This document shows positions 1 through 64,000 of a stretch of DNA of 64,000 nt, piece after piece. How positions within the stretch are numbered: position 1 is the first letter of the stretch; every line of letters starts with the position of its first letter. The position numbers and the translations under genes were made by a program. Location of the stretch: the IMG/VR virus record IMGVR_UViG_3300025572_000008, positions 16,606 through 80,605 of that record; one strand, given 5' to 3'. The notes under the pieces are model-generated. The model did not search any database and was not told the DNA's origin. It saw nothing but the letters and a program-made list of their open reading frames with translations. This stretch comes from a virus.

Positions 1-2
1 AG

Positions 3-998
3 CTCCTGGGAGGCACGGCGCTGCTCATCAGTCATAGGGACGAAGATGTCGTGGAAGTGCTTCGGGGGCAGCTTCAGCCACTTCTCCTTGGTCATGACGA
101 TGCAGCACGACTCGAGGATCGATCGAGCTTCATCCGTGTGACGGAAATTCACGATCCTCTCTCGCCCCTCTTTATCTTTGCGCTTGACGGCGAAGTGATT
201 GAGAAAGTTCGCTGAACTTCGACCGACCAGCGCAGGTTCGAGATAGCGCACAGGAGCGAAGACGTCTCCAACGGAGTTGTTCACAAGCGTGCCTGACCCT
301 CCGCAGCGGCTACCGATCGTGTAGCCAAGGTTGGTTAGCTCCTTGGTTCGATCAGTTGTCGGATCCTTGATGAGGAATTCGTCTAGGTGGATGAACTGGT
401 AGCCAACCGACTTCAGCTGCTCACGGAACGTGACGGCCTTGTTGTAGTTGATAATCGTCACCTGAGCGCCGGCGATGCCATCCTTTTCGGCTTCCCAATC
501 CGTGCTCTTGACCGTGTAGTAGGTGAGCTCAGGGCGATGAGTAAGGATTTCGTCTTCCCAGACGAACAGTAACGGTTTCGGACATATAACGACGGACTTC
601 TCGAAGCCTCTCAGATGGATGTAGTCGAGGACAACCTTCGACTTCCCCATGCCGGGATCTAAGAGAACCCCTCCGCTGCCGACGGTGTAGAGATAGCGCA
701 GAGCTATCTCCTGGAAATCCATCGGTTTGGTATGGAATTTGAAACTCTCAGGAAGAGGCTTTAAGGCAAAGGGTTGATTTAGAAAGTCCAAGACATCCTG
801 GGCGATTTTGAACTTTCGCTTGGCCCGCTTTAGCCGATGATAAAGGTTATAGATGACATGAGGCTTTGCCGGAGCCCAGAAGTAAGGATCGTTTCGACCC
901 TTTAGAAAAGCAGGGAATTGATGGAGAAACTTGTAATCTTTGCCGTCTTCGTGGATGAACAGTACTTGTGTTTTAGAGGCATTAAACCGAATGATCAT
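3..998 (-). CDS. SNF2/SF2 helicase, N-terminal part (runs off the left end of the window)
   Basis: My own translation from ATG at 998 gives MIIRFNASKTQ..., with Walker A LDPGMGKSK, motif Ia VICPKPLLFVWEDEI and Walker B-like HLDEF. There is no stop before the window edge, so the ORF track misses it. Confidence 0.85.
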   Translation of the reverse strand, partial: MIIRFNASKTQVLFIHEDGKDYKFLHQFPAFLKGRNDPYFWAPAKPHVIYNLYHRLKRAKRKFKIAQDVLDFLNQPFALKPLPESFKFHTKPMDFQEIALRYLYTVGSGGVLLDPGMGKSKVVLDYIHLRGFEKSVVICPKPLLFVWEDEILTHRPELTYYTVKSTDWEAEKDGIAGAQVTIINYNKAVTFREQLKSVGYQFIHLDEFLIKDPTTDRTKELTNLGYTIGSRCGGSGTLVNNSVGDVFAPVRYLEPALVGRSSANFLNHFAVKRKDKEGRERIVNFRHTDEARSILESCCIVMTKEKWLKLPPKHFHDIFVPMTDEQRRASQE

Positions 999-1245
999 TC
1001 TTGGAAGTGCGAACAGGGATTCCTATGGATTGCCTAAATGCTCTGACGACATCAGGGTCGACCTGCAGACTTTGAAGTTGCTTGAGCAGCGTCACGATCG
1101 ATGAGCGGTTTTCGGTGTCGAATTCCCACTTCTGTAGAATGTACCCCTCGTTGTCTGACCAGAAACCAGGGTTCTCGGTCGTGATGTACTCGTAAGTCTT
1201 GTGGACCAGCCGACCGTCGACGTCTAGGTACACGAATCCTTTCAA
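982..1245 (-). CDS. hypothetical protein
   Basis: 87 aa ORF overlapping both neighbours in operon fashion. Confidence 0.7.
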   Translation of the reverse strand: MKGFVYLDVDGRLVHKTYEYITTENPGFWSDNEGYILQKWEFDTENRSSIVTLLKQLQSLQVDPDVVRAFRQSIGIPVRTSKNDHSV

Positions 1246-1724
1246 CTCTTTTCTCCTTGGAGATTGGTTTCAGTGAGTTGGCCGAACGAGAAGCCGTAAG
1301 CTTCGGCGAAGGACGGAGGGACGGAGTCAACCAGCTTGAAGATTTCTCGCTTGTCACTACACCGAAGAACGACCACATCACGGAGAAGGTGCTCGACCTG
1401 GTTCTTGGGTAATCGAGACCAGAACGACATTCCTTTGGCCGAAACCTCAAGATTCATAAGAATCACGACGTGTTCACTAGGATAGAACAGCCGGACCCAG
1501 GCCGACAGAACCTCTAGGATGGAAAACGATTCGAGCTTGTTCGAGGAGCGGATTAGCGATGTCTCGACAACTCCAACGTGCTTCCAGTAGCTGGCGAGAT
1601 CGCTAAAATCTCGAGTGTAAAGGGAGCTACGGAACTTCCCGGCCCCTCGTCTTGCCCACGGCCAACGCCACACCAGTTCGTCGCCGTGGTAGCGAAATGC
1701 AATACCACCTTTGATAAAACGCAT
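1242..1724 (-). CDS. hypothetical protein
   Basis: 160 aa ORF with a 4-nt overlap with the next gene. Confidence 0.7.
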   Translation of the reverse strand: MRFIKGGIAFRYHGDELVWRWPWARRGAGKFRSSLYTRDFSDLASYWKHVGVVETSLIRSSNKLESFSILEVLSAWVRLFYPSEHVVILMNLEVSAKGMSFWSRLPKNQVEHLLRDVVVLRCSDKREIFKLVDSVPPSFAEAYGFSFGQLTETNLQGEKS

Positions 1725-1772
1725 AATATTCCTCGGACTGCCATTGAAGTTGTATGTAGTCGGCAGTTGACA

Positions 1773-1780
1773 TAAAATAG
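1773..1780 (+). promoter_or_regulatory. putative late promoter motif TAAAATAG
   Basis: TAAAATAGAGCAG, 45 nt before ATG 1826; the same 13-mer occurs at 23054. Confidence 0.6.
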
Positions 1781-1825
1781 AGCAGATAACAATACTACCT
1801 GTTTTTTAGTCGGAATTCAAATCAT

Positions 1826-3025
1826 ATGCCCACTCCTGGCTTCGTCCCTCAGGACGCCAACTCGCTTACTCAAGTCCGATACTATACGGCGCTTGATCCG
1901 TATTATTACGCCGTGGACAACCGTCCGCTTCAGGATCTCGCAGCCAACATAGAAAAGATCAGCTCGGGGGGCGGGGATTCCGCTCGTCGCGCTGTTCTGC
2001 TGACGCAGCTCTCCATGTCGTCGGTGTTCCAGGAGCTGTTCTCAACTCCGAACCCGAAGGGCTTCATCTCCGGCCTTACCGTGGCATACCCCGGATCCAA
2101 CATCGTCCAAGTGAATCCTGGAAGCCTTTATCAGACGCAGGTTCTGAACGCGTCAGACGGACGACCGATCATCAAGCAAGCGCTTAATCTGGCTGCTAAG
2201 CAGTTCAGTATTGTCCAGCCGTCAGTCGGCGGGGAGGCGATTAGTTACCTTATTCAGGGCCGCTACCGAGATCTGACATCGGATCAACAAACCTCGTCCG
2301 GCCTTCCGTTCTTGGATCCGAACAACGAGTTCCTTCCTTGCCTTCTGCTCAACGGAGAGCTGGAGCTAGGAATTAAGAACGGCACTGCGGCACCTGAAGG
2401 TAGTCAGACCATCCCCACTCCAGATCCAGACTGGATTCCTCTCTATGTGGTCACGGCTGTTTTCGGCCAAGCTAATCCGACTATCACTCTGGCCGAAAAT
2501 TCGCCGAGCATGAAAGGTCTGTATCGAGACGTTATTCTAGGAAATCGCACAACCGAGGCTGCGGCCGGAACTCCGGTTGCCGGTATCAACACACTGACCT
2601 TGGAAAAGACGGGCATTCAGGGCGTGACGTTATCGATTCCTCTGAACAATTCCGCCATATCAGACGGAACCTTCCCGAATCCTTACGCTCCTATCAAATT
2701 CAAGCTGGTCTACTCTTCAAATGAATCAGGAGGGAACTTCGCTTTGCGGCTGCAGTATCGAGCCCTAAGCGTAGGAGACAGCACCGAGGGGACTCCTGTG
2801 TCGACGCTGCTTGAAGCCGTGCCGATGGACGTTGCCGCTAATTCGATTGCCGCCTACCACACTATAACGATGGTCATTCCTCCGACGGCATTCAGCGGCA
2901 TTCTGGGAGGAGTCTGGACGGTGACGAAGCAGAAGCTGTACGTGACCCTACAGCGAATCCCCGGAGATGTGGCCGACACGGCTGCCGGGGACTTCTACCT
3001 GCATGACGTCATCGCTTACCAGTAA
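1826..3025 (+). CDS. putative virion structural protein (baseplate/tail-fibre type)
   Basis: 399 aa; N-terminal YYTALDPYYYAVDNRPLQDL resembles tail/baseplate attachment segments; beta-rich C-terminus; preceded by the late motif. Confidence 0.5.
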   Translation: MPTPGFVPQDANSLTQVRYYTALDPYYYAVDNRPLQDLAANIEKISSGGGDSARRAVLLTQLSMSSVFQELFSTPNPKGFISGLTVAYPGSNIVQVNPGSLYQTQVLNASDGRPIIKQALNLAAKQFSIVQPSVGGEAISYLIQGRYRDLTSDQQTSSGLPFLDPNNEFLPCLLLNGELELGIKNGTAAPEGSQTIPTPDPDWIPLYVVTAVFGQANPTITLAENSPSMKGLYRDVILGNRTTEAAAGTPVAGINTLTLEKTGIQGVTLSIPLNNSAISDGTFPNPYAPIKFKLVYSSNESGGNFALRLQYRALSVGDSTEGTPVSTLLEAVPMDVAANSIAAYHTITMVIPPTAFSGILGGVWTVTKQKLYVTLQRIPGDVADTAAGDFYLHDVIAYQ

Positions 3026-3344
3026 TAATGCGGCAGAGCTGGTAGATCTGTCTTAAGGTCTCCAGCACCTGCGGAGCATTCTTGGTCGTCAGGTTTGGAA
3101 GTTGCCGACCGAGATCCTGAGCCAGCTTCGTAAACTTCTCGACCGGTGCGCCGGTCGTTTTCTTTTCGACCATCACTTGAGCCGTCTGATTAATCAGGCT
3201 CTCTATCTGGGCCAAAAAATTAGGCCTCACGAGCGGATGAGAATGAACGTAGAGAAGTTCGGATACCGGGACATACTCATTCGAACCCTCGAAATACCGC
3301 TTGATCTGTAGGTTGGTGAAACTAAGGTCGGCAAGGGTTGTCAT
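3009..3344 (-). CDS. hypothetical protein
   Basis: 111 aa ORF convergent with the 1826 gene. Confidence 0.65.
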   Translation of the reverse strand: MTTLADLSFTNLQIKRYFEGSNEYVPVSELLYVHSHPLVRPNFLAQIESLINQTAQVMVEKKTTGAPVEKFTKLAQDLGRQLPNLTTKNAPQVLETLRQIYQLCRIITGKR

Positions 3345-3404
3345 CGGCTAAACAAAAGGGCTGAAGAGAACAGCCTGGCACGCGGCCAGGCGGTCGGATA
3401 ATTG

Positions 3405-3869
3405 TCAGAGCGAGATCTGTGCATCGCCTTTCGAAGTGCAGCTTCGAACAAGCGTCGCGCCGATCGCCAGAGCTGTGAATCCAGATAGGAGCGCCATCGC
3501 AAAGGTGGCGATCGTGCTGGCTTTCTTCTCGTTGATTATAGCTTGCTGATACTGCATGGCCTTATCGATGAAGGCTTTTTCCACATCCGGGCTCAGAGGG
3601 ATGGAGAGATCGCCCGAGACGGATTTGAAGTTCAGCCTTCCTCCGTTGACTTCTAGCTTGTCGTCAGAAGGCCTGGGTTTGGCCGGTTTGAGATCGGAGG
3701 TGATATGGTTGAAAGGGGAGAGAGGTTTCTTTTCCACGGAAGTGCTTTCAGGAGAAGAGGGTTGCTTGGGAGTCACCGCTTCCGGTTCATGGGTGTCTGA
3801 GCCTTTGTTAGCCAGTTCGTCTTTGACTTGATTCAGTTGTTCGTGCCAGCTAGGTTTTTGATCGGACAT
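3405..3869 (-). CDS. hypothetical protein with C-terminal membrane anchor
   Basis: Start moved to MSDQKPS (GAGG SD); hydrophobic IATFAMALLSGFTALAIGATLV near the C-terminus. Confidence 0.7.
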   Translation of the reverse strand: MSDQKPSWHEQLNQVKDELANKGSDTHEPEAVTPKQPSSPESTSVEKKPLSPFNHITSDLKPAKPRPSDDKLEVNGGRLNFKSVSGDLSIPLSPDVEKAFIDKAMQYQQAIINEKKASTIATFAMALLSGFTALAIGATLVRSCTSKGDAQISL

Positions 3870-3931
3870 AGAGACCTCAGGTCGGGCAGTCGATACAGCA
3901 AAATCGGATTCTGGTAATTTGCCGCGCAAAA

Positions 3932-3957
3932 AAGAACCGAGTGTGACCTCGGTTCTT
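3932..3957 (-). terminator. intrinsic terminator
   Basis: AAGAACCGAG/CTCGGTTCTT stem with an adjacent A-run (U-run on the minus strand). Confidence 0.7.
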
Positions 3958-3965
3958 GTTACCTC

Positions 3966-4190
3966 TTACGAGGCGATGGGAGTGACTTCAGCCTTACCGT
4001 CGGAGGCCGAGCTCTTCTGGCTGACCTTCATCACCAGCGCAGCGCCGAGCGCACCCAGAGCGATCTGAAACACGATACGACCAGCTGCAAGGCCGTAGCG
4101 CTTGAAGGCTTCCTTGCGGGACGCGATGGCCACAGCCTGGATTTGCTGACCGGCGTTCTGAGGTTCGTTTTGAGCATCGATGTTGGACAT
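3966..4190 (-). CDS. small membrane protein
   Basis: 74 aa, AAGGAG SD, one hydrophobic segment. Confidence 0.7.
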   Translation of the reverse strand: MSNIDAQNEPQNAGQQIQAVAIASRKEAFKRYGLAAGRIVFQIALGALGAALVMKVSQKSSASDGKAEVTPIAS

Positions 4191-4242
4191 GAAAATCTCC
4201 TTCAGGAGGGGTTGAGGAAAAGGGGTGTTGTTCTCTACACTT

Positions 4243-4250
4243 CTTATACC
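4243..4250 (-). promoter_or_regulatory. putative early promoter motif (GGTATAAG on minus strand)
   Basis: CTTATACC on plus strand; TTGAA 18 nt to the right (TTCAA-N18-GGTATAAG on minus); upstream of the 4190 gene. Confidence 0.7.
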
Positions 4251-4274
4251 AAGAACGAGGTCTGATTATTGAAA

Positions 4275-4556
4275 TCAGGCAGCCTCATCAAACGAGCTTC
4301 GCCGGAAACTTCCGCCGATGGGTATCGAGTTGGAATAATCCCGGCCTCCAAAGGAGCCGGAAGACGAGTCTCCATTCGAAGCAAGACGTCCGTCCTTCCA
4401 ACCCTTAGAGTTTCCAAAACCGTGCGCATACGCCATTGCAAAGGTCGACACGGCGCAGATTGCAATCGTAGCAACAGCCAGGCCGGCTACCGCGGCTCCG
4501 GCCTTAATCTTGGACCAGGTTTCTTCGGAGATCCAAGCCTTGGATTCCTTGATCAT
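4275..4556 (-). CDS. small membrane protein with Gly/Ser-rich tail
   Basis: 93 aa, hydrophobic AGAAVAGLAVATIAICAVSTFAMAYA; own promoter motif at 4605. Confidence 0.6.
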   Translation of the reverse strand: MIKESKAWISEETWSKIKAGAAVAGLAVATIAICAVSTFAMAYAHGFGNSKGWKDGRLASNGDSSSGSFGGRDYSNSIPIGGSFRRSSFDEAA

Positions 4557-4604
4557 TGCTTTGTATCCTTTCGCGTTGATAGAGATATAAGTCCCGGCAC
4601 TATT

Positions 4605-4612
4605 CTTATACC
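4605..4612 (-). promoter_or_regulatory. putative early promoter motif GGTATAAG
   Basis: TTCAA-N18-GGTATAAG on the minus strand. Confidence 0.7.
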
Positions 4613-4675
4613 AAACAGGAAGGCCATTGTTTGAAGAAAGACAAGGCCTGATTTGACCAGATTAAGAGGGGTGCC

Positions 4676-4683
4676 TTAAAATA
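4676..4683 (+). promoter_or_regulatory. putative late promoter motif TTAAAATA
   Basis: 25 nt before the portal ATG. Confidence 0.55.
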
Positions 4684-4708
4684 CGGGTATATTAAAAGCG
4701 CATCCCTA

Positions 4709-6553
4709 ATGTCTTCATCAAACGTTTATTACAATCCGCCACTCATTCCAGGAATGACGGCGGGGACGAATCCGCTCGCTGGCAATTATGCGGCGACGCC
4801 GAATCCTTTCTTCACCGTGGCGAACCAGTTTCTGCCGCGGAATCTGCACGACGTCATACGATGGGCTCGGTTCATCACCTTGCAGTCGCCGGTCACGACC
4901 GAGGTCATTCGGAAGTTGTCCACTTATCCGATCACTGACTTCATCGTTGATACGACGGACAAGGCGGTAAAGGAGCGTTACGAGGAGATTTTCAAGTACA
5001 CTCGCTTGAAATCAGCCCTGCATGACATCGGCTTCGAATACTATACGATCGGCAACGTCTTCCTATCAATCTACTTCCCGATTCAGAGGATGCTTCGCTG
5101 CCCCTCTTGCAGTCAGGAGTACAACGCCAAGACGGCAACGTTTACGACGTTCCGGAACTACGAGTTCCATGGCGTCTGCCCGGCCTGCGGATTCAAGGGT
5201 AATTTCATTCGGAAGGACTCAAAGTCCTTCGACATCAGGGATCTAAACCTGGTGCGATGGGACCCCGTACACATTGCGGTAAACCACAATCCGATCACCA
5301 ATGAGTACGAGTACTACTACAAGATCCCGAACGAAGTGCGTCGCCGAGTCAAGATGGGCGATAAGCTTTTCGTCAACTCGGTGCCCTGGGGCTTCATCGA
5401 AGCCGTCAAAAACAACCAGGACTTCAAGTTTGACAGAGACAACATCTATCATCTGCGCAACATCTCAGCGGGTCCGCTGATCGAAGGAGTTGCTATCCCG
5501 CCGCTGATTTCATTGTTTGGCCTGGTTTTCTATCAACAGACCTTGCGCCGAGGGAATGAAGCCATCGCTCAGGACTATATGACTCCGTTGCGTGTGGTTT
5601 TCCCTCAGGCTCAGACGGGTAACTCCGATCCTGTGATCTCAATCTCCATGCGGAATTTCCAGGCCCGCATGAAGCAGGCTTTCATCGATCACAAACGAGA
5701 TCCAAACCACGTCCTTATCGCTCCCGTTCCGGTTGGCTACCAGGCAATCAGCGGGGAGGGGAAGGCTCTGCTCGTGGCACAGGAAATCGCTCAGGCCGAC
5801 GAGTCGATCCTCCTTAGCCTAGGCGTATCGAGGGAGTTACTGTCCGGTCAGACCAATTGGACGAGCTCAACAATCGGCTTGCGTCTTCTGAAGAACACGC
5901 TCGAGGTCTACGTCGACCAGATCGAGAGCTTCCTTGAGTGGTTCATCTCCCGGGTTTCGAAATACCTGAACCTGAAAACCTGCGATGTAACCCTGGCTCC
6001 GTTCAAGTTGACGGACGACGAGAACCTGCGGCAGATGCTTTTTGCTCTTGCTCAGAATGGAAATTGCTCGCTCTCGACGCTCTACGAGTCCTTCGGCATG
6101 GACTATCAAGAAGACCTGAAAAAGCAGCGTGAAGACGCGGTGGCCACAGCCACCAACCAGGTCGAAACCAAGTTCGAGGTCGAGAGGGCACAATTCCTTG
6201 CGGCCAAGGAAGTCGGCGAGAAATTCGACAAGTCCTCGGGAGATTACCGTGCTGCTCTGGAACAGGCTCAGTACGCCGCCTCACAGCTTGCTGGCGCCGA
6301 TGGTCAGACGCAACGGATGGTGCTCAACCAGCTCAAGATCGAGGATTACGCCAAATATCTCATGGTTGCCAAGCTGCTCGACGAGGAGAACGAGAGGCGG
6401 CAAGAGGAGCTTGCCATGGCTCAGAATCTTGCCGTCGGTCAACCAGGAGAAAACGGGGAAGAAGGGGAGAAAGAGGCTCAGCCGAAAAAGGCGGTTTCGG
6501 ATCGTCCGGAAGGAGGATACCCGCCGGGTCCCGAAGAGCAGCCAGACGCATAA
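4709..6553 (+). CDS. probable portal protein with Zn-ribbon insertion
   Basis: 614 aa; helical N-terminal wing (VIRKLSTYPITDF), EYYTIGNVF segment, clip region and SLGVSRELLSG typical of portals; CPSC...CPAC insertion; acidic disordered tail. Confidence 0.65.
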   Translation: MSSSNVYYNPPLIPGMTAGTNPLAGNYAATPNPFFTVANQFLPRNLHDVIRWARFITLQSPVTTEVIRKLSTYPITDFIVDTTDKAVKERYEEIFKYTRLKSALHDIGFEYYTIGNVFLSIYFPIQRMLRCPSCSQEYNAKTATFTTFRNYEFHGVCPACGFKGNFIRKDSKSFDIRDLNLVRWDPVHIAVNHNPITNEYEYYYKIPNEVRRRVKMGDKLFVNSVPWGFIEAVKNNQDFKFDRDNIYHLRNISAGPLIEGVAIPPLISLFGLVFYQQTLRRGNEAIAQDYMTPLRVVFPQAQTGNSDPVISISMRNFQARMKQAFIDHKRDPNHVLIAPVPVGYQAISGEGKALLVAQEIAQADESILLSLGVSRELLSGQTNWTSSTIGLRLLKNTLEVYVDQIESFLEWFISRVSKYLNLKTCDVTLAPFKLTDDENLRQMLFALAQNGNCSLSTLYESFGMDYQEDLKKQREDAVATATNQVETKFEVERAQFLAAKEVGEKFDKSSGDYRAALEQAQYAASQLAGADGQTQRMVLNQLKIEDYAKYLMVAKLLDEENERRQEELAMAQNLAVGQPGENGEEGEKEAQPKKAVSDRPEGGYPPGPEEQPDA

Positions 6554-6568
6554 TCGAAAGGAGAAAGC

Positions 6569-6880
6569 ATGGCAACCAACAATTTAAACCCGTTCGCCGG
6601 CAACCCTGTACCCGGCGTTTCCAAGATAAGTGCGGTTGAGATTCCTGGGTTCGGACCCTCTCAACCGACTGAGCTCGACCTAAGCCAGTACAAAGTGCGC
6701 TATTCGAAGATCGACCTGGACGATCCGGGCTCCATCGCGGAGCTGGAGATTCTCGAAACCAGGGCGATTCGTAACGAGGGTATTCACATCCTGAACAAGG
6801 ACAAATTCGTCTTCATGGATAAGTACTTCCTCATCGTTTCTTACCTCGAACAAGACCGGAATGCCAATACCAGCCGATAA
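6569..6880 (+). CDS. hypothetical protein
   Basis: 103 aa, AAGGAG SD, sits between portal and RNAP. Confidence 0.75.
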   Translation: MATNNLNPFAGNPVPGVSKISAVEIPGFGPSQPTELDLSQYKVRYSKIDLDDPGSIAELEILETRAIRNEGIHILNKDKFVFMDKYFLIVSYLEQDRNANTSR

Positions 6881-9800
6881 AGCCGACCACCTCCAACGTA
6901 TCTTTTCGTCTCCTAGGGAGCTCAGCCGAAAGGTCGACGCGGCGCTGATCGCAGGTATCCAATCGCAGTTCCCCATTGAAGGTAAGTACTTTACGCTCGT
7001 CGCAGAAAACGTCCGCGCCGAGCCGAAAACGTTCACCCATGAAGACGAGAAGGAAGCCATCCTTAAGTCCAAGTCTCTGACCTATCCAATCAAGGGAGAC
7101 CTTAAGCTCATCGATAAGGCGACCGGAAAGGTCGTGGCTGAGCAGAAGGATTTCTCCTTAATGGATGCCTTCCATCTCACCAACAAGCACACGCTGCTTT
7201 ACAAAGGAAATAACTACTCGGTTGCCAACCAACTCCAGCTTCGGCCTGGAGTCTACACTCGAGCCCGAGAGACGGGAGAGCTCGAAAGCCACGTCAACAC
7301 GGCTACGGGGCGCAGCTTCTCTCTGACTCTCGATCCTCAGACGGGATTGTTCTACGTCCAGATCCAATCCTCCTCGATTCCTCTGGCGCCGCTTCTGACT
7401 AGGGTATTCGGTGTTGGCCCGAAGGAAGTGAGCACGTACATCCCTGTCGAAGTTTGGGATGCGAACTTGAAGGCGAGTGCCGGGAAGGAGACCAAATACC
7501 TTTCTGATCTCTACAACCGACTGGTTTCAACCTCCAAGCGACGCCCAGGGGCCAGCCCTGAAGAGATGGCCTCTCAGCTTAAGGAGGCTCTGGAGAGCTC
7601 CCAACTGTCTCCGCAAACGACGCAAGTGACGTTGGGAAAGGCCTTGGGCAGCGTGACGTCGGAAACCATTCTACGAGCGATGAAGAACCTGGTCGACGTC
7701 CACGCCGGCCGACGTCCTGAGGACAACCGGGACTCCCTGCAGTTCAAGCGTGTCCAGAATCTGCCTGACTTCCTGGCTCGACGCTTCGAAAAGGAGCACC
7801 AATCGGTGACGAACGTTGCTCGGAAGATCAAGTACGAGCTCGATCGCATGGATCGAAACGATCCGAAGATCCGAGGGGCGATTGCTGCCAAGCCGTTCAA
7901 CAAGATCATGTCCAGCTACCTACTGGACAGCAATCTTGTGGCTACGCCTTCCGAGACCAATCCCGTTGAAAGCCTGGAGAATGTGGCCAAGGTGACCGTT
8001 CTGGGAGGTGGCGAAGGTGGCATCGAATCCTCTAGAGGTGTCCCCATGTCGGCCCGTGACATTGATCCCTCTCATCTAGGGATCATTGATCCGAGCCGGA
8101 CTCCGGAATCCGGACATGCTGGTATCGATCAGCGCTTCACCGTTTCTGCTCGCCGGGACGCCGACGGCAATCTCTACGCTCGTGTCCGAGACAACAGTGG
8201 CAAAACTCACTTCCTCTCGGTCCACGAGATGATGACGCACACGATCGGCTTCCCGCACCAAGAGGGGAAGAGGAAGGTTCAAGCACAGGTCAATGGGGAG
8301 CTGAAAGAGGTTGATCGCAGCAAGGTCGACTACTGGCTGGCTGACAGCACGGACATGTACACGATCACAACCAACCTCGTGCCGTTCCTCAATTCCAATC
8401 ACCCGGGACGCCTCACCATGGCAGGCAAGGCCATTCCTCAGGCCCTGTCTCTCGTTGATCGGGAAGCCCCTCTTGTTCAAACAACGAACGACGAAGGCGT
8501 TCCTTTCGTCAAGCTGCTCGGAAAAATCACGTCGACAATCTCCCCGGTGGACGGGGAAGTCACGGCTGTCACTTCGAAGCACATTGAGATCAAGAGCAAC
8601 GACGGTAAGACCCACAAGGTTCCTCTCGTCAAGAACTTGCCCTTTAACATGAAGGGCTTCCTGGACGATGAGACGCCTCTGGTCAAGCCTGGTGACAAGG
8701 TTAAGTATGGCGATGTCCTGGTCGACAACAACTACACGAAGAATGGTGAGCTGGCCATCGGCAAGAACTTGACTGTCGCCTATCTGCCGTACAAAGGCTA
8801 CAACCACGAGGACGGTTTGGTGATTAGCCGGTCGGCGGCCGAGAGCCTCGCTAGCCATCATGCTTACAAAATCGACTACGACGTGCAGGACACGTCCGTC
8901 ATGCGTAAGCAGCTGATCAACCGTTACTTTCCAGGAAGATACACCAAGGAGCAACTGGACAAGCTGGACGACAAGGGATTCGCAAAGGTTGGCGCGGTGC
9001 TGAACCACGGGGATCCCGTCTATGTTGTCCTGGAAAAGCGTGAGCCGACACCAGAAGACAAGATGCTTGGTCGGCTTCATAAGACGCTCGTTGCTCCGTA
9101 TCGTCCGGTTTCGGAAATCTGGACCCATGAAGAGCAAGGAGTCGTTGTCGACGCTCACACTGAAGGGAAGGCTATCCGGATCCTGGTACGATCGAAGAAG
9201 CCGCTTGAGATCGGAGACAAGCTTACCGGCCTGCACGGTAACAAAGGGATTGTGTCTCTGATCTTGGAAGATCACGAAATGCCTTACAACAAGGAGACCG
9301 GAAAGCCAGTGGATCTGTTGCTGAACCCGGCTTCGGTGACGTCCCGAATCAATCTTGGGCAGCTCATGGAGACGGCTGCGGCGAAGATCGCCCAGAAGAC
9401 AGGCAAGCCTTATCTCGTCCACAACTACTCTAAGAGCAGTAACATCGCCGATCTCAAGAAAGAACTCACGGCGCATGGACTGGACGATTCGGAGGTTCTG
9501 GTTGACCCCAAGACCGGCAAGGAGCTCGGCAAGGTTCTGACGGGCCCGCAATACATCGCCAAGCTGTACAAAACCACGGATCAGAACTGGTCGGCTCGCA
9601 ACGTCGGAAGTTACGACAATGCTATGCAGCCGACGAAAGGCGGGGAAGAAGGTTCCAAGGCCGTCGGCTACATGGAGATGCTGGGTCTGTTAGGCTCGGA
9701 TGCCCGCAAGAACCTCAAGGAAATCGCCACGATCAAATCCGAGAAGAATGAGGAGTTCTGGTCTCGTTTCCTGAACGGGCAGCCTCTTCCGAAGCCGAAG

Positions 9801-10283
9801 ATGACCTTCGCTACTCAGAAGTTCTTCGACTACCTGACCGGAGCCGGGATTAAGACGTCCTTCAAGGACGGCAAAATCACCGCGGCACCTTTGACTAGCC
9901 GTGACATTCTGGAAATGAGTCACGGGGAGATCAAGGAGCCGACCTTCATCGATGCGAAGAACCTCGAGCCGGCCAAAGGCGGCCTGTACGACCCGTCCCT
10001 GACCGGAGGTCTGCGGGGCACCCGTTGGACTCACTATACTTTGGCGGAACCCATTCCTAATCCGACTTTCGAGAAGCCAATCAAGAGCCTGCTTGGCCTG
10101 ACTACGAGCGAGTTTAACGGCGTGGTCTCTGGGGCGATAGGCATTCGTCGTGCTGACAAGGGTATCTTCCACCTGCATGACTCGGAAACAGGGAAACACC
10201 TGAAAACGATCAACCTCAAGACTTCGATGCCGGTAGAGGAAAGGGAAGAAGAGGAGAAGGAGCACGACGATGACACTCTATAA
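6861..10283 (+). CDS. rpoB: RNA polymerase beta subunit fused to the beta' N-terminal segment
   Basis: Beta motifs QLQLRPGVY, ARDIDPSHLGIIDPSRTPES, YLPYKGYNHEDGLVIS, GDKLTGLHGNKGIVS, LNPASVTSRINLGQLME, GYMEM..L; followed by beta' N-terminal motifs SHGEIKEPTFI...GGLYDP...HYTLAEP. Confidence 0.95.
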   Translation: MPIPADKADHLQRIFSSPRELSRKVDAALIAGIQSQFPIEGKYFTLVAENVRAEPKTFTHEDEKEAILKSKSLTYPIKGDLKLIDKATGKVVAEQKDFSLMDAFHLTNKHTLLYKGNNYSVANQLQLRPGVYTRARETGELESHVNTATGRSFSLTLDPQTGLFYVQIQSSSIPLAPLLTRVFGVGPKEVSTYIPVEVWDANLKASAGKETKYLSDLYNRLVSTSKRRPGASPEEMASQLKEALESSQLSPQTTQVTLGKALGSVTSETILRAMKNLVDVHAGRRPEDNRDSLQFKRVQNLPDFLARRFEKEHQSVTNVARKIKYELDRMDRNDPKIRGAIAAKPFNKIMSSYLLDSNLVATPSETNPVESLENVAKVTVLGGGEGGIESSRGVPMSARDIDPSHLGIIDPSRTPESGHAGIDQRFTVSARRDADGNLYARVRDNSGKTHFLSVHEMMTHTIGFPHQEGKRKVQAQVNGELKEVDRSKVDYWLADSTDMYTITTNLVPFLNSNHPGRLTMAGKAIPQALSLVDREAPLVQTTNDEGVPFVKLLGKITSTISPVDGEVTAVTSKHIEIKSNDGKTHKVPLVKNLPFNMKGFLDDETPLVKPGDKVKYGDVLVDNNYTKNGELAIGKNLTVAYLPYKGYNHEDGLVISRSAAESLASHHAYKIDYDVQDTSVMRKQLINRYFPGRYTKEQLDKLDDKGFAKVGAVLNHGDPVYVVLEKREPTPEDKMLGRLHKTLVAPYRPVSEIWTHEEQGVVVDAHTEGKAIRILVRSKKPLEIGDKLTGLHGNKGIVSLILEDHEMPYNKETGKPVDLLLNPASVTSRINLGQLMETAAAKIAQKTGKPYLVHNYSKSSNIADLKKELTAHGLDDSEVLVDPKTGKELGKVLTGPQYIAKLYKTTDQNWSARNVGSYDNAMQPTKGGEEGSKAVGYMEMLGLLGSDARKNLKEIATIKSEKNEEFWSRFLNGQPLPKPKMTFATQKFFDYLTGAGIKTSFKDGKITAAPLTSRDILEMSHGEIKEPTFIDAKNLEPAKGGLYDPSLTGGLRGTRWTHYTLAEPIPNPTFEKPIKSLLGLTTSEFNGVVSGAIGIRRADKGIFHLHDSETGKHLKTINLKTSMPVEEREEEEKEHDDDTL

Positions 10284-10479
10284 TCCCAATCGCTTCGTCA
10301 CCGGTCTGACAGATATTCACTATGTGAAGCAGGTGAATCGAAAGACGACTTACCGGGACCCTAACACCGTCCCGGTTTCGTCCGATTCGACGAAGCCTAT
10401 CGTTGTTCGTGAACGTCCGGCGATCGACACGAAGTTCATCCCCGATCCGTTCAAGCCGGAAGACGCTTCGGAACTATAA
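10270..10479 (+). CDS. small hypothetical protein within the RNAP operon
   Basis: 69 aa, AAGGAG SD, fills the gap between two RNAP genes. Confidence 0.5.
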   Translation: MTLYNPNRFVTGLTDIHYVKQVNRKTTYRDPNTVPVSSDSTKPIVVRERPAIDTKFIPDPFKPEDASEL

Positions 10480-10486
10480 TATCGAC

Positions 10487-11662
10487 ATGGCAACTCCTTC
10501 TATTCCTCACGCCGACATCGAAGAACTGACCGTCGGAGGCCAGGCTTTTGAGCAGATGCTGGCTGATGTCGATGTGTCGGCCCAGATCCGAGATCTAAAA
10601 AAGCAAATCCTTGAGACGAAATCTCCGTCAAAACGAGATCAGCTGGTCAAGAAGCTGAAGTACCTGGCAGGCATTCAGAAGTTAGATCTGAAGCCTCACG
10701 AGGCGTACATCCTACATCACATCCCTGTGGCACCGCCCTTGGTTCGACCATCCATACCCATGGGCAATAATCGGATCGAATACGCCGACGTCAATTACCT
10801 CTACAAAGACCACATGCTGGTCAACAACTCGCTAAAGGATATTAAGGACGTCCTGCTGCCTCACCAGACAGTGGCTGAGCGGAAGGCCTTGTACGATGGA
10901 GCCAAGGCTGTATTCGGTCTCGGAGAGGCTATCACGGGAGCCAACCGCGGGAAGGCTAAGAAAGGATATATCAAGCAGATCGCCGGAGACACTGGACCTA
11001 AGGGAGGCTACTTCCATTCCAAGCTGTTGTCGAGGAAGCAAGACTTTTCCGGCCGGGCAACGATCTATGCCGAGCCGAATCTAGGCTTTAACGAGGCGGC
11101 TGTGCCAAAGGATATGCTCTGGACGATGTACGAGTTTCACATCATCCGGGACTTGGTTCGCAACGGCTATGACTACGTCTCAGCGAAGAAGGCTGTGCAG
11201 GCCCGCGACACCGCAGCGACGAATAGCTTTAACAAGCTCATCAAGCAGATCCCGGTGATCCTGAACCGAGCCCCGACTCTGATGCGCACCAACATCACGG
11301 CGCACTATCCTGTGCCTGTCGAAGGCAAAACGATAGGTGTTAACCCGTTGCATCTGCCTCTGTACGCAGGAGACTTCGACGGAGACGCCTTGACAATCCA
11401 TCTTCCTATGACGCCAGAGGCCATCGAGGAAGCTAAGCAAAAGCTTCTTCCTCAAGCTCATATCTACGACTACCGGAAAGGGCAGGGTGCCGCGATGGTG
11501 GCTCCGGGCCACGAGGCGATCATCGGTTCGACCTACCTTACGGAACCTGACCATACTCAGGACGTAGTGGAATTCGAAACTGAAGAGGATGCTCTAAAGG
11601 CCCTGAAGGAAGGGAAGATCAAGGAGAACACGCCGATTCGAATCAAGGCTCACCTGACATAA
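10487..11662 (+). CDS. rpoC: RNA polymerase beta' middle fragment (catalytic DFDGD)
   Basis: IPVAPPLVRP, RKQDFSGRATI, VILNRAPTL, catalytic YAGDFDGD; start moved to MATPSIP. Confidence 0.95.
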   Translation: MATPSIPHADIEELTVGGQAFEQMLADVDVSAQIRDLKKQILETKSPSKRDQLVKKLKYLAGIQKLDLKPHEAYILHHIPVAPPLVRPSIPMGNNRIEYADVNYLYKDHMLVNNSLKDIKDVLLPHQTVAERKALYDGAKAVFGLGEAITGANRGKAKKGYIKQIAGDTGPKGGYFHSKLLSRKQDFSGRATIYAEPNLGFNEAAVPKDMLWTMYEFHIIRDLVRNGYDYVSAKKAVQARDTAATNSFNKLIKQIPVILNRAPTLMRTNITAHYPVPVEGKTIGVNPLHLPLYAGDFDGDALTIHLPMTPEAIEEAKQKLLPQAHIYDYRKGQGAAMVAPGHEAIIGSTYLTEPDHTQDVVEFETEEDALKALKEGKIKENTPIRIKAHLT

Positions 11663-11663
11663 A

Positions 11664-11691
11664 AACCCGGGACTCGGTTAAGCCCCGGGTT
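11664..11691. terminator. terminator between convergent genes
   Basis: AACCCGGG/CCCGGGTT stem with an A-run on the left. Confidence 0.65.
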
Positions 11692-11718
11692 AGATTGATT
11701 CTATTCAGGAGGAGCCAG

Positions 11719-12270
11719 TCAGTCGTTTTCGAACAGCTTTTTAAGTTCCGTGTACAGCTGCCTTGCTGCCATGAGCGGAAGCTGTACCGTGCCCGACGAG
11801 GTCTTCAATGTCAAGGAGGCAATCGGAGAACCGTCGGACGAACCGATTAGATTGCTCCGATCGGCCTTGGACGCCACTCCGGCTTCCTGGGTCTTCGCTC
11901 TTACCGATATCTTTCCTCGTCGAGTCGAAGTGGCTTTTGCCATACGAATCTCCTTCAGTCCGTTGCGACGTGTTCCGTAACTCGGCTCATACGGTTTATC
12001 CGGGACAGCCTCGAACCTAAGGAGCGGCCGTCGCCTCTTGTTGAGCTCCTGAGTCTCTATCGTCCTAAGATGCCCGTTTGCAACCAGAGATTTCAAGGAC
12101 GCATAGACGACGGGTGCAGTGAGATGGGATAGGGCCTCGGTGAGCTCCCTCTCGTTCTGTTCCGGGTGATTCACGACATAGCTGTAGACTTCCTGCGTCT
12201 TGTTGATGAATGGCACAGGCCGTGACGATTCCCCTCTAGACGCCGGGCTAGTTGCAGTCGCTCCGTTCAT
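11719..12270 (-). CDS. putative winged-helix DNA-binding protein
   Basis: 183 aa; VYSYVVNHPEQNERELTEALSHLTAPVVYASLKSLVANGHL has a wHTH-like pattern; basic C-terminal half. Confidence 0.5.
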   Translation of the reverse strand: MNGATATSPASRGESSRPVPFINKTQEVYSYVVNHPEQNERELTEALSHLTAPVVYASLKSLVANGHLRTIETQELNKRRRPLLRFEAVPDKPYEPSYGTRRNGLKEIRMAKATSTRRGKISVRAKTQEAGVASKADRSNLIGSSDGSPIASLTLKTSSGTVQLPLMAARQLYTELKKLFEND

Positions 12271-12331
12271 TTCCAGTAACCCCCTTGGTTGTTTCTACGG
12301 GACTTGAGCTGATTTGAACTTACTACGCTTC

Positions 12332-13222
12332 TTACTCGACGAAATCCAATTCTCCATCTGCATCCCCGTTGTAAACTGGATGCCTTAGACGACCTCCCGC
12401 TCCGCTCGGCCCCAAGGATTTGACCTGTATAAGCTTTCCGATCCAGGCCTTAGGATTGGCCCAGGCCTCCTTGCGCTGAGCCTTCGTGAACCCACTGCCT
12501 ACCGCGGCTACTTCCCTACCTGACCGATCGGTCACTATAACGGCACCCATAGAATCCTTTGGCTTTCCGTTTTTGTCGAACTCCTGAACTATCCGCGAAA
12601 CTCGCAAATTGTAGGTGCCGAAGTGTTTCAGCTTGATCCTACGGTTGCTCGGCTCAGGAGTCGATAGGGAAGTTATTATTACACCCTCTTCCCCGCGTCG
12701 TCGCGTTGAATTTATCAGTTCGACGATGTCGGGTTTTGTGATTTTGGGCTCCGGAACAAACATCATGTCCGGCTTTCCGAAGGCCTGCTCAACCTCTTTC
12801 AGATGAAGCAGTTTCTCTCGATAGGTAGGTAGAGGAGGGTTAATGACGTCGATAAGGACGGCACGGACGGGCCCAGTTTCCTTCTGGGTAGCAATGGCCC
12901 TCTCTGGCAAAGAGTTCAAAATTCCCGACAACCTGGAGTGTGACTCCACGTCATTCTTAGAGTGCCCAGTGTGGATAAGCTCCACGGAGTAGACGTTCCC
13001 GGCCAAGTGAGGCAGCTTCGTTTCAGTCAAATGAGGTAGCTGAGCCGTGCGTTCAGGAAAATGACCCTTAACGGATTGTCGTCGAGAAAAGTAGCGCAAG
13101 GAACCGTCCGGCTCAACTGTTACAAAAAAATGTGCACCATCCCACTTTTTTGTCGCAACGGGGTCGGATATCGTGGTCCAATCGAGTTGATTCGAATCTT
13201 TGTACTGTGCCCTTGTAAACAT
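12332..13222 (-). CDS. ATP-dependent DNA ligase (minimal NTase + OB domains)
   Basis: Motif I KKWDG, motif IV EGVII, motif V IKLK, OB domain VGSGFT...W.G.LIQVK and LRHPVY. Confidence 0.9.
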   Translation of the reverse strand: MFTRAQYKDSNQLDWTTISDPVATKKWDGAHFFVTVEPDGSLRYFSRRQSVKGHFPERTAQLPHLTETKLPHLAGNVYSVELIHTGHSKNDVESHSRLSGILNSLPERAIATQKETGPVRAVLIDVINPPLPTYREKLLHLKEVEQAFGKPDMMFVPEPKITKPDIVELINSTRRRGEEGVIITSLSTPEPSNRRIKLKHFGTYNLRVSRIVQEFDKNGKPKDSMGAVIVTDRSGREVAAVGSGFTKAQRKEAWANPKAWIGKLIQVKSLGPSGAGGRLRHPVYNGDADGELDFVE

Positions 13223-13260
13223 TCAGATAGTATAGCACTGCCCGTAAAGATTGGAGGCTT

Positions 13261-15165
13261 TTATGCTGCGTGTTTTTTCATCAATTTCCTTACCTGATTG
13301 AACAATTCGTCTTTGTCATCACTATGCTCAGTCAGATATTTATCGATACTGTAAGGAGTCTTCGAAAAACGAGATGGCGGTAGCACTGACTGATAGTGCT
13401 CCACATGAACGTGACGCTCCTTCTCCGGGAGATGTTCATGAGATCCGAATCGGGCCCCGCGTCCTATCACCTGTTTGATCTTGGCCTTGTTGAAGTGCGG
13501 CTCGAGCGTTTGGATGAGCTTCGTTCCCTTGAGATCTAGCCCTTCGGCACCCGAGGACGAAACAAGGAGGACCGGCACCTTTCCGCTGTTGTAGTCAGCG
13601 ACGATCTGGTCCTTCTCCTTGCGAGTCAGGCCGCCGGAATACACGCGATGAGGGATCCCTTCCTTCTCGAGGCGTTTGGCGTACTCGTGGACGCCAGAGT
13701 CGAGGTAATTCGAGTACACCAGGCCTCGGAAATTCTTGTCAGAGCTCAGACGTTCCTTCAACCGTGCTACAGCTTTTTCGATCTTCGGCGTATGCGGAAC
13801 TTCGTCGGGGTTGCTAGATAAATGTCTCATTGAGTTTGAGACCTGACGTACTCCGGTTGAAAAAGCGTTAAGAGAAGCCCTCTCTTTCTTATCCAAAGGG
13901 AGATTGTGCCGGACTTTCATACGAAGCAGCCAGGGCAGGTCTCCTTCGACGTAGCGGTAAAGCCGGTGCTGTTCCGGGCTCATCGGAACCTCGACGACCT
14001 CTTCCGTTTGCTTAGGAAACTTGCCTGCCATCTTCGGATCGTCCTTAGCGTCGTAGTAGGAGACGTACTTGCCGAAGATCTTGCCGAGTTCCTTCTCCTG
14101 ATTTAAGACCTTGGCCTCGTCAGGCTTCTTTCCAAGGACTCTCTGCATCAGCGTGGGTTTCTTTCTGATCGTCTTGATGTAGCGATTCTCCATCTCCGCT
14201 GGATCTTCGGGGAGCACGGCCTTGCCGGCCGCCATGTTGACGAGCGGTGATATATCAGAGAGGCGGTTGTAGTTTCCCGTTGCCGTGGCGAGGATTCGCT
14301 TGTCAGAAGAGGAGATAATGTCCCTGAGTTTCCGGGTTCGCTTAGCGTCGATGTTCCTTAGCTTGTGTGCCTCATCGGCCACAGCGAGGGCATACTTACG
14401 CTTAGCCAGCTCGTCGGCCATATTCGTGGCCTTTTCGTAGCTGAGGACGGTAAGGCGATTTCGATCGATATTCAGTTTGTGCTTCTCGATCTCTTTGTCG
14501 ACGTTTGTCTGCAGGCTAGCAGGGGCGACGATGAGAACGTGGCCTTGGGGATTTTCCTTCTGAGCCCGCTCGGCTGCGGTGAGAAACGTCTTGGTCTTGC
14601 CAGACCCGGTGGAATGGTGAAGGACGATGCCCTTCGACTTCTCTAGCTTGGAAAGGGCCTCCTCTTGATGCTTACCGAGAGCCTCGGCTATCTTGACGAG
14701 GTAGCGGTTGCAAGGACATGAAGCAGGCAGCTTCAGGTTGGCTGCTTTCTCGATATATTTGTTCCCGGTCTTCCCGAGGTTCCGAAACAACCACGCCTTG
14801 TCTCCCCATTCGCTGCCCTTCAGCTTCTTTAGTAGAAACTTCTGGCCATCCTTGGTGTGAATGGTCAACTGATCCGAAGTACTGTTTTCTCCAATCCGGG
14901 CCTTACGGACCCAGTCCAAGGTCGTGACTCCGGCTCCATAGGAGCCTTTGGGAATGACAACCTTCTTGCTCAAGGCGTAGTGGCGATCGTGAACCGGCTG
15001 CTCGAAAAGGATGATCGATCGACCAGGCTCAGGCAGCTCCTTCTTCGTGGCCCAGGAGTAAGCCTTATCTCCGGCTACGAGCCGGTAATCCCAGTGCAGT
15101 CCCATTCTGTCCGCTTCGTGACGCTGACGAGTGAACAGAATTTCTTGATCTGGTTGGAGAGGCAT
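13261..15165 (-). CDS. LigD-type 3'-phosphoesterase domain fused to SNF2 helicase
   Basis: N-terminus QRHEADRMGLHWDYRL..SWATKK..HDRHY..IPKGSYGAG (PE domain); helicase motifs HSTGSGKT, VADEAH, ATATG, SSSGAEGLDLKG, QVIGRGAR. Confidence 0.9.
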   Translation of the reverse strand: MPLQPDQEILFTRQRHEADRMGLHWDYRLVAGDKAYSWATKKELPEPGRSIILFEQPVHDRHYALSKKVVIPKGSYGAGVTTLDWVRKARIGENSTSDQLTIHTKDGQKFLLKKLKGSEWGDKAWLFRNLGKTGNKYIEKAANLKLPASCPCNRYLVKIAEALGKHQEEALSKLEKSKGIVLHHSTGSGKTKTFLTAAERAQKENPQGHVLIVAPASLQTNVDKEIEKHKLNIDRNRLTVLSYEKATNMADELAKRKYALAVADEAHKLRNIDAKRTRKLRDIISSSDKRILATATGNYNRLSDISPLVNMAAGKAVLPEDPAEMENRYIKTIRKKPTLMQRVLGKKPDEAKVLNQEKELGKIFGKYVSYYDAKDDPKMAGKFPKQTEEVVEVPMSPEQHRLYRYVEGDLPWLLRMKVRHNLPLDKKERASLNAFSTGVRQVSNSMRHLSSNPDEVPHTPKIEKAVARLKERLSSDKNFRGLVYSNYLDSGVHEYAKRLEKEGIPHRVYSGGLTRKEKDQIVADYNSGKVPVLLVSSSGAEGLDLKGTKLIQTLEPHFNKAKIKQVIGRGARFGSHEHLPEKERHVHVEHYQSVLPPSRFSKTPYSIDKYLTEHSDDKDELFNQVRKLMKKHAA

Positions 15166-15183
15166 GTGACTTGAGGAGGCTAA

Positions 15184-15213
15184 AAAATAACTCTGCGTGA
15201 ACAGAGTTATTTT
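15184..15213 (-). terminator. intrinsic terminator of the upstream minus-strand gene
   Basis: 12-bp stem AAAATAACTCTG/CAGAGTTATTTT with a U-run on the minus strand. Confidence 0.7.
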
Positions 15214-15215
15214 AA
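15208..15215 (-). promoter_or_regulatory. putative late promoter motif TTAAAATA (only minus-strand copy noticed)
   Basis: 42 nt upstream of the PE-SNF2 ATG, embedded in the terminator stem. Confidence 0.45.
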
Positions 15216-15230
15216 GGCAGAGCCTAGTTT

Positions 15231-16409
15231 TTAGCCGAAAGTAACAGCGTCAGCCGGCGGCTCAAGCTTTACGATCTTACGAGTCCTTCGTCGCGTAACG
15301 ACGAGCTCGGGGATTTTGGGAACTTCAGAAGTCTCAGGGCTCTGCTTAATTTCTGGTTTCTTATAGTTTGCGTGGAACCGCTGAATCGAGTCCCGGATCG
15401 TATCAGGCGTGCTGCTCTTAACGAAGAACTCGAACTCCCCGTGGCTCGGAAAAGTCGCTTTGTAAGCCTCGGTGAAGAGGTCGAGATCCTCTCCAGATTC
15501 GATCCCGGTTGCCGCCATCACTGTCTCACTGTTGAATTTGGAGCGGACAAGTTTATTCGAATAATAAGCCTCGGCAACGGCCTTGCAGGAGTCGATAAGG
15601 GAGCTCGTCTCGATGAAGGTCTTAACATGTAGAAGTTGGTGCGGTTCCGGAGCGACAGGCCAAGGCTGAGGGTCCCCCTGTGCCCGACGTCGGAGACCTT
15701 CTTCGGCAACATATTTAACGAATCCTGCGAACGATGGGTCGTTCAATCGAGAGGCATCACCTACATATTCGAAGTTTTCGTTGATGTCGTATGCCGAAAG
15801 AGTGAAAAGATAATTCCTAAGGATTGACGCATAAACGTCTTCCCGTTGTTCGAAACCGTAGTGGAAACTTCCTCCTGCACTGTAATAATAATCCAGCTTC
15901 AGGAAGGGCATAATGGCGCCAAATTTATTGGAGTAAAAGACGTATCCAATATTTTCATCACCATCTTTTAAAACATAGAACAGACCGCTTTGGGTAAGTT
16001 TCAAGTTGTAAGGTTGTGCGAGATATTGGATCAATCCTCCCGCTCCATCGTAACCTAAGAGAGTAGCGTTTAGCGCAACCGTACCGTAAGGGACTTGAAT
16101 AAAATTGACCTGATGGCCTTTGAACTCGAAAGAACTCACATTACCATTCCGGGCCCAAGCTTTAGATTTAAGGGTTTCGGCAAGTGCAGGCTCGAAATCC
16201 TTAGTACCAAACGAGGTACTCAGCACGCCTTGATCAATGACAATATCCAAGCTCGCATATCCATCCTTTGAGAATTTCAGAGCTCTAGTTGGCAACGCAG
16301 AATCTCGCAGTTCAAGCGCACGAAATACCTCGTCTTTGAGACTTTCCCGTTTGCTATGAGTCATCAGCCGCGTGATTCTACATTTTTCTCGAAGCGCATT
16401 ATCGCTCAT
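15231..16409 (-). CDS. hypothetical protein, possibly a degenerate pol-beta-like nucleotidyltransferase
   Basis: 392 aa; YASLDIVID and NGNVSSFEFKGHQVNFI recall phage minimal NTases, but the acidic triad is incomplete. Confidence 0.4.
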   Translation of the reverse strand: MSDNALREKCRITRLMTHSKRESLKDEVFRALELRDSALPTRALKFSKDGYASLDIVIDQGVLSTSFGTKDFEPALAETLKSKAWARNGNVSSFEFKGHQVNFIQVPYGTVALNATLLGYDGAGGLIQYLAQPYNLKLTQSGLFYVLKDGDENIGYVFYSNKFGAIMPFLKLDYYYSAGGSFHYGFEQREDVYASILRNYLFTLSAYDINENFEYVGDASRLNDPSFAGFVKYVAEEGLRRRAQGDPQPWPVAPEPHQLLHVKTFIETSSLIDSCKAVAEAYYSNKLVRSKFNSETVMAATGIESGEDLDLFTEAYKATFPSHGEFEFFVKSSTPDTIRDSIQRFHANYKKPEIKQSPETSEVPKIPELVVTRRRTRKIVKLEPPADAVTFG

Positions 16410-16410
16410 A

Positions 16411-16827
16411 ATGAGTTCCTTTAATGAAAACGGCTTTCTTCGGGACGTGGCTCAGCGAGCCTGTCTCGATATAGCCTTTAAAGATGAAAAGATGCTCCCA
16501 GGGGTAGCAACAATCGGAGCGTTGCCGATCGATATTACCATCAAGGGGAGAAGACTGATTCTGAACGCAGTCGGGGATTTTGGTGGAACGGAAAAGAGCT
16601 TTTCTCTTTGCCAGTCTCGAGGAAAAGGTTTGTTCCGATCCCTTTACCCGCATTTCATCGACGCCATGAAGGCATTTGATCTGGAGCCTCGGATATGGCT
16701 AACGCCGTTGAGCCCAGTCTGGCAAAAAAACTACCCCTTGGTAGAGGTAGAAGCCGGCCCGGTTAAGGGCCATAGGTTCTTCCTGGACGTCACGCAGCCT
16801 TTGCCGCCTGCGCCAGACCGTTCCTGA
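16411..16827 (+). CDS. hypothetical protein, possible GNAT-fold acetyltransferase
   Basis: SRGKGLFRSLY resembles GNAT motif A; lies antisense within a minus-strand block. Confidence 0.4.
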   Translation: MSSFNENGFLRDVAQRACLDIAFKDEKMLPGVATIGALPIDITIKGRRLILNAVGDFGGTEKSFSLCQSRGKGLFRSLYPHFIDAMKAFDLEPRIWLTPLSPVWQKNYPLVEVEAGPVKGHRFFLDVTQPLPPAPDRS

Positions 16828-17122
16828 AAGTTTCGAGATTGAACTTAGGATTGGACGGCACAAACGGCCCTAGCATTCCCGGATCATCATACTGAAGAGT
16901 CGTATAGATGCCTCCGTTATCGTAGATTTTCTTCCGGAGCTCATCGGTGACGACACACATTTTGATTTCACTAGCACGGCTGTAGCATCCTGGCTCTCCG
17001 AGATTCTTGATCCGCCGGATCTCTCTCTGGAGAAACTCCTTGTCGAAAGCGTAGCTAACTCCATCCGGCCGATCCAACCCTCTCTCGTACTCAGTCCAGA
17101 CAGTGCGATAGACGACGTTCAT
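16790..17122 (-). CDS. hypothetical protein
   Basis: Start MNVVYRTV with GGAG SD. Confidence 0.7.
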   Translation of the reverse strand: MNVVYRTVWTEYERGLDRPDGVSYAFDKEFLQREIRRIKNLGEPGCYSRASEIKMCVVTDELRKKIYDNGGIYTTLQYDDPGMLGPFVPSNPKFNLETFRNGLAQAAKAA

Positions 17123-17163
17123 GATCTCTCCTTGAAAATCCAACCATCTCGAGGCGATTCAGG

Positions 17164-17361
17164 TCAGTCTCCTGTCCATTTGGACAGCCACTGCTTCGGT
17201 ATGTGCATGGATACGCAGGGCGTATCCTTGCCGAGCACGACCACAGTGACCGCGCGGCTGTCGTCCGCCATCTCCACGCACCGAGCGGCGACGACCATGC
17301 CGTGCCACTTATTGCCGGGTTGCAGTGTTGACGGGCAGTTGATGAAATATCTGGTGTACAT
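17164..17361 (-). CDS. small hypothetical protein
   Basis: Start MYTRYF with AAGGAG SD. Confidence 0.6.
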   Translation of the reverse strand: MYTRYFINCPSTLQPGNKWHGMVVAARCVEMADDSRAVTVVVLGKDTPCVSMHIPKQWLSKWTGD

Positions 17362-17397
17362 GCAGTTCTCCTTGGTATCAGGCCGCAACCAGCCGGG

Positions 17398-17595
17398 TCA
17401 CGGCGACGATATGGCCGTGCTCCGGGGGTGGCGGACCGCGACGCCGCAATTCACCGGATCCGAGCAGCGAAGTACGCCGACAGACCTACAGTTATGGCAA
17501 TAGGGTTTTGGTGCCGGCGGAGTTTCGTTATGACCTCGAGCAGTCTTGGACATAGAGTAAACATACCGTCGGTTGTAATTCAAAGCAGGAATCAT
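17398..17595 (-). CDS. small hypothetical protein with Cys motif
   Basis: Start MIPAL with AAGGAG SD; CHNC...C....C. Confidence 0.55.
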   Translation of the reverse strand: MIPALNYNRRYVYSMSKTARGHNETPPAPKPYCHNCRSVGVLRCSDPVNCGVAVRHPRSTAISSP

Positions 17596-17667
17596 TATTA
17601 GCTCCTTCAAAGCAAGAATGAAAACGACCGCTCTATAATGATTAGAGCGGCAGTTCTTTGTACAATA

Positions 17668-17675
17668 CTTATACC
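17668..17675 (-). promoter_or_regulatory. putative early promoter motif GGTATAAG
   Basis: CTTATACC upstream of the minus-strand block starting at 17595; back-to-back with a late motif. Confidence 0.65.
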
Positions 17676-17687
17676 ACTACTCTGTTC

Positions 17688-17693
17688 TAAAAT
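17688..17693 (+). promoter_or_regulatory. putative late promoter motif TAAAAT
   Basis: 19 nt before ATG 17713. Confidence 0.45.
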
Positions 17694-17712
17694 GGATAGA
17701 GAAATCCAAGCC

Positions 17713-19545
17713 ATGTCCACTGATAAGATCACAACTCCGGGTGCTCTTCTGCTTAAGCACTCTATGCCGACTGAAGCGGCAAAACAGAATTTCAATCTCT
17801 ATCGCCCTCTGGACAAAGGAGGGATGTCGGACCTCGTTCAAATGCTGCTAAAGCATGGAGGTCCGAATGCGCATGAGCACATCAACAACCTGGCCAAGCT
17901 CTTCTTCAACAAGGCTACTGAAATCGGAGCTTCGACGCCTCTGTCCGACTACATCAACGAAAGCGACGAACGCCAGGCACTCATCAATGAGTTCGATTTC
18001 AAGGCTCAGAAGATCCTGAACGACCCGAATAAGTCTCGAGCAGAGAAACAGCGTGAGCTAGGTGAACTCGTCTCTCAATACGACAAGAGGATCGAAAAGC
18101 AGAACGTCGAATATCTCGTCAGCAAAGGTTCGATGGCGGCGAAGATGGCCCGTACCGGCGCTCGAGGCAACCCGAAGCAACTGGCCGTGGGTACGTCGAC
18201 GCCCCTGTTGTCATCCAATCTGAAGGGGGAACTCGTCCCCGTCGTGATCAAGAAGAGCTTTGCCGAAGGCATGAGCCCGGCCGAGCACATCGCCATGTCC
18301 TACATGGGCCGCGGCAACACCGTGTTGACTCAGCTATCCACGGCCCTTCCTGGGGCCTTGTTCAAACAGCTGTCCCCGACCGTCTTCCATGAAACCATCA
18401 CAATCGATGATTGCAAGACCAAGAACGGAATCATGGTCCCGATCGAGGACAAGAAGAGGCTTGTTGGCAGCTACACCGCGGACACGAACCGTCTTATCGA
18501 CGAAGCCTACTACAAGGAACTGAAGGCTTCAGGAGCCACAGCCGTCAAGGTTCGCAGCGTGATGACCTGCGAGGCTCCTCAGGGCGTCTGCAAGCATTGC
18601 TACGGTCTAATGGGTAGCGGCAAGAAGCCGGAAATCGGGGAGAACGTCGGCGTCATCGCCGCTCAATCTGTATCCGAGGTTCTGACCCAAGCCATGCTGT
18701 CGACCAAGCACAAGGCTACGGTTGGCGAGCGCAAGGGGAACGCTTATGAGCAGGCGTCCAATCTTCTGAGAAACCCGGCCGATAACTTCAAGGACGAGGC
18801 GACGATCGCTGAAATCAACGGTCGGATTACTGACATCAAGAAAACCCCTCTAGGTGACTACCAGGTCTTCGTCAACGAGAAGGGTCACTTCGTACCGCAA
18901 ACTCAGGGTTTGAAGGTGAACATTGGTGACAAGGTTCGCAAAGGCGATCCTCTGTCGACCGGAGTGATCAATCCTCGCAAGCTCGTTGCGCTCAAAGGTC
19001 TTGGGGCTGGAAGGCAATACATGTCTCAAGAGCTTCGAGGGATCTATGGCGGAGGGCTGGATCCTCGCCACTTCGAAGTGATTTCAAAGAACCTCATGAA
19101 ATACGTCGAAGTCATCGATCCAGGTCATACCGGCTTCCTTCCCGGGGATAAGGTCGACGTCAATGCTGTGGCGAAATATCTCAAGAAGAGCAGCCGAGAA
19201 GTTCCGATCGATCAAGCCGAAGGCCATATCCTATCTCACGGTGTGCATGAGCTTACGCCAGGCACCCTGCTCGATGCTAACCATATCGAAGATCTGAAGA
19301 GGGTTGGCGTCAAGACCGTGAAGGTTTCTGATAACGGCTTGAAGGTAGCTCCGATTGTGCCGGGCCTGCAGACGGCGAAGCTCTTGGATCCGAACTGGAT
19401 TTCCAAGCTGTCATTCTCTCGACTGAAGGATACGCTTCAAGAAAGCGCGGCGCTCGGGGCCGAATCTCCGGAACACAGCACGGATCCCATCGCGCCTTAT
19501 ATCATCGGTCGTGAGTTCGGCGAAGGCGAGCACGGTCAATACTGA
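17713..19545 (+). CDS. rpoC: RNA polymerase beta' C-terminal fragment
   Basis: MARTGARGN, bridge helix SFAEGMSPAEH...STALPGAL, Zn site CEAPQGVCKHCYG, trigger loop GVIAAQSVSEVLTQAMLSTKH; start moved to MSTDKIT. Confidence 0.93.
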   Translation: MSTDKITTPGALLLKHSMPTEAAKQNFNLYRPLDKGGMSDLVQMLLKHGGPNAHEHINNLAKLFFNKATEIGASTPLSDYINESDERQALINEFDFKAQKILNDPNKSRAEKQRELGELVSQYDKRIEKQNVEYLVSKGSMAAKMARTGARGNPKQLAVGTSTPLLSSNLKGELVPVVIKKSFAEGMSPAEHIAMSYMGRGNTVLTQLSTALPGALFKQLSPTVFHETITIDDCKTKNGIMVPIEDKKRLVGSYTADTNRLIDEAYYKELKASGATAVKVRSVMTCEAPQGVCKHCYGLMGSGKKPEIGENVGVIAAQSVSEVLTQAMLSTKHKATVGERKGNAYEQASNLLRNPADNFKDEATIAEINGRITDIKKTPLGDYQVFVNEKGHFVPQTQGLKVNIGDKVRKGDPLSTGVINPRKLVALKGLGAGRQYMSQELRGIYGGGLDPRHFEVISKNLMKYVEVIDPGHTGFLPGDKVDVNAVAKYLKKSSREVPIDQAEGHILSHGVHELTPGTLLDANHIEDLKRVGVKTVKVSDNGLKVAPIVPGLQTAKLLDPNWISKLSFSRLKDTLQESAALGAESPEHSTDPIAPYIIGREFGEGEHGQY

Positions 19546-19547
19546 TC

Positions 19548-20363
19548 ATGGCAACTTACGGAAAAACGACGTCCAGTCGGCAGACGGCCTCGGTTGCCTT
19601 CAAGCAGTCGCTTCGCCAGATCATCGATAATTGCATCCGGACCTACTTCTCCGGAACGTTGGGCAGAGAGCCGGACATCGTCAACATCGTTATGTCCTTG
19701 ATCTATTTGGAGAGCTCGTTTCGCCCGGATGCGATAGGCCCGGCTATTCCATTGTCAGCCAGCTCTTCGGCCAGAGACTATTGGAATTCCAGTGCTATTG
19801 CCAGCATCCTGAAGTCCGCAACACCGCAGCAACGAGCCAACATTGAACAAGGACTCAGGGCGTGGGGCCTCATGCAGTGCATGGGTTGGAACGTCGTTCG
19901 CGGTGCATCTAAGGCCGGCGGAGGGAAGCAGGAGATCGAACGTCATCGTCCCGACCTGGCTCCTAGGCTAACTGTGGCTCCAGGAGAAAGCATTGAAGCT
20001 AAGTATTACGGGGAGGCGAACGTTGAAAATCAGATCCTTGCCGGATTGGTTATCCTGGAGAGCAAATACAAAGCCGTTCGACCGTCAGGTAATGGTTTCA
20101 GAATCGGACGACTGACATTCAGCACCAAGATGCCGGCCGCGGTTGCTGCCTATCTGGGTTTAGGTGCCAGGGACGTCCGAACAGGTATTACCCCCGAGCA
20201 ATACGCTAATAGCATCTGTTACGGCCGTGCCTACGAGATAGCAAACAACGGGGCGTCTCCTACTGGCTATGTTCCAACGGCTAATCCGACGCCATCTCAA
20301 TCTACTAAAGGACCGTCCAGAACAGCTGCTTCCGGACACAATCAGGTCACGGTTGGCTGCTAG
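19548..20363 (+). CDS. lytic transglycosylase / lysozyme-like protein
   Basis: LIYLESSFRPDA (catalytic Glu) and WGLMQ motifs. Confidence 0.75.
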   Translation: MATYGKTTSSRQTASVAFKQSLRQIIDNCIRTYFSGTLGREPDIVNIVMSLIYLESSFRPDAIGPAIPLSASSSARDYWNSSAIASILKSATPQQRANIEQGLRAWGLMQCMGWNVVRGASKAGGGKQEIERHRPDLAPRLTVAPGESIEAKYYGEANVENQILAGLVILESKYKAVRPSGNGFRIGRLTFSTKMPAAVAAYLGLGARDVRTGITPEQYANSICYGRAYEIANNGASPTGYVPTANPTPSQSTKGPSRTAASGHNQVTVGC

Positions 20364-20392
20364 GTCTGGAAAGGGTTTCCGGCTCGGCACGT

Positions 20393-20400
20393 TAAAATAG
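20393..20400 (+). promoter_or_regulatory. putative late promoter motif TAAAATAG
   Basis: 33 nt before ATG 20434. Confidence 0.6.
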
Positions 20401-20433
20401 CAGCATATCTCTATATACTTTGAGGACTAATTC

Positions 20434-22284
20434 ATGGAGTTTTCTGATATCGCCTTGGCCAAGCTGCTACAGACGGTGCCTGAGCTCGGATCTTTAATTA
20501 TCAATTTCCAAGATGTGACAGAAGAGCTCGAAGAGGATAGCGGCACAAAGGTTGGCGTATTCGTTCTAAGGTCGGGCGGCGACATTTTCTACATTCCCGT
20601 TGTTTCGAAAAACGACAACGTCTACCCGATCGACTCCATCTTCTTCTCGTCCAAGAACAGGTTCTTCCCTTTGACGAAGAAGACCGTCGCTCTCGTCATT
20701 GCTTCCAGCCAGCTCGAGCAGGGCAGACCGAACAAGATTCCGGACAGCGTGGTTACCAACCCGTCTGTCTATCAACTCATCAACCCACCTCGCACTGGCA
20801 AGTATGTCTATGCCAGCTCGAGCCGTCTGATCGACTTTCTGGCGGTTCTGCCTGATTACGTCAAGAAGGCAACGTTTGAGAAGCTCGCTGCGGAGAAGTC
20901 AGTCTACGACAATCTCGATAAGCTCTTCGGTCTAAAGGCCATCTTCGACGTCCTCAAACCTCAGCCTCAAAGTCTTGCGGCCGAGACAAATGCCGTCCCG
21001 ATTTCGGTTGTGACCGATGCCAATCCGACCTTAGATCCGGAAGGTATCTCTAACATTTTGAATGCCGGATACCACGTCGTCGGCGAACAGCCAGGTCGTC
21101 GTGTTGCGGTAACCATGCAGAACTACAACACTCGGGGACTCTTCCGGGAAATCACCAACCTCGACGGAGATCGGGACTACACTATCGTTATGGAAAACGG
21201 GACGAGTCGAGACGCATTCATTCCTAAGATGAACAAGCTGGCTCCGTCCGGAAATCGGTCTCTCGCCCTGTTCACTAACGGTGACTATGCCTTGTGCGAA
21301 CGATTCATCGCTCAGGGCGAAGATCTCGATCGCAAGGAGGTTCTTGATCGACTGTTCGACTATCGCCCTCCGGTTCTGCTGAGGGATTGCGCCAATGGAG
21401 ACACGATCCTCCTGTCGCTGGCCGATGGTACGTTCCTGGGCCCCTTCAAAGTCAGCCGCGTCACTCTCAATGCCTACGGCGTGGATGTGTCCATAAGCGA
21501 CTACGGCACGTCAAACTTCACTCGAATTCTCGGCTACCGCAACTTCGGGAAGATTGCGGAAGGGGCAGGCGCTACTCTGTATGTTCCGTATAACTGCGTC
21601 GTTCTGAAGCTCGGCGACAACATCTCCTTCGAATGTGAAGATCACCTGAACTGCGCTGTCACCAAACGGGAATTGGCGGCCGTTCAGTACCTTGGAGCTG
21701 AGCTCAATCTCGGTTACGACGGTGTCGAGTTTACGGTGAACGGAAAGCCTGTCGGTCAAGAGCCGAAGGTGATGGAGATCCTCGTTGTCAGGGAGGGAAT
21801 CGATCCTGTCGCAGCGGAGAACTTCGTCAAGGAAGCTAAGGCCACCAAGTTCACTCGAATCTATCTGAGCAAGCAGGCATCGAGCACGGACTACAATCCG
21901 GCTGAAGTTCCTCAATACGGCATTCTGCCGGAGCACAACGACGACGTCGCTCCTAACGGTGCGTTCTTGTCTCACATCCAGAAGTCGATGGAGCTTGGCG
22001 ACGCTCAGGTCACTGAGGCTACGATCATCTCCGAGCTTCTGCAGGTACCGAACATGCACGAGCAAATTCAGGAGTACCTGCCCAGCATCGAAGAAGCAAT
22101 CGATAAGCTCGGCCGTATCATGTTCATGGCTCGAGTTCATATCGATCAACTGTCTCGCAACAGCGACGCCGACTCTACCTTTGCATTCCTGGCTAGCATG
22201 AAGAGCGTGTATCGCTTGCTTGGCGACAACTACCTTAAGCTGCAAGAGATGGCTGCTTCGGCCTCGACCATCGATACCGAATAG
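20434..22284 (+). CDS. hypothetical head-associated protein
   Basis: 616 aa; late motif; several K-x-A sites (KKA, KLA, KEA, KQA). Confidence 0.6.
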   Translation: MEFSDIALAKLLQTVPELGSLIINFQDVTEELEEDSGTKVGVFVLRSGGDIFYIPVVSKNDNVYPIDSIFFSSKNRFFPLTKKTVALVIASSQLEQGRPNKIPDSVVTNPSVYQLINPPRTGKYVYASSSRLIDFLAVLPDYVKKATFEKLAAEKSVYDNLDKLFGLKAIFDVLKPQPQSLAAETNAVPISVVTDANPTLDPEGISNILNAGYHVVGEQPGRRVAVTMQNYNTRGLFREITNLDGDRDYTIVMENGTSRDAFIPKMNKLAPSGNRSLALFTNGDYALCERFIAQGEDLDRKEVLDRLFDYRPPVLLRDCANGDTILLSLADGTFLGPFKVSRVTLNAYGVDVSISDYGTSNFTRILGYRNFGKIAEGAGATLYVPYNCVVLKLGDNISFECEDHLNCAVTKRELAAVQYLGAELNLGYDGVEFTVNGKPVGQEPKVMEILVVREGIDPVAAENFVKEAKATKFTRIYLSKQASSTDYNPAEVPQYGILPEHNDDVAPNGAFLSHIQKSMELGDAQVTEATIISELLQVPNMHEQIQEYLPSIEEAIDKLGRIMFMARVHIDQLSRNSDADSTFAFLASMKSVYRLLGDNYLKLQEMAASASTIDTE

Positions 22285-22298
22285 TCATAACGACATAA

Positions 22299-23036
22299 AT
22301 GCGTGTTAATGCCAGGGCCTTACTTATCAAGAATAACACCCTCGGCGCTGATCCTCTCGTAGACACAATTCTGTCCGCAGACGATAGTGCCGAGAAGGCT
22401 CTGTATGCCAAAGCCTTGGAGCTCAACAAGAGCGCTCTGAAGCGTCGGTATATAGAAGCCTGTCTTCTGGCCAGCAGCGATTTTCAACGTATCTCCGACA
22501 TTCTCGAAATCCCCGCCGACGTCATCCAGATGTATGCAGCGGTGTTTTATGACGTCGCTGATCTAGACAAACTCAGCAAGCTCGAACTGCTCGATGTCAA
22601 GGATCGAGATGAACACATGATGAAACTCTGGGCACTCAGCCAGGGCTTGGATTTCATTGAATGGCGTCTCGGGAAAGCCGTCAACATCAGTCCGATCGAC
22701 GGTTTAAAAGAGCTCTTCACGATGTCCGTCTTCAAGGCCAAGGAGAGCCTGTTTTCTGGGAACTCGTCGGAGTCCAGCAAAGAGGGTGTCAAATGGTCGA
22801 AGATGTCAATGGACATCGCTCGCCTGCTCAAGGTCTGGGTCATGGATTCTGACGCGGCCAAGAAAGATATCGAATTGGCTCTGGCCGAAGTCGTACCTGA
22901 ATTCGGTAGTTATGCCGATTTGAACCGAGAAGAAGAAAGCCTTTTGGATGAGGCTCCGGAAGCTTCTGAAACAACGGAAATCCCAGAGTTCAAGGGATAT
23001 ACCGATCTGAACCAGGATAACTCGGCCGAGAAGTAA
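22299..23036 (+). CDS. hypothetical protein
   Basis: 245 aa helical ORF with an acidic tail, in the late operon. Confidence 0.7.
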   Translation: MRVNARALLIKNNTLGADPLVDTILSADDSAEKALYAKALELNKSALKRRYIEACLLASSDFQRISDILEIPADVIQMYAAVFYDVADLDKLSKLELLDVKDRDEHMMKLWALSQGLDFIEWRLGKAVNISPIDGLKELFTMSVFKAKESLFSGNSSESSKEGVKWSKMSMDIARLLKVWVMDSDAAKKDIELALAEVVPEFGSYADLNREEESLLDEAPEASETTEIPEFKGYTDLNQDNSAEK

Positions 23037-23053
23037 GAATCTCGGCTCGAGGC

Positions 23054-23061
23054 TAAAATAG
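23054..23061 (+). promoter_or_regulatory. putative late promoter motif TAAAATAG
   Basis: Same 13-mer as at 1773. Confidence 0.6.
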
Positions 23062-23094
23062 AGCAGTAAACGCTGCCGTTAATCGAGAACAAAT

Positions 23095-24234
23095 ATGACC
23101 CAGATCACCTCGGAACAGCTTCGTGACATTTCCGTCACTGTCGTAGAGCAGTTCCTGAACAACAAAATCCCACTCAGCCTCGGATTGGCTAAGCAAGCCG
23201 CCGCGGCGCAGCTCAACTCCGATCAGATCAAGCGAGCGGTCGAAGCGACTAATACGATTGCCTATCTGAAGGTGCTCAGCATGTCCGACGATCGCACCGT
23301 TGAATTTCCTCTGGCTAAGTACGCCGAAGTCATGCGCCTGGTGACGGTCCCGGATGATGTCGAAAAGCAGGCTGGCTGGCACGAGGAGCAGACCGTGACA
23401 ACGGCCATGCGTCCTGCTGCCACCGCTGATGCAGATCCTTACACCAACCAGGTTCTTACTGGGGTCGAGAAGGAGATTGTCGACGAAGAAAAGCGTCTCC
23501 GGGAAGAACAGGAGAAGATGGCGTACTTCATCAAGGAAGCGGCCATGAACCGCCAGGCCCTGGAAGATCTCGAAGCCCAGAAACTCGTAATCAACGATCG
23601 TCTCGTCAAACTGGCCAAGGTTGTGGCCGACGACGAGAAGGGCATGGACAAGCTCGCTTCGGTCGTAGACGGAGAGGAGTACGCCCAGCTGTCCGTCCTC
23701 GTGACGGGCGAGTTGAAGCCTCATCGTGACTTCGGTGGCCATGCACTCTTCAAGGAAGCCGAACTTAAGGACGTCAACGCTCTCGCCGGGCTGTTCAAAG
23801 AAGCCAAGCGCATTGTTGCCGAGGCTGCGAGACGATCGGCGCTTCAGAAGAGAGCCGAGGAAGTGTCACAGGAACTGACCAAGGAAGCGTTTATCGGCTC
23901 TCTTGCCAGCGGAGCAGGGAAGATTCTTGGGAAGGCAATGGTTGCTCCCTTCAAGGCCGTAGCTAAAGTTCCCGCCCGCATGGCCGGCCGCTCGATTCAC
24001 AACACCTTCGGACCCGGCGTCACCAAGGTTCAGAACATGGCTGGCTCTGTGAAATCCAAAGTGACTGGCAAGCCTTTTACCCCGAAGACATTCACTGCGG
24101 CTAAGGGTCTAGGACTCGGTACGGCTCTCTATGGAGCCGGTTCGGTTGCCATGGATGCTGCCATGTACGACCCAGGTCGGGACGCTAAGACCGGTCGTTC
24201 AAACGACGTGTGGTCTGCGCTTCAGCGCGACTAG
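23095..24234 (+). CDS. putative internal head protein (K-x-A rich, Gly-rich C-terminus)
   Basis: 379 aa; KQA, KLA, KEA and KRA sites; coiled-coil middle. Confidence 0.6.
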   Translation: MTQITSEQLRDISVTVVEQFLNNKIPLSLGLAKQAAAAQLNSDQIKRAVEATNTIAYLKVLSMSDDRTVEFPLAKYAEVMRLVTVPDDVEKQAGWHEEQTVTTAMRPAATADADPYTNQVLTGVEKEIVDEEKRLREEQEKMAYFIKEAAMNRQALEDLEAQKLVINDRLVKLAKVVADDEKGMDKLASVVDGEEYAQLSVLVTGELKPHRDFGGHALFKEAELKDVNALAGLFKEAKRIVAEAARRSALQKRAEEVSQELTKEAFIGSLASGAGKILGKAMVAPFKAVAKVPARMAGRSIHNTFGPGVTKVQNMAGSVKSKVTGKPFTPKTFTAAKGLGLGTALYGAGSVAMDAAMYDPGRDAKTGRSNDVWSALQRD

Positions 24235-24246
24235 GAGCAGGTACGC

Positions 24247-25065
24247 ATGAACAAGTACCTGGAGAAAATCGCGGAGAAGGGGGAAGAGCCTAAGCGTAAG
24301 AACCCCGGCACGGAGTTTGGAAAGGCGTACGGTGCGCTCATAGCAGGAGGTGTCGGAAAGGTTCCGGTTGCACTCCTATCGAATTACACTAGCCGTAAAA
24401 TTAGGGCCACTATCAATGATACGGGCGTGTCGGATCACGGTACGATCAAGAAGTTCATGCGAGACAACAATCTGCACAAGAACGTCACGTTCAACACCCG
24501 AGAGCATATGAAACGCAGGGAAAAGCTGGACCCCCGTTCGGCCAACACTGTTTCACACTCCAACGTTCGTGGTGCGCCGGGATATATCTACAATCCCTCC
24601 GGGGGCCGAGGATTCATAGCCGGAGTGAAAAAGCCAGGTCTCGGCTCGAGAAAGACCGTCAACAAAGACATCATCATGCACGAGCTGGGACACGCCAAAG
24701 ATCTCCAGACCCATGCCAAGCTAAAGCGTGTCGGTACGATGATCGGCCGACATCCTCGATCGCACGGTGTGTTTGAACTGGCAACCGTCGGAGCTCTGTC
24801 CAACGAGAAAACCAGAGACTACGCCCCTGCCGTAGCAGCCATTCCAGGTGCCCTTGTTCTCCGGGAAGAAGGTGCAGCGAACTATCACGCCTACAAAGGC
24901 ATCAAGGCGCACAAGGGCGGAAAGGCGGCGAACCAGTTCCTGAAGAAGGTCGTGTCGAAAAACATGGCGAGCTATGGCCTGGCCGCCGCCGCGCCGGTCG
25001 CAGCGGCCTATGTCGGTAAGAAGGTCATGGACAAGTGGTCGCCGAGAAAGACGGAGAAAAAATAA
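24247..25065 (+). CDS. NKYLEKIA-tagged protein with zincin (HExxH) domain
   Basis: Starts MNKYLEKIA; IIMHELGHAKD plus downstream EEGAANY. Confidence 0.65.
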   Translation: MNKYLEKIAEKGEEPKRKNPGTEFGKAYGALIAGGVGKVPVALLSNYTSRKIRATINDTGVSDHGTIKKFMRDNNLHKNVTFNTREHMKRREKLDPRSANTVSHSNVRGAPGYIYNPSGGRGFIAGVKKPGLGSRKTVNKDIIMHELGHAKDLQTHAKLKRVGTMIGRHPRSHGVFELATVGALSNEKTRDYAPAVAAIPGALVLREEGAANYHAYKGIKAHKGGKAANQFLKKVVSKNMASYGLAAAAPVAAAYVGKKVMDKWSPRKTEKK

Positions 25066-25068
25066 GCG

Positions 25069-25833
25069 ATGCCGACGATCTCTGCTCAAAAGGTGCGAGG
25101 GTTTCTAGGCAGCCCCAGAACTTATCCTCGAAGTGGCCTCGGGTTTGGCATCGGAGGCGGTGCAATTTCGGCGGCAAAACCAAATATGCCGAATACAACA
25201 AATAGGATCAGCGTGAAGGGAACGACGGGAAAGCTTCGTCCGGTCTCTCACGAAACTGCAATACAGAAGGTAAAAGCCGATTTTCAGACGAAGTCGGCAG
25301 ATTTTAAAGGAACAGGAATGCTTGAAAAGATCAAACAGCTGGCTTTGGAAAAGTGCGCCGGCGACGAGGAGAAGGCGCTTGAATTTCTCGAAGGGTTTTA
25401 CGAAGAGCTGCTAACCAAGAGCGCAGCCTTCGGTTTCAATGTATCCGATCTGGCTGGTGAGTTCACCAAGGGAATTGGAAAGGGTTTGGCTGGTGTCACC
25501 CTGGGTCTCGGCGTTTCTGGTTTGGCTACGGCTGCCAAGAGCATTGCGAACAGCAAGATGCATAACCAGTTTGTCGAAGCACTGCGTCGAGCCATCTCGA
25601 TGAACCCGATCTTGCGTCAGGCCAAGCAAGAGAAGGTCATGAACTACGCTGAGACGATCTTCAAGTTCGCTCCTCACGTCGCCACTGATGCCAATCTGCT
25701 ATCATCGATTCTGGCCAACGCTGTTCACGGTGAAGGTATCGACCCTCAGACGATCAGGACCCTGACGGAACTCGAATCCCGCTACGCTCAAACTTCGTCG
25801 GCGTCTTCGTTTTCTCCTAAAGCCTATGTCTAA
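25069..25833 (+). CDS. putative internal head protein
   Basis: 254 aa; TKSA/EKCA sites and a Gly-zipper segment. Confidence 0.6.
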   Translation: MPTISAQKVRGFLGSPRTYPRSGLGFGIGGGAISAAKPNMPNTTNRISVKGTTGKLRPVSHETAIQKVKADFQTKSADFKGTGMLEKIKQLALEKCAGDEEKALEFLEGFYEELLTKSAAFGFNVSDLAGEFTKGIGKGLAGVTLGLGVSGLATAAKSIANSKMHNQFVEALRRAISMNPILRQAKQEKVMNYAETIFKFAPHVATDANLLSSILANAVHGEGIDPQTIRTLTELESRYAQTSSASSFSPKAYV

Positions 25834-27136
25834 CAAATACCTTGAGAAGGTAGCTGATCTGCGACAGTACGGCCGAATGGCCCGAGAAGCGGTCAATGCC
25901 GGTCGGCGGAATCCTATGACCACGGCCTTTGGAGCAGGCGGGGCATTGGACGGTGCGCTGAGCACAACTCGTCAGGGAGACGAGGGAAATTTTCGTCTCG
26001 GCTTGAGAGGAGTAAGGAACACCATAGTCGGTGCTGCCAAAGGTGCGGCGGCCGGCAAGGCGCTCGAGCTCAGCTATCAGCATCTCAAACGCAAGGCCTT
26101 GGCGGACGCAAATCCGTTTCTCGATAAAGCGGCAAGCTTGGCCGGTGTTGGAAAGCATCTGGCCAAGACGTGGAAGGAGACTCCGTTTTCCGCAAAGGCC
26201 TCTCTCGGAATCAGCGCGACGGGCCTAGGCGTCAGCGCGGCCAATTACAAAACCAATAAGGACAACCGAGATCGTGCCGCGCTGCAAGCAGAGCTGGACC
26301 GAAAGGCCCTTGCTGCGCTTCGAGGCATCCATCGAGAACTGAAGGCTCAAGGCCAGGAGAAACGGGCTGAGGATGAGAAGGCCTATTATGGCGAGGCGGC
26401 GGGGGCGGCCGGCGTCTACTCCGGTCTCAAGATCACGAAGAATCAGTTCGATCGCGGCCATCTGACCGGCCGTGAAACACTCTACCACGGCTCGACCGCG
26501 GAGAACATCGCCAACATCAAGAGGCAGGGCTTGAAGCCCAACCGTTCCGATAAGGGTGTCTCCGGAGTCGTTGGTCTCGGCGAGAAGAACAAGAATCTGG
26601 TGTTCGCGGAGAAGCGGAAGTTTCACGCCCAGAACTACGCCGCGCAGCAGGAAGCCATCTCTGCCGGGAAGGTCAAGAACCAGGCCGACCTGATCCGGGA
26701 GCAGAGGAAGGCGCTCGGAAAGGCGATGAAGCGCCATCTGACCGGTCAGAACAAGTACGTCGCAAAAATCAATTTGCCGACCTGGCGTCAGGAATATCGA
26801 GGCGTGACGAACCCCGAGGTCAAGACGATGTTCCGGAAGATGGAGGGCAACCTCTTCTACAAAATCCAGCCTAAGAGCGTGCAGAAGGCGCAGAAGAATA
26901 TGATCTACAAGAACTTCCAGACGAACGTTCACGTCCAGCGGGGCGAGCACGGGATCGGCACGGAGTACATCAAAGGATCGAAGAACTACCGACGCAACTC
27001 GGCCCGGGAGATCGGTGAGTACATCGCTCACAACAAGGGCCGGTTTGCGAAAGGGCTCGGTAGGGCGGTAGGCGGCCTGGGTATGGCCGCAGCCGGAGCA
27101 GCCCTGTTCAATCACTCACGCAAGAATAATGCTTAA
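25826..27136 (+). CDS. NKYLEKVA-tagged polyprotein with ADP-ribosyltransferase-like domain
   Basis: Starts MSNKYLEKVA; Gly-zipper segments; TLYHGSTAENIANIKRQGLKP...LVF pattern of HGT-type ART folds. Confidence 0.55.
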   Translation: MSNKYLEKVADLRQYGRMAREAVNAGRRNPMTTAFGAGGALDGALSTTRQGDEGNFRLGLRGVRNTIVGAAKGAAAGKALELSYQHLKRKALADANPFLDKAASLAGVGKHLAKTWKETPFSAKASLGISATGLGVSAANYKTNKDNRDRAALQAELDRKALAALRGIHRELKAQGQEKRAEDEKAYYGEAAGAAGVYSGLKITKNQFDRGHLTGRETLYHGSTAENIANIKRQGLKPNRSDKGVSGVVGLGEKNKNLVFAEKRKFHAQNYAAQQEAISAGKVKNQADLIREQRKALGKAMKRHLTGQNKYVAKINLPTWRQEYRGVTNPEVKTMFRKMEGNLFYKIQPKSVQKAQKNMIYKNFQTNVHVQRGEHGIGTEYIKGSKNYRRNSAREIGEYIAHNKGRFAKGLGRAVGGLGMAAAGAALFNHSRKNNA

Positions 27137-28628
27137 GCTTATCAAGTCGGATCCCTACTTCGCCGAGAACGAACCTGCTATCCGGATCATCGATGGTACC
27201 GACCGCTCCGGCCTCATCAAGGCCGCGGCGGACAGCAAGATCGTCGAATACATCTCTCGCATTCACCCGGAGCCCAACAAGGTCTACCTCCACATCCTGG
27301 CGATGGGGGCAGGGGAGTATTTCGGCGCCAATCGGAACCAGGACTATTTCCCAGAGAACACGCTCCTGGATTACTACAAGACGTTCGAAACGTCGCCGGC
27401 GCACGTCTTCCGCAATCACATCAACAAGGATCCTGCCAAGGCGATCGGCCAGGTGGTCTTCGCCATCTACAACGATCGCATGCACCGGGTCGAGCTCATT
27501 GCTTGGATCGACAAAGACAAAGGCCGAGACGTCATCGAACGCATTGAGCGAGGAGACTACCCTGCTACGTCTATGGCGTGCCGCACGCCTTACGACGTTT
27601 GCAGCATATGCGGTAACCGGGCTCATTCCCGACAGGAGTACTGCGAACACCTCTCCGAAGAGCTAGGGCGCATTTATCCTGACGGACGCAAGGTCATGGC
27701 CTTGAACGTTGCCCCGCTTAAATTTTTCGATATTTCCATCGTAATTCGGCCGGCCGACGTTACCAGCTCCGTTTTGCAGAAAGTCGCTTCTGACGAAGGA
27801 CGTGTCATAGGTTCCGCCGAACTCGCTGAAGTTGAAGGTCTGACCGAAAAGACAGCTACGCTCAAAAAGCTCAGTGAGTTCATCAAAGAGGTCACGGACG
27901 GTGTGGTGATCGACGCCGATCCAAATCTCGATGCGGTGCTTGACAAGGTTTCGGACCCGGACGAGAGGGCGCTCGACATTCTTCGAAACTACGAGCTCAA
28001 ACCCGTGCTCGAATCCCTGGCTCATCTAGGAATCAGCCCTTCGATTAGCTGGCTGTCGGAGCTTATCGCTCGAAAGACGATGGGCAAGCAAGGAGAAGGG
28101 ATTGGAGACTTGGTGGCTGGCTACATCAAGGAAGTCGGAATCGAAGGGCTTCCTATGGCTGAGAAGGACTTTGGAGAACCGCAGGGGCCCAATCCTGCTA
28201 TCATCTCGGCTTTGATGCCTTCCGTGAAACAAGCGTCATTGCTCCCAGAGTATGTCACTGATCGAGCTTTCGTTCATGTGAACGGATCGACTTACATACC
28301 TGGAACCAACGTAGGTTTTGTCGGTAATGGCCCACACGTTGAGATGACTCCTTACGAGCGATTCCGCCAGCAGAATCTATTGCCTCAATCACAAACACCA
28401 GGAGGACTTCCTGGGATCGTAAAGACTCTGATGATTATCGGAGGGGCGGCGTTGGCTGCAAAATGGTACATCACACAGATGATTGAGCAGAAGATGAGGA
28501 GAAATCAGGCTTCTCACCAAGCTGGAGAGATTAAAATAGGTTTAGTCGAAAAACGCGCCGATGATTATCGATCAACGTACCGCCTCGCCGAAAGCGCAAT
28601 GGTGCGGCTGATTAAGAAGCGCTGTTAA
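27129..28628 (+). CDS. prohead maturation protease (HK97/assemblin-type, Zn ribbon)
   Basis: FRNH..KDP..AIGQV, catalytic-like TSMAC, CSICGN...CEH, FFDISIVIRPAD; located in the head cluster. Confidence 0.8.
   Translation: MLKLIKSDPYFAENEPAIRIIDGTDRSGLIKAAADSKIVEYISRIHPEPNKVYLHILAMGAGEYFGANRNQDYFPENTLLDYYKTFETSPAHVFRNHINKDPAKAIGQVVFAIYNDRMHRVELIAWIDKDKGRDVIERIERGDYPATSMACRTPYDVCSICGNRAHSRQEYCEHLSEELGRIYPDGRKVMALNVAPLKFFDISIVIRPADVTSSVLQKVASDEGRVIGSAELAEVEGLTEKTATLKKLSEFIKEVTDGVVIDADPNLDAVLDKVSDPDERALDILRNYELKPVLESLAHLGISPSISWLSELIARKTMGKQGEGIGDLVAGYIKEVGIEGLPMAEKDFGEPQGPNPAIISALMPSVKQASLLPEYVTDRAFVHVNGSTYIPGTNVGFVGNGPHVEMTPYERFRQQNLLPQSQTPGGLPGIVKTLMIIGGAALAAKWYITQMIEQKMRRNQASHQAGEIKIGLVEKRADDYRSTYRLAESAMVRLIKKRC
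28532..28539 (+). promoter_or_regulatory. putative late promoter motif TAAAATAG
   Basis: TTAAAATAGGTTTAG is identical to the 15-mer at 31666; lies in the 3' end of the protease gene. Confidence 0.6.
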
Positions 28629-28690
28629 TTCGAAACAAAAATTTCAAGAGGTCTCTATTGCAGCACATGGAGGCCACCTTAAAAGGACTA

Positions 28691-29812
28691 ATGATGACTA
28701 TGACTTTGGATGAACTTCTCTCGGATCTCGAGAAAACCGCAGGCCTGAATAAGGAAGCGGAAATGACCGAAGAGGCTAAGGCTCTGGAGAAGGAAGAGGA
28801 CAAAGAACACGAAAGCGCCAAGGAGAACATCTCCAAGGCGAAGGCGGCCATAGAGGCCGCTGAAAAAGACGTCGAAGACGCTAAGAAGGTCAACGACAAG
28901 GAGAAGGAGCATTGCAAGGAAGCACGTCTTCAAGGTGCTGCCCTGGCGCAAGAGGTGATGAGCAAGGTTGCCGCCCTCAAACTTACTACTAACACCACTG
29001 ACAAGGAACCTGAAATGAAGAAAGAAGCTGCTGAGGCCGGTAAGGCTCTGGCTGACGCCCTCCTGGAAAAGCTGGCTGAAGCCGGCGACGTCAACCTGCA
29101 TGACGGTGTGGCCCCTGGGTCTGTGCCCCAGAAGAACATCGTCAATTCGGCGCAAGTCGTTGCTGAAGACGACGCCAAGATCAAGCCTATGCCGACTGGC
29201 GATGGCATCAAGAACGAAGGAACGATCAACCAGATTCTGGAAGGCATCATCGCCGACGCAGTCGCTCAAGGTGCTACCCCTCACGGCCAAGGCGTGGAAG
29301 CTAAGGCTGCTCCGATCACTGCGGCAGAAGGCGGGGTTGAAGACCAGGCTGTGCCTAATCAAGTTCCGACCGACGAGCAGGAAAAGGCTGCTGCCGTTAT
29401 CGCTCTGGTTAACGATGGTTATGACTTCGAGTCTGCTGTCGAAATGGTCAAGGCTGCTGCCGAAGAGATCGAGCGTGAGGAAAGCGTGCAGATCAAGCAG
29501 GCTGCCTTGGGTGCTCTGCTCGATCGAGGCGTGGACTTCGACCAGGCCGTTGAGATGGTGAAGAAGGCGAACGCTCTGGTCCCCGCTGCCGGCCGTGCGC
29601 TGATGGCTCCCGCCAAGAAGGGTCTGAGCCGCGCGGCTAAGATCGGCATCGGTGCTGGCGCCGCGGGTGCCGTGGCCGGAGGAGCTGCGATGGCTGCCCG
29701 CCGTGGTCAGGAAAAGAAGGCTGCCCTTGACGCTCTGGTTGCGTCCGGCGTGGATTTTGACAAGGCTGTCGAGCTGGTGAACGCTAAGGCCGCCGAGATC
29801 TACGGAGAGTAA
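28691..29812 (+). CDS. scaffold-like head protein with three helical repeats
   Basis: Start moved to the AAAGGA SD; Ala/Glu/Lys-rich; repeats K.AA..AL...G.DF..AVE.V. Confidence 0.65.
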   Translation: MMTMTLDELLSDLEKTAGLNKEAEMTEEAKALEKEEDKEHESAKENISKAKAAIEAAEKDVEDAKKVNDKEKEHCKEARLQGAALAQEVMSKVAALKLTTNTTDKEPEMKKEAAEAGKALADALLEKLAEAGDVNLHDGVAPGSVPQKNIVNSAQVVAEDDAKIKPMPTGDGIKNEGTINQILEGIIADAVAQGATPHGQGVEAKAAPITAAEGGVEDQAVPNQVPTDEQEKAAAVIALVNDGYDFESAVEMVKAAAEEIEREESVQIKQAALGALLDRGVDFDQAVEMVKKANALVPAAGRALMAPAKKGLSRAAKIGIGAGAAGAVAGGAAMAARRGQEKKAALDALVASGVDFDKAVELVNAKAAEIYGE

Positions 29813-29820
29813 GTACAGAG

Positions 29821-29851
29821 ACTCCCCTTGCGACGACGTGAGGGGAGTTTT
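29821..29851 (+). terminator. intrinsic terminator
   Basis: ACTCCCCT/AGGGGAGT stem followed by TTT. Confidence 0.6.
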
Positions 29852-29896
29852 CGCTTATAAGAACAATCCCTTGATCAACAAGGGTTAAGCCCGACA

Positions 29897-30361
29897 ATGA
29901 GCAATAAATATCTTCTAAAGCTTGCGGCTATTATCGACGTTGATCCGGAAGGAAACGTTGTGCGAATTCACTCGGATCCGGATCTCGAACATCGAGCTAA
30001 CAAGGCCAAGCTTATCAATCCCTCTCAAAATCGGGCCAACAAATTTCTCCGCCGCGTTGTAGTGCCAGCCTCGATCGTAGGTAGTGCAGCCTACGGGGCG
30101 AAAAAGCTTTATAGCGGTCGCAGGGAAAAACGTGCGGAATTCCTGAGCCCCGAACGAAAGAAAGAGATAGCTCAAACCGGCGTTCTCGTCGGAACTGGAG
30201 TCGGGGCCTCAGCTGCGCTCGATCGCTTCGTTAAGCCACGAATGAATTTTTCCGGTCCTCTTGGGAAGGCCAAATATATCGGCCTAATAGGAGGAGCGAA
30301 CCTCGCTACAGATTACGCCGCAGTTAAAATTAACAAGGCAATTGAACATGCCCGTACCTAA
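29897..30361 (+). CDS. NKYLLKLA-tagged putative internal head protein
   Basis: Tag, internal EKRA site and two Gly-rich hydrophobic segments. Confidence 0.65.
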   Translation: MSNKYLLKLAAIIDVDPEGNVVRIHSDPDLEHRANKAKLINPSQNRANKFLRRVVVPASIVGSAAYGAKKLYSGRREKRAEFLSPERKKEIAQTGVLVGTGVGASAALDRFVKPRMNFSGPLGKAKYIGLIGGANLATDYAAVKINKAIEHART

Positions 30362-30385
30362 TGACGGGCAAGGATTAACAACGAA

Positions 30386-30991
30386 ATGAGTAACGTCGCA
30401 CAAACTCTCCGCGAACAGGCCGCGGAACTTCGCCTGACTCCAGAGAGCGTCGCAATCGAGATGTTGAAGGAAGCTGGGCTGTCTGAAGAAGACGCTCGCT
30501 TCGAAGTTCTCCAGACTCTTATGGAAAAAGAGGCCCTGTCTGCGCTGACGGACAAGGGCATCGACATGGAAGAGGCGGTGAAGTTAGTCAAGGCTGCGAA
30601 CATCAACGTTCGTGAGCTCACCAACATCACTCTCGAACCGGAGACCAATCCGACGGCCGATCTCCTAGAGAAGGCAGCAACGTACATCGAAGCTCTCGAA
30701 GGACGTGTTGCCGAGCTCGAGACCGAGAATGCCAAGCTCTACGAAGATCTGGAAAAAGCTGTAACCGAGGCGTCTGCAGCGAAAGAAGAAGAACCGGAGC
30801 TGCCGGAGTCTTTGAGCAAGCTGGCTTCGGTCGGTGCTTTTACCAACGAGGACCTGGCTGAGCTGAAGCGTCTTAATCCAGAAGTGCTGACTAAGGTTGC
30901 ATCCGTTGCGGATGAACCGTGGAGCCTTGGGGCTCCCGCCGGGGTAGCCCGTCCTCAGACGGATCCTTTGTTGGAGTTCATCCTCAGCTAG
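30386..30991 (+). CDS. scaffold-like coiled-coil protein
   Basis: Shares the repeat EKEALSAL..KGIDMEEAVKLVKAA with the 28691 protein. Confidence 0.65.
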   Translation: MSNVAQTLREQAAELRLTPESVAIEMLKEAGLSEEDARFEVLQTLMEKEALSALTDKGIDMEEAVKLVKAANINVRELTNITLEPETNPTADLLEKAATYIEALEGRVAELETENAKLYEDLEKAVTEASAAKEEEPELPESLSKLASVGAFTNEDLAELKRLNPEVLTKVASVADEPWSLGAPAGVARPQTDPLLEFILS

Positions 30992-30996
30992 TCATC

Positions 30997-31314
30997 GTGA
31001 CGAACAAGTACCTCGAGAAACTCGCCCGGCATGACAAGGGCGAGAACAACAAAGTCTCCGACGTTGCAAAGAAGGCGATCCCTGCCAGCGCGGTCGGCGG
31101 TGCATTAGGTGCAGCGATCGGCCTGCAGAATCACAAGAGCATGGTTCAGCGATTGAACCGCTCCGGTGCCCTGGGTCGCCAAGTTTCTCCCATCCTTGAT
31201 CGAGCTTTCAAGAGACGAGCCGTGGGGCGCAGCTCTCTCGGCTATGCCGGCGTCGTCGGTGGTCTCTCGGCTTTGAACGCCGCCATGAAATCGAAAAGCT
31301 CGTCTTCCCAATAA
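30997..31314 (+). CDS. NKYLEKLA-tagged small basic protein
   Basis: GTG start VTNKYLEKLA; Gly-zipper AVGGALGAAIG. Confidence 0.65.
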   Translation: MTNKYLEKLARHDKGENNKVSDVAKKAIPASAVGGALGAAIGLQNHKSMVQRLNRSGALGRQVSPILDRAFKRRAVGRSSLGYAGVVGGLSALNAAMKSKSSSSQ

Positions 31315-31322
31315 CAATCTCC

Positions 31323-31625
31323 GTGAACAAGTACTTAGAGAAAATCGCCGCCGACAAGGAAAAGAAATACAGCGTCCGCAATTCGGCTATCGCAGGTGGA
31401 CTGCTGGGAGCAAACGTTGCCGGTACGTGGTCTATCTCCAATCAGTTCAAAGAAGATCTTGTCGACTGGGCAAAACGTCCAGGGTCCCCTGATCTGAAGA
31501 AGTTTCCGAACATGAAACCCTTCAGTGCACGGACGCTTAAAGCGGCCGGCAAGGGCGCAGCCGTTCTCGGTTCTCTCGGCGCCGCGGAAGCTGCAATTCG
31601 CAATCGCTTTCAGAAGAAGAAATAA
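31323..31625 (+). CDS. NKYLEKIA-tagged small basic protein
   Basis: GTG start; Gly-zipper segments. Confidence 0.7.
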   Translation: MNKYLEKIAADKEKKYSVRNSAIAGGLLGANVAGTWSISNQFKEDLVDWAKRPGSPDLKKFPNMKPFSARTLKAAGKGAAVLGSLGAAEAAIRNRFQKKK

Positions 31626-31634
31626 TCGGTTTTT

Positions 31635-31660
31635 GCTCCGAAATAATCGGAGCCGTTTTT
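31635..31660 (+). terminator. intrinsic terminator
   Basis: GCTCCGA/TCGGAGC stem followed by a T-run. Confidence 0.55.
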
Positions 31661-31666
31661 CTGCAT

Positions 31667-31674
31667 TAAAATAG
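31667..31674 (+). promoter_or_regulatory. putative late promoter motif TAAAATAG
   Basis: Upstream of the decoration/MCP operon. Confidence 0.6.
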
Positions 31675-31764
31675 GTTTAGCAGTAGCGCAATTCTAGGAC
31701 CAAGTCAATTAGGTGACTTGGTCACAGTAATAACAAAAGCATATTTGCTTAAAGGAATAAAAAT

Positions 31765-32199
31765 ATGTTGATGGAACGTGTGGCGGAGATCATCCGCGGC
31801 TGGCCGTATGACGGCTCGCTCGATCGATCCGAGCCTATCAAGGCAGGGGAAACCCTCGTCAACGGTGACTGGGTCACCAAATCGACTGACAACACCGTCG
31901 AGAAGGTCGGTGCGAGCCCCGTGGCTCTGACCGGCCTCGTGGTTGTCGGTAACGGCGACAGCGGTTCTGCCGCAAACGCCGGTCAAGCGGTGGTCCTCTG
32001 GGACAACTTCATCGCCAAGGTTTCGAACTACGAGGCAGGGAGCTACACGCCCGGCCAGGCTCTGACTGTCAAGAACGGTGTGCTGACTGCCGCCGCGACC
32101 GATGGCTCCGAGCCGATCAATGCGTATGTTCTCGACGTCGTTGCGGCTGTATCGGGCCCCAACCCCCAGACCGCTCACTTGGTCGTGCTCAAGGTTTAA
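31765..32199 (+). CDS. probable capsid decoration/cement protein
   Basis: 144 aa, Gly/Val-rich beta protein immediately upstream of the MCP. Confidence 0.6.
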   Translation: MLMERVAEIIRGWPYDGSLDRSEPIKAGETLVNGDWVTKSTDNTVEKVGASPVALTGLVVVGNGDSGSAANAGQAVVLWDNFIAKVSNYEAGSYTPGQALTVKNGVLTAAATDGSEPINAYVLDVVAAVSGPNPQTAHLVVLKV

Positions 32200-32217
32200 T
32201 AAGGGGGAAGAATAAAA

Positions 32218-33111
32218 ATGAGCGGATACAACCTCGAAACTATCAACGTTCAGTTTCTGAACCAGTCCTTCCTGGACAAGATCGATCAAGGTCTGACTAA
32301 GGAAGCCGGCGTTGCCATCTCGGCCTTTGTGCGCCAAAAGCTCCGTGAAGACGGCTTCACCCGCAAGGTTCTGAACCCGATTAGTGTCACGGCTGCCGAA
32401 CTCGACCGTCAGGTGACGGAAGAGCCGACGATCATCGTCGAAAAGGAACCGGATTCGATTGCTGCCAACCTGCCGTTCCTGGGCCGCGCTGAGATCCGTT
32501 ACTGGAAAACAGCCCGCTATCCGGTGACCTTCCAGAAGATCTCTTCTGCTTCGTTCAAGAAGAGCAAGTTCGAGCTGGCTACCTACCGCACGGACATCCG
32601 TACCGTGCTGCAGGAAAACAGCGTCAAGGACATGCAGAAGCAGGAAGACAGAAACTTCTATGACAACGTCATCCAGATGGCCACCGACAACAACAATGTG
32701 TTCAACATTTCTGGCGGTTTCACGAAGGCTAATCTGGTGGCAGGCATCAAGAACATGCTCCGTCACCAGTTGCCTGTCGGCTGCCTGCTGATGACGCAGT
32801 CGATGTACGCTGATCTGCTGGCCTTCCCCTCCACTGAAATCGGTTCGCCTGCTGCCTCGGATCTGTTCCGCGGTCAGGGTACGCTGGACACCTTCTTCGG
32901 CTACAAGGTGATCGTGACCAACAAGCACGACATTCTGCCGGATACCCAGTGCCTCGTCTTTGCTCCGCAGGAATACCTCGGTCAGTTCTACGCCCTCCAG
33001 GATGCCACCGTGTTCCTGAAGGTCGAACAGGACATCATCGAGTTCACCTCCTACGAAGCGGTCGGCGTAGGTATCGGCAACGTCAACGGAGTCGTTGTCC
33101 TGAACTTCTAA
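32218..33111 (+). CDS. major capsid protein (HK97 fold)
   Basis: 297 aa; E-loop/backbone-helix pattern (IRTVLQENSVKDMQKQEDRNF), C-terminal YEAVGVGIGN; strongly biased codons; terminator follows; TKEA site at residues 27-30. Confidence 0.8.
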   Translation: MSGYNLETINVQFLNQSFLDKIDQGLTKEAGVAISAFVRQKLREDGFTRKVLNPISVTAAELDRQVTEEPTIIVEKEPDSIAANLPFLGRAEIRYWKTARYPVTFQKISSASFKKSKFELATYRTDIRTVLQENSVKDMQKQEDRNFYDNVIQMATDNNNVFNISGGFTKANLVAGIKNMLRHQLPVGCLLMTQSMYADLLAFPSTEIGSPAASDLFRGQGTLDTFFGYKVIVTNKHDILPDTQCLVFAPQEYLGQFYALQDATVFLKVEQDIIEFTSYEAVGVGIGNVNGVVVLNF

Positions 33112-33130
33112 CCGCCTCTACGAGGTAAAG

Positions 33131-33157
33131 AAAAAGCCCGGATAATCCGGGCTTTTT
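33131..33157. terminator. bidirectional terminator
   Basis: AAAAAGCCCGGA TAA TCCGGGCTTTTT. Confidence 0.85.
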
Positions 33158-33162
33158 CATTT

Positions 33163-34662
33163 CTAGAGTTTCAACTCCCACTTAGTCACACCGCAATCGT
33201 AAAGCTTTCTATAGCCGTTACGACGACAGTTTTCTGCTTCTGATAACGTTTCGTCAAACGTCTCTAAGCGTTTTGGAAGTTCCTTCCTTTGGAAGGCTCT
33301 ACGATCGTACCTTCTTTGGCCTCTTACCCACCAATATCTGGGTTCTCCGTGACCTACCAAGGTGAATCCGGTAGAATGGTATACCTTTCCAGTGCTCCAC
33401 GACCGATCGGAGAAACTGACTATTTTCTCGAAACGAGATCCGTGCTCTCTCTTGAACGCAGACAGGAGCTTACTAAATCCGCCTCGAACATGTCCGTCTG
33501 AACAAAATCTTTCGAGACAGATCTCTCCCGGAGGGCAGTTCTTGGATGAAAACATCATGGCTGCAACCAGCATTCCTTCTTTAGTGTACAACCCGTAACA
33601 CAGTTCGCACGCAGAAGGCTTACCCTGCATATGATGCTTGTCTACGAACGCCCCTATTTCTTTCATGGAAGCTAGACGAACTTCCAAGTCTCTCGCGTTG
33701 AACTTTCTATCAGAAAGCCCTAGTTGAGACTTAAGCCAGGAGATCGTCTTTTCCTTTCCGAAAACCCAGTCGTCCTCCCAGATATGGATAAGATGAATAC
33801 CGTATTGGTTAGCTTCGAGGGTCTTTTTAAGATGGTACTTTCTGTCAGGCCTAAACTCTTCGGTGTGCCATCTTAAACCGTTATATTCTATGGCAATTCG
33901 AAGAGAGGGGATGTAGATATCCAGTTTTGATCCATTAGGAAGAGCTATCTCAGGTAAGGCTTCGAGCCCGTAAGACTCAAGGATAGTCAGAATTTCCTGA
34001 ACGGGTTCCGATGAAAGACCTCCACATTTCTCGCATCCATGACCTCCTAGGTGGTCATACGCAAGCTGGGTAAACTCACCGTGTTTGCTACATATGATCC
34101 TTACCTTGTCGTGCAGTCTATCAAACGAAACAAGGGAATAGTCGTATTTATCACCATGGACTTCCTTTGCTCTGGCGATGAATTCCTTTGGGGACAAAGC
34201 GTGTTTTTTGCCAATAGCTTCCCTTCCGCACTCCGGACATCCCGTACCGTTGTTCAAATGGTTTGCAATCGTCGGGAAGAAGGAGATTTGATGTATCGGA
34301 CAGATAACTTCAATCTTGTCTACCGATCGACCGATCACTGCCCGTGAATAGTCATACTTGTCCCCGTGTACCTTTCGAGCCCTTTCTAAGAAAGACTCCC
34401 TGGTAATCCCTCGAAGAGCTCGTATTCTTTCTCCCGTTGCATCGGCTTTGCACCTGGGGCATCCGCCTCGGCCCCGTAAGTGGTCGTGAGCAAATGGAGT
34501 AAAGACGCAATCGTGGATTCGGCAGCGGACTGAAATCCTTTTATTGACGGTTAGAAAGGCCGTGTTCGAATAGTCGTACTTATCTCCGTATTTGCTAATG
34601 CAAAACTCTACAAAGCTTTCAGGCGTCCACTTACGACGCTTGTTAGAGCCCGGTGATGTCAT
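33163..34662 (-). mobile_element. free-standing homing-endonuclease-like gene (Zn-finger repeats + PD-(D/E)xK nuclease + GNAT-like C-terminal domain)
   Basis: Three (H/Y)GDKYDYS...C..H...H....GCP.C repeats; LDIYIPSLRIAIEYNGLRWH; C-terminal LERFCS..GGFSKLL..SFSDRSW.G.VY..TGF; lower GC; antisense insertion in the head cluster. Start moved to 34662. Confidence 0.75.
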
Positions 34663-34944
34663 ATTCCTATCTGTAGTTAACTGGACATTACGAATTTTAA
34701 GTAAGGTCATGAGCGTCGTCAAGCCTGCGCAGAAGCAATCCGGACTATCGAAGCTAAATAAAGCCCAGGCCCCAGAGGGGACCTGAGCCCTAGACCGGTT
34801 TACAAACATGGAAGGTTAGGGTGTAGCGGCGTTGGTTGACCTGCGTTGAACAGTTAGCGGTCGTTGTCAAGATATCCTCCAAACGACAGGTGCGATACCT
34901 CGGTTGTTTGCGGCGTATGGGTACCGTCCTTCCCTGCCATCATC

Positions 34945-34952
34945 CTTATACC
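34945..34952 (-). promoter_or_regulatory. putative early promoter motif GGTATAAG
   Basis: About 280 nt upstream of the endonuclease start. Confidence 0.55.
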
Positions 34953-34998
34953 AAAAGGCACTGTCGTTCTCTAAGTGGCGCAGTTTAGCCGATGACGT

Positions 34999-35005
34999 TA
35001 AAATA
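34999..35005 (+). promoter_or_regulatory. putative late promoter motif TAAAATA
   Basis: 28 nt before ATG 35034. Confidence 0.5.
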
Positions 35006-35033
35006 TGAGGGTATCCAAGGATTTCCCCTCAAC

Positions 35034-35357
35034 ATGGCCGGCAAAGCGAACCGCTATATCTCGAAGGTAGTGAAATTTCTTGACCGTCTCTCCGGTCATT
35101 CTGCCAGAGAGTGGAAGGTCAAGTCTGACATTCTCTCACACGCTGCCAAGAAGGGTATTACGCCGCAGCGAGCGGAGCGCCGGGCCCGAGTCGAAGCAGG
35201 CCGATCGTTTCAAACGAGAGCCAAGACCGGTGTTGTAGGCGGAGCTCTCGGAACCGCCGGATTTCTCGGTCTTCATAAGTATCATCAACACAAAGACAAT
35301 CAGATTCTTAAAAAGATCGACTCCATGTACCGGAATCCTGATGGGTACGATCGTTAA
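35034..35357 (+). CDS. small basic protein with Gly zipper
   Basis: Start MAGKANRYISKVV (tag-like); GVVGGALGTAG. Confidence 0.6.
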   Translation: MAGKANRYISKVVKFLDRLSGHSAREWKVKSDILSHAAKKGITPQRAERRARVEAGRSFQTRAKTGVVGGALGTAGFLGLHKYHQHKDNQILKKIDSMYRNPDGYDR

Positions 35358-35820
35358 TTTAGAAAGGACCAAACTTATGAACAAGCAACTTTACGTCGTC
35401 AACAAGACCGACACGAACCTTCAGTTTAAACAGGGCTTCTTGATTATCAATCGAGGTGGATTCAAGGCAATTCGCGCGGAAGACGTAGACCACCCCGACT
35501 TTGCATACGCCCTTGAACGAGATTGGATCGAGATTACCGACAAGAAGCCGGAAATTAAAGAACCGGTCGGGGGCGTCAAGGTCATTGAAACCGTGAATCC
35601 CTATCGCGGCATGACGTCAGAAGAATATAGGGCAGAGAAGGCCAGGGAAGCTCAGGAGAAGGCTGAGAGGGAAGCGGTGGCGACGTCTGAAGCTGTCGGG
35701 CGGCAGCCGGAGACCTCTGAAGAGGCAGAGGCCGTCGTCGACGAAGTCTCTGAGCCGGTTGAAGCCAAGACCGAAGCCGCTCCTAAGCGTGGTCGCAAGG
35801 CCTCGAAGGCTGCTGAGTAA
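35341..35820 (+). CDS. hypothetical structural-cluster protein
   Basis: 159 aa; likely start at MNKQLY (AAGGA SD); charged tail. Confidence 0.7.
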   Translation: MGTIVNLERTKLMNKQLYVVNKTDTNLQFKQGFLIINRGGFKAIRAEDVDHPDFAYALERDWIEITDKKPEIKEPVGGVKVIETVNPYRGMTSEEYRAEKAREAQEKAEREAVATSEAVGRQPETSEEAEAVVDEVSEPVEAKTEAAPKRGRKASKAAE

Positions 35821-35832
35821 TCGGGAGCACGT

Positions 35833-36276
35833 ATGGCTACGCCCCAGGTTCTAACTGTTCTGGAGGTTCGAGAGTACGTCAGTGACTACGCTCCGAACAA
35901 CTATTTGATCGACGGGGAGGAGTTCACCGACACCTATATCCAGCTCTGCATGGACCTGGCGGCGGAGGAGTTCAACGCCATCGCTCCGCTGACACGCTAC
36001 AATCTGGCAACATTCCCTTCCAAGGCCGTTCTTCTCATGGGAACGATCTGGAAGATGATGGACGGTAAGTCGTTGCTGCTGGCCAGAAATACCATGGCAT
36101 ACGCCGACGGTGGCCTCCAGGTCCCGATCGAAGAACGAGCCGAACTTTATTCGAATCTGGCCTCGAAGTTTGGGCAGGAATTTAAAGAATCCGCGGTCCG
36201 TCTAAAGGCCAATTTGAACATGGAATCGGGTTTTGGTTCTGTAGGCTCCGATTATTCCAATTTCCCGCTGTGGTAA
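35833..36276 (+). CDS. probable head-tail adaptor (neck) protein
   Basis: 147 aa helical protein in the canonical position after the MCP. Confidence 0.6.
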   Translation: MATPQVLTVLEVREYVSDYAPNNYLIDGEEFTDTYIQLCMDLAAEEFNAIAPLTRYNLATFPSKAVLLMGTIWKMMDGKSLLLARNTMAYADGGLQVPIEERAELYSNLASKFGQEFKESAVRLKANLNMESGFGSVGSDYSNFPLW

Positions 36277-36297
36277 AAATACAACGTTTTACCGTTC

Positions 36298-37173
36298 ATG
36301 TCCTTCAGTGTTTCTCCTTCTCTCGGATTCTGGATCCTCACTGCAAAGCCGGCTCTCACAACGCAAAAGCGTAACGAGCGCATCCAGGTGAAGGTCTATC
36401 CGAGCTGGTATAGACAGATAGCCGTCGAATGGTCAGTACCGGCTTCGTTCGGTCCGTGCCTCTTCAACGTCTACTTCAGCCCGGTTGAAGATGGGCATTT
36501 CGAGAAGCTGAATACAACGCCTATCGACGGCACCTACCTGATAGACCCGACGACACAGGAGTACTCTAAGAACACGCACGGCTATTACGTGGTCGAAGCC
36601 ATTTTGCTAGACCGCAACAACACGACATTGCGATCTGATCCGACTACCTGGAAGGTCGGGCAGCGTCGGTGGGTGGAGCTGCGCAGTATCGAGATTCAGC
36701 GTCGAGAGTATTGGCTGCTCAGTCGTTTCGCTGGCATCAAATCGTATCTGTTTCGTCGCAAAACCTACGGGGAGAGGTGTCGTTCCTGCTGGAACCACGA
36801 GCTCGAAAAGACAATGGACGACCATTGTCCGAACTGCTTAGGCACGAGCTTCGAAGGTGGCTACTTCAACCCGGCCCCACTCTACATCCAGTACGATGCC
36901 TCTTCTAAGCCGTTGGTCAAAACCTACTTCGGCAACTACGAACCGAATCAAATCGGTGCCTGGACGATATCTATGCCAGACATTCGGCCGGATGACATAA
37001 TCGTTCGGACCGGAGATTGGAACATCTACAAGGTCGACCGCCTCACTCCGACAGAGCTTCAAGGCAACCAGGTTCGGCAGATGATGGTGCTGACTCAGTT
37101 GAGCCGAGGGGACGTCGAGTATCAGCTTGTGAAGAGAAATCTTCCTGAATTTCCCGATCAGTACACTGTCTAA
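36298..37173 (+). CDS. probable head closure/neck protein with Zn ribbon
   Basis: RCRSCW...CPNCLGTSFEGGY; C-terminal stopper-like PDIRPDDIIV. Confidence 0.6.
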   Translation: MSFSVSPSLGFWILTAKPALTTQKRNERIQVKVYPSWYRQIAVEWSVPASFGPCLFNVYFSPVEDGHFEKLNTTPIDGTYLIDPTTQEYSKNTHGYYVVEAILLDRNNTTLRSDPTTWKVGQRRWVELRSIEIQRREYWLLSRFAGIKSYLFRRKTYGERCRSCWNHELEKTMDDHCPNCLGTSFEGGYFNPAPLYIQYDASSKPLVKTYFGNYEPNQIGAWTISMPDIRPDDIIVRTGDWNIYKVDRLTPTELQGNQVRQMMVLTQLSRGDVEYQLVKRNLPEFPDQYTV

Positions 37174-37766
37174 TGCAATTCAGTCCGCTCACCATCCCAA
37201 CTCTGATTCTGGTCCCGCTGCGTTACTACTTCTCGGTCTACGGAGAGAGGAACAAGGTCGTCTGGGACGAGGATCCTAAAAAACGTAGTGTCGAGATTGA
37301 GGATATCAATAACCTCCACAAGATCCCTCTTGAGGAGCGCCCTCGCATACTTGTCAGTCGCGGTACCTATCGCATGGACAAGACTGGGGTTAGCGACAAC
37401 ATGGCAACGGGGAAGCCGTACTCAGAAACCAGAGGCATCGACAGCCGGATCAATATGATTCTCTATAGTGGTACGGCACAGATTTTGATCGAAGCTCGCC
37501 AACTCGGTGTCTGCGAACTCCTTACGGATATGGTCTCTCATTTCATTGCTTGGACTCGGCCCATGCTGTGCGACAGCCAAGGATTCAAGGAATTCGGGTT
37601 GCCAATGCAGATCAGCGATTGCCAGCTGTTAAGCAAGGCGGAAAACGACGAAAAGTTCCAGGTGCAGATCCAGTTCCCCTACATCAAAGAAGAGCAGTGG
37701 AAAGTCCGAAATGATGGAGTTCTCCTCAAGGCTATCAATATGTCGCTTCACGATTCTAAGACATGA
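37173..37766 (+). CDS. probable tail terminator/completion protein
   Basis: 197 aa between neck and sheath genes. Confidence 0.5.
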   Translation: MQFSPLTIPTLILVPLRYYFSVYGERNKVVWDEDPKKRSVEIEDINNLHKIPLEERPRILVSRGTYRMDKTGVSDNMATGKPYSETRGIDSRINMILYSGTAQILIEARQLGVCELLTDMVSHFIAWTRPMLCDSQGFKEFGLPMQISDCQLLSKAENDEKFQVQIQFPYIKEEQWKVRNDGVLLKAINMSLHDSKT

Positions 37767-37793
37767 TCTAGGTCAGAAGCCGGAACTCCGAGC

Positions 37794-37800
37794 TAAAATA
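37794..37800 (+). promoter_or_regulatory. putative late promoter motif TAAAATA
   Basis: Upstream of the sheath gene. Confidence 0.5.
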
Positions 37801-37888
37801 CAAGCATACAACGCGAAAGAAATTTCCGGTCAGAGACTGACCAAGTCTGGGCCGAACGACATTTATCTACCCATATTTGGAGTAAAAA

Positions 37889-40525
37889 TTGGCTTACGTC
37901 TTACCCAGCGTTCTCGTCTATCAGCAATTAGCACAAGCTGGTGGCGTGGCGAACGTCACTCCCAACCTTAACGCCTGCATCATCGGCCCCTGCTACAATG
38001 TTCTGGCCTACGTTGCTGGTTCCACCTCTTCCCTGATTGAAACCACGGCCCTGTCCCCCGTGTCGGCCGTCGGTAGCATGACCGCCGGTTCTGCAATCCT
38101 CACTCTCGAGGAGCAATCTCCGTTTGCGGTCGGCGATACTGTCCTGGTTTCCGGAGCCGCTGCGTCCGGAGCAACTCTGACTGCCAAGGTTGTGGAAGTG
38201 TCCGGATATCAGGTGACCCTGGACACGGCGGCCAGTACCGACGTTTCTGAGGCGACTGTCACCAAGACCGGCTTCATCGCCAATAACCAGGTTCAGAACA
38301 CCTTTATCCTCCCTGGTCAGAAGCCAGGTCAGGAAGTGGAGGTGGATTCGATCCAGGTCTACTTGAACGATGCCCGGATCGAAACCCTGGCTACGCAATT
38401 CACCGGCGCCAGCGGCCTTAGCCAGCTGACCATGGCTGCGGCTCAGAGTCCAGCTGAGGCGACTGCCGGTTCGGATGAACTGCTCAACGTCACTAACGCT
38501 TACCAGTTCACCGTTGGGGATCCGGTGCGAGTAACCGGTGCCGGTGTTGCCGGAGCAGATCTTATCACTACGATTACCAACATCACTGGAACCACGGTCT
38601 CTCTGGAGACCGATGCCGGTACTTCCAACGCGTCGGCGACGATCACCAAGCTTGAGATCTCGAATATCAATCCGAACACCTCGACGCTGCGTGTCGAGCC
38701 TGGTGACGAGCTCGAAATCCAATATGAGAGCACCAGCGGTGACACTGTGATCTTCACCTCGAGCGTCGTGAGTGTCATTGATCTGACCGAAGAAATCCAA
38801 ACCTTGAACATCGCCGACATGCTGCCGTCGGATCTCAGCGCCACGACCACGCTCGCTGCTCCGGCTGCTGCAAATGCTACCGACATCACGGTGGATTCCG
38901 TCGACGGTTTCTCTGACGGGGATCAGATCATCATCGAAGGTGCTGGTGCCGGGGGTAGCGATCTCTACACGACCATCGGAACAGTTGACGCCGGCAACCT
39001 CGAGTTCACCGGACTGAGCAATCCGATCGTCACGGCCGTGAGCTCCGCTAAGATTACGCGCGTCGCTTCCATGATCGTGCGGACTCGGAAGCTCTACAAT
39101 AACCAGCGGCTGCCGGAAATGATCGGTGCCTATCAGAACTACGACACTTCGGCCACCGGTACTACTGGTCAGATCGTCATCAACCCGCAGCCTCGCGTTG
39201 CCTACGGTACCGTGATCAGCGGGGCGGTGAACATCGCCTACAAGGCTCTGCGTAAGGATCTGTCCGGCACGGTGCTGGAGATCGCCAACCCGGATGACAT
39301 CGTGGGTACGCTCGGAGATCCGACTGACGAGAACCCGCTGGCGCTTGGCGTGCAATTGGCCATGGCCAACACGACCACACAAGTTTGCGCCATCGCCGTC
39401 TCGAGCAACGATCTGCTCGGCTATCAAGATGCTCTGGATATGGCTGAAGGTGCCGAGCTTTATGCTCTGGTTCCGCTTACCCAGGATCCGGCCATCCTTG
39501 CCTTGTTCAAGACCCATGTCGAACAGATGTCGACGCCTGAGATGGCATCCTGGCGCATGGCTATCGTCAACCACGCCCTGCCGACCAGCAACAATGTTGG
39601 TCCATACTCGGAGACTCTGGTTAACTCGAACGGTGGCAACAACACGATCACTCAGATCGCCGGCAACTATGTCCTGACGGCTTCGAACGCCACCTTCATC
39701 AGCGATGGCGTGACACCGGGAGACATCGTTCACATCACAGCTGGTATCGGTAGCCCAGATCCTGTCGGTACGGCTCAGGTGTTGCAAGTCCTGAACAACC
39801 AGCAAATCGCTATCCAGGCTCTCGGTACCGCGACTGGCGTGAACTATTACATCACCCGGTCTCTGACCAAGGCCCAACAGGCCCAGGCTGTGGCAGCCCA
39901 GAGCTTGACCTATCGCTCTCGTCGTATCGTCAATGTGATGCCGGATATCTGCGGTATCAACATCAACGGTACCGTGAAGAATCTGCCGGGCTACTACCTG
40001 TCGTGCACGGTTGCCGGTATGATCGCAGGCTTCCCGGTCCAACAAGGTTTCACCAACATCTCGGTCGCCGGTATCTCGACGCTGAGCCACTCGAACTTCT
40101 ACTTCACCCGGGCTCAGATGGATACGATGGCTGAGGCGGGAACCTTCCTGTTCGTGCAGCAGACCCAGACCTCGACGCCGTATGTCCGTCACGAACTGAC
40201 CACGGATATGAGCGTGCTGCAGTACCGCGAAATTCAGCAGGTCAAGAACATCGACTTCTTGAGCTACTACTTCGTGCAGATCCTGCAGGGTTTCATCGGA
40301 ACTTGGAACATCACTCCGGACAGCCTGAATACCCTGCGTCAGACGATCACTGCCGGCGGTTCTCTGCTGATGGGTCAGAAGCTGCCGAAGATCGGTCCTC
40401 CTCTGCTGTCTCTACAGATCCTGAGGCTCGAGCAGAATCCCGACAACCGAGACAACGTGGACTGCGAGCTAAGGGCAGAGATTGGTGTTCCGATGAACTA
40501 CGTGAACATCTTCCTGACCGTCTAA
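37889..40525 (+). CDS. contractile tail sheath protein
   Basis: 878 aa, TTG start; N-terminal MAYVLPSVLVYQ; C-terminal sheath domain (GFPVQQGFTN, VRHELTT, IDFLSYY, IGVPMNYVNI); beta-rich insertions. Confidence 0.85.
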   Translation: MAYVLPSVLVYQQLAQAGGVANVTPNLNACIIGPCYNVLAYVAGSTSSLIETTALSPVSAVGSMTAGSAILTLEEQSPFAVGDTVLVSGAAASGATLTAKVVEVSGYQVTLDTAASTDVSEATVTKTGFIANNQVQNTFILPGQKPGQEVEVDSIQVYLNDARIETLATQFTGASGLSQLTMAAAQSPAEATAGSDELLNVTNAYQFTVGDPVRVTGAGVAGADLITTITNITGTTVSLETDAGTSNASATITKLEISNINPNTSTLRVEPGDELEIQYESTSGDTVIFTSSVVSVIDLTEEIQTLNIADMLPSDLSATTTLAAPAAANATDITVDSVDGFSDGDQIIIEGAGAGGSDLYTTIGTVDAGNLEFTGLSNPIVTAVSSAKITRVASMIVRTRKLYNNQRLPEMIGAYQNYDTSATGTTGQIVINPQPRVAYGTVISGAVNIAYKALRKDLSGTVLEIANPDDIVGTLGDPTDENPLALGVQLAMANTTTQVCAIAVSSNDLLGYQDALDMAEGAELYALVPLTQDPAILALFKTHVEQMSTPEMASWRMAIVNHALPTSNNVGPYSETLVNSNGGNNTITQIAGNYVLTASNATFISDGVTPGDIVHITAGIGSPDPVGTAQVLQVLNNQQIAIQALGTATGVNYYITRSLTKAQQAQAVAAQSLTYRSRRIVNVMPDICGININGTVKNLPGYYLSCTVAGMIAGFPVQQGFTNISVAGISTLSHSNFYFTRAQMDTMAEAGTFLFVQQTQTSTPYVRHELTTDMSVLQYREIQQVKNIDFLSYYFVQILQGFIGTWNITPDSLNTLRQTITAGGSLLMGQKLPKIGPPLLSLQILRLEQNPDNRDNVDCELRAEIGVPMNYVNIFLTV

Positions 40526-40552
40526 TAACAATAAGCTCGGATAGTCTTGAAG

Positions 40553-40579
40553 CCGCTACGCTTAGCCGTAGCGGTTTTT
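40553..40579 (+). terminator. intrinsic terminator
   Basis: CCGCTACG/CGTAGCGG stem followed by TTTTT. Confidence 0.75.
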
Positions 40580-40676
40580 CTTTAGTCTCGGAATATCTGA
40601 CTAAAATACAGATCGAAGACTTTGCCTATCTGTCTATGGCCGCCCCTGCGGCCGACTCATTATTTAAGGAATATAC

Positions 40677-41348
40677 ATGGCCGCTACGCCGGAAAATGAC
40701 GTTCTACCCACTGCTCGGGATTCGAACTTCAGCACATCCTGGGACTGGAAAGGCGATTACGTAGACCGTTTGAACGAAGACGGCTACGAGCGATTTAGCC
40801 AGTTCTCAGCTACTCCTGACAGCACAATTCTCTACGCAGGCCCGGCACGCTTTACGGGTCTGAGCGGTGACGCTTCGATTCTTACGCCTATAGGCCTGGT
40901 CGACGGTATCTCCTTCCAGGCTGACTCTGGCCTGCAGCGTCTCTATGAGATCGGCTCGAACCGATCCTTCTTCACCCGTGGTAAGACACAGCACGCTCTC
41001 TCTTTGAGCAAGATGCTGGCGGACCAATCCAACATTCTGCATGCTCTGAGCAAGGTGGCCTATCGGCCCATTCAGAACGTCGCAGGTTATGGAAGTCCCG
41101 GTGCGGAAAGCCCGAACCCTGAAATCATGATGAATCTGGATTCGGAGTATTTTGCCGTACCTTTCGGACTGCTGATGCTGTTCAAGACTCGTGGTGGGGG
41201 CGATGGCTACGGCAAGGTGCTGAGTGCGGTGTATCTGGAATATGCAATGTTCCAGAACTACTCCTTCCAGATTGCCAGCCAGGCTCCGGTCATTGTCGAG
41301 AACATCATGATTCAGTTCGATCGCCCGGTTCCGGTCTCATTCGCCTGA
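40677..41348 (+). CDS. tail tube protein
   Basis: Follows the sheath; LQRLYEIGSNRSFFTRGK and VIVENIMIQFDR tube-like motifs. Confidence 0.7.
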   Translation: MAATPENDVLPTARDSNFSTSWDWKGDYVDRLNEDGYERFSQFSATPDSTILYAGPARFTGLSGDASILTPIGLVDGISFQADSGLQRLYEIGSNRSFFTRGKTQHALSLSKMLADQSNILHALSKVAYRPIQNVAGYGSPGAESPNPEIMMNLDSEYFAVPFGLLMLFKTRGGGDGYGKVLSAVYLEYAMFQNYSFQIASQAPVIVENIMIQFDRPVPVSFA

Positions 41349-41423
41349 TTATAAAGACTAAAAAAAGGCGTCAGAACCACGCTCAAGACCCTCCGTTCGT
41401 TTGCTCCTTTCTGACGGAGGGCG

Positions 41424-41450
41424 ACCCCGGCATTGCGCCGGGGTTTTTTT
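41424..41450 (+). terminator. intrinsic terminator
   Basis: ACCCCGGC/GCCGGGGT stem followed by a T-run. Confidence 0.8.
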
Positions 41451-41476
41451 ATTCCCCCTGGAGACCAGTATCCGAA

Positions 41477-42091
41477 CTACTCCTGTGCCTCTTCCGTCTC
41501 CCTGGTTTCGAAAGTGATCCGGTCGTACAGCTCGCTAAGCTTAACCTCGATGTTGAACGTAGGGATGACGAACCGATCCTCTAGTGACATATAAGTAGCC
41601 GTGGGTGTGAGTCGGCTTGATTCGTTTCGCTCATAGACCCTAACCCAGCACTTGTCCTGCTCGATCATGATGTAGCATTGAATGGACGGGACGCTGTCGT
41701 AGTCCTCGAGAAGCTGAAGCACGTCCTGCCAGCGGTTGGAATTCGACAGAACCTCGACGACGACTGCCGGTTCGATGGCCGTCCTCGATTTCTGATCGAA
41801 CGAACCGCAGTCTATCGCTGCGTCAGGCATTCGGACGTTTCCCGTCTTAGGAATGGGAATTCGCAGGTTATCGCCATGGGGCCGGCACGGATTATCACGG
41901 AGTCCGAGGTTCAAGATGGTAGTGATGTTGCTCTGTATGACGCTGTGGGCCAGGGTTCCTCCGGCCATCATACGAGGTTGCCCGTCGACCAGCTCGTACC
42001 GCTCTGGCTGCTTCCCTTCCCAGGTCAGAAACTCTTCCAGCGTCCAGCGTTCAGGGTGGTCGAGCATCTTCATCCCCATGCTGACAGACAT
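41477..42091 (-). CDS. Uma2 (DUF820) family endonuclease
   Basis: RYELVDG..M.GGT..HS.I, PDAAI, VVVEVLS.S, Y..VPSIQ.Y..IEQD. Confidence 0.9.
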   Translation of the reverse strand: MSVSMGMKMLDHPERWTLEEFLTWEGKQPERYELVDGQPRMMAGGTLAHSVIQSNITTILNLGLRDNPCRPHGDNLRIPIPKTGNVRMPDAAIDCGSFDQKSRTAIEPAVVVEVLSNSNRWQDVLQLLEDYDSVPSIQCYIMIEQDKCWVRVYERNESSRLTPTATYMSLEDRFVIPTFNIEVKLSELYDRITFETRETEEAQE

Positions 42092-42163
42092 AGAGACAAT
42101 ATCCTTTCTTTCGATGTGAATCTACAGGATGGTTGTGCCTCCGTCGAGGCAGAGGGTCCGGTT

Positions 42164-42547
42164 CTAACCGGGGATTTCGAAGTGCTTTAAGAGATCGATG
42201 ATGCTTTGGCCTTCCGTGGTGATCAGGTCATCATGATGCTTCTGGTAGCACCGGAACCAAAATTCGTCATTAGAGATGCAGAGAATGTCGCATTCCGATC
42301 GCATCGTGTTGCGATCCTCTTTTTCATCTGCCTCTTCCAGTCCTTCGAAATCGTCCGGATCAATCCAGTGCCAGGTGGCTCGGTAGCAGTATTTTTCGAC
42401 CGTATGCAGGTCATTATCCTTGACAAGCTGAGCCAGCCGACCGATCTCCTTGGCCAACTTCTCGTCGACCTCAAACGTTGCAACGGATGGACACTCGGCA
42501 TATTCGTTGCTGCAGTGGCACTTAACCTTGTAGGCTTTGGCTTTCAT
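42164..42547 (-). CDS. hypothetical protein
   Basis: 127 aa with AAGGAG SD. Confidence 0.75.
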   Translation of the reverse strand: MKAKAYKVKCHCSNEYAECPSVATFEVDEKLAKEIGRLAQLVKDNDLHTVEKYCYRATWHWIDPDDFEGLEEADEKEDRNTMRSECDILCISNDEFWFRCYQKHHDDLITTEGQSIIDLLKHFEIPG

Positions 42548-42569
42548 ATCTCTCCTTTCAAAGGAGAAA

Positions 42570-42588
42570 CCCCGGCGTTACACCGGGG
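42570..42588 (-). terminator. putative terminator
   Basis: CCCCGG/CCGGGG stem with a short A-run. Confidence 0.5.
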
Positions 42589-42682
42589 CTTCTTTCAGTT
42601 AACGTTTAGGTCCACTTAGCTTCATCCAAGAGGATGAGGACTGGCCCCACGATGAAGTCGACAACTTTCATAACCTTCCTCA

Positions 42683-43186
42683 TCAAGCAGCGGTTTGTTC
42701 AAGTTGAAGCTTCGCAGAAGCTGCGGCTGGCGGAGGTTCCGATGGGACCCAAAGATGCTTCTCAATGGGATCCGGGACGACATAGTCGATGATCTGCGAG
42801 ACGACGTCCCAACTCCCGTTTGCCAGGCCACATCCTATAAGCGGAAAGTGGACCGGAAGTTCCTTCCAGCGAGCCATCACTGCGATTTTTTCAAAGCACG
42901 AACGGACACCATCGTAATCGACATAGACGACGTTCGGATTCCGACCGAAGGTCTCCTGAGTGATGGCATTGGCGATAAGAAGATGGTCATGGACTTTGTA
43001 GAAGATGACGTCTCCGACCTTCAGGCCGGCGCGTTCATACTCCTTGCGGTAGACGGCATAGCAGCCTGGCCAGGTCGCTCGGATCTGCTTAGCCACGCCG
43101 CTGCCCATGACGCCTTTCGCATTGCAGCCATGGACGATGATGCCATTCGGCACCCGTAGGAGATCTCCGACGTGTTCTTGGATCAT
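42683..43186 (-). CDS. macrodomain protein (ADP-ribose processing)
   Basis: GDLL..PNGIIVHGCNAKGVMGSGVAKQI, FPLIGCGLANGSW. Confidence 0.9.
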   Translation of the reverse strand: MIQEHVGDLLRVPNGIIVHGCNAKGVMGSGVAKQIRATWPGCYAVYRKEYERAGLKVGDVIFYKVHDHLLIANAITQETFGRNPNVVYVDYDGVRSCFEKIAVMARWKELPVHFPLIGCGLANGSWDVVSQIIDYVVPDPIEKHLWVPSEPPPAAASAKLQLEQTAA

Positions 43187-43398
43187 AGGCTATCTCTCAG
43201 AAGGGAAGGAACGAAGCCGTAGCGACGCAGCATCACTCGGTTCAGCAGAATAAGGGCGATGTGAAAGTGGATCTCGTCTTGGAGGGACATCTCGAGCTTC
43301 ATAGGCCCAAACTTCTCGATCGCCTCCTCGACCATTCTGTCCGCGCTGATGATAACGTGCCTGCGCAGGTTCTCTCTCATCTCTAAGTCTTGCGTCAT
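43183..43398 (-). CDS. small hypothetical protein
   Basis: Start MTQDLE with GAGG SD; 4-nt overlap with the macrodomain gene. Confidence 0.6.
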   Translation of the reverse strand: MTQDLEMRENLRRHVIISADRMVEEAIEKFGPMKLEMSLQDEIHFHIALILLNRVMLRRYGFVPSLLRDSL

Positions 43399-43633
43399 AT
43401 CTATCCTCATATGGTTGTTGTTGTGGTTGTTGCGGTGGGGTTGGTTGCGGCCGGGAATAAACGCCAGCTAGAAACTCTGTGAGCAGAGTTCGAATCTCGT
43501 GGAGGTCGTTTATCTCGAACCGGGTGAGCTTCCTTGGAACTGGTCCGAAACGTCGTTCTGACTCCGCGAGAATGCTATCGACTCCTTCCACGGCGAGTCG
43601 GGCGACTTGCTGGAAGGATGGTGGGCGAGACAT
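43190..43633 (-). CDS. hypothetical protein; C-terminal half overlaps the next gene
   Basis: AGGAG SD; the first ~60 aa resemble the 43398 protein (E..E+FGP). Confidence 0.5.
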   Translation of the reverse strand: MSRPPSFQQVARLAVEGVDSILAESERRFGPVPRKLTRFEINDLHEIRTLLTEFLAGVYSRPQPTPPQQPQQQPYEDRYDARLRDEREPAQARYHQRGQNGRGGDREVWAYEARDVPPRRDPLSHRPYSAEPSDAASLRLRSFPSER

Positions 43634-43765
43634 TACTCCTCCTTTCTGTGGCGGACTCCCTCTCTAAAATTGTGGTCGCACTAGAATTAGCCTTGCCACT
43701 GACTGCGGAAGGCTCGGTGTCTGATACTCCACTCCATTCCTAAGGCCATCCTCCTCTCTGCGGTT

Positions 43766-44548
43766 TCAGATTTCGACGATGAGGTCCTCGTTGTAGATAA
43801 GGGTAGGCGGCTCCGGATCAGAGAGGCGTGTCTGTGCCTTTTCACCGGGATAACCCTTCGGATTACAGATCACACGGGTCTTACCGATGTTGTAATCGAA
43901 AGGGTCGTGGGTATGTCCATGAACCCAGAGCTGCGGCTCATAATCGAGCATCAGGTCCGACTGGTTTGAAACGAAGCAGCAGTTCAGCTGGTTGTTGACG
44001 TATCGCGGATGGATCGAGAGGTGGCTCGGCGCATGATGAGTGATCACGACTCGCTTCAGATGCGAGTGCAACTCCAAAGCTTGCTTGAGGAACTTGACCG
44101 CCTCGATGTGCTGCATCGTATACCAGCCAGGATCAAGACCAGGCACACGGAAGTCGTTCAAGGAATTCCTGGCCGACTCGGCCTTCAGCGGATCCGTGAG
44201 ATTGGTCCAGAGCGTCGCCCCGATGAAGGCAACACCTCGGATGTTCACGAAGTCCCGATCGAGGACGGTGACGTTGGTACCCTTGTAGAGAGCCTTGAGC
44301 TCCGGGAGCACGAATCGGACGTGATCGGCCCGGTAGTACTCGTGATTGCCGGGAACGTAAAGGATTGGGCGATCGAAGCGCGTGAGCTCGTGATATAGGG
44401 CAAAACGATTGGCGTAGTCGGTAATATCCCCGGCAAGAATGAGTATGTCAGCATCCGGGTGCATAATGGATTTACTATTCCCATCCTGGGCACGATAGGC
44501 CTGTGGACGGGTCTCCTTATGGAGATCCGACTTGATCTGGATTTTCAT
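43766..44548 (-). CDS. calcineurin-like metallophosphoesterase
   Basis: SDLH, LAGDI, GNHEYY, THHAP, HGHTH. Confidence 0.92.
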   Translation of the reverse strand: MKIQIKSDLHKETRPQAYRAQDGNSKSIMHPDADILILAGDITDYANRFALYHELTRFDRPILYVPGNHEYYRADHVRFVLPELKALYKGTNVTVLDRDFVNIRGVAFIGATLWTNLTDPLKAESARNSLNDFRVPGLDPGWYTMQHIEAVKFLKQALELHSHLKRVVITHHAPSHLSIHPRYVNNQLNCCFVSNQSDLMLDYEPQLWVHGHTHDPFDYNIGKTRVICNPKGYPGEKAQTRLSDPEPPTLIYNEDLIVEI

Positions 44549-44570
44549 GATTTGAAGGAGAAGGTATTGT

Positions 44571-44576
44571 TAAAAT
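44571..44576 (+). promoter_or_regulatory. putative late promoter motif TAAAAT
   Basis: Upstream of the spike gene. Confidence 0.4.
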
Positions 44577-44611
44577 GATTACGCGGAGCGGCAAACTCCG
44601 TTCCTACCTTA

Positions 44612-44619
44612 CTTATACC
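44612..44619 (-). promoter_or_regulatory. putative early promoter motif GGTATAAG
   Basis: Upstream of the phosphoesterase/macrodomain block. Confidence 0.65.
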
Positions 44620-44633
44620 ATTACTCGGCCCGC

Positions 44634-45740
44634 ATGTTCAAGAACCCAGTAAAACCTAACTCGGACTTCGACGAAGGAACCGTATTACAAGTCGATCCCA
44701 ATCGACGTGTTTGTAAAGTCCAGACTCTCTCAGGACAGAACCTGGATGGGGTTCAGTGGGAGCAGCTCTCGGGAGGGGCGAGCAGGGCAGGGGATAGGGT
44801 AACCCCAATGCTAGGGGATCGAGTGAAGCTTGACTACACCTTGGGCTACCCGGTGATCACTGGTTACCTAGGTCGAATTCAGGCAGCCCACGATGCCTTC
44901 CCGATTTCAATCGATACCGGACAGACGCTTATCGATACTGGAAACTACAATCCAGGCGGCACCAACATATCCAGTGACCAGAACAAGCCTAGAGACATGG
45001 TGGTCGGTGATCGTGTCCTGTCATCGATAGGTGGAGGCATGGTAGCCCTTCTTCGAGCCGGATCCGTTCTACTGCGAAGCTCGAGGCTCTCAGAGATTTT
45101 CCTGTCGAAGTTGGACGACCTGGTTAGGGTTGTGTCTCGAAACTGGGAGCACTTCACCGACGTATCGTCTGACGTGATCAAGAACCTTCGTGGTCGGATC
45201 TACCGATATACGGGGTACACGAATAGCTTTGCCAGCAGCAAGGTTGAGGACTATCAGTATCACCTCTACTACGGAGATACGGCCTTAGCCGAAGCTATAA
45301 AAACAGATCATCAAAACGCAGGATCAGCTCCGGGGACGAATTCAGTGATCTTCAAGGAGCAGATCACGGACGGCGGCGAAGAGATTATGCGCCGAACGGT
45401 CGAGCTCAATGGGAATGAGGAAGTCTGGATCAAAGCCGGAGGGACGTTCACCCGGATGAAGGCGACCGGAGCTCAGCTTACCTTTAGCTTCGGAGATCGG
45501 AATACCATTACGATCAACGAATCAATGATTCAGGCGAACTTCGATGATCGCCAAATCGTCACGATTGACGGAGAGAAGATTCTTTTAGAGCACGAAGATG
45601 GCGCTACAACCATCATGAATTCAAGCGGCATCCAATCAGAGTTTGATGGAGGCACATTTACAATAGAGAGTGGCTCGGTGGAGATGAGAAAATCCGGTCA
45701 CTTCGTCATTGTAGACGAAGCTGGAGTTCATCTAGGCTAA
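44634..45740 (+). CDS. baseplate central spike (gpV/gp5-like)
   Basis: N-terminal OB fold (GTVLQVD...PMLGDRV...GYPVITG); C-terminal repetitive beta-helix. Confidence 0.75.
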   Translation: MFKNPVKPNSDFDEGTVLQVDPNRRVCKVQTLSGQNLDGVQWEQLSGGASRAGDRVTPMLGDRVKLDYTLGYPVITGYLGRIQAAHDAFPISIDTGQTLIDTGNYNPGGTNISSDQNKPRDMVVGDRVLSSIGGGMVALLRAGSVLLRSSRLSEIFLSKLDDLVRVVSRNWEHFTDVSSDVIKNLRGRIYRYTGYTNSFASSKVEDYQYHLYYGDTALAEAIKTDHQNAGSAPGTNSVIFKEQITDGGEEIMRRTVELNGNEEVWIKAGGTFTRMKATGAQLTFSFGDRNTITINESMIQANFDDRQIVTIDGEKILLEHEDGATTIMNSSGIQSEFDGGTFTIESGSVEMRKSGHFVIVDEAGVHLG

Positions 45741-45766
45741 AAAGAGGCTCCGGGTTTCCCCGGAGC
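45741..45766 (-). terminator. intrinsic terminator closing the RT transcript
   Basis: Minus strand GCTCCGGG GAAA CCCGGAGC followed by CTCTTTTT. Confidence 0.8.
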
Positions 45767-45960
45767 AATATCGCTGATCTTCGTCTATGATGCTAACACT
45801 GAGACATTGAACTTGGTGCAGCCTGTGAGCGGGCCGGCTGCGGGCCCGGGATTGTGTAACCCATAATGCTCTCCCCCTTTAACGAAGGATACTGCAGTTG
45901 CAGGAATTGGTGCGTTCGTGAAACAGACCGGGTCTTTTTGCCTAGAAAGACCTTAGAAAA
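45767..45960 (-). ncRNA. candidate structured 3' trailer RNA of the RT unit
   Basis: About 190 nt without an ORF; hairpins at 45931-45952 and GCAGCC/GGCTGC; segments complementary to the 5' leader. Confidence 0.5.
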
Positions 45961-47097
45961 CTAGCTCCAGGGCGCATCGGATGCGGTCGAGGCACCTGGT
46001 GCGGTGCTTGAGCTGTCTGAAGACACAATCGCTTCTACTTCTCCAGCTCTGGCGTTGGGTTGGCCTTGCTCCTCAACGACTTCTCTAAGCTTTGACAACA
46101 AGCGAGCACCAGCTTCGGGATTCAGCTGGCTGAACCAGTTCAATCGCCCCATGAGTCGACTGATGAACGCGCTCGGCGTGAGACCGCTGCGTGCGGCCTC
46201 TGCTTCGACACCGTGACGCTTCACGTTGTACACCATGGCTCTGAGTTTGCGACGCTCAGTTTTTTGCAGATTGATCGTGCGGTTCACAACGACGCCGCAT
46301 ACATACTGTCGTTGGAAAGGGCGCATCAGTTTGGTCTTCCTGCGGTTCACTCGGAAGCCGAAGGAGGAGACCGTGTCTGATACAAATTGGAGGATTTCTT
46401 CAACAGCACCAATCCCGTATTTGCCGATCAGATCTTCGTTCGCCGAGATCGTAACGTCATCCGCGTAGATTGTGATCGTATAGCCGTTCCGGTCACAATA
46501 CTCCTTGAGAATCGGTCCGAACGTCAGCGCCGTGACGATGTTGCTCAGCTTGGGGCTGGTCAACCCGCCTTGCGGGACGAAGGCTTGATAGGTGCAGAGC
46601 TCGGAGAGGGTCCGAGCCGGTGCATCTCCAAAACCCAGGTGCTTGAAAATCTGAAACAAATGGTACTGCTTGATAGAGGTGAAGAAATCCTTTAGGTCAA
46701 TGCTAATGACCAGGCCTTTGCCAACATGAGCTCGAGCCATGGTCGGGATACTCCTGCCCCTCTCAAAAGCATGGATGTATCCAGGTACTTCAACTTTCTC
46801 CAGAATCTCTTTCAAGATCCTGTATTGCACTGCTCTCATCAACCTGTCTGGATTGTGCAGGATCCGCAATTTCCCACTCTTCCCCTTCTTTTTCAGATAG
46901 ATGGTGGAGTAGTGCGTCGATTTGTTCCGTCCAAGCAAGGTCAGCAGCTTCGCAGACTTCCATTTCAATAAGGTCGCCAGCTCGCTGTTGGTCGACACGT
47001 TGAACGGTTCTATCGGCACATTCTCCGCCAGTCGAAGTTGTCGCCTGGTCTGAACCGTCTGAGGAGTTGTGGTCTGTTGGGTTTCCTGTACTTCCAT
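45961..47097 (-). CDS. retron-type reverse transcriptase
   Basis: R.LHNP...R.VQ.RIL, region X MARAH (NAxxH-like), IDLKDFFTSI, VPQGGLTSP.LSN, YADD, region Y RQYVCGVVVN (VTG-like). Confidence 0.92.
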   Translation of the reverse strand: MEVQETQQTTTPQTVQTRRQLRLAENVPIEPFNVSTNSELATLLKWKSAKLLTLLGRNKSTHYSTIYLKKKGKSGKLRILHNPDRLMRAVQYRILKEILEKVEVPGYIHAFERGRSIPTMARAHVGKGLVISIDLKDFFTSIKQYHLFQIFKHLGFGDAPARTLSELCTYQAFVPQGGLTSPKLSNIVTALTFGPILKEYCDRNGYTITIYADDVTISANEDLIGKYGIGAVEEILQFVSDTVSSFGFRVNRRKTKLMRPFQRQYVCGVVVNRTINLQKTERRKLRAMVYNVKRHGVEAEAARSGLTPSAFISRLMGRLNWFSQLNPEAGARLLSKLREVVEEQGQPNARAGEVEAIVSSDSSSTAPGASTASDAPWS

Positions 47098-47410
47098 TGG
47101 TCGCTACTCGATTAGCAGGTTTGATCTCTCTGGATTTACGAATGAGGCCACGCATCAGGTCCTGCAAAGGGACGTGATACAGACGAGGCGCTCTCCGGGA
47201 CCTGGGTTCTCCTATGATGGCGATACCCTCCATAAGGACGGGAGGAGCCTTAGAGAACCTTATAAACGGTCGTTCACGGTCGTCAGATACCGTGATAGGG
47301 AAGTAGTGGTATCTTTGACCATCCGGAATGACGTAGTAGTTCCTTCGAACCTCCAGAGTTGGAGTAGACATCTTCGGCACATTCCTTGCCGAGGTTGTCA
47401 GACTTTCCAT
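46790..47410 (-). CDS. putative RT partner protein (overlaps the RT 5' end)
   Basis: GAGG SD 6 nt before ATG; 104 codons open before the RT start, then about 100 codons overlapping RT in another frame. Confidence 0.5.
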   Translation of the reverse strand: MESLTTSARNVPKMSTPTLEVRRNYYVIPDGQRYHYFPITVSDDRERPFIRFSKAPPVLMEGIAIIGEPRSRRAPRLYHVPLQDLMRGLIRKSREIKPANRVATNGSTGNPTDHNSSDGSDQATTSTGGECADRTVQRVDQQRAGDLIEMEVCEAADLAWTEQIDALLHHLSEKEGEEWEIADPAQSRQVDESSAIQDLERDSGES

Positions 47411-47706
47411 CTTGAACCTCGATGAAGCGGTCAGTTACTAACCGCGGTTGCTAACAGAGCTAAACGAAAAAAGAGCGATTAAGCAGTAGCTTTAGATTCG
47501 TCTAGCCCAACATATTGGCTCACGACGACTAGCGCCACGGCAACGATCCGTGCAGCCAACGTCAGAACCTTTTGGGTGAGACGAAGAATAGCGATCAAAC
47601 GATGCATGTAAGCTATTCCCCTATGATACAACACATTTTGCCTTGCGGCGAATACTACACTGTTTCACGACAGGGGAGCACCTTTACAGCGAAGGCCTCG
47701 CTGCAA
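47411..47706 (-). ncRNA. candidate structured 5' leader RNA (msr/msd-like) of the RT unit
   Basis: About 295 nt between promoter motif and first ORF; stems at 47684-47706, GCC-GCAA-GGC at 47640-47649, AATAGC/GCTATT, CACGG/CCGTG and 47427-47445. Confidence 0.6.
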
Positions 47707-47710
47707 TCCT

Positions 47711-47718
47711 CTTATACC
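47711..47718 (-). promoter_or_regulatory. putative early promoter motif GGTATAAG driving the RT unit
   Basis: GTCAA-N16-GGTATAAG on the minus strand. Confidence 0.65.
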
Positions 47719-47728
47719 AGAAAGTTCA

Positions 47729-48169
47729 TTATTCTTGACTCTCGGTACTGCGGCTTCGAGGTCGGCCGAGCCGCGAGGTTACCTTCCGGTTCCCGGACTT
47801 TCGAAGACAACCACAGGACTGGGACAGGCCGGCACTCAGGCTAGGGGAGGAGACAGATCTGACGGTCCCGCAGTCGCACTGGCACCTCCAGTAAACAACA
47901 GACTTGTTCGACCTGTCGGAATCCTTCTCGAGCAAGGTCCAGAGGCCGAGCTTTAAGCCAGGCTCAAAGACTCGTCTTTTCTGTGCCGGCTTGGAACACC
48001 CGCAGGAGTAAACCCTGCCAGAGGTTAACCGCTGCTTAAGAAAGGACTTCGTGTTTCCGCAAATGCACCGGCAATGGTAGTAGAGAGCCGTTCCAGAGGA
48101 CCGCTCTGAGTCTCGGCTTAGAACAGTTAGAAGTTCTATTTTGGTTCCAATGAAGGGGTCTTCTAGCAT
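47729..48169 (-). CDS. tandem Zn-binding DNA-binding repeat protein (homing-endonuclease-type domains, no nuclease)
   Basis: Two copies of G....L....Y/W.C.C.CG....L..G...SCGC. Confidence 0.75.
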   Translation of the reverse strand: MLEDPFIGTKIELLTVLSRDSERSSGTALYYHCRCICGNTKSFLKQRLTSGRVYSCGCSKPAQKRRVFEPGLKLGLWTLLEKDSDRSNKSVVYWRCQCDCGTVRSVSSPSLSAGLSQSCGCLRKSGNRKVTSRLGRPRSRSTESQE

Positions 48170-48204
48170 GGTTACCTACGAAGAAAGAAGGTTGGAAGCC
48201 TCGA

Positions 48205-48740
48205 CTGTCCAGGTTTGTCCTGGACTGTCCAAAAAGCTGTCCAAGTTTAAATTTCAAAAACTTCTTGAAAATCAAGGACTTAATGCAGGTTCTGTCCTGG
48301 CTGTCCAATTCCCTCAGAAAAATTGGACACACGAAACCCCGCATGAATAAAGGGAAAAGTCCCAGTTTGTCCAAAAATTTGCCTTTTTCAGGAAAACATA
48401 TATCAGGTTTGTTATGAGCTCAACTCACTAGAATTCAAAAAATACGGCCCTCTTTATATATTATTATATTTGAGGTTTTAAAAAATATTTATATTTATAT
48501 ATATAGAGGAGAATGATTTCACAAGTTCTAAGGGTCAAAAGTAAAGTGATATGTATGTTTCCCTAAAAATTCCAAATTTTTGGACAAATCACTATCTTTC
48601 CCTTTATCCACAAGGGTTTTCGTGTGTCCAATTTTTCTGAGAGAATTGGACAAATTGGACGCGAAATCTGAAAGTGCTTGATTTATAAGGAAAAACGCAA
48701 AGCTCCCTGTCCTGCCGTTTTTGGACAGACTTGGACAGAA
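48205..48740. repeat. large imperfect inverted repeat with TGTCC iterons around an AT-rich core (putative replication origin)
   Basis: Arms ~48301-48403 and ~48548-48652 are clearly reverse-complementary; about 14 TGTCC/GGACA copies, several at 10-12 bp spacing; AT-rich core at 48453-48505. Confidence 0.7.
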
Positions 48741-48781
48741 CCTGCCCTCGCGGCACCTCGACCGTGGCGTAAACCAGGCCT

Positions 48782-48789
48782 TAAAATAG
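48782..48789 (+). promoter_or_regulatory. putative late promoter motif TAAAATAG
   Basis: Right flank of the origin-like region. Confidence 0.4.
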
Positions 48790-49034
48790 GACCAATCGTA
48801 GAAGCGCCAAGGCTGGCGCGGCTTTACAGCCCGTTTTGACCGCTAACCTCCGTCTCCCGTACTTGTCAAATATTCAATCGGAATCCCTGGAGACCTACAA
48901 GCTGTCAGAAAGGCCTCAAATCGAGCTCAGGAGCGTTTAAAGGACCTGAGATATACCGAGATAGCCACCTTGGCATAAAAATCGCTCTACGGGCCTAAAA
49001 ACGGCCTTAGAATCGATTTCCTCTTTAACAACGC

Positions 49035-49661
49035 ATGGACAGTAGCTTCGAGGAATTCAACCACACTCCCAACACAGTCTCTGGAACGTCGATCTTAGCC
49101 GGCGTTTCTACGTCCGACATCGAAACTCTCATGGATGAGAATCCGTCTCTGCGTGGGTACATGCAGGGATATCTGGCGGAGATGATGCTGCGCAGGAGGC
49201 TGATTGGCCTGGATGGAGTTGAAGAGGTGGTTAAGATCCCCGACCGAGATGTTGAAAGAGGTGATCTCAAGATCCTTTATCGAGGTTGCCCGATAACGAT
49301 GGAAGTGAAATCGGTTGCCACCAGCTCCATCAAGGAGGACACGATGAATGGGACCTGGCAAGGTACGGTCCTTGTCAAGAACACCGACCGTCGCGTGGTC
49401 AAGGTCAATGGTCTAGGTGAGGTCACCTCCACTAACCTGGTCAAAGGCGAGTTCGATATCCTAGCCATTTGCTGTTTTGCCGTCAGAGGGTGCTGGGATT
49501 TTGCCTTCATCGAAAGCCGATACCTTCCGGAACCCGACACTCTCCCCGGATTGGTCAAGACTAAATTCTCCATCAACCCCATGCTTACCGGAGGACTGAC
49601 TCACGATCCTCTCAAGGTTCTTGAGGCGGTTCGCCGCAGGAAGACGCAAGCTTTCTGTTAA
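49035..49661 (+). CDS. putative PD-(D/E)xK restriction-like endonuclease
   Basis: GYLAEMML (helix with Glu), RGDLKI...MEVKS core. Confidence 0.65.
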   Translation: MDSSFEEFNHTPNTVSGTSILAGVSTSDIETLMDENPSLRGYMQGYLAEMMLRRRLIGLDGVEEVVKIPDRDVERGDLKILYRGCPITMEVKSVATSSIKEDTMNGTWQGTVLVKNTDRRVVKVNGLGEVTSTNLVKGEFDILAICCFAVRGCWDFAFIESRYLPEPDTLPGLVKTKFSINPMLTGGLTHDPLKVLEAVRRRKTQAFC

Positions 49662-49666
49662 AATAG
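49659..49666 (+). promoter_or_regulatory. putative late promoter motif TAAAATAG
   Basis: 21 nt before ATG 49688. Confidence 0.6.
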
Positions 49667-49687
49667 CAAGGTCAGGAACCGCACCTA

Positions 49688-50308
49688 ATGAACGACGAAC
49701 AAATTGTCCTGAGTCTGCTGAACTTCTATCGCAACGAAGGAATCGACCTTCACCAGATTCTCGACGACCCTATTTTCAACAGCCTGTCTTTGCAGTCGAA
49801 GATCGATATGATCAAGCGACACGCACAGGCCATTCACGACGGCATTCATCCAGGCTTCAGTCGACACGAGCTTCGAGGCATGGGAAAGAGCATGCTTTGG
49901 CATGGCATCCTCGGAGGCATCACGGGCGCCACGGCGTCGAAGACGACGGCCAAGCTGTTCTCTGGAGGTCGACCGACTCCCGCAGCGATTGCTCTCGGAG
50001 CCACCGCTGGCGCGGTTTCAGCACTCAGCATGTCTGCTTTGCGCCGTCTGAACGCTCAGGCTGAAAAGAAAGAGCTTCGAGATAAACTCCTCTCAGTTGC
50101 TCAGAATCCAAGCGACGAAGCTGCCTTACATACGCTCGCCAAGCGCAACCTGCAGAATTCCCTACGTGCCGAGAATAGCTCGGCTTTTAACAAGTTCCTA
50201 GACCGCATTGCTCAGAAGAGCGAAACGATTGCTGCGGATACGGCCATGCAAGAGACTGTTCGATTCAACACCGCTGCCGGACGCAAGATGACAGGACAAA
50301 GCAATTAA
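49688..50308 (+). CDS. hypothetical protein with Gly-zipper hairpin
   Basis: 206 aa; GILGGITGATA...ALGATAGAVSAL. Confidence 0.65.
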   Translation: MNDEQIVLSLLNFYRNEGIDLHQILDDPIFNSLSLQSKIDMIKRHAQAIHDGIHPGFSRHELRGMGKSMLWHGILGGITGATASKTTAKLFSGGRPTPAAIALGATAGAVSALSMSALRRLNAQAEKKELRDKLLSVAQNPSDEAALHTLAKRNLQNSLRAENSSAFNKFLDRIAQKSETIAADTAMQETVRFNTAAGRKMTGQSN

Positions 50309-50319
50309 CCGGAATCAAG

Positions 50320-51210
50320 ATGCTCGCATATACTCTTAAGGAAATCCTTACGCTCGTTCCAGAAGCACTGCCGTTGGTGAAGGAGGCTCACGTCGATCAA
50401 GAGATGCCTCTCAGCAACCGAGATTCTTGCATCGCTACGGCTTTGCAGCTGAAGTACCACGAGGCTGTTGAATACAAGCCTGTTGACGTTTTCTCGATCG
50501 AGAAAGTGGCTAAGGCCGTTCGGCTCTACGGCGTCGAGGATGTCGTTTCCGACCTCTCAGACAAGCTGGTGAAAGCGGCGAACGAACGCAAAGCCAATGC
50601 CGGCCGAGATCTCAAGGCAGAGTACCTGACTAAACAAGCTGCCTTTGACGGCGAAGGTACCGGCTTTCCCGATCCTCAACGCCTGGCTGATCGAGCCGCC
50701 GAGCTCTATAAGGAAGCCCAAGCCGTCGGTGTTGAACCGTCCGAGAACGTTCTTCGCTATTCCGGACATGGGTTCTTGAGTAAGGAAGCGGCTGTAAAGG
50801 CTTTGGCAGCCCGTTTTCAAGCCACCAAGAATCCTGACTTCGTCAAGATTGCTAGCGCTCTGAATCGCCTCGATACCTTGACGATGAAGTCAGAGACCAT
50901 CCAGGATATCTGCTCGACGGTCACTCAGATGGACAAGGAGGCCGGCCTGCATGCCAAGGGTTTCGACTTCTATCGTGAAGCGATCCTCACTAAGGAGGCG
51001 GCGGTTGTCACCAGTCTGAACGTCAAGCTTTGCGGCAAGGAAGTTCCTTACGAAAGCATTCTCCGTGTCGGACGCGACCGAATTGCTCAGTACATCGGGG
51101 AAGACGTCGCCAAGGAAATCGACGCCGGCCCCATGAACGCTAAGCAGGTTCTCGAAACCCTACCTCTTGATTTGCAGCGTTTGATCTGCGATCTGATCCA
51201 GAACGTCTAA
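50320..51210 (+). CDS. K-x-A-rich putative head protein
   Basis: 296 aa; KEA, KVA, KAA, KQA and KIA recur. Confidence 0.65.
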   Translation: MLAYTLKEILTLVPEALPLVKEAHVDQEMPLSNRDSCIATALQLKYHEAVEYKPVDVFSIEKVAKAVRLYGVEDVVSDLSDKLVKAANERKANAGRDLKAEYLTKQAAFDGEGTGFPDPQRLADRAAELYKEAQAVGVEPSENVLRYSGHGFLSKEAAVKALAARFQATKNPDFVKIASALNRLDTLTMKSETIQDICSTVTQMDKEAGLHAKGFDFYREAILTKEAAVVTSLNVKLCGKEVPYESILRVGRDRIAQYIGEDVAKEIDAGPMNAKQVLETLPLDLQRLICDLIQNV

Positions 51211-51214
51211 GGTT

Positions 51215-51448
51215 ATGACCAACAGGTATCTGATCAAGATCGCCGACTCCTACCGGGACCAATATAACCTTCTGGAACGGTTAGTAGATAAAGCTATATC
51301 CCATGATGCGAGAGTCCTATATACCCAGGGTGAAAAACTACGGCCGGGATTAGGGTCTACACTAAGTTCGTACTATGAAAGATCTATGCGAAATCTTCTG
51401 AATAAACATGTTGAGAAGAGACTTCTTAAGTCTAAGAGGATGATTTAA
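51215..51448 (+). CDS. NRYLIKIA-tagged small protein
   Basis: Starts MTNRYLIKIAD. Confidence 0.65.
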   Translation: MTNRYLIKIADSYRDQYNLLERLVDKAISHDARVLYTQGEKLRPGLGSTLSSYYERSMRNLLNKHVEKRLLKSKRMI

Positions 51449-51458
51449 TATTTAACTT

Positions 51459-51770
51459 ATGACCAACAAATACCTCGAGAAAGCCTCTGCGCTAATCCGC
51501 AGCCCTGAAAACATTGGCAGCCGCTTGGCGCAGCTGGGCATGGCCGCGGCCAACCGGCTGCAACGGACCAAGGGAGTTCTCCTCAACCACCAGGGCCGTG
51601 TCGTCAGTGCGCCATCAAGTCTTCCCCGGGGAGAACGTGCGCTCCATGATCATGATAAACTAGTCCGAACGGCGAACAAGCTGCACGCTCAACCGAACAG
51701 TGGCCATCCTGCCGTGAACGAGACCTTCAAGAAAAAGGTCGGTGATAAACCGAACATCTTCTATCGCTAA
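51459..51770 (+). CDS. NKYLEKAS-tagged small basic protein
   Basis: Starts MTNKYLEKASA. Confidence 0.65.
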   Translation: MTNKYLEKASALIRSPENIGSRLAQLGMAAANRLQRTKGVLLNHQGRVVSAPSSLPRGERALHDHDKLVRTANKLHAQPNSGHPAVNETFKKKVGDKPNIFYR

Positions 51771-51773
51771 ATC

Positions 51774-52214
51774 ATGATGAACAGATACCTTGAGAAAATA
51801 GCCGCCTGGCGTGAGCTGGAGCCAGGTGTTCATTATCATGATGAAACCGGCGAATTTGCGGCCACTGACGAAGCACGTAAGCGTATCTATAACGAAGAAA
51901 ATAGGCGTAATACGAGACCTGCGATTAAGGCGCTTGGCACCTTAGGAGCAGCCGTAGGCCTTGGCGTAGGTTTAGTCGCCAGTCGTAAAAACCCTTTTCT
52001 CCAGAAAGTTAAGCGTACCGCTATGGCTACGGGCATCGGTGGAGGCGCTGGGGCGCTGGGAGGTGTTTACATAGGTCACAGCTACAACAAGGACCAAGAC
52101 AGGCGTATCGGCAAGGATCAACGTATCGCCGATCATATCCATCGCCGAGCGGGGAGATACGATCGGACTCGCCATGGCCGTCTATTTGGCGGTGATAATC
52201 CCGATGAGGAATAA
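51774..52214 (+). CDS. NRYLEKIA-tagged protein with Gly zipper
   Basis: Starts MMNRYLEKIAA; ALGTLGAAVGLGVG...GIGGGAGALGG. Confidence 0.7.
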   Translation: MMNRYLEKIAAWRELEPGVHYHDETGEFAATDEARKRIYNEENRRNTRPAIKALGTLGAAVGLGVGLVASRKNPFLQKVKRTAMATGIGGGAGALGGVYIGHSYNKDQDRRIGKDQRIADHIHRRAGRYDRTRHGRLFGGDNPDEE

Positions 52215-52228
52215 TCAGTAGCACGCCT

Positions 52229-52774
52229 ATGTCTGAACTGCTTCTAAAACAAGCCGAAGCCTCGATGGGGCAGGCACCAATCTCCCATATCAAGGCCAAC
52301 CTGGACCGTCTCTTCGGCAAAGGCGTCTGGGTAGACTGGGAGCCGGAAACGCTAAGCATTGAGCTAGGCTTGATCATGGATGACCTGCTTCTCGAGAAAC
52401 TTACTGTCCTTAAGATTCTCGAGCAAGAGCCTGACCTGTTCTTCGATGACGTCACTTTCATGCTACATGCTACTGAGGTCATCAACAATCACGTCGCTGA
52501 TTTTGAGACGGTACCTATGCCGACGAGTCTCGAGTTGGCCTTTGCCATATCCGAAGTGAAGAAGATCAGGCAGGCAAACGATCTACCAGTGACCTTCCCG
52601 CTGTCATTCACTGCAGCAATCGCCTACCTTCTTCGGCAAGAAGGATATTCGAAACCGATCGAACCTTTCGATTTTGTCCCAGAGGCCATGCTCGAACATG
52701 GTCAGACGCCTGCAGATACCGAGGCTAAGAAGAAGGCAATCAAGACCTATATCGAGCACATGGAAAGCCTATGA
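52229..52774 (+). CDS. hypothetical protein
   Basis: 181 aa in the late operon. Confidence 0.7.
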   Translation: MSELLLKQAEASMGQAPISHIKANLDRLFGKGVWVDWEPETLSIELGLIMDDLLLEKLTVLKILEQEPDLFFDDVTFMLHATEVINNHVADFETVPMPTSLELAFAISEVKKIRQANDLPVTFPLSFTAAIAYLLRQEGYSKPIEPFDFVPEAMLEHGQTPADTEAKKKAIKTYIEHMESL

Positions 52775-53190
52775 TTCATCGAACAGTAGAAGCAAACACT
52801 CCCGTCGTTCTGACCCTCCTCAGTCCGACCGGAGAAACCGGAGAACAGGGTCCGGCAGACTTGGTGTTACTCAGGGATGGAGCCGTTGTCACCACGACAG
52901 AGGTCACCGTGACAGACGTCGGAATCCACGGACTCTATAACTTCACCTTTACGCCTCAATCGACGGGAACCTACACCCTCTACGCTTACGGAGCTATCCA
53001 GGCTCAGGTCGAGGTGGTCTCAACGTCCATCTATACCTACCTTCGGAATCTCGAAGACGAGGCCTTGGGCAGCTGGCAATGGAACAAGGCAGAGGGTACG
53101 TTGATCATGCTTCGACAGGACGGGACCGAACTCGCTTCCTTCGCGGTCGTTGACAATCTCACTGAAGCAAGCCGAGAACGGACGACTTAG
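52771..53190 (+). CDS. putative virion protein (Ig-like beta sandwich)
   Basis: GLYNFTFTPQSTGTYTLY pattern; ATGA overlap with the previous gene. Confidence 0.6.
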   Translation: MIHRTVEANTPVVLTLLSPTGETGEQGPADLVLLRDGAVVTTTEVTVTDVGIHGLYNFTFTPQSTGTYTLYAYGAIQAQVEVVSTSIYTYLRNLEDEALGSWQWNKAEGTLIMLRQDGTELASFAVVDNLTEASRERTT

Positions 53191-53211
53191 GCCTATCCCC
53201 TGCGAAGCTAA

Positions 53212-53238
53212 AAAAGCCCGGCTATGAACCGGGCTTTT
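53212..53238. terminator. bidirectional terminator
   Basis: AAAAGCCCGG/CCGGGCTTTT. Confidence 0.8.
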
Positions 53239-53247
53239 ATTTAGCCG

Positions 53248-54348
53248 TCAGAAAGGAGCCTCAAGAGTCTCTCCCTCAGAAGGTAGAGATTCCATCGAGG
53301 TCGCCTCTATGACTTCTGCCTCACGACTCCGACTCTTTGCCGGTTCAGTGGTCTTTTTAGAAACATCTTCAATAGCCTCTTCGGCAACCACTGTGGCGTT
53401 CATCTTTGCCAACGCTTTTTCCGTCTCAGTCTTGAATCTCTCTAGATACTTACCGACGTTCAGCAGTGACATGTTATATAGAGAAAGCTTTCCATACCTG
53501 GAAACCGCCTGAGTTTTATTAATTCGAAGAAGTTCATTGGCCGTGAGGTAGGTCGTAGACCGGGCCCCATCCAGACTGAGGGAGACCTGATAGTAGGTCA
53601 TCGGCTTGCAGTAATAGTAATTTTGCACGATACCCATGATCTCCGCCGCCATGATGGCATTGATCGCCAGAGTCTGGTCTAGATCCGCGCAACTTCCTTG
53701 ACCAGGCATGTCGGTGAGATTTTCGTAATAATCAATATCTATCGGAATGGCAGGAAGATCAAGGACTATAGGAGACATCTTCGGTATATCCTTGCTGTCC
53801 ATCAAGCCTTTTCCAGGAATGCAGGCAGAGTGATTGAAGAAGCGGACTTGCCCGAAGTTATCTTCGTTTCCAGCATCGATAAAGAAGGCTCCTTGGCCAA
53901 GATCTTTAGACGAGCTGTTGTAGTCGACCATGTTGATGATCGCCCGTCTAGCATCAGCCGTATCTACACACATAATAACGAGGGAATTGTAGAACGACGG
54001 ATCTCCTGTTACGTCCTTGAACAGCTCCCCAGAATTTAGGCCAACGACACGCTTCAGAACAGGGACTACATTGACCCCATAAGCACGCCCATATCGTTGA
54101 GCCAGAACCGAAGCCTTGTGCTTGCCGACGTCAGCCATGACGAAATTCTGACGTTGCAGGTTCTTCTGTTCGACTACGTCATCGTCGATGAGAAAGATCG
54201 TCGGATCATCCAGCCAGCCTCGAGGGTTCTTGTCTTTGCTGATCGAAGCGATGAACTGAGTCAGAAGCGGGACAAGACGAGATCCCGTACCTCCGCAGCC
54301 GATAACGAAGATCTTCGAAGGAATGGTGCGAGGTGTAAAGCGGAACAT
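53248..54348 (-). CDS. ThiF/E1-like adenylating enzyme (PRTRC-type)
   Basis: IFVIGCGGTGS, IDDDVVEQKNLQRQNF, GKHKA.VLA, IMCVDT..ARR, FIDAGN, GSCAD. Confidence 0.92.
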   Translation of the reverse strand: MFRFTPRTIPSKIFVIGCGGTGSRLVPLLTQFIASISKDKNPRGWLDDPTIFLIDDDVVEQKNLQRQNFVMADVGKHKASVLAQRYGRAYGVNVVPVLKRVVGLNSGELFKDVTGDPSFYNSLVIMCVDTADARRAIINMVDYNSSSKDLGQGAFFIDAGNEDNFGQVRFFNHSACIPGKGLMDSKDIPKMSPIVLDLPAIPIDIDYYENLTDMPGQGSCADLDQTLAINAIMAAEIMGIVQNYYYCKPMTYYQVSLSLDGARSTTYLTANELLRINKTQAVSRYGKLSLYNMSLLNVGKYLERFKTETEKALAKMNATVVAEEAIEDVSKKTTEPAKSRSREAEVIEATSMESLPSEGETLEAPF

Positions 54349-54388
54349 GAAAACTCCTTAAGGAAAATGTACAGGCCTGTACATTGTT

Positions 54389-54396
54389 CTTATACC
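54389..54396 (-). promoter_or_regulatory. putative early promoter motif GGTATAAG
   Basis: GTCAA-N17-GGTATAAG before the E1 gene. Confidence 0.65.
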
Positions 54397-54423
54397 GAAA
54401 ACAAGGCCTTAGCTTGACTGGCT

Positions 54424-54454
54424 AAAAAAAGCCTCTGAGTCATTCAGAGGCTTT
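54424..54454 (-). terminator. intrinsic terminator
   Basis: AAAGCCTCTGA/TCAGAGGCTTT stem with an A-run. Confidence 0.75.
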
Positions 54455-54459
54455 AGTAG

Positions 54460-55740
54460 CTAGAAGCCTTTGGAAGCGAGGCTTTCTTGAGCCGACGGAG
54501 ACAGGTGCTGATAGAGCTGGCGGAAGATCCGGATCTGGGCAGAGTCCGAACTTAGATCGAACATGTCCGAGATCAGCCCCTGTAGGAGCTCATCTTGACC
54601 GGCGAGTTCCGACATGTAGTGGTCGATTACGCAGTACGCTTCGGCCACCCCCTTGCCTTGATTGCACACAAGCTCATCGTAGCGAGGGTGAAAGGAGAGG
54701 TCGAGATCAGCCTCGTCATCGTTGAAGTTAGGCGAGAAGGGGTCAGCGACCTCGTTGCTTCCGTCCTCCTCGCCCACGGCTTTTCCCAGGTTCTTACCCC
54801 CGGCAACGTAGCCGTTGGCCAACATACCGGCTTCGTCTCCCATGCCCCAAAAGTCAGAGTCGAAATCGAGATGACCTGTTGCCATCAAAGCCCTATTGCG
54901 AGCCTGTAGTTGAGGCCCTGCTCGGTTGCCATTGATGAGATCTTTCTCGAGATCCTCTTTCTTGCGGAACTGATATGGCTTCAGGTGATCGGCCCGGCCT
55001 TTCTTGTCCAACGTGGAGGACGGCCACTTTCCACCTCCTACATAAGTGATACGAGGAGTCGACACATCCACCTTATCGAGCCACTCGTCCGGGACTTCAA
55101 CCGGTGCCACATCGAAGATGTCTTCGAATTTGGCCTCGAACTTGCGATCCTGGTAATTGAAACGCCATACGGTTTCGGGAACCGTTTGGTTCATCTTACC
55201 AACCACGCCAGAGAACGAGATATTCGCCCGATCGTCATTGTTGTCGGTGCCTGAGAAGAAGGCGTTCATGTTGTTGTGAGAATGGATGTCGACGATGATC
55301 GACGTCCCGGCCGGAACAGAAGACCAGTCGTAACGAACCGACGCTGCTGAGATCTGCTGATCAGGGATGATAATGTGATAACCCCGCTCTTGGCTGTAGC
55401 AGATCCATGCCATCGCCTCTAGAGCTTTGTCGCCATTCTTCTTCATAACACCATAGAAGAAGGCGAGAATCTGATCGAACAACTCCTTGGGGATTTTGCC
55501 GGCCGGCAAGAAGTTGATAGCTTGAGGAAGCTTAGGAGCTTCAAAGCCAGGGATACTGTTGACCTTGACTCGGATGTAACGATTCTCGCCGCGCAGCTTG
55601 TGGTGCTTGATGATGCCGTCCGCGGTAATTACATAGATTTCAGTATAGCCATCGGCGATGGCCTGTTCGAGCTCGTTTGGCTCGTCATCGCTGAGCGGCA
55701 TGTTTACAACGCAGCTCATATGAGGCGCTAGTACACGCAT
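54460..55740 (-). CDS. JAB/MPN metalloisopeptidase (PRTRC protein A-like) with long acidic C-terminus
   Basis: EAMAW (catalytic Glu), DIHSHNNMNAFFSGTDNNDD (HxH...S..D). Confidence 0.88.
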   Translation of the reverse strand: MRVLAPHMSCVVNMPLSDDEPNELEQAIADGYTEIYVITADGIIKHHKLRGENRYIRVKVNSIPGFEAPKLPQAINFLPAGKIPKELFDQILAFFYGVMKKNGDKALEAMAWICYSQERGYHIIIPDQQISAASVRYDWSSVPAGTSIIVDIHSHNNMNAFFSGTDNNDDRANISFSGVVGKMNQTVPETVWRFNYQDRKFEAKFEDIFDVAPVEVPDEWLDKVDVSTPRITYVGGGKWPSSTLDKKGRADHLKPYQFRKKEDLEKDLINGNRAGPQLQARNRALMATGHLDFDSDFWGMGDEAGMLANGYVAGGKNLGKAVGEEDGSNEVADPFSPNFNDDEADLDLSFHPRYDELVCNQGKGVAEAYCVIDHYMSELAGQDELLQGLISDMFDLSSDSAQIRIFRQLYQHLSPSAQESLASKGF

Positions 55741-55768
55741 GTTAACTCCTTAATGAATAGATTGAATA

Positions 55769-56503
55769 TTATGCCGGGGAGTATCCCGTGAGCTTCTCGT
55801 AAGGAAAAGGCTTGTCCTCTTTAGCCAGCTCCGAGAGAAGTGCATACCACTCTTTTGGAGGCATGGATCTTCTTATCGCATAGACGCCAAGGTCGTCATT
55901 GAAAGGGGATTCGAACATATACTGGTAGTACCAATCCAGTCCACGCAGATTGTTCTCCGAGAACCGACTGATCATTTGATTTCCGCCATAACACATATTC
56001 CCATTGTCATATGTATTCGACATAGGTAGCAGGAAGATGTGATTACTATGATCAAGTCGATTGATGAAGTCCCGAGGCAATCGAGAGACACTGAAATCCG
56101 TGCAAAAGTACTTCGATGATCGCACTCGCCAGATCTTCTCCCCTGTCCTTTCGAGAACGTGGCTGATTATCACGTTCGGCATGACAATGGGCATCTTTTT
56201 GTCGTAGTACTGGATAACTGCCTTTCGGGCTTGATAGTAGCAACTTAGCTGAATCTCGTTTCCCGACTTGGCAAAATAGAACACATTGGACGGAAGATTA
56301 AATCCTTCCAATTTTTGGTCTTCGTGAATACCAATGACGGAATTGAGGATATTCCGAAAATCATTCAAAGATATGGCCTTTTCTACACCGCCATTTAGAA
56401 TAACTTTGACGTGATCAGTAAAGATTTGAACATCCTGAAGCAGGACTTCAACCTTAGGCTCCTCCGCCATTGGCGATGTTTCAATCGCTTCCATATCGCT
56501 CAT
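55769..56503 (-). CDS. prokaryotic E2 family D-like protein (PRTRC protein B-like)
   Basis: LLPMSNTYDNGNMCYG with a conserved Cys; located between Ubl and JAB/E1 genes. Confidence 0.7.
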   Translation of the reverse strand: MSDMEAIETSPMAEEPKVEVLLQDVQIFTDHVKVILNGGVEKAISLNDFRNILNSVIGIHEDQKLEGFNLPSNVFYFAKSGNEIQLSCYYQARKAVIQYYDKKMPIVMPNVIISHVLERTGEKIWRVRSSKYFCTDFSVSRLPRDFINRLDHSNHIFLLPMSNTYDNGNMCYGGNQMISRFSENNLRGLDWYYQYMFESPFNDDLGVYAIRRSMPPKEWYALLSELAKEDKPFPYEKLTGYSPA

Positions 56504-56757
56504 ACAAAATCCTCTTCGAAATTGAGCGCATCACCTTGAAAGTGCTTGGCTTTAAAGAACTCCGATTCCATGAGATGCAAGTTTATCGCTCGCAAATCCT
56601 CGCTGTTATAGGTCCTGCGCCGGTACTTTCCAAGCACCTCCAAATCTTCGAGAGTTTGAATCCTAGGAATGCGAGAGACTACAGCTTCTCCATCAACTAG
56701 GTCGGAATTGAGGTCAGGAGCCTTCAGGAGCTCCGATGCTAAAAGCTGAAGAAACAT
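56500..56757 (-). CDS. hypothetical protein in the Ub-like cassette
   Basis: 85 aa, overlaps both neighbours. Confidence 0.6.
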   Translation of the reverse strand: MFLQLLASELLKAPDLNSDLVDGEAVVSRIPRIQTLEDLEVLGKYRRRTYNSEDLRAINLHLMESEFFKAKHFQGDALNFEEDFV

Positions 56758-57634
56758 AGCTGGTCTTACGGGTTAAAGTTCGAAGAGTGGATATGATCTG
56801 AGGGAGGTAGTAGAATACCTTCTCTGGAACCCAGTAACGACTATATCCTTCTAGAAAATCCTTCGAACTCAGGAGGGGTTCATCTGCGATATTTTTCGAA
56901 TGCCACTCAGATTGTGAGAACACCGTACTGGCCGGCTCGTGCTCGAGCCGGTTTGCGATGAACTCATCCAGCGACAGTAGACGGGGGTGATTAGCCCGAA
57001 CCAGGTCGTTGTACGGAAGATGACTCCAGTACACGATTTGAGCCATGATTTTGACCTCGTACTGTACCTCCGGAGACTCTGTTTTTAATGCGTCATAGTT
57101 TGAACTGAGAATCTCATAATATCTGGCCCTGGATTCTACAGAGAGATGAGAATGTCCAGAGGAATGGATCGAAATCGGTACGGCGTGCTTCAAACATATG
57201 TACCTGAGATATTGAACGTAACGTTCAACGGTTTTACCAAAGCGACTATCTTCGCAAAGCAGTCTTTTAGAAGTAATATCCAGCCTGGAAAACCCATAGT
57301 AGCTTCCGGAGTATCGGACTGGCCGGGATAACAGAGTGATTGAGAAAGTTGATCGGCCCAGTATTTCGAAAAACGGCTTCTGAGTGTATTCCACATAGGG
57401 AAGCTGTTTTTCGATGGCCCGGGAAAGCAGAGTCTTGAAGCGTACCAGAGAGCGTCGTGTCGGTGTGCCGCCAGAGGTGAAGTCGAAGTCGTATGAAAAC
57501 TGCTTAGTGGCAAGCTTCAGTTCGATAACTCTGTCTCGGCAATACTGTTGAATGCGTCGACTACATTCGCTCCGTATCCTGATGGCTCGGGCCCGTGGCC
57601 CTGTCGTTACATGAGGTATAAGTGCTGTTCGCAT
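56714..57634 (-). CDS. hypothetical protein in the Ub-like cassette
   Basis: 306 aa with AAGGA SD. Confidence 0.7.
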   Translation of the reverse strand: MRTALIPHVTTGPRARAIRIRSECSRRIQQYCRDRVIELKLATKQFSYDFDFTSGGTPTRRSLVRFKTLLSRAIEKQLPYVEYTQKPFFEILGRSTFSITLLSRPVRYSGSYYGFSRLDITSKRLLCEDSRFGKTVERYVQYLRYICLKHAVPISIHSSGHSHLSVESRARYYEILSSNYDALKTESPEVQYEVKIMAQIVYWSHLPYNDLVRANHPRLLSLDEFIANRLEHEPASTVFSQSEWHSKNIADEPLLSSKDFLEGYSRYWVPEKVFYYLPQIISTLRTLTRKTSYVSSAFSIGAPEGS

Positions 57635-57703
57635 TATGATTCCTTGAATACGAGGTTCGGCTTTTTGTAATCCGCTCCTACCTGTGACTAAAAAAAGCCG
57701 AAC

Positions 57704-57734
57704 AAAATAGGACGCCCCGAAGGGCGCCCTATTT
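57704..57734 (-). terminator. intrinsic terminator after the Ubl gene
   Basis: AAATAGG.CGCCC/GGGCG.CCTATTT stem. Confidence 0.65.
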
Positions 57735-57762
57735 CACGATTCAAGCCCGTAGCTCGGAGCTA

Positions 57763-57969
57763 TCAGCCCTTGTTGCCAGTGCGCGGCTTGAAAACGATCA
57801 GACGGGTCGCACCGCCATCCTCGTAGGTTTCTTCAGCCACCATGTTGGTGATACCGGGAACCTGGGATGCATAGTTATCCTTGATCTGCTGGGCAGTCCA
57901 GTTCCCAGGGATGCTGTATTCGGTGTCGGTCGAGGTGACGATGAACTTGGTCGTAGTAACGTTGGACAT
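57763..57969 (-). CDS. ubiquitin-like beta-grasp protein (PRTRC protein C-like)
   Basis: 68 aa; W.AQQIKDNYASQVPGITNM...IVFKPRTGNKG ends in the GxKG motif. Confidence 0.8.
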   Translation of the reverse strand: MSNVTTTKFIVTSTDTEYSIPGNWTAQQIKDNYASQVPGITNMVAEETYEDGGATRLIVFKPRTGNKG

Positions 57970-58047
57970 ATTAAAACAATACCTCTAGTAAAAAGGCTAA
58001 AGAGAGAGGACTGAATAGCCGGCTATAACTATCCTTTGTCCGCAACT

Positions 58048-58055
58048 CTTATACC
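58048..58055 (-). promoter_or_regulatory. putative early promoter motif GGTATAAG
   Basis: TTCAA-N16-GGTATAAG before the Ubl gene. Confidence 0.7.
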
Positions 58056-58099
58056 AAGGATTTGCAATTTGTTGAAGTGACAAAATATAGCCGTCGTCT

Positions 58100-58123
58100 A
58101 AAAAAGGCCTTGTAACAAGGCCT
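58100..58123 (-). terminator. intrinsic terminator
   Basis: AGGCCTTG/CAAGGCCT stem with an A-run. Confidence 0.7.
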
Positions 58124-58138
58124 AGTTTGATTGCACGC

Positions 58139-58522
58139 TTATAACCAGCCACAGGCGCGATATTCCTGCGTCTCGGATAGCAGTCGAACGGCCAGGTCGG
58201 CCCTTGCTCGCAACAGTTCCTTGTATAGGAAGGTTCTGTCGGCCTTGTCTTCCGAGCATTGGTAGATGAGGCAGCAAAGGGATTTGTAGAGCTGCATGAC
58301 CGACGTTGTTGGATCGACGGGTTCGTGCACGTACTTCGGAACCCGTCGTCTACTGCGATAGCGGGCGTTCACCGCTTTGGTGTTGAGCCGGTACAGCTCT
58401 TGACCGAGTTCGGCAAGGTCTTCGTCCTTTGTGAGATCCTTGCCATAAAACGGCCTTCGAAGAGATTGGAGAGCGTAAAGAGCTCTTTGAATAGTGCCGT
58501 TCTCGACTATGTAAGCAGACAT
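58139..58522 (-). CDS. hypothetical protein
   Basis: 127 aa with AAGGA SD. Confidence 0.75.
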   Translation of the reverse strand: MSAYIVENGTIQRALYALQSLRRPFYGKDLTKDEDLAELGQELYRLNTKAVNARYRSRRRVPKYVHEPVDPTTSVMQLYKSLCCLIYQCSEDKADRTFLYKELLRARADLAVRLLSETQEYRACGWL

Positions 58523-58548
58523 TGGTTAATCCTTCGTTACTGGGTTGC

Positions 58549-59277
58549 TCATTCGCCAACGATTCCTTTTAGCAGCCACGAGAAGAGGCTAGGCTGAACG
58601 TCATGGTTGCTAGACCTCCGCCCAGGTGGTTTCGGTTCACTGACCTCGATAGGGATTTCTGAGGTTCGAGAGGGCTTTCTGTGGCGGACCACATTCCTTC
58701 TTTCCATGCTCTTCTGGTGTCTCTCCCTCCTGACTTGTGCATTGATGACCTTACGACGGATCTCGGAGGCCAGTTCCTTGTAATGTTGATAGAGAAGGCC
58801 TTTGGGTTCGAGAACCTCCCTGTCAGGAATCGGTTCTTGATTGAGCATTTTCCAGTACTCCTCGACCGGCTTCCTATAGTAGCGGGCCGCCGCATGTGTG
58901 GAGGCCCACAGGTAGAGCTGGGTCGAGAGGTAGTGAAGGGGTGCCTCCATGGCCGCGGGGTACATGACCACGGCAATTTCGGTGGGCCCGACCGGCATAC
59001 GGAGCTTACCAAGAGCAATCTCGGTACGCTCTGCCCGCACCTGGTCGAACATCCATTTCGGGATGGTCTTTCCCCAGTTGCTCGGACCCTTGTGATAGAG
59101 GATCGGCCCTCTTAGAAACCTGGCATCGTCCAGGTTCATTTGATGACCACCCATCTCGAGCAGCGCGGAGACGACGGGAGCCGGAACCCCCATCTCCGAT
59201 ATGAGAGAGAGCAGCTTAGCGTTGCTATCGTCTATGGTGCTTTGCTGCTCTCTTGCGGACCCGGTAGACATTGTCAA
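58549..59277 (-). CDS. hypothetical protein
   Basis: 242 aa ORF overlapping the upstream gene. Confidence 0.65.
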   Translation of the reverse strand: MTMSTGSAREQQSTIDDSNAKLLSLISEMGVPAPVVSALLEMGGHQMNLDDARFLRGPILYHKGPSNWGKTIPKWMFDQVRAERTEIALGKLRMPVGPTEIAVVMYPAAMEAPLHYLSTQLYLWASTHAAARYYRKPVEEYWKMLNQEPIPDREVLEPKGLLYQHYKELASEIRRKVINAQVRRERHQKSMERRNVVRHRKPSRTSEIPIEVSEPKPPGRRSSNHDVQPSLFSWLLKGIVGE

Positions 59278-59951
59278 CCCGTCCGTTGACCGACGTCGTA
59301 CTTGGCGAGAAACTCTCGGGCTGCTTGGGCCGTGCCGTCCTTCTCATACCTGGCCATGGCCTGGAGATAGATCTCCTCGCCGTCCTTGTTTTTGTTGACC
59401 CAGGACGGCCTGTAGAGCCCCGCCAGAAACTGGGCGTGCTCACGTATGTGCTGCTGGAGCATTTCCGACCGAGACCGATCCTCTCGAACCGCATCGTAAC
59501 GGCCATGGAAGACATGGCCGTCCTCGAACGCCACGACGATGTCGACCTTGTCGTACCCTTCTCCCTCCAACGGAGCCGTCTCGGCGATCCTACGGATCAC
59601 CCGATCGGCCTCATCGTAGGTTCTGACGATAATCGGTTCGTCGACATTGACCGACGCTCCTCGTAACGGCCCGGTTGCACGGATCAGCGTGATCTCTTTA
59701 GGTTTGATGAGAGGAGGGAGCTCGGGGACGTATCGACCGTCGAGCCGAGGCCAGATGTCCGAGATCCGTTCGCCGAAATCCGCCCAGGCTTCTGGCAGGG
59801 ATAGGTCGTAATGACCGGAAAAGAAGTTTCCGGTATCATCATTGCGGATCTGAGTGCAGTAGGTACCGTTTTCATGTCGACGAAGAATGACCGTGACCCT
59901 GGCGGCGGAGTCTTCGATTTTGGGAATCGATTGCTGAGCAATGATCTGCAT
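59274..59951 (-). CDS. hypothetical protein, possible LPD25-like (polyvalent-protein) domain
   Basis: GYDKVDIVVAFEDGHVFHGRYD resembles LPD25 from memory; not verified. Confidence 0.5.
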   Translation of the reverse strand: MQIIAQQSIPKIEDSAARVTVILRRHENGTYCTQIRNDDTGNFFSGHYDLSLPEAWADFGERISDIWPRLDGRYVPELPPLIKPKEITLIRATGPLRGASVNVDEPIIVRTYDEADRVIRRIAETAPLEGEGYDKVDIVVAFEDGHVFHGRYDAVREDRSRSEMLQQHIREHAQFLAGLYRPSWVNKNKDGEEIYLQAMARYEKDGTAQAAREFLAKYDVGQRTG

Positions 59952-60009
59952 GGATCATCGTTCCTTTCTTTCTGAAGATGCAGGAAAAGGCCTCTCGAGG
60001 CACAGAGGT

Positions 60010-60474
60010 TTAAGAAACCGAAGCTACGTTAAGGCCACCGTTGATAGCGATTTCGATGATGTCGGAGATCTCAGTGAAAGATGCTATCTTTCCATCGTTA
60101 AGATCTACGAGCCTCCACGTTCTGAAGTCTTCTAGTCCAGGAGGTGAGAGGGTTATCCGGAAACCGTCCGGACCAAGAATACCGAAAAAGTCTTGCACTC
60201 CCTTAGTTAGGACGACATTAGATTCTCCGGTTTCATCAGCGTACACGGAGACCTTTTTGAACTCCCTCCATTTTCCGAACCCATTCTTACGAGCTACGTC
60301 ACAGGCTACTCCAAGGCAACAAAAACCTTCAGGAACCTTCAGAGCGCCAGTTTGTTGACGATACTCTCCTGAACGCAAAGCATCAATCCACTGCCGGCAA
60401 CGCTCTTTTTGCTCAGAAGGGATGTTCGAGAAGTCAGGAATTGTGTTGACGGTGTAACCGTTAGACAGCTTCAC
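60010..60474 (-). CDS. hypothetical phage protein
   Basis: WIDALRSGEY.Q..G.L...FCCLGVACD; GTG start with GGAG SD. Confidence 0.7.
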   Translation of the reverse strand: MKLSNGYTVNTIPDFSNIPSEQKERCRQWIDALRSGEYRQQTGALKVPEGFCCLGVACDVARKNGFGKWREFKKVSVYADETGESNVVLTKGVQDFFGILGPDGFRITLSPPGLEDFRTWRLVDLNDGKIASFTEISDIIEIAINGGLNVASVS

Positions 60475-60492
60475 GTTACTGGTCTCCAAAAG

Positions 60493-60514
60493 AAAAGGGC
60501 CCTGAAAAGGGCCC
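60493..60514 (-). terminator. putative terminator
   Basis: GGGCCC/GGGCCC stem with an A-run. Confidence 0.5.
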
Positions 60515-60524
60515 AAGTGACTAC

Positions 60525-60998
60525 TTAGCAGACTTTGGTTGCTAGAAACCAGAAGTCATCATACCTGTGTATCCGTATCCAGGGTTGACGGAGTCCGGTG
60601 AAGTCGAACACTCGGCTGTTGCCACTTTGATAGAACTCTTCCGTGCGAACAGTCAGATATCGACCGTTCACACAGTCAAGAGCGTAGATGTGATCGTATG
60701 CAGGGTCGAAGTCTACAACGTCGTCTGCGTAATCCTCGTTGGCCTTCGTGATTATCTCGGTACGATAGTACTGCCTGACATTCACGAAGGTCAGGCCATG
60801 CCTCTCGTAGATCGAGTTTGAGTCAAAGGCTGAGTACAGGTACCGACCCCTCCCTCGATCAAAGTACACGTAGTCAACCCACCCGCTCGGGTGGACGTGT
60901 ACGACGTTGACTTGCTGGGCATAAGCCGGGGAGAGCAGAGCCGCGTATACCAAAAGGACAGCAAGGCACGTTACGGCTTTCGCAAGCTTTGAGAACAT
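60525..60998 (-). CDS. exported protein with signal peptide
   Basis: MFSKLAKAVTCLAVLLVYAALLSPAYA|QQ signal peptide; beta-rich mature part. Confidence 0.75.
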   Translation of the reverse strand: MFSKLAKAVTCLAVLLVYAALLSPAYAQQVNVVHVHPSGWVDYVYFDRGRGRYLYSAFDSNSIYERHGLTFVNVRQYYRTEIITKANEDYADDVVDFDPAYDHIYALDCVNGRYLTVRTEEFYQSGNSRVFDFTGLRQPWIRIHRYDDFWFLATKVC

Positions 60999-61008
60999 CT
61001 CAGACTCC

Positions 61009-61149
61009 TTACTCGGCTGGGACGTACAGGATTTGGATGCGTTCCGGAGCAGGGAGAGGCTCCTGATTTGCTACGACGGATGCGACAAACCCGATCGCTG
61101 CAAACGCGCTCACAGCGACGAAGACGACTTTGTTCCAGTTCAGCTTCAT
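61009..61149 (-). CDS. small membrane protein
   Basis: Start MKLNWNK with AGGAG SD; single TM helix. Confidence 0.6.
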   Translation of the reverse strand: MKLNWNKVVFVAVSAFAAIGFVASVVANQEPLPAPERIQILYVPAE

Positions 61150-61239
61150 GATGCACTCCTTCAGAGAGTTATTAACAAACGGGTAAGTTGAAGACCGCCA
61201 GCATCTTCCTGACGCCGGCGGCCACAAGACGGTCGCAGA

Positions 61240-61992
61240 CTAGGCAGCGTCCGGTTGAGAGTTGGTTTCCGCCACTTTGGTTTCGACCTCCTCCAAGGCA
61301 GCCGACTTCTTCTTTCCACCTCTGACCAGCTTCATCCCCTTGTGAGAAGGCTTGCGGGTCCAGAAGTCCGGATAATAGTTGGACTCTTCCCATCCCGGCC
61401 GCATAGGCATCAGGACACCGAAGAAGTCATCTCGGCTCGTCAGAACGAGCGATGGGCCAGCCTCGTCTTCCGAGACAAGGCGGATGCACCGGGCCCCCAT
61501 CTTCGGCAGGACCCGAGAGAAGTCGGCGAGATACTTCGGGTTGTAGCTGGCCGGTTTGAAGTCCCGCTTCGTGATGGAAGGAACAACCTTGGTGTAATCG
61601 GGGTAGGTTCCATCTATGAGGACGTCGTGGAATGTTGCCACAAGCCTCGGGTTGTCCAGAGGATCATCCCCCTCGATGATCGTCGCGGAGTTAGCCTTGA
61701 TGTCGCCCTCAACAACCAGCCACTTCTTAAGCGGCGTCCTGGACTTCTTGTCCTTCAGAATGTCGAGCGCAGGCTTGCTTAGCTTGACGATCATCCCGGC
61801 GTTCGTCGGGCCTTCCCACAAACCTTCGCGGTCGTGGAAGACACCCAATCGGTGACCGTCGGTGGCGACGATCCGAAGACCTTCGTTTGGATCACTGTGG
61901 ACATAGAATCCGTTGATGTAATAACGGACCTCCTCGGTGCTGATGAATGGCTGGATGAGCACAGGATAGATTGCCGATATTACGGCTCGCAT
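61240..61992 (-). CDS. DNA polymerase III beta-clamp-like protein lacking domain I
   Basis: EEVRYYINGF, VATDGHRL, GTYPDY.KVVP, YNPKYL.D, GVLMPMR; only 250 aa. Confidence 0.85.
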   Translation of the reverse strand: MRAVISAIYPVLIQPFISTEEVRYYINGFYVHSDPNEGLRIVATDGHRLGVFHDREGLWEGPTNAGMIVKLSKPALDILKDKKSRTPLKKWLVVEGDIKANSATIIEGDDPLDNPRLVATFHDVLIDGTYPDYTKVVPSITKRDFKPASYNPKYLADFSRVLPKMGARCIRLVSEDEAGPSLVLTSRDDFFGVLMPMRPGWEESNYYPDFWTRKPSHKGMKLVRGGKKKSAALEEVETKVAETNSQPDAA

Positions 61993-62065
61993 TGCCAGCT
62001 TACTCCTCGCAGTTAAGGGAGTTGCCGATAGGTTCGGCGAAGAAGACGTGAATGTCTTCGTAGTT

Positions 62066-62073
62066 CTTATACC
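62066..62073 (-). promoter_or_regulatory. putative early promoter motif GGTATAAG
   Basis: TTCAA-N18-GGTATAAG before the clamp block. Confidence 0.7.
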
Positions 62074-62172
62074 AACAGGAGGGCTTCTGAATTGAATTGA
62101 AGGAGCTTAAAACAGTGTGAAATTGGGGATTTGAGGCAAAAGGCTATAATACGGGTATCAAATCGTAAATAC

Positions 62173-63789
62173 ATGGCTGTTGAACGAATCCTTAAACTTA
62201 AACCCTCCCAGCTCGCAAAAGCTATCCTTCAACTCAAAGGAAAGCCTCTCGACTTAGAGGAGTACAAACCTTTCGAGCTGATCTATGACATCTCGCCACC
62301 CGAGATGACGCTTATGGCTGGGCGGCAGATTGGGAAGTCCGTGTCCCTCGGCGGGAACATCACGTCGAACAGCATAATTCGATCGTTCTTTTCGACGCTG
62401 TTCATCAGCCCTCTTGCGCAGCAAACATCCCGCTTCTCAACCCAGTATCTAGACCCGTTTCTGAACTCCCCTATCGTCAAGAAGCACTTCATCGACTCCT
62501 CCTCGAGAAAAAACATCTTCGAGAAGTCGCTGAACAACGGTAGCCGAATCTTCCTTGGCTATGCGGACACGGAACAGGACGCCGACCGGATTCGTGGTAT
62601 TTCGGCGGACGCTCTTTTTAACGACGAGATCCAGGATCAGAGCCTTGAAGCCGGACCCATTCTTGCAGAAACCTTGTCGGCATCCGATTACGGCTTCATC
62701 CGCAACACAGGCACGGCCAAGACGTCCAACAACACGCTTACGATCAAATTCGAACGCTCGAACATGAGCGAGTGGGTGATTAAGTGCGAGCATTGCAACC
62801 GCTACACAATCCCCAACACGTTCGAAGCGTGCTTGAAAATGACGGACAATCCAGAAGGCCCTGGGTGTGTCTACTGTGGTAAGCTTCTCAACGTCAAGAA
62901 CGGCACCTGGATGGCGGGACGGCCATCTGAGAAGGATCACCTAGGCTTTCACCTGCCTCAGGTCATCATCCCCGCCCGATCCAGGCCGAAGCAATGGAAA
63001 GACATTCAAACCAAGGTCAAGACCTACAATCAGACCAAGCTCGCTAACGAGGTTTTCGGGGTTCCTAGCGGCCTCTCAGGTCGAATCCTCTCTCTCAAAG
63101 AGGCGATGGCCTGTTGCAACCCAAGCCGCCGGGAATTCGACAAAGGTTTCCCGATGGACGATCGGAACATCATATGCACGTTCCTCGGTTGCGACTGGTC
63201 AGTGAGCGGCTCGACGGATTCGTATACGGTCTTCTCTGTGCTTGGATATGATTCGCTGGGTAAGTGCTACTTGCTCTACGCTGAGCGATTGGATGGAATC
63301 GACATTCTCGAACAGGTTGAAAGGGCGAAGTACCTCTTTCGCCAGTATAAATGTTCTATGCTGGGATCTGATCGAGGCGTTGGTGTGCTCCAAGGCCAGA
63401 TCTTCCAACGTGACCTAGGTGCCGACCGAGCTCACCTGGTTCAATACGTAGCCGCTAAGCATGCCTTGCGCTTTGACAAGGCGGGCGGATTCTTCTCGGC
63501 TGACCGGACTCAGAACATGGATACGATGATCATCAAGTCGAAGATGGGCATCTCAAAGTTCGAAACGCCATGCTGGGAAATCATGGCTGATTTCTGGAAA
63601 GACGCTCTGTCGGTAACGGAAGAAATAACCCTGTCCGGTAGACGTGTTTACAGAAAAGACGAAGGAACTTGTGATGATTGGCTGCACAGTATTGTTTTCG
63701 CCAACGTCGCGTACATGATACAATGCGGTAAATTCATCTACGTAGATGAGGCGGCAGCGGCAGATGACGCATCCGCCTTTGAATTTTGA
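62173..63789 (+). CDS. terL: terminase large subunit (gpA-like, Zn ribbon)
   Basis: Walker A AGRQIGKS, Walker B FNDEIQD, GTAK coupling motif, CEHC...CVYC, nuclease LGCDW...DDWLHS; start moved to MAVERIL. Confidence 0.88.
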   Translation: MAVERILKLKPSQLAKAILQLKGKPLDLEEYKPFELIYDISPPEMTLMAGRQIGKSVSLGGNITSNSIIRSFFSTLFISPLAQQTSRFSTQYLDPFLNSPIVKKHFIDSSSRKNIFEKSLNNGSRIFLGYADTEQDADRIRGISADALFNDEIQDQSLEAGPILAETLSASDYGFIRNTGTAKTSNNTLTIKFERSNMSEWVIKCEHCNRYTIPNTFEACLKMTDNPEGPGCVYCGKLLNVKNGTWMAGRPSEKDHLGFHLPQVIIPARSRPKQWKDIQTKVKTYNQTKLANEVFGVPSGLSGRILSLKEAMACCNPSRREFDKGFPMDDRNIICTFLGCDWSVSGSTDSYTVFSVLGYDSLGKCYLLYAERLDGIDILEQVERAKYLFRQYKCSMLGSDRGVGVLQGQIFQRDLGADRAHLVQYVAAKHALRFDKAGGFFSADRTQNMDTMIIKSKMGISKFETPCWEIMADFWKDALSVTEEITLSGRRVYRKDEGTCDDWLHSIVFANVAYMIQCGKFIYVDEAAAADDASAFEF

Positions 63790-63819
63790 TTAAACTCTGA
63801 TTTCAGAAAGGAATACGAC

Positions 63820-64000
63820 ATGTCAGATTTTGAGTTCACCGACCCGGTGGAAGTTAAGCCCCGTAAGGGTGCCGGCGCACTAGGGGCAGTGAGTAAGCCA
63901 ACTGCAAAGCCCGCGGCTCAGCTCGACCCCACCCTTGTGGCGTCACAAGATGAAGACGAAAAGGTTGCGGCCGAAAAGAATGAGAACGAAGAGGCTGAGG
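63820..64000 (+). CDS. hypothetical protein (partial, runs off the window)
   Basis: ATG with AAGGA SD; open to the window end. Confidence 0.6.
   Translation, partial: MSDFEFTDPVEVKPRKGAGALGAVSKPTAKPAAQLDPTLVASQDEDEKVAAEKNENEEAE

Follow-up and report, generated by a model that had tools for sequence, protein, structure and literature searches.

Three ORFs of an uncultured phage together appear to specify the catalytic core of a single bacterial-type RNA polymerase that belongs to the phage itself, in which an intact beta subunit is joined to the N terminus of beta' and the rest of beta' is supplied by two separate proteins. Within a large and almost unstudied family of phage enzymes, which we call Arash-type, this three-piece enzyme represents a more finely split form. 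The family is confined to phages and comprises over 300 IMG/VR loci; in culture it is represented by Salmonella phage Arash and the Vibrio phages D69, D148 and D181. We found no paper in the literature that describes the fused, zinc-finger-less and further-split layout, and Arash-type genes are currently labelled "beta subunit" or "hypothetical".

Most of what is known about multisubunit polymerases of phages comes from phiKZ and AR9, whose enzymes tell little about the bacterial one, being strongly diverged and having no sigma homologue. The Arash-type family aligns throughout to bacterial RNA polymerase, yet it has no clamp zinc finger, does without alpha and omega, and keeps sigma-70-type factors. 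Such a compact, possibly self-assembling polymerase could reveal the actual contributions of alpha and the zinc domain, and its series of fissions shows sites where a polymerase tolerates cuts. With four cultured phages, these ideas can be tested now.

Anatomy of the three-piece polymerase

The polymerase genes and their neighbors (Table 1) lie in a 64,000-nt stretch of the phage genome, here termed the window.

Table 1. Positions of the polymerase genes and adjacent features in the window
Feature	Position	Strand	Basis or content
TTAAAATA, promoter-like motif before the portal gene	4676..4683	+	motif count
Portal protein gene, directly 5' of the polymerase genes	4709..6553	+	PHROG portal families
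Conserved 103-aa ORF, overlapping the ORF1 start	6569..6880	+	homologues in relatives
ORF1, whole gene	6861-10283	+	complete compact beta plus beta' residues ~18-140
ORF1, beta part (residues 1 to ~1003)	6861..9869	+	Pfam, PDB matches, AlphaFold model, E. coli alignment
ORF1, beta' N-terminal part (residues ~1004-1107; E. coli beta' ~18-140)	9870..10181	+	
ORF1, acidic C-terminal tail (residues 1108-1140) and stop codon	10182..10283	+	predicted disordered
ORF1-ORF2 spacer, 203 nt	10284..10486	+	
ORF2, beta' middle piece, 391 aa	10487..11662	+	Pfam Rpb1_1 and Rpb1_2, PDB matches, alignments
Block between ORF2 and ORF3, outside the polymerase	11719..17143	-	Pfam and PHROG matches
ORF3, beta' C-terminal piece, 610 aa (most likely start)	17713..19545	+	Pfam Rpb1_5; open frame from 17638

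ORF1 contains the beta double-psi barrel and flap of a bacterial-type core. Its Pfam matches are Rpb2_6 (E 2e-62), which represents the barrel, Rpb2_3, and a weak match to Rpb1_1 at residues 1010-1048; its best PDB sequence matches are bacterial beta subunits (E 1e-72). The AlphaFold model of the beta part (pLDDT 88) gives TM scores of 0.70-0.78 against bacterial beta chains. When aligned to E. coli rpoB and rpoC, the beta part lacks the inserts specific to the E. coli lineage and reaches its normal C terminus at about residue 1003, where beta' follows with no linker, from approximately its residue 18. Within the beta' N-terminal part (pLDDT 77-88) the N-terminal zinc-binding domain (CxC...CxxC) of bacterial-type cores is missing: a 32-residue gap covers exactly C70, C72, C85 and C88 of the E. 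coli clamp zinc finger. The deletion point falls between G1053 and T1054 of ORF1 (nt ~10019/10020) and is followed by a clade-specific insert of ~45 residues. The acidic tail has a pLDDT below 50, and alignment to the fused Arash and D69 proteins revealed no equivalent of it.

ORF2 extends from the clamp helices through the catalytic double-psi barrel (E. coli beta' ~165-565) and matches beta' and cyanobacterial gamma subunits in the PDB (E 1e-48 to 1e-52). Its true start is the ATG at 10487 rather than the TTG at 10403. ORF3 covers E. coli beta' from ~566 onward and matches B. subtilis beta' (E 3e-44). The DxDGD triad is in ORF2, as DFDGD within the motif AGDFDGD (nt 11366-11386), and the bridge helix and trigger loop, diverged but alignable, are in ORF3. 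The trigger loop has no SI3 insert, and the second beta' zinc site is retained (C814, C888, C895 and C898). Comparison with Arash gp216 and the D69 homologue makes the ATG at 17713, which agrees with the start in relatives, the most likely start of ORF3, in preference to 17638, which sits within a hairpin. The intervening minus-strand block encodes a TrmB-like winged-helix ORF, an ATP-dependent DNA ligase, a fusion of LigD phosphoesterase and SNF2 helicase, and ORFs of 392 and 117 aa.

The initial annotation, made from the DNA alone, had proposed an intact beta fused to the beta' N terminus, a beta' in three pieces (the end of ORF1, ORF2 and ORF3), a deleted clamp zinc domain, AGDFDGD in the catalytic fragment, and a C-terminal fragment 6 kb away, now placed behind the minus-strand block. 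All of this is borne out by the Pfam matches and the alignments.

Upstream of ORF1, a portal homologue is found on the same strand in 109 fetched loci, distant one-chain members included, and homologues of the 103-aa ORF lie immediately 5' of ORF1 in 23 related loci. The motif TTAAAATA occurs 8 times in the window, against 0.63 copies expected, and 9 times in the whole genome. It is likely to mark the start of a transcription unit comprising the portal gene, the small ORF, ORF1 and ORF2. The 103-aa protein is not omega-like: its model (pLDDT 77) has a strand-helix-strand-strand fold with no significant PDB match. Arash and D69 also have a short ORF at the equivalent position.

Sigma factors, the lack of alpha, and a possible mode of action

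The genome record (168 kb, about 92% complete) contains a single polymerase gene set, with one beta match. The alpha dimer and omega were not found with this core: a search by Pfam profiles, which would overlook an assembly factor that is highly diverged or not homologous, gave no match to PF01000, PF01193 or PF01192 in the record, nor to PF01000 in 5 complete relatives. Two genes of the sigma-70 family are present, encoding proteins of 235 aa and 262 aa. Their Arash orthologues are gp10 (43% identity), the counterpart of the 235-aa protein, and gp196 (39%). Both lie outside the window, so that the original observation of no sigma or alpha gene in the window stands, and over the whole record it holds, by the same search, for alpha but not for sigma. 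The phage core has segments that align to the flap tip of beta and the clamp helices of beta', where sigma docks.

In Arash virions gp206, the fused subunit, yielded more spectra than any other protein, and both gp216 and sigma gp10 were detected as well (PMC10585845). That proteome was searched against phage proteins only, and ribonucleotide reductases were also "found" (PMC10585845); carry-over of abundant proteins may underlie these detections.

The explanation that we favor, and consider probable as a whole, is a three-piece phage core of the fused family that serves an alpha-free, virion-packed, two-sigma program. ORF1 (beta with the first ~120 residues of beta'), ORF2 (with the Mg-binding barrel) and ORF3 would assemble in trans into a core of ~2,140 residues, devoid of the beta' clamp zinc finger and of all E. 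coli-type inserts. The covalent beta-beta' fusion would be the founding feature of a phage-specific family, and the tether may make the alpha-dimer assembly platform unnecessary; in the three-piece clade, the platform role would fall to beta'-N1, the piece that remains fused to beta. The layout suggests an injected holoenzyme of one core and two sigmas, as opposed to the two polymerases of phiKZ. The polymerase would be made late from the portal operon, packed into virions with the 235-aa sigma, as the Arash proteome indicates, and injected along with the DNA to transcribe the early genes, after which the 262-aa sigma would switch that core to later promoters. None of the three pieces begins with the head-targeting tag proposed for this genome. 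Without the zinc finger and the Asn of NADFDGD, the enzyme probably differs in RNA exit, termination behavior and sugar selection. We infer that the enzyme is most likely a virion-carried, sigma-directed and alpha-free polymerase.

It seems unlikely that the phage core still requires host alpha, and perhaps omega, to assemble, with the tether being incidental. Alpha-like subunits are used by all cellular multisubunit polymerases (PMC7598289), and host alpha, which would have gone unseen in a phage-only database search, could have been co-packaged in Arash virions compatibly with the proteome. However, the phiKZ and AR9 cores function without alpha (PMC7598289), the complete family genomes that were searched yielded no alpha gene, and an injected enzyme that acts at once would profit from self-sufficiency. 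Somewhat less likely again is that the two phage sigmas reprogram the host polymerase in the manner of T4 gp55 or SPO1 gp28, the phage core using another specificity factor or none. The presence of gp10 together with the polymerase in Arash virions, the conservation of both sigmas between this phage and Arash, and the alignable docking segments argue against this, although sigma factors for the host core are common in large phages that have no polymerase of their own (PMC7824862) and a sigma-70 region 2 match is missing in one of the five complete family genomes.

A phage family with fused beta and beta' subunits

The family is marked by the beta-beta' fusion, the loss of the zinc finger, a portal gene just upstream, and a fixed beta' break ~90 residues past DxDGD (87-91), the chain being uninterrupted there in one-chain forms. 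This phage has the direct beta-beta' join, the beta' break at that position, the portal synteny and the sigma-70-family genes. Of the 79 scorable loci, 76 have this break within -5 to +4 residues of the ORF2 end, and every family sequence aligned (21/21) shows the 32-residue gap across C70-C88. The initial annotation had regarded the break points as private to this phage, which proved incorrect: the ORF2-ORF3 break, like the fusion and the loss of the zinc finger, is an ancestral mark of the whole family, and only the cut between ORF1 and ORF2, itself present in 28 relatives, is recent.

The closest described relatives are Arash (gp206 and gp216; OQ632216) and the Vibrio phages D69, D148 and D181, whose polymerases are 50-56% identical to this one. 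They share the fusion, the site of the zinc-finger deletion, the break before the beta' C-terminal piece, the portal gene and small ORF directly 5', and the orthologous sigma pair, and in them too the Asn of NADFDGD is replaced (AADYDGD). They differ in that beta, beta'-N1 and beta'-N2 form one protein of ~1,525 aa, which is here cut again at beta' ~145-165. The Arash paper labels the genes beta and beta' and does not comment on the fusion, the missing zinc finger or the absence of alpha (PMC10585845). More distant are uncultured one-chain and two-piece members (IMG/VR contigs such as L113 and L071; metagenomic proteins P0034 and P0017) at 30-40% identity, with genomes of about 180-200 kb; none is cultured and none has been described. 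These share the fusion, zinc-finger gap and portal synteny, but carry the whole of beta and beta' in one ORF of 2,021-2,945 aa or in two pieces, and mostly keep the Asn (NADFDGD, NADYDGD or NLDYDGD).

The polymerase of this family is found as a single chain (~2,050 aa) or divided into two or three pieces. In trees, which are quick searches of one ~380-column domain with only five bacteria, the one-chain forms are basal, the two-piece forms are nested and the three-piece forms are nested deeper. The family as a whole forms its own clade outside the five sampled bacteria; the enzyme may have been acquired independently, as first proposed, but neither donor nor timing can be read from the tree. 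We would put at slightly under even the broader proposition that the family is a self-sufficient minimal holoenzyme, with the tether replacing the alpha platform, that it is injected and uses two sigmas, and that its forms are fission products of a single-chain ancestor. If true, the minimal holoenzyme would consist of a beta-beta' core and a factor of the sigma-70 family, free of alpha and omega, and the one-, two- and three-piece forms would map the cuttable places in a multisubunit polymerase.

The cut between ORF1 and ORF2 is inherited and tolerated with any spacing. ORF2 stands alone in all 28 relatives of 54-79% identity, with spacings from ORF1 of 0 to 3.1 kb that include whole genes, structural ones among them, and at least three loci sharing this break have no ORF1 within 8 kb. 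Since the split is common to these 28 independent IMG/VR loci despite very different spacers, each side of it has gained its own tail and start codon, and the spacer here shows no Rfam family match, introns included, and no unusual fold (z-score -1.6), it is most improbable that an assembly error, a pseudogene, or a spliced or bypassed spacer hides an Arash-like 1,525-aa protein, even though both parts lie in one ORF in Arash and D69 and the spacer is merely 203 nt long.

Relation to other multisubunit polymerases

The phiKZ/AR9-type enzymes are likewise phage beta and beta' homologues with no alpha or omega, have a beta' cut past the catalytic barrel, and include a virion form that is injected with the DNA (PMC7598289). 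Their catalytic motif varies as well (SGDFDGD in BpSp, NGDFDGD in SPN3US). However, they are far more diverged from bacterial RNA polymerase, and none of their entries is among the 60 PDB matches listed, of 81, for ORF1. Their beta is split into two or three polypeptides, whereas it is continuous in ORF1; they have two paralogous sets, virion and non-virion, with no sigma-70, against one set and two sigma-70-family genes here; and their beta' break lies 52 (BpSp) or 70 (SPN3US) residues past DxDGD, against 91 here. These differences agree with the initial view of a lineage apart from phiKZ and AR9.

The mReC polymerases also come from metagenomic tailed phages and have bacterial-like beta and beta' subunits alignable to the cellular enzymes (PMC7481178). 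The published lists give beta (about 900-1,560 aa) and beta' (about 890-1,390 aa) as separate proteins (Weinheimer & Aylward 2020, PMC7481178), with no fused pattern in the tables and with the NADFDG motif reported as conserved (PMC7481178). In the mReC contig L151, beta' (900 aa) precedes beta (1,069 aa), at ~25% identity. On the grounds of separate genes, this low identity and their placement in a different clade of the tree, membership in the mReC group was rejected. A Gp23-type capsid had no match in this genome.

Among cellular enzymes, cyanobacteria and plastids likewise interrupt beta' after the catalytic barrel and before the bridge helix, giving gamma (RpoC1) and beta' (RpoC2), and cyanobacterial gamma is the best PDB match of ORF2. 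Alignment offsets suggest that gamma would end near E. coli ~617, ~50 residues beyond the end of ORF2 at ~565, and cyanobacteria retain the zinc finger and separate beta, alpha and omega subunits. In Helicobacter and Wolbachia, RpoBC is a full-length beta fused to a full-length beta' with its zinc finger, and alpha and omega are encoded alongside. In contrast to these bacterial fusions, the phage family has neither the zinc finger nor alpha genes, and its one-chain forms are compact, at ~2,020-2,160 aa.

Structure of the split polymerase

The polymerase is encoded by three plus-strand genes: ORF1, carrying beta and the N-terminal part of beta'; ORF2, carrying the catalytic middle of beta'; and ORF3, carrying its C-terminal piece. 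PDB sequence searches matched them to bacterial beta (E 1e-72) and to beta' or cyanobacterial gamma (1e-48 to 1e-52). We aligned the window sequences with E. coli rpoB and rpoC and with the polymerases of Salmonella phage Arash and Vibrio phage D69. The beta part of ORF1 lacks the E. coli inserts and reaches a complete C-terminus at residue ~1003, directly after which beta' begins, from E. coli residue ~18. Relative to rpoC, beta' has a gap of 32 residues that takes out exactly C70, C72, C85 and C88. Its second zinc site is retained, and the SI3 insert is absent from the trigger loop. The catalytic motif reads AGDFDGD in the window, whereas Arash has AADYDGD. These alignments, together with the Pfam matches, bear out the initial annotation, which had described an intact beta fused to the beta' N-terminus, a beta' in three pieces, deletion of the clamp zinc domain, and AGDFDGD in the catalytic fragment. 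An AlphaFold model of ORF1 (mean pLDDT 88) superimposes on bacterial beta chains with TM 0.70-0.78; its acidic tail, residues 1108-1140, is disordered in the model.

Polymerase genes, neighboring features, sigma genes and motif copies (positions in the window)
Feature	Position	Size	Matches and remarks
Conserved ORF	6569-6880	~100 aa	overlaps ORF1 start
ORF1	6861-10283	1,140 aa	Pfam Rpb2_3, Rpb2_6 (E 2e-62); weak Rpb1_1 at residues 1010-1048
ORF2	true start ATG 10487		Pfam Rpb1_1 and Rpb1_2
ORF2-ORF3 separating block	11719-17143 (-)		
ORF3	probable start ATG 17713		Pfam Rpb1_5
TTAAAATA copies	4676, 15208(-), 20392, 28531, 31666, 34998, 48781, 49658		mostly in front of structural genes
Sigma 1	outside window	262 aa	regions 2 and 4; 39% identity to Arash gp196
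Sigma 2	outside window	235 aa	regions 2 and 3; 43% identity to Arash gp10

The start of ORF3 was placed where it is because its relatives start there. A perfect 8-9-bp hairpin lies at 17628-17650, ~65 nt ahead of the likely true start, and its loop contains 17638, the first ATG in the long frame. Searched alone against PDB, the ORF3 N-terminus gave chance ankyrin matches only. In the trigger-loop region of ORF3 (18400-18560) the His is kept and E. coli M-R-T-F-H becomes L-S-T-K-H, with Met, Arg and Phe changed; the bridge helix in ORF3 is also strongly diverged. Effects of the zinc domain and the motif Asn on termination and sugar selection are known from published work on E. coli mutants, and on the strength of that work their loss here may alter both properties.

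A family of phage polymerases with fused beta and beta'

The window corresponds to positions 89305-153304, read on the minus strand, of an IMG/VR virus record of 168,216 bp whose estimated completeness is ~92%. Its closest cultured relatives, at 50-56% protein identity, are Arash (180.8 kb) and Vibrio phages D69, D148 and D181, and among 50,697 phage records only these four belong to the same polymerase family. Metagenomic relatives are numerous. A profile-free query with ORF2 against 1.84 billion cluster representatives gave 1,345 matches at E<=1e-30, and all ten representatives checked were metagenomic in origin. Mapping of four polymerase segments onto the best 150 of the 1,345 revealed that nearly all are beta-beta' fusions, either of ~1,450-1,520 aa or ~1,800 aa and ending at the ORF2 end, or of ~2,000-2,100 aa (maximum 2,876 aa) and comprising the entire beta and beta'; a few of these 150 are ORF2-only proteins. 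For library proteins of 966-1,019 aa that appear to join ORF2 and ORF3, the nearest IMG/VR relatives are one-chain, so these proteins probably come from one-chain genes whose calls were truncated. A scan with protein P0038 returned no locus.

At least 331 IMG/VR loci carry ORF2 relatives. In the best 80 of these the polymerase is in three pieces at 28 and in two at 52. The point at which the ORF2 segment ends could be scored at 79, and at 76 of those it shifts by no more than -5 to +4 residues. On more than 20 further IMG/VR contigs the polymerase is one ORF of 2,021-2,945 aa. The zinc-finger gap is present in every aligned family sequence (21/21), including members at 36-40% identity. Sequences that have lost the motif Asn belong mostly to the Arash/window clade; in deeper members the motif is mostly NADYDGD, NLDYDGD or NADFDGD. 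Fusion, zinc gap and ORF2 end are common to the family, and the unique layout claimed at first does not stand: the window polymerase belongs to an under-described phage polymerase family.

A quick tree search over ~380 columns included 25 family sequences, five bacteria and five sequences from multimeric-RNAP-encoding Caudovirales (mReC). One clade holds 24 of the 25 family sequences (SH-aLRT 98). Within it the one-chain forms are basal; the two-piece forms branch inside them (97), and inside the two-piece forms comes the window/Arash clade (100), a pattern consistent with a single-chain ancestor that was split in successive steps. The bacteria and the mReC sequences form clades of their own, and the five bacterial sequences, a thin sampling, identified no donor of the family polymerase in this tree.

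Known phage polymerases differ from this arrangement. Those of phiKZ/AR9 type have a split beta, occur as two sets and lack sigma homologs (PMC7598289, PMC7824862). Their N-terminal beta' piece stops 52 residues past DxDGD in BpSp and 70 past it in SPN3US, compared with 91 in the window and 87 in Arash; alignment offsets would place the end of cyanobacterial gamma ~50 residues beyond that of ORF2. Unlike the window polymerase, those of the cultured phages Vibrio Va2 and Rhizobium TM30 retain the zinc finger and NADFDGD, and their beta' is not split. Membership of the mReC lineage was rejected: its beta and beta' are listed as separate genes (PMC7481178), its sequences form a separate clade, and on mReC contig L151 (IMGVR_UViG_3300017989_000062) beta' precedes beta with ~25% identity to the window polymerase, a comparison covering one of the two different beta/beta' pairs tabulated for that 149-kb contig (PMC7481178). 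In the literature available without subscription, including a 2026 jumbo-phage review, we found no account of a phage polymerase that is fused, lacks the zinc finger and is associated with sigma.

The break between ORF1 and ORF2

A single ORF of ~1,525 aa corresponds to ORF1 and ORF2 together in Arash and D69. ORF2 is a separate gene with the same start point in nine IMG/VR relatives in a first scan and in 28 in a larger one. The distance from ORF1 stop to ORF2 start in relatives is ~0, 78 nt, 210-350 nt or 1.3-3.1 kb, and the spacers of 1.3-3.1 kb contain two ORFs, one of them head-decoration-like; at three or more loci ORF1 is absent within 8 kb of ORF2. An intron or recoding at the 203-nt spacer of the window was rejected: this spacer matches no Rfam family, and its fold (z-score -1.6) shows no advantage over shuffled sequence. 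The break is genuine, and the three-gene form is inherited. The cut falls at E. coli beta' ~145-165, inside an insert of ~45 residues that is specific to the clade. In a quick tree the fused Arash group is nested among split forms, which requires two changes; a single origin of the split is not rejected by the AU test (p 0.21).

The site of the split behaves as a hot spot for insertions. Among close relatives, an insert of ~2.9 kb lies exactly between ORF1 and ORF2 (locus L010, 3063-5983; equivalent stretches in L009, L011-L013, L016 and L017) and encodes a 370-aa head-decoration or fiber-like protein and a 217-aa ORF. A separate, independent break of the same gene occurs in Vibrio phage D181 (locus L002, 13552-14500) and also in D148, where an annotated homing endonuclease gene interrupts the fused polymerase gene inside beta, leaving ORFs of 514 aa and 1,006 aa.

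Sigma factors, virion and gene neighborhood

The initial annotation had found no sigma or alpha gene in the window, and this was confirmed. Across the whole record there are one beta gene and two sigma-70-family genes, both outside the window, and no match to alpha (PF01000, PF01193) or omega (PF01192) in its 168,216 bp. Five complete relatives of 180-198 kb likewise gave no match to alpha, and four of the five have a sigma region 2 match. Sigma region 4 docks at the beta flap tip and region 2 at the beta' clamp helices; segments aligning to both are present in the phage core. The beta-beta' tether may stand in for the alpha platform, and a single core could be used by both sigmas. The protein with the highest number of spectra in the Arash virion proteome is gp206, a polymerase protein; the other polymerase protein, gp216, was detected too, as was sigma gp10. 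Spectra were searched against phage proteins only, and enzymes such as ribonucleotide reductases are also listed (PMC10585845). The polymerase and the 235-aa sigma would, by this analogy, be packaged into the virion and then injected. The head-targeting tag noted in this genome is absent from the start of all three polymerase pieces.

In 109 fetched loci covering one-, two- and three-piece forms, the polymerase is preceded on its strand by a portal homolog. Always between the portal and polymerase genes is a conserved ORF, modeled as strand-helix-strand-strand, for which the PDB search gave nothing at E<=0.001; a role as omega or alpha substitute finds no support in this model or search. Within the window the motif TTAAAATA is present in 8 copies against 0.63 expected, and the entire 168-kb genome has just 9. 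It resembles a late-promoter -10 element. It was not found upstream of either sigma gene, and therefore yields no clue to timing. Between ORF2 and ORF3, the minus-strand block carries genes for a TrmB-like winged-helix protein, for a small ATP-dependent DNA ligase and for a LigD-phosphoesterase-SNF2 helicase fusion; other minus-strand genes occupy the same position in Arash.

Follow-up and report, generated by a model that had tools for sequence, protein, structure and literature searches.

Bacterial LigD (Pol-PE-Lig) carries polymerase, 3'-phosphoesterase (PE) and ligase domains and works with Ku in non-homologous end joining (NHEJ). Two mycobacteriophages, Corndog and Omega, encode a Ku of their own and circularise with the help of the host LigD. 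Phage T4 Pnkp plus Rnl1 represents phage healing-and-sealing of RNA, and phage P1 DarB is an SF2/SNF2 ATPase packaged in the virion. The PE domain also exists in a minimal form, known from archaea and represented by CkoPE. CkoPE is a weak monoesterase, and minimal PEs favour 3'-ribonucleotide ends (PMC3082917). In bacterial PE, vigorous 3'-phosphatase activity is conferred by an N-peptide (PMC3082917). In archaea the PE genes do not lie in clusters with repair genes, so the authors of the structure knew of no partners and could name no pathway (PMC3082917).

Here we describe a phage locus in which a minimal PE is fused to an SNF2 ATPase and followed by a small ligase gene. In a literature search, neither a phage PE nor a PE-SNF2 fusion was found described. 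This agrees with the original prediction for this locus, according to which no characterised fusion of this kind was known.

Results

The locus and its relatives

The window, that is, the whole 64,000-nucleotide stretch analysed here, belongs to an uncultured phage with a genome of 168,216 bp (92%-complete). In the ORF list the ligase ORF lies 38 bp downstream of the PE-SNF2 ORF, both on the minus strand (Table 1). The predicted fusion of PE residues to a full SNF2 ATPase was borne out, as Pfam and structure place both domains in this one ORF; so was the neighbouring KxDG ligase gene, in which the motif reads KWDG. The PE, SNF2 and ligase matches are not due to chance. The LigD_N plus SNF2 architecture is present in 45 among the 120 best 90%-identity clusters. 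Since the locus has no blastn match among 50,697 phage records, and the PE domain no tblastn match at E <= 1e-3 in the same records, the PE has no cultured relative there. The closest cultured homologues of the SNF2 part are gp217 of Salmonella phage Arash, where PE is absent, and a protein of Pseudanabaena phage PA-SR01.

Table 1. Features of the PE-SNF2/ligase locus (positions are those of the window)
Feature	Position	Strand	Evidence or remark
PE-linker-SNF2 gene, 634 aa	13261..15165	-	ORF list, Pfam, AF2; stop codon 13261-13263
Minimal LigD-type 3'-phosphoesterase domain, aa 8-132	14770..15144	-	phmmer to PE structures, VIA fold match
Disordered linker, aa 133-160, with two family tags	14686..14769	-	pLDDT <50 at residues 134-160
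Tag copy NKYIEKAA, aa 135-142	14740-14763	-	tag regex
Tag copy NRYLVKIA, aa 153-160	14686-14709	-	tag regex
SNF2-family ATPase core, aa 161-634	13264..14685	-	Pfam, invariant columns, Foldseek, VIA
ATP-dependent DNA ligase gene, 296 aa, minimal (nucleotidyltransferase + OB)	12332..13222	-	phrog_114, Pfam, PDB, motifs
183-aa ORF downstream of ligase	11719..12270	-	Pfam TrmB-like winged-helix, E 0.0046, below cut-off
Strong intrinsic-terminator-like hairpin, 12 pairs then T run	11664..11691	-	terminator scan
TTAAAATA motif, overlapping hairpin	15208-15215 (element 15184..15215)	-	sequence
Hairpin, 12-bp stem	15184-15213	-	sequence
Upstream neighbour, 392 aa, weak family-X-polymerase-like fold	15231..16409	-	phrog_24943, Atlas, Foldseek

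The PE domain

Pfam LigD_N (PF13298) matches aa 14-82 with an E-value of 2.1e-7 and 31.5 bits, just over the gathering score of 31.1. The score is marginal in the window copy, and relatives of the same clade reach 38-64 bits (up to 63.7). The NCBIfam model TIGR02777 gives only 25.3 bits against a threshold of 144; therefore the window PE is no equivalog of the LigD domain. In phmmer, solved PE structures are matched (3p43, E 1.7e-6; 3p4h, E 5.6e-6; also 5dmp and 3n9b). All the PE metal and phosphate residues quoted in the original prediction are found in the 634-aa protein: H16, H24-W-D26-Y-R28, H59...Y63 and I71-PKGSYGAG. Six residues were followed further: three metal ligands (two His, one Asp), two phosphate ligands (Arg and His) and a Tyr. 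These residues, H16, H24, D26, R28, H59 and Y63, align with His9, His15, Asp17, Arg19, His51 and Tyr55 of CkoPE, which are essential by mutation (PMC3082917). They are retained in 18 of the 18 PE-bearing homologues aligned, and each is invariant or at least 90% conserved among 99 representatives of the phage PE clade.

The AlphaFold model of the 634-aa protein has a mean pLDDT of 86, and of about 90 for residues 8-130. A VIA superposition of the latter on CkoPE (3p4h_A) gives a Z of 15.8, an rmsd of 1.8 Å over 113/118 residues and 30% identity. The PE fold surfaced only by exhaustive VIA; a Foldseek search with the full-length model returned only Snf2 proteins in the top 50. The N-peptide is absent, with only 7 residues ahead of the first strand. 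Judged by sequence and model together, the window PE is a member of the LigD-type 3'-phosphoesterase superfamily, and the missing N-peptide marks a subgroup only. By analogy with CkoPE, its main activity should be that of a 3'-ribonucleoside-resecting phosphodiesterase. Because of this resemblance a strong 3'-phosphodiesterase and a weak 3'-phosphomonoesterase activity would be expected, and 3'-phosphatase activity may be weak also because the N-peptide is missing.

The SNF2 ATPase

Pfam assigns 59.9 bits to SNF2-rel_dom and 55.2 bits to Helicase_C. Motif I (G187-SGKT), motif II (D264-EAH) and motif VI (Q565..R569..R572) are invariant among the aligned homologues. Foldseek matches reach E 2e-21 to Chd1, ISWI, CSB, Mot1 and NPH-I. 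Residues 158-634 align with the Snf2 cores of SWR1, INO80, CSB, NPH-I and ZorD over ~400 residues, with Z from 26.2 to 20 (VIA). Motifs and model thus both indicate a complete Snf2-family (SF2) ATPase core, in which two RecA-like lobes bear the Snf2-specific helical insertions.

Even in relatives with only 30-45% identity, the SNF2 gene adjoins the genes for the portal and the split RNA polymerase. By this gene order, it is a core gene of the virion/RNA-polymerase cluster in the Arash-like phage group, most members of which carry neither PE nor ligase. The core is 41% identical to Arash gp217, which carries no tag of the kind described below. Arash gp217 was found in purified virions along with RNA polymerase subunits, in a permissive proteome of 116 detected proteins from what is a distant relative of the present phage (PMC10585845).

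The ligase

The 296-aa protein matches phrog_114 ('ATP-dependent DNA ligase', E 1.5e-27) and Pfam DNA_ligase_OB_2 (35 bits, threshold 28). The Pfam NTase-domain model does not match the window ligase, yet it matches the fused relatives. Ligase motifs I (K26-WDG, with K26 as the nucleophile), IV (E179-GVII), V (IKLK) and VI (RLRHP) can be recognised. PDB matches include 6rau and the Chlorella virus ligase 1fvi, and identity to KVP40-type phage DNA ligases is ~25%. These similarities place the protein among the ATP-dependent DNA ligases, as a minimal two-domain member. A capping enzyme was also considered for the KxDG protein because of the RNA polymerase genes nearby. This candidate was rejected: at E <= 0.01 no capping-enzyme or RNA-ligase family is matched, and the matches are solely to DNA-ligase families and structures.

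No second DNA-ligase-type gene was found in the genome, and the ligase could for this reason be merely replicative. Some relatives have tagged ligases of 453 aa, with an N-terminal segment in which a helix-hairpin-helix was read by eye, without profile support. The window ligase is untagged and may therefore not be packaged.

Flanking genes and signals

The TTAAAATA/hairpin element precedes the start codon of PE-SNF2 by 49 nt and may be a late promoter, a terminator for the gene before it, or both. The plus strand carries all other TAAAATA copies of the window, most of which precede virion-cluster genes by 30-130 nt, and CTTAAAATA occurs 3 times against 0.27 expected. The AGCCTCC motif upstream of both the PE-SNF2 and the ligase genes is not enriched, and a sigma-70 promoter scan gave fewer matches than shuffled sequence. 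In metatranscriptome X1, the TTAAAATA/hairpin spacer is uncovered, falling between an 18.5-kb contig that stops at 15189 and its neighbour, which starts at 15234. This gap would fit a start near 15189 but, coming from a single study, is given no weight as evidence; assembled contigs are blind to transcripts, strand and level.

At the other end, the hairpin at 11664..11691 would close a transcription unit of PE-SNF2, ligase and the 183-aa ORF. The last of these is variable, being missing in a closely related strain: in run X2, one contig passes straight from 11745 to 12324 and skips 578 bases.

The upstream 392-aa neighbour matches phrog_24943 ('DNA polymerase', E 1.4e-8), and its structural neighbours in the Atlas are PolX palm/thumb domains and nucleotidyltransferases. 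The best Foldseek matches are to Pol lambda, at E 7e-3 or worse from a pLDDT-62 model. No Pfam or NCBIfam family is matched, and a word-based search finds only 2 sequence homologues. The protein has Ser53-x-Asp55 and an Asn where its relative P0122 has D-x-D and D, so that two of the three positions are changed. It is probably catalytically degenerate and is left out of the working parts of the module. A Pol-PE-Lig trio formed with this protein was considered but not adopted, given no family match, the few homologues, the low-confidence model, a Foldseek E above 0.001 and the degenerate catalytic positions. Elsewhere in the genome (G000:C1:17947-20337) there is a Pnkp-like RNA repair enzyme (kinase-phosphatase-ligase) of the bacterial Pnkp type.

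The linker tags and the history of the fusion

Of the 12 genomic sites found with the tag regex, two lie in the PE-SNF2 linker and most mark the N-terminus of a head-cluster ORF. Unfused SNF2 orthologues begin with MNKYLEKIA, stand-alone PE proteins carry the tag directly C-terminal of the PE domain, and the NKYLEKIA tag is also found at the start of some relatives' ligases. Because the linker holds two tags common to head-cluster proteins, the 634-aa protein is probably a late-made, head-packaged polyprotein.

At least 3 gains or losses of the PE-SNF2 fusion took place inside one clade. Sister lineages have PE as its own ORF or joined to another partner, and overall PE is joined to many unrelated partners behind the same NKYLEKIA tag, including encapsulated-ferritin-like domains in some relatives. 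SNF2 is the partner in only 4 of the 99 PE-clade representatives. By these comparisons the fusion is evolutionarily unstable and no stable design. The repeated gain and loss and the varied partners mean that the fusion may therefore reflect co-packaging, not mechanistic coupling.

Pairing of PE and ligase

Among 62 SNF2 loci, all the 24 with PE within 10 kb also hold a ligase, and the remaining 38 hold neither. In genome G002 (complete, 185-kb) the PE gene adjoins the ligase gene, and SNF2 is 25 kb away. Both PE and ligase are missing in genome G004 (complete, 195-kb) and in the cultured phage Arash. Four lineages (L039/40, L046, L053 and L034) have PE and ligase fused in a single ORF. The fusion in L039 is collinear with positions 326-712 of a LigD model (E 2.5e-28). 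In L034, PE, ligase, pyrophosphatase and SNF2 form a single 1329-aa ORF in which NKYLEKIA tags are absent. The order PE, SNF2, ligase is kept throughout a 25-member clade. These comparative data support the view that PE and ligase are a tight functional pair. Since they are always together in related phages, their role is probably nick repair of phage DNA, not end joining.

Discussion

The above observations lead us to favour, at somewhat better than even confidence, a Ku-independent two-enzyme system in which PE heals blocked DNA 3' ends and the ligase seals nicks, and which is not NHEJ-like. The PE would be a Mn-dependent, N-terminal module of a polyprotein with the core SNF2 dsDNA translocase of the group. 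The operon of PE-SNF2 and ligase, perhaps followed by the 183-aa ORF, would be transcribed late from the TTAAAATA-type signal, as virion genes are. The NKYLEKIA-type tags of the linker would route the protein into the head alongside the virion RNA polymerase; probably they also mark cleavage sites that yield free PE and free SNF2. On phage DNA, PE would trim 3'-terminal ribonucleotides and, less efficiently, 3'-phosphates to 3'-OH, and the K26-adenylylated ligase would then seal the resulting 3'-OH/5'-phosphate nick. Of this heal-and-seal system, the domain identities, catalytic residues and folds, the strict co-occurrence and fusions of PE and ligase, the tag pattern and the lack of Ku and the LigD polymerase domain are observed; the substrates, the packaging, the cleavage, the timing and any cooperation of SNF2 in repair we infer. 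DNA rather than RNA is suggested as the substrate by the DNA-ligase-type OB domain, by the helix-hairpin-helix read by eye in relatives and by the separate Pnkp-like RNA repair enzyme. Packaging of PE-SNF2 in the virion is suggested by the tag, with its putative addressing function, and by the permissive proteome of a distant relative.

A more specific version, which we regard as tentative and rather doubtful, is a repair kit delivered with the head and the virion RNA polymerase. PE, SNF2 and, in relatives, the ligase would be addressed to the capsid by tags, cut apart there and ejected with the genome, mending 3'-blocked nicks before phage gene expression. The nicks would be gathered in the particle or suffered on entry, which we hold equally tentatively. 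The ferritin-like fusions of the PE-tag module would fit a shielding of packaged DNA from oxidative strand breaks.

How much weight the fusion itself deserves is a separate matter. If the protein stayed uncleaved, it might be a translocase-coupled end processor, in which the motor tracks the duplex or displaces a stalled RNA polymerase or other protein, as do CSB/Rad26, Mfd and ALC1, and delivers PE, tethered to it, to a 3' end such as that of R-loop RNA or of a blocked nick, which the ligase would then seal. PE joined this SNF2 family at least twice, in differing arrangements (the clade of the window and the tagless L034), and two independent fusions could point to a real mechanistic coupling; the conserved gene order of the 25-member clade, the position of the SNF2 gene amid RNA polymerase subunit genes, structural neighbours such as polymerase-bound CSB, Rad26 and vaccinia NPH-I, and the preference of minimal PEs for 3'-ribonucleotide ends are in line with this. 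However, the fused state comes and goes among close relatives, with PE separate or otherwise fused in sisters and SNF2 rare among its partners; the two tags that make up the disordered linker are found at protein termini elsewhere; and the CSB and NPH-I matches are generic to the Snf2 core, no better than those to INO80 or SWR1. We therefore consider such coupling unlikely in each of its parts, the motor action and the proposed 3' ends included.

Restriction enzymes, Cas9 and Cas12 leave 3'-OH/5'-phosphate ends. This bears on the original prediction of a Ku-independent end-joining system that could repair restriction or CRISPR cuts or circularise incoming DNA. Of the three LigD activities the phage has two, PE and an ATP-dependent ligase; in relatives the two are fused in collinearity with LigD; an SNF2 motor might in principle strip proteins from ends; and phages do exploit NHEJ parts, as with the Ku of Corndog and Omega. 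Yet Ku (PF02735) has no match in the 168,216-bp, 92%-complete genome, although a control genome was matched, and the LigD primase-polymerase domain (TIGR02778) has no match in it either. The Ku-independence thus stands, but the end joining is not supported, there being no Ku, no polymerase domain and no end-bridging factor, and the two-domain minimal ligase has no extra DNA-binding or bridging domain. Nor does anything point to circularisation. At restriction or Cas ends PE would add nothing, so its presence argues for other substrates, and complete relatives cope without PE or ligase. Double-strand joining of this type, whether for rescue after cleavage or for circularisation of incoming linear DNA, is in our judgment quite improbable. 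Still less probable is an RNA target, with PE and ligase mending RNase-cut tRNAs or transcripts or processing the 3' ends of virion-polymerase transcripts. PE enzymes do work on 3'-terminal ribonucleotides, the genes sit amid RNA polymerase genes, and healing-and-sealing of RNA is known from T4. Against this, the ligase matches DNA ligase families and has a DNA-ligase-type OB, not an RNA ligase match, the module is without a 5'-kinase, and the genome already has its dedicated Pnkp-type kinase-phosphatase-ligase.

The heal-and-seal system that we favour makes this phage group a natural experiment, in which a minimal PE is strictly tied to a minimal ligase and complete sister genomes lack both. 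This strict coupling in the absence of Ku and a polymerase domain, together with the sisters that have neither gene, means that two small proteins suffice for a direct test of Ku-independent healing and sealing. Should the packaging prove true, DNA repair enzymes join the list of proteins injected by phages, and the NKYLEKIA tag system gains an enzymatic cargo with a traceable fate. The 130-aa 3'-end-healing domain and the 296-aa ligase of this bioreactor/compost phage could also serve as reagents.

Comparison with known systems

The PE fold and its six residues are common to the phage protein and to LigD, for example that of Pseudomonas aeruginosa (3n9b, 2lj6). In LigD, as in the phages, PE stands beside or is fused with an ATP-dependent ligase, and the fusions of the relatives are collinear with the PE-Lig part. 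In contrast to the LigD/Ku system, the phage genome has neither Ku nor the primase-polymerase domain, and its PE lacks the N-peptide and is fused to SNF2. The 296-aa NTase-OB ligase is nearer to phage gp30-type or Lig E-type enzymes than to the LigD ligase domain, and the bearer of PE-SNF2 is a lytic-type large phage, not a bacterium. The archaeal PE represented by CkoPE shares with the phage PE its size, its fold, the missing N- and C-peptide and a Ku-less organism. What sets the phage PE apart is its strict coupling to a ligase gene, together with the family-specific tag and the varying fusion partners behind it.

NPH-I of vaccinia, from the virion RNA polymerase complex (6rfl_Y), aligns with the SNF2 part at Z 20.1 (VIA). 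NPH-I and P1 DarB are virion-packaged SF2/SNF2 ATPases, and the Arash orthologue is found in virions; packaging of the window protein would make it comparable. However, no specific tie to NPH-I exists beyond the common Snf2 core, and neither NPH-I nor DarB is known to carry a PE or to have a ligase partner. The logic of T4 Pnkp with RNA ligase or DNA ligase, and of the bacterial Pnkp type, is alike in that 3'-OH is restored for a phage-encoded ligase. The catalytic domains are unrelated (a HAD/calcineurin-type phosphatase and a P-loop kinase versus a PE beta-barrel), the PE module has no kinase, and Pnkp systems act on RNA. Finally, Corndog and Omega resemble the present phage in having acquired one part of bacterial NHEJ: theirs is Ku, whereas here, without Ku, it is the PE and the ligase.

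Structure of the PE-SNF2 protein and its ligase neighbour

The virus record containing the window is 168,216 bp long and 92% complete. Two of its genes, for a 634-aa protein in which a LigD-type 3'-phosphoesterase (PE) is linked to an SNF2 ATPase and for a 296-aa DNA ligase, are arranged head to tail, with a gap of 38 bp, on the minus strand. Both are part of a small minus-strand island (about 11719-17143) set within a plus-strand block encoding a portal-like protein, head proteins and a multisubunit RNA polymerase split into several pieces (see table).

Pfam detects LigD_N at residues 14-82 of the 634-aa protein (31.5 bits against a threshold of 31.1), as well as SNF2-rel_dom and Helicase_C, and the first 160 residues match four solved PE proteins. 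In alignments read against mutational data (PMC3082917), all six essential PE residues are there: the metal ligands H16, H24 and D26, the phosphate ligands R28 and H59, and Y63 as the sixth; they are conserved in all aligned PE-bearing homologues. An AlphaFold model built with 25 homologues as input (pLDDT 86) is confident throughout except at residues 134-160. The Korarchaeum PE of 117 aa (3p4h) can be superposed on residues 8-130 (Z 15.8, rmsd 1.8 A over 113 residues). Residues 158-634 match the Snf2-family motors SWR1, INO80, SNF2h, CSB/Rad26 and Chd1, vaccinia NPH-I and ZorD (Z 20-26), with no Snf2 subfamily favoured among these structural matches. With no more than seven residues ahead of its first strand, this is a minimal PE without an N-peptide.

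The 296-aa protein matches a phage ATP-dependent DNA ligase PHROG along its length (E 1.5e-27), carries a DNA-ligase OB_2 domain, and has motifs I (K26-WDG), IV, V and VI. Its closest homologues in cultured phages are the gp30-type ligases of KVP40-like vibriophages (~25% identity). No second DNA ligase, NAD-dependent or ATP-dependent, was found in the phage genome. The locus can be assigned to the PE superfamily, the Snf2 family and the ATP-dependent DNA ligases. The original observation of PE residues fused to an SNF2 ATPase, with a KxDG ligase gene immediately downstream, agrees with these domains, residues and superpositions.

Some neighbouring features may be mentioned. A contig of a 95-99% identical strain from a compost run connects position 11745 straight to 12324; this close relative therefore lacks a 183-aa ORF that lies downstream of the ligase. 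Upstream of PE-SNF2, a 392-aa neighbour gives weak family-X-polymerase-like fold signals (PHROG, Atlas neighbours, Foldseek Pol lambda matches); it has Ser and Asn at two of the three catalytic Asp positions kept by a 37%-identical relative, P0122. Its homologues lie directly upstream of PE in the viral loci L003-L005, L010 and L011.

Features of the window and of related viral loci (L numbers, fetched around SNF2 homologues)
Feature	Sequence	Position	Strand	Remarks
634-aa PE-SNF2 gene	window	13261-15165	-	ORF list
296-aa ligase gene	window	12332-13222	-	ORF list
392-aa neighbour	window	15231-16409	-	
Segment absent from compost-run contig	window	11746-12323		
Portal-like 614-aa protein	window	4709-6553	+	portal-protein PHROGs, E 1e-10; just upstream of RNA polymerase genes
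Split multisubunit RNA polymerase pieces	window	6861-10283, 10403-11662, 17638-19545	+	
(T)TAAAATA motif	window	1773, 4676, 20392, 23054, 28531, 31666, 34998, 37794, 40602, 48781, 49658	+	
(T)TAAAATA motif	window	15215	-	
796-aa Pnkp-type enzyme	whole phage record, outside window	G000:C1:17947-20337 (L085:37-2427)		P-loop kinase (AAA_33), calcineurin-like phosphoesterase, PNKP_ligase (Pfam E 1.3e-30)
PE-SNF2 fusion	window, L003, L004, L010, L011, L019, L022			
PE-ligase fusion	L039/40, L053			
DUF192-PE-ligase fusion	L046			
PE-ligase-inorganic pyrophosphatase-SNF2, single 1329-aa ORF	L034	7421-11410		187-kb viral contig; InPase-type pyrophosphatase PF18823, E 1.4e-26; long Gly/Ala-rich spacers between domains; NKYLEKIA tags absent
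453-aa ligases	L003; L005	12305-13666; 13066-14427		tag at start; ~165-aa N-terminal extension
PE-tag, then encapsulated-ferritin-like/rubrerythrin-like domain (PF22277, PF02915)	L016; L020	9989-10759; 8385-9086		also in 4/99 representatives in PE-clade alignment A3
~110-aa domain	L012; L015	7629-9626; 9983-10846		
~110-aa domain	L019	9980-12283		PE/SNF2 insert
~110-aa domain	P0023 (homologous protein)	N-terminus		

Distribution among related viruses

Homologues of the 634-aa protein are many in the protein database, all of them metagenomic. Of the 120 best clusters at 90% identity, 45 show the PE plus SNF2 architecture; the others are ~480-aa proteins without PE. On 80 viral loci around SNF2 homologues, the positions of PE, ligase and RNA polymerase genes and of other genes nearby were mapped. 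The conserved element is SNF2: even relatives whose identity falls to 30-45%, among them the cultured Salmonella phage Arash, have it next to genes for the portal and the RNA polymerase. Several distant relatives have their portal and SNF2 genes directly adjacent to one another.

The ligase is present in all 24 loci with PE near SNF2, and both are absent from the other 38 close loci. Some of these loci nearly duplicate one another, so that fewer independent lineages, roughly sixteen, are represented. Five complete genomes of the group were examined beyond the 10-kb flanks. In one of them (G002), PE immediately precedes a ligase gene of 61% identity, and the two lie 25 kb away from SNF2. Another complete genome (G004) and Arash lack both genes altogether. 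Across the relatives, PE and ligase act as one unit. They are also found fused, PE, ligase and SNF2 being joined in every combination (see table), and the PE-ligase fusion in L039 is collinear with the PE-Lig part of a bacterial LigD model (E 2.5e-28). In the SNF2-domain tree, the PE-SNF2 fused state changes at least three times within one well-supported 25-member clade, most members of which have PE just upstream of SNF2 and the ligase just downstream.

A Pfam-negative domain of ~110 aa, with a conserved W-H-N-x-x-H-P-Q-G-W-Y-Q-W-Y, recurs between PE and SNF2 or ahead of SNF2. L012 additionally carries a phrog_17560 segment with a ParB-like D-G-x-H-R motif, read by eye.

Tag peptides and possible packaging

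An N-terminal peptide (the tag) on head-cluster proteins follows the pattern M-x-N-(K/R)-Y-L-x-K-(I/V/L/A)-A. It occurs 12 times in the long ORFs of the genome, mostly at N-termini within the head gene cluster. The PE-SNF2 protein has two copies (residues 135-142 and 153-160), exactly inside the disordered linker, and is probably cut there. SNF2 orthologues without the fusion start with MNKYLEKIA, and separate PE proteins carry the tag directly behind the PE domain, even where the protein stops there. It also stands at the start of the L003, L005 and L022 ligases; the window's ligase has no tag. The N-terminal extension of the L003 and L005 ligases contains a helix-hairpin-helix-like motif, a by-eye reading without profile support.

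About 100 representatives of the phage PE clade (50%-identity clusters) came out of an exhaustive PE-domain HMM search; in them PE is nearly always N-terminal and followed by the tag. The C-terminal partners are SNF2 (4 of 99), ligase (4), encapsulated-ferritin-like domains (4), GNAT acetyltransferases (2), a barnase-type ribonuclease (1) and mostly unknown sequence. Such widely differing partners behind PE and tag form a pattern of concatenated cargo modules rather than of a single dedicated bifunctional enzyme.

The (T)TAAAATA motif is almost confined to spacers and mostly stands 30-130 nt ahead of genes in the virion cluster; it is a candidate for a late promoter element that the phage's own polymerase would use. 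The motif's only minus-strand copy, TTAAAATA (15208-15215), lies 49 nt upstream of the PE-SNF2 gene; the others are upstream of plus-strand virion genes. In Arash, the SNF2 orthologue gp217, which has no tag, was detected in purified virions alongside RNA polymerase subunits, within a virion proteome of 116 proteins (PMC10585845). Both observations fit a late-made, head-loaded PE-SNF2 protein.

The motor might itself take part in repair. That PE has been joined to the same SNF2 family twice independently speaks for such a mechanistic fusion, which we regard as rather unlikely overall. Alternatively, SNF2 may work for the virion polymerase or in DNA entry, and PE would merely share its route into the head.

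Potential function of PE and ligase

PE would trim a blocked DNA 3' end to a 3'-OH, and the ligase would then seal the nick against a 5'-phosphate. In PaePE and MbaPE the N-peptide is required for vigorous 3'-phosphatase activity, and the Korarchaeum PE, likewise without one, resects 3'-ribonucleosides well and removes the resulting 3'-phosphate poorly (PMC3082917). A terminal ribonucleotide is the predicted substrate here; a 3'-phosphate would be removed less efficiently. Most likely, the pair represents the healing-and-sealing logic of LigD cut down to two parts.

The pair had been proposed as a Ku-independent end-joining system against restriction or CRISPR cuts. The phage genome, at 92% completeness, indeed contains no end-binding Ku. 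It has no LigD polymerase domain either, and lacking both, the system seems suited to nicks or small lesions and not to double-strand ends. The products of restriction and Cas9/Cas12 cleavage already end in 3'-OH, which rules them out as the reason for a PE. Repair of RNA is another conceivable role for an enzyme pair of this kind; it is unlikely, given that the enzyme which seals belongs to the DNA-ligase type and that the genome has a separate 796-aa kinase-phosphatase-ligase protein, by its sequence an enzyme of the bacterial Pnkp type, which heals and seals RNA ends.

Comparison with known systems

No cultured phage was found with this PE. The literature yielded no description of a phage PE or of a PE-SNF2 fusion. 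If the predicted functions hold, the PE family gains a clear partner outside NHEJ and the phage tag system an enzymatic cargo. The locus differs from bacterial LigD/Ku NHEJ, whose defining Ku and polymerase domain are both missing from its genome. The closest known systems are bacterial LigD/Ku itself, the stand-alone minimal PEs of archaea, and those phage pairs in which one enzyme heals and another seals, for instance T4 Pnkp and its ligases.

What the first reader, a model, noticed from the sequence alone, without database searches (positions are those of the whole stretch)
14686..15215. The PE-SNF2 fusion carries two internal NKYxEKxA-type tags and a late promoter, so it is probably packaged and cleaved
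Seen: the linker between the PE and helicase domains reads GNKYIEKAANLKLPASCPCNRYLVKIAEAL, i.e. two copies of the tag found at the N-termini of head-cluster proteins. The only minus-strand TTAAAATA motif I noticed is just upstream of this gene. Inference: the enzyme is loaded into capsids, split into PE and helicase by the prohead protease, and injected with the genome for immediate repair.
Basis: partly seen in the sequence, partly recalled or inferred. Interest (0 to 1): 0.7.

Follow-up and report, generated by a model that had tools for sequence, protein, structure and literature searches.

The report
Two address tags inside phage enzyme
A DNA-end-repair enzyme and a DNA-motor enzyme of an uncultured 168-kb phage are joined head to tail, each keeping the short address peptide it carries when it is a separate gene in related phages, so the joined protein is probably packed into the virus head, but whether it is cut in two there has not been tested.

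Summary
Observation confirmed. The 634-aa ORF (13261-15165, minus strand) has NKYIEKAA (aa 135-142) and NRYLVKIA (aa 153-160) in a disordered linker between a LigD-type phosphoesterase (PE) and an SNF2 ATPase. The same 8-mer starts nine head/tail-cluster proteins and occurs nowhere else in the genome.

The two copies are not a duplication. In relatives the helicase is usually a separate gene that starts with the tag (59 of 68). Stand-alone PE proteins mostly end with it (17 of 23). So tag 1 is PE's C-terminal tag and tag 2 is the helicase's N-terminal tag. Fusion and split states changed at least 23 times.

TTAAAATA is a real box: 9 per genome, before portal, capsid, tail-fibre and all tagged genes. 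Here it is also the 5' arm of a hairpin conserved in four phages.

Packaging is plausible. The ortholog in cultured phage Arash (Gp217, untagged) is among the most abundant virion proteins, level with the virion RNA polymerase.

Cleavage by the protease and "immediate repair" are untested. The position-free tag looks more like a docking peptide, and a role with the virion polymerase is an equal alternative.

The scan has already noted this tag family and similar tags in other phages.

The parts
13261..15165 (-). PE-SNF2 fusion ORF, 634 aa, pI 9.7
   Evidence: The identical sequence is present in RNA-library contigs. The protein cluster is seen on 4 contigs.
14767..15165 (-). LigD-type 3'-phosphoesterase domain, aa 1-133
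   Evidence: Pfam LigD_N. Aligns with PDB 3P43, 3P4H and 3N9B, keeping H16, H24-x-D26-x-R28, H59 and Y63. AlphaFold pLDDT is above 90.
14740..14763 (-). Tag 1, NKYIEKAA (aa 135-142): the PE module's own C-terminal tag
   Evidence: 57 of 89 PE homologs have a strict tag a median of 8 aa after the PE domain. 17 of 23 short stand-alone PE proteins end with it. It is a conserved island in 36 fused homologs, with K140 in 35 of 36.
14710..14739 (-). Variable 10-residue spacer NLKLPASCPC between the tags
   Evidence: Not conserved even in the 76%-identical homolog P0008, which has SLRPAPTLT. pLDDT is below 50.
14686..14709 (-). Tag 2, NRYLVKIA (aa 153-160): the helicase module's own N-terminal tag
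   Evidence: 59 of 68 stand-alone orthologs carry a strict tag, 50 of them within the first 8 residues. The distance from tag to Walker A has a median of 30 aa in stand-alone and 31 aa in fused forms. L003 and L004 have separate helicase genes that start V-NRYLIKIA and M-NPYLVKIA.
13264..14685 (-). SNF2-family ATPase, aa 161-634
   Evidence: Pfam. A family profile against the PDB is best to the Sulfolobus Rad54-like enzyme 1Z63 (3e-19) and also hits vaccinia NPH-I 6RFL_Y (3.5e-11). 41% identical to Arash Gp217.
15208..15215 (-). TTAAAATA promoter-like box
   Evidence: The same box precedes the portal, gp218-like, gp223-like, capsid and tail-fibre-like genes.
15184..15213 (-). Hairpin AAAATAACTCTG / CAGAGTTATTTT followed by TTAG. 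It overlaps the box and looks like a terminator for the upstream gene.
   Evidence: RNAfold. The same layout, with covarying stems, is found in L004, L022 and L023.
12332..13222 (-). ATP-dependent DNA ligase, untagged, next gene in the same unit
   Evidence: In some relatives it is fused to PE.
27129..28628 (+). Candidate prohead protease (Arash gp222 homolog)
   Evidence: PHROG 18299 at 2e-10. Invariant H97, S148, C158, C161, C172 and H174. No Pfam or PDB support from the family profile.

Best explanation
The gene is an in-frame join of two cargo modules that are separate genes in many related phages. One is a LigD-type phosphoesterase that carries the 8-residue peptide N-K/R-Y-L-x-K-I/V-A at its C-terminal end. 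The other is an SNF2 ATPase that carries the same peptide at its N-terminus. Joining them left both peptides side by side in a flexible, exposed linker. The peptide is a portable address or docking motif that works at either end of a protein or inside it. It resembles the phage T4 capsid-targeting sequence (MKTYQEFIAE against MNKYLEKIAE of ORF 24247). The gene is transcribed from the same TTAAAATA box as the portal, capsid, tail-fibre and all other tagged genes. The 72-kDa basic protein is therefore most likely made with the structural proteins, docked into the prohead and delivered with the DNA. The SNF2 part probably works alongside the virion RNA polymerase. Shown here: the tags, their orthology to terminal tags, their conservation, the shared box, and the disordered linker in the model. 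From the literature: virion residence of the untagged Arash ortholog. Inferred: docking into the head, delivery, and any cleavage.
For: - The tag family is real and confined to head/tail-cluster genes plus this gene.
- 59 of 68 stand-alone helicase orthologs carry a strict tag, 50 of them N-terminal, and the spacing to Walker A is the same as in fused forms.
- Stand-alone PE proteins end with the tag (17 of 23), and 57 of 89 PE proteins have it a median of 8 aa after the domain.
- L003, L004 and L025 show the split state directly.
- In 36 fused homologs down to 49% identity the tag-1 columns are a conserved island in a variable linker.
- Tag codons vary at synonymous sites.
- The AlphaFold model has two confident domains and a linker (aa 134-159) with pLDDT below 50.
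- All 9 TTAAAATA boxes in the genome point at downstream genes. These include homologs of the Arash portal gp204, capsid gp226, gp218 and gp223, and a tail-fibre-like protein.
- Arash Gp217, the ortholog, gave 38 peptides and 1148 spectra. The virion polymerase beta' Gp216 gave 1210 and the portal 877 (PMC10585845).
- The T4 capsid-targeting sequence and its use are described in PMC8442874 and PMC3012670.
Against: - No virion data exist for this phage or for any phage that has the tag. The cultured relatives Arash and Vibrio phage D69 lack the tag.
- Arash Gp217 is packaged without a tag, so the tag is not needed for packaging in that lineage.
- Arash virions were purified only on a sucrose gradient, and 116 of its proteins scored as virion proteins, so contamination is possible.
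- Only 25 of 43 fused forms keep a strict tag within 70 residues before Walker A, against 59 of 68 stand-alone forms. This suggests relaxed selection on internal copies.
- Promoter timing has not been measured, and the box overlaps a terminator-like hairpin.
Confidence: 0.55

Rival explanations
1. The fusion is loaded into proheads and the prohead protease (ORF 27129) cuts at one or both tags. Free PE and free helicase are then injected to repair the incoming genome.
For: - In T4 the targeting sequence is cut off by the head protease (PMC8442874).
- The linker is disordered and accessible in the model.
- Module boundaries in PE polyproteins always carry the tag or a decayed (L/M)EKxA core.
- Fused and split states interchange at least 23 times, as expected if processing makes them equivalent.
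- A ligase gene follows, and PE-ligase fusions exist in relatives.
Against: - There is no direct evidence of cleavage.
- No conserved residue follows the 8-mer that would define a scissile bond.
- C-terminal tags on stand-alone PE proteins have nothing useful to release.
- The protease call rests on one PHROG hit and one weak S78 hit.
- The ligase in this phage is untagged.
- A repair role is not distinguished from a transcription-linked role.
Confidence: 0.25
2. The internal tags are fossils of a gene fusion with no present function. The protein is a cytoplasmic late replication and repair enzyme and is not packaged.
For: - Any fusion to a downstream tagged gene leaves a tag at the junction.
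- An in-frame Met often sits just before internal tags in relatives, as a relic of a start codon.
- Strict tags are rarer in fused forms.
- Arash shows that the helicase does not need the tag.
Against: - Tag-1 columns stay conserved (K140 in 35 of 36) while flanking linker columns vary, across homologs down to 49% identity.
- Both tags are kept in the 76% and 70% identical homologs while the spacer changes.
- The gene shares its box with structural genes.
- The ortholog is abundant in Arash virions.
Confidence: 0.12
3. The tag addresses proteins to something other than the capsid interior, for example the phage RNA polymerase or another late assembly hub. The SNF2 ATPase is then a polymerase cofactor that is packaged only through the polymerase.
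For: - The gene lies inside the RNA polymerase gene cluster in four relatives and directly after beta' in Arash.
- Arash Gp217 gives about the same spectral counts as beta'.
- The family profile hits vaccinia NPH-I, an SNF2-type ATPase solved in entries of the virion RNA polymerase complex (the role is from my own knowledge).
Against: - The other tagged proteins are small basic proteins and an ADP-ribosyltransferase-like protein, encoded among head genes. That is the T4 internal-protein pattern.
- The polymerase subunits themselves carry no tag.
Confidence: 0.08

Closest known systems
Phage T4 capsid-targeting sequence (CTS) on internal proteins IPI-III and Alt (Mullaney and Black 1996, cited in PMC8442874; PMC3012670)
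   Same: A short peptide is shared by unrelated, basic proteins encoded with head genes. The sequences resemble each other: MKTYQEFIAE against MNKYLEKIAE, 6 of 10 identical. The cargo includes an ADP-ribosyltransferase-like protein.
   Different: The T4 sequence is N-terminal and is cut off. Here the tag also sits at C-termini and inside polyproteins, and the cargo includes a 72-kDa two-enzyme fusion. Neither cleavage nor packaging has been shown.
Salmonella phage Arash Gp217 'DNA helicase' (PMC10585845)
   Same: It is the ortholog of the SNF2 part (41% identity over aa 163-629) and lies in the same neighbourhood as the RNA polymerase beta' gene. It was detected in virions at about the level of the polymerase subunits.
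   Different: It has no tag and no PE domain. Arash has neither the tag pattern nor a PE gene.
Proteolytic maturation of head and ejection proteins in giant phages SPN3US and phiKZ (PMC10052503, PMC5694885)
   Same: The head carries a virion RNA polymerase and many ejection proteins, and a prohead protease trims several of them.
   Different: The cleavage motif differs and the propeptides are long and N-terminal. [quoted passage not shown]
Bacterial LigD (PE + ligase + polymerase) and stand-alone archaeal PE (PDB 3N9B, 3P43, 3P4H)
   Same: The PE fold and catalytic residues are shared. A ligase gene is adjacent here and is fused to PE in some relatives.
   Different: There is no polymerase/primase domain, the fusion partner is an SNF2 ATPase, and the setting is a phage late-gene unit.
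Vaccinia NPH-I (PDB 6RFL chain Y)
   Same: It is an SNF2-type ATPase carried in a virus particle together with the virion RNA polymerase. The role is from my own knowledge; the sequence hit is.
   Different: The similarity is weak and limited to the C-terminal lobe (3.5e-11). The virus is eukaryotic, and no tag or PE domain is present.

Membership tests
T4-type capsid-targeting sequence system | One short peptide shared by otherwise unrelated proteins encoded with head genes | tested here: met
   Nine N-terminal tags plus two internal ones, confined to this window of the 168-kb genome.
T4-type capsid-targeting sequence system | The tag sits at the extreme N-terminus of the cargo | tested here: not met
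   In this protein both copies are internal (aa 135 and 153). The tag is N-terminal in 50 of 68 stand-alone helicase orthologs but C-terminal in 17 of 23 stand-alone PE proteins.
T4-type capsid-targeting sequence system | The tag is removed by the prohead protease | not testable with these tools
   No proteomics exist for any tag-bearing phage.
T4-type capsid-targeting sequence system | The cargo is present inside the virion | not testable with these tools
   The only evidence is the untagged Arash ortholog Gp217, found in virion mass spectrometry.
T4-type capsid-targeting sequence system | Co-expression with head genes | tested here: inconclusive
   The gene shares the TTAAAATA box with the portal, capsid and tail-fibre genes. 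Timing is not measured. RNA contigs show only a step in depth from 9.9 to 24.7 at the box.
SNF2 family ATPase | Two RecA-like lobes with SNF2-specific motifs | tested here: met
   PF00176 at 2.9e-16 and PF00271 at 9.7e-15. The family profile hits 1Z63 at 3e-19. The model is confident.
LigD 3'-phosphoesterase (PF13298) | Catalytic His, Asp, Arg, His and Tyr set on the PE fold | tested here: met
   31.5 bits against a cut-off of 31.1. The alignment to 3P43, 3P4H and 3N9B keeps H..LHxDxR, H...Y and IPxGxYGxG.
Caudovirus prohead serine protease (S78-like), for ORF 27129 | Sequence match to the family and a His/Ser catalytic pair | tested here: inconclusive
   PHROG 18299 at 2e-10. 1 of 34 homologs hits PF04586, at 9e-4. 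There is no PDB hit. H97 and S148 are invariant.
Intrinsic terminator, for the hairpin at 15184-15213 | Stable stem-loop followed by a T run, at the end of a gene | tested here: inconclusive
   A 12-13 bp stem plus TTTT lies 16 nt after the stop of ORF 15231-16409. It is conserved with covarying stems in four phages. The consensus scan did not list it, and no transcript ends are available.

The most novel reading that the evidence does not exclude
The 8-residue peptide is a position-independent capsid address that works at an N-terminus, at a C-terminus or inside a chain. Enzyme modules can therefore be joined and split freely at the tags without losing delivery. The tagged PE-SNF2 protein would then be part of an injected transcription and repair machine together with the untagged virion RNA polymerase. 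The SNF2 part would play the role NPH-I plays for the poxvirus virion polymerase, and might be the adaptor that brings the polymerase into the head.
Probability: 0.15. Interest if true: 0.8.

Novelty: new variant of a known kind. Interest (0 to 1): 0.55.

Why it matters
If the tag does address proteins to the head from any position in the chain, the packaged cargo of a large and mostly uncultured phage family can be read from sequence. That family has hundreds of PE and helicase homologs in metagenomes. The cargo would include DNA-end-healing, ligase, SNF2, ADP-ribosyltransferase, NUDIX and acetyltransferase modules. A position-free tag would also be a more flexible handle for loading foreign proteins into capsids than the N-terminal T4 sequence. 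The link to an abundant virion SNF2 ATPase in Arash gives a testable idea: phage virion RNA polymerases may travel with a remodelling ATPase, as poxvirus polymerases do. If the tag does not address proteins to the head, this is an ordinary gene fusion with relic peptides.

Tried and rejected
- Complex prediction of the ORF 27129 protease domain (aa 1-330) with the linker (aa 118-178) gave no answer, score 0.00.
- Internal translation start: there is no in-frame ATG, GTG or TTG just before either tag.
- Recent tandem duplication of the tag: the two copies use different codons.
- RNA element instead of peptide: synonymous sites vary freely.
- Assembly error creating the fusion: the identical sequence is in independent RNA-library contigs, and about 45 fused homologs exist.
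- Transcript starts: only assembled contigs were available. They break at hairpins (15190-15233 and 17648-17686), which can be an assembler artefact, so no start site can be claimed.
- Tag-bearing cultured relatives with proteomics: none found. Arash and Vibrio phage D69 have no tag, and D69 has no helicase ortholog.
- Arash homologs of the small tagged proteins: none found.
- PE homolog in Arash: none found.
- Domain X of relatives: no Pfam or Atlas match, and it is absent from this genome.
- The PA-SR01 Tat-like motif as a parallel tag family: it occurs only in that helicase.
- Profile of the protease family against PDB and Pfam: nothing usable.

Full report
WHAT IS THERE

The window is part of a 168,216-bp virus contig, 53% G+C. 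ORF 13261-15165 on the minus strand encodes 634 residues. Pfam finds LigD_N, the 3'-phosphoesterase (PE) domain, at aa 14-82, scoring 31.5 bits against a cut-off of 31.1. It also finds SNF2-rel_dom, ResIII and Helicase_C over aa 163-577.

The PE part aligns with the solved PE structures 3P43, 3P4H and 3N9B. It keeps the H..LHxDxR, H...Y and IPxGxYGxG residues. A profile of the helicase family is best to the Sulfolobus Rad54-like SNF2 enzyme 1Z63 at 3e-19.

NKYIEKAA is aa 135-142 and NRYLVKIA is aa 153-160.

IS IT MORE THAN CHANCE?

Yes. The same 8-mer, N-K/R-Y-L-x-K-I/V/L-A, follows the start codon of nine ORFs. These start at 24247, 25826, 29897, 30997, 31323, 35034, 51215, 51459 and 51774.

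Over all six frames of the whole genome, a loose pattern finds only those nine, the two copies here, and two weak hits. Codons differ between copies at synonymous sites, so the peptide is what is conserved, not an RNA element. The two copies in this gene are not a recent duplication.

WHERE THE TWO COPIES COME FROM

Related contigs settle this.

- **L004** (a 169.7-kb contig, 60% identity). The PE gene and the helicase gene are separate. The helicase starts MNPYLVKIAK. The PE protein carries NSNKYLTKIAV right after the PE domain and then an extra domain that the window phage lacks.
- **L003.** The helicase starts V-NRYLIKIAKA. A 665-aa PE polyprotein has an internal HNKYLIKIAS.
- **Helicase homologs.** Of the best 120 among 296 homologs, 68 stand-alone helicases could be analysed. 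59 have a strict tag, 50 of them within the first eight residues. Of 43 fused forms analysed (41 with the PE motif), 25 keep a strict tag within 70 residues before Walker A. The spacing from tag to Walker A is the same in both groups, median 30 and 31 residues.
- **PE homologs.** 57 of 89 have a strict tag a median of 8 residues after the domain, and none has an N-terminal tag.
- **Short stand-alone PE proteins** (125-165 aa). 17 of 23 end with the tag core NKYL.KI 2-18 residues before the stop.

So tag 1 is the PE module's C-terminal tag and tag 2 is the helicase module's N-terminal tag. The fusion simply put them next to each other.

The nearest homologs show the same layout. P0008 (76% identical) has both tags with a different spacer. 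P0009 (70% identical) has a roughly 50-residue module between them.

On a FastTree of 112 helicase cores, the fused/split state changes at least 23 times, against about 35 for shuffled labels. Tree error may inflate that count.

Most fusions carry a single tag at the junction. Recombination between two tag-coding repeats would produce exactly that in frame. This is an inference.

ARE THE INTERNAL COPIES STILL UNDER SELECTION?

In 36 fused homologs down to 49% identity, the tag-1 columns form a conserved island. N is kept in 27 of 33, Y in 24, L in 26, E in 28 of 36, K in 35 of 36 and A in 27. Neighbouring linker columns have entropies of 2.2-3.2 bits.

Where the NKY part has decayed, a core (L/M)EKxA usually remains. 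Strict tags are less frequent in fused than in stand-alone forms (58% against 87%), so some relaxation is likely.

The AlphaFold model (mean pLDDT 87.8) has two confident domains. A linker at aa 134-159 has pLDDT below 50, with a short helix over tag 1. The tags are therefore exposed and not part of either fold.

THE PROMOTER CLAIM

TTAAAATA occurs 8 times in the window against 0.63 expected, and 9 times in the genome. All copies point at a downstream gene, and eight of the nine are intergenic.

The genes downstream of the boxes are:
- the portal homolog (Arash gp204), followed by the RNA polymerase beta gene;
- the gp218 and gp223 homologs;
- the major capsid protein homolog (gp226);
- a tail-fibre-like 675-aa protein;
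- the units that contain every other tagged gene.

It is therefore a structural-gene box. "Late" is by analogy with the T4 late promoter TATAAATA, which I cite from my own knowledge.

There is one complication. At this site the box is the 5' arm of a hairpin, AAAATAACTCTG-ttcacg-CAGAGTTATTTT followed by TTAG, which begins 16 nt after the stop of the upstream ORF. The same layout, with different and compensating stems, precedes the PE gene in L004, L022 and L023. The other boxes have no such hairpin.

A reasonable reading is a terminator for the upstream gene overlapping a promoter whose own transcripts start inside the stem. That would leave the gene dependent on the box. This is inferred.

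RNA-library contigs break here, and their depth goes from 9.9 to 24.7. However, contigs also break at hairpins for technical reasons.

IS THE PROTEIN PACKAGED?

There is no direct evidence for this phage. The best outside evidence is Salmonella phage Arash.

- Its Gp217 is the ortholog of the SNF2 part, 41% identical and encoded directly after the polymerase beta' gene.
- In virion mass spectrometry it gave 38 unique peptides, 100% coverage and 1148 spectra.
- For comparison, beta' gave 1210 spectra, Gp218 gave 1149, the portal 877 and the capsid protein 1333 (PMC10585845).

Three caveats apply. The particles were only sucrose-gradient purified. 116 proteins scored as virion proteins. And Gp217 starts MPEYQLRDHQ with no tag, while Arash has neither the tag pattern nor a PE gene.

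The untagged head proteins of the window have Arash homologs, all listed there as structural. The small tagged proteins have none. This fits fast-evolving internal proteins.

The tag resembles the T4 capsid-targeting sequence MKTYQEFIAE, which loads internal proteins and is then cut off (PMC8442874, PMC3012670). ORF 24247 starts MNKYLEKIAE, 6 of 10 identical. The fusion is basic, with pI 9.7.

IS IT CLEAVED, AND WHAT IS IT FOR?

Nothing tested here shows cleavage. No residue after the 8-mer is conserved. The tag occurs at C-termini, where a cut would release nothing.

The protease call for ORF 27129 is also weak. It rests on one PHROG hit (2e-10), one of 34 homologs touching Peptidase_S78 (9e-4), and invariant H97 and S148. 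The family profile gives no PDB match.

In favour of cleavage are the T4 precedent, the exposed linker, and the free interchange of fused and split forms.

As for function, PE plus the adjacent ligase suggests healing and sealing of DNA ends, and PE-ligase fusions occur in relatives. But the unit sits inside the RNA polymerase gene cluster in all relatives examined. The Arash ortholog matches the polymerase in amount. The family profile also touches vaccinia NPH-I. A role with the injected polymerase is therefore at least as likely as "immediate repair".

COMPARISON AND NOVELTY

The closest known system is the T4 capsid-targeting sequence. The scan has already reported this tag family in this genome (e1-5359346) and similar tags in many other phages, so the general idea is not new here.

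This finding adds three things:
- the tag is used at either end of a protein and inside polyproteins;
- the two tags in this gene are explained as the terminal tags of two joined modules;
- one tagged module has an ortholog with published virion evidence.

I rate it a new variant of a known kind, of moderate interest. Packaging is likely, at about 0.55-0.6. Cleavage is open, at about 0.25-0.4.

Noticed in passing
L005:2578-3100 (Pseudanabaena phage PA-SR01 helicase, MT234670): The SNF2 ortholog has a 140-residue N-terminal extension with two copies of a twin-arginine-like motif (MNRRNFLKN and SRRQFLKN). These are the only two such motifs in that 137-kb genome, and the gene lies next to the major capsid gene.
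   Followed up: partly
L025:2932-3705: An HNH endonuclease-like gene is inserted exactly after the PE tag (PE ends NKYLEKIRYK*), with its ATG overlapping the PE stop. It is followed by a tagged 188-aa gene and the tagged helicase. The tag-coding site may be a homing or recombination spot.
   Followed up: no
L004:4430-4846 and L003:~2400-2830: A conserved ~140-residue domain (motifs PDLTPxQM, GWYQWY, RQMKRWISFKARH) follows the PE tag in many relatives and forms PE-X-tag-helicase triple fusions. It has no Pfam or Atlas match and is absent from the window genome.
   Followed up: partly
relatives P0009, P0033, P0035, P0186, P0221 and others: A ~45-residue module (consensus roughly YxHxxTGxxKWVxEGxxVPxGYxKT...YKRK) recurs between two tags or after the PE tag. 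Its function is unknown. In this phage it seems to have been deleted, leaving the 10-residue spacer.
   Followed up: no
window 15184-15215 (-), L004:3921-3960, L022 and L023 just upstream of position 3001: The promoter-like box is embedded in a hairpin whose stem covaries across four phages and which ends in TATTTT(T)TAG. It may be an overlapping terminator and promoter. No other TTAAAATA site has this.
   Followed up: partly
window 11745-12324: A compost-sample contig (run X2) joins 11745 to 12324 and skips 578 bases. A close relative therefore lacks most of the 183-aa ORF 11719-12270 downstream of the ligase.
   Followed up: no
L003:1629-3626: The 665-aa PE polyprotein contains a ParB/sulfiredoxin-like stretch (VVVDGAHRLAKA) between PE and the tag, and two adjacent tag-like copies (KLEKIAV then NKYLIKIAS).
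   Followed up: no
window 4676-11662: The portal gene and the RNA polymerase beta and beta'-N genes follow one TTAAAATA box in the same orientation. This fits the polymerase being a virion component, as in Arash.
   Followed up: partly
window 29897-30361: The tagged 154-aa protein has a second, weaker tag-like copy (ANKFLRRVV) about 45 residues in.
   Followed up: no
relatives P0192, P0219, P0233, P0236, P0241, P0244: These are PE-ligase fusions joined through the tag or its decayed (M/L)EKxA core, a LigD-like two-domain layout in phages. Other PE fusions carry GNAT (P0171) or NUDIX (P0191) domains.
   Followed up: no
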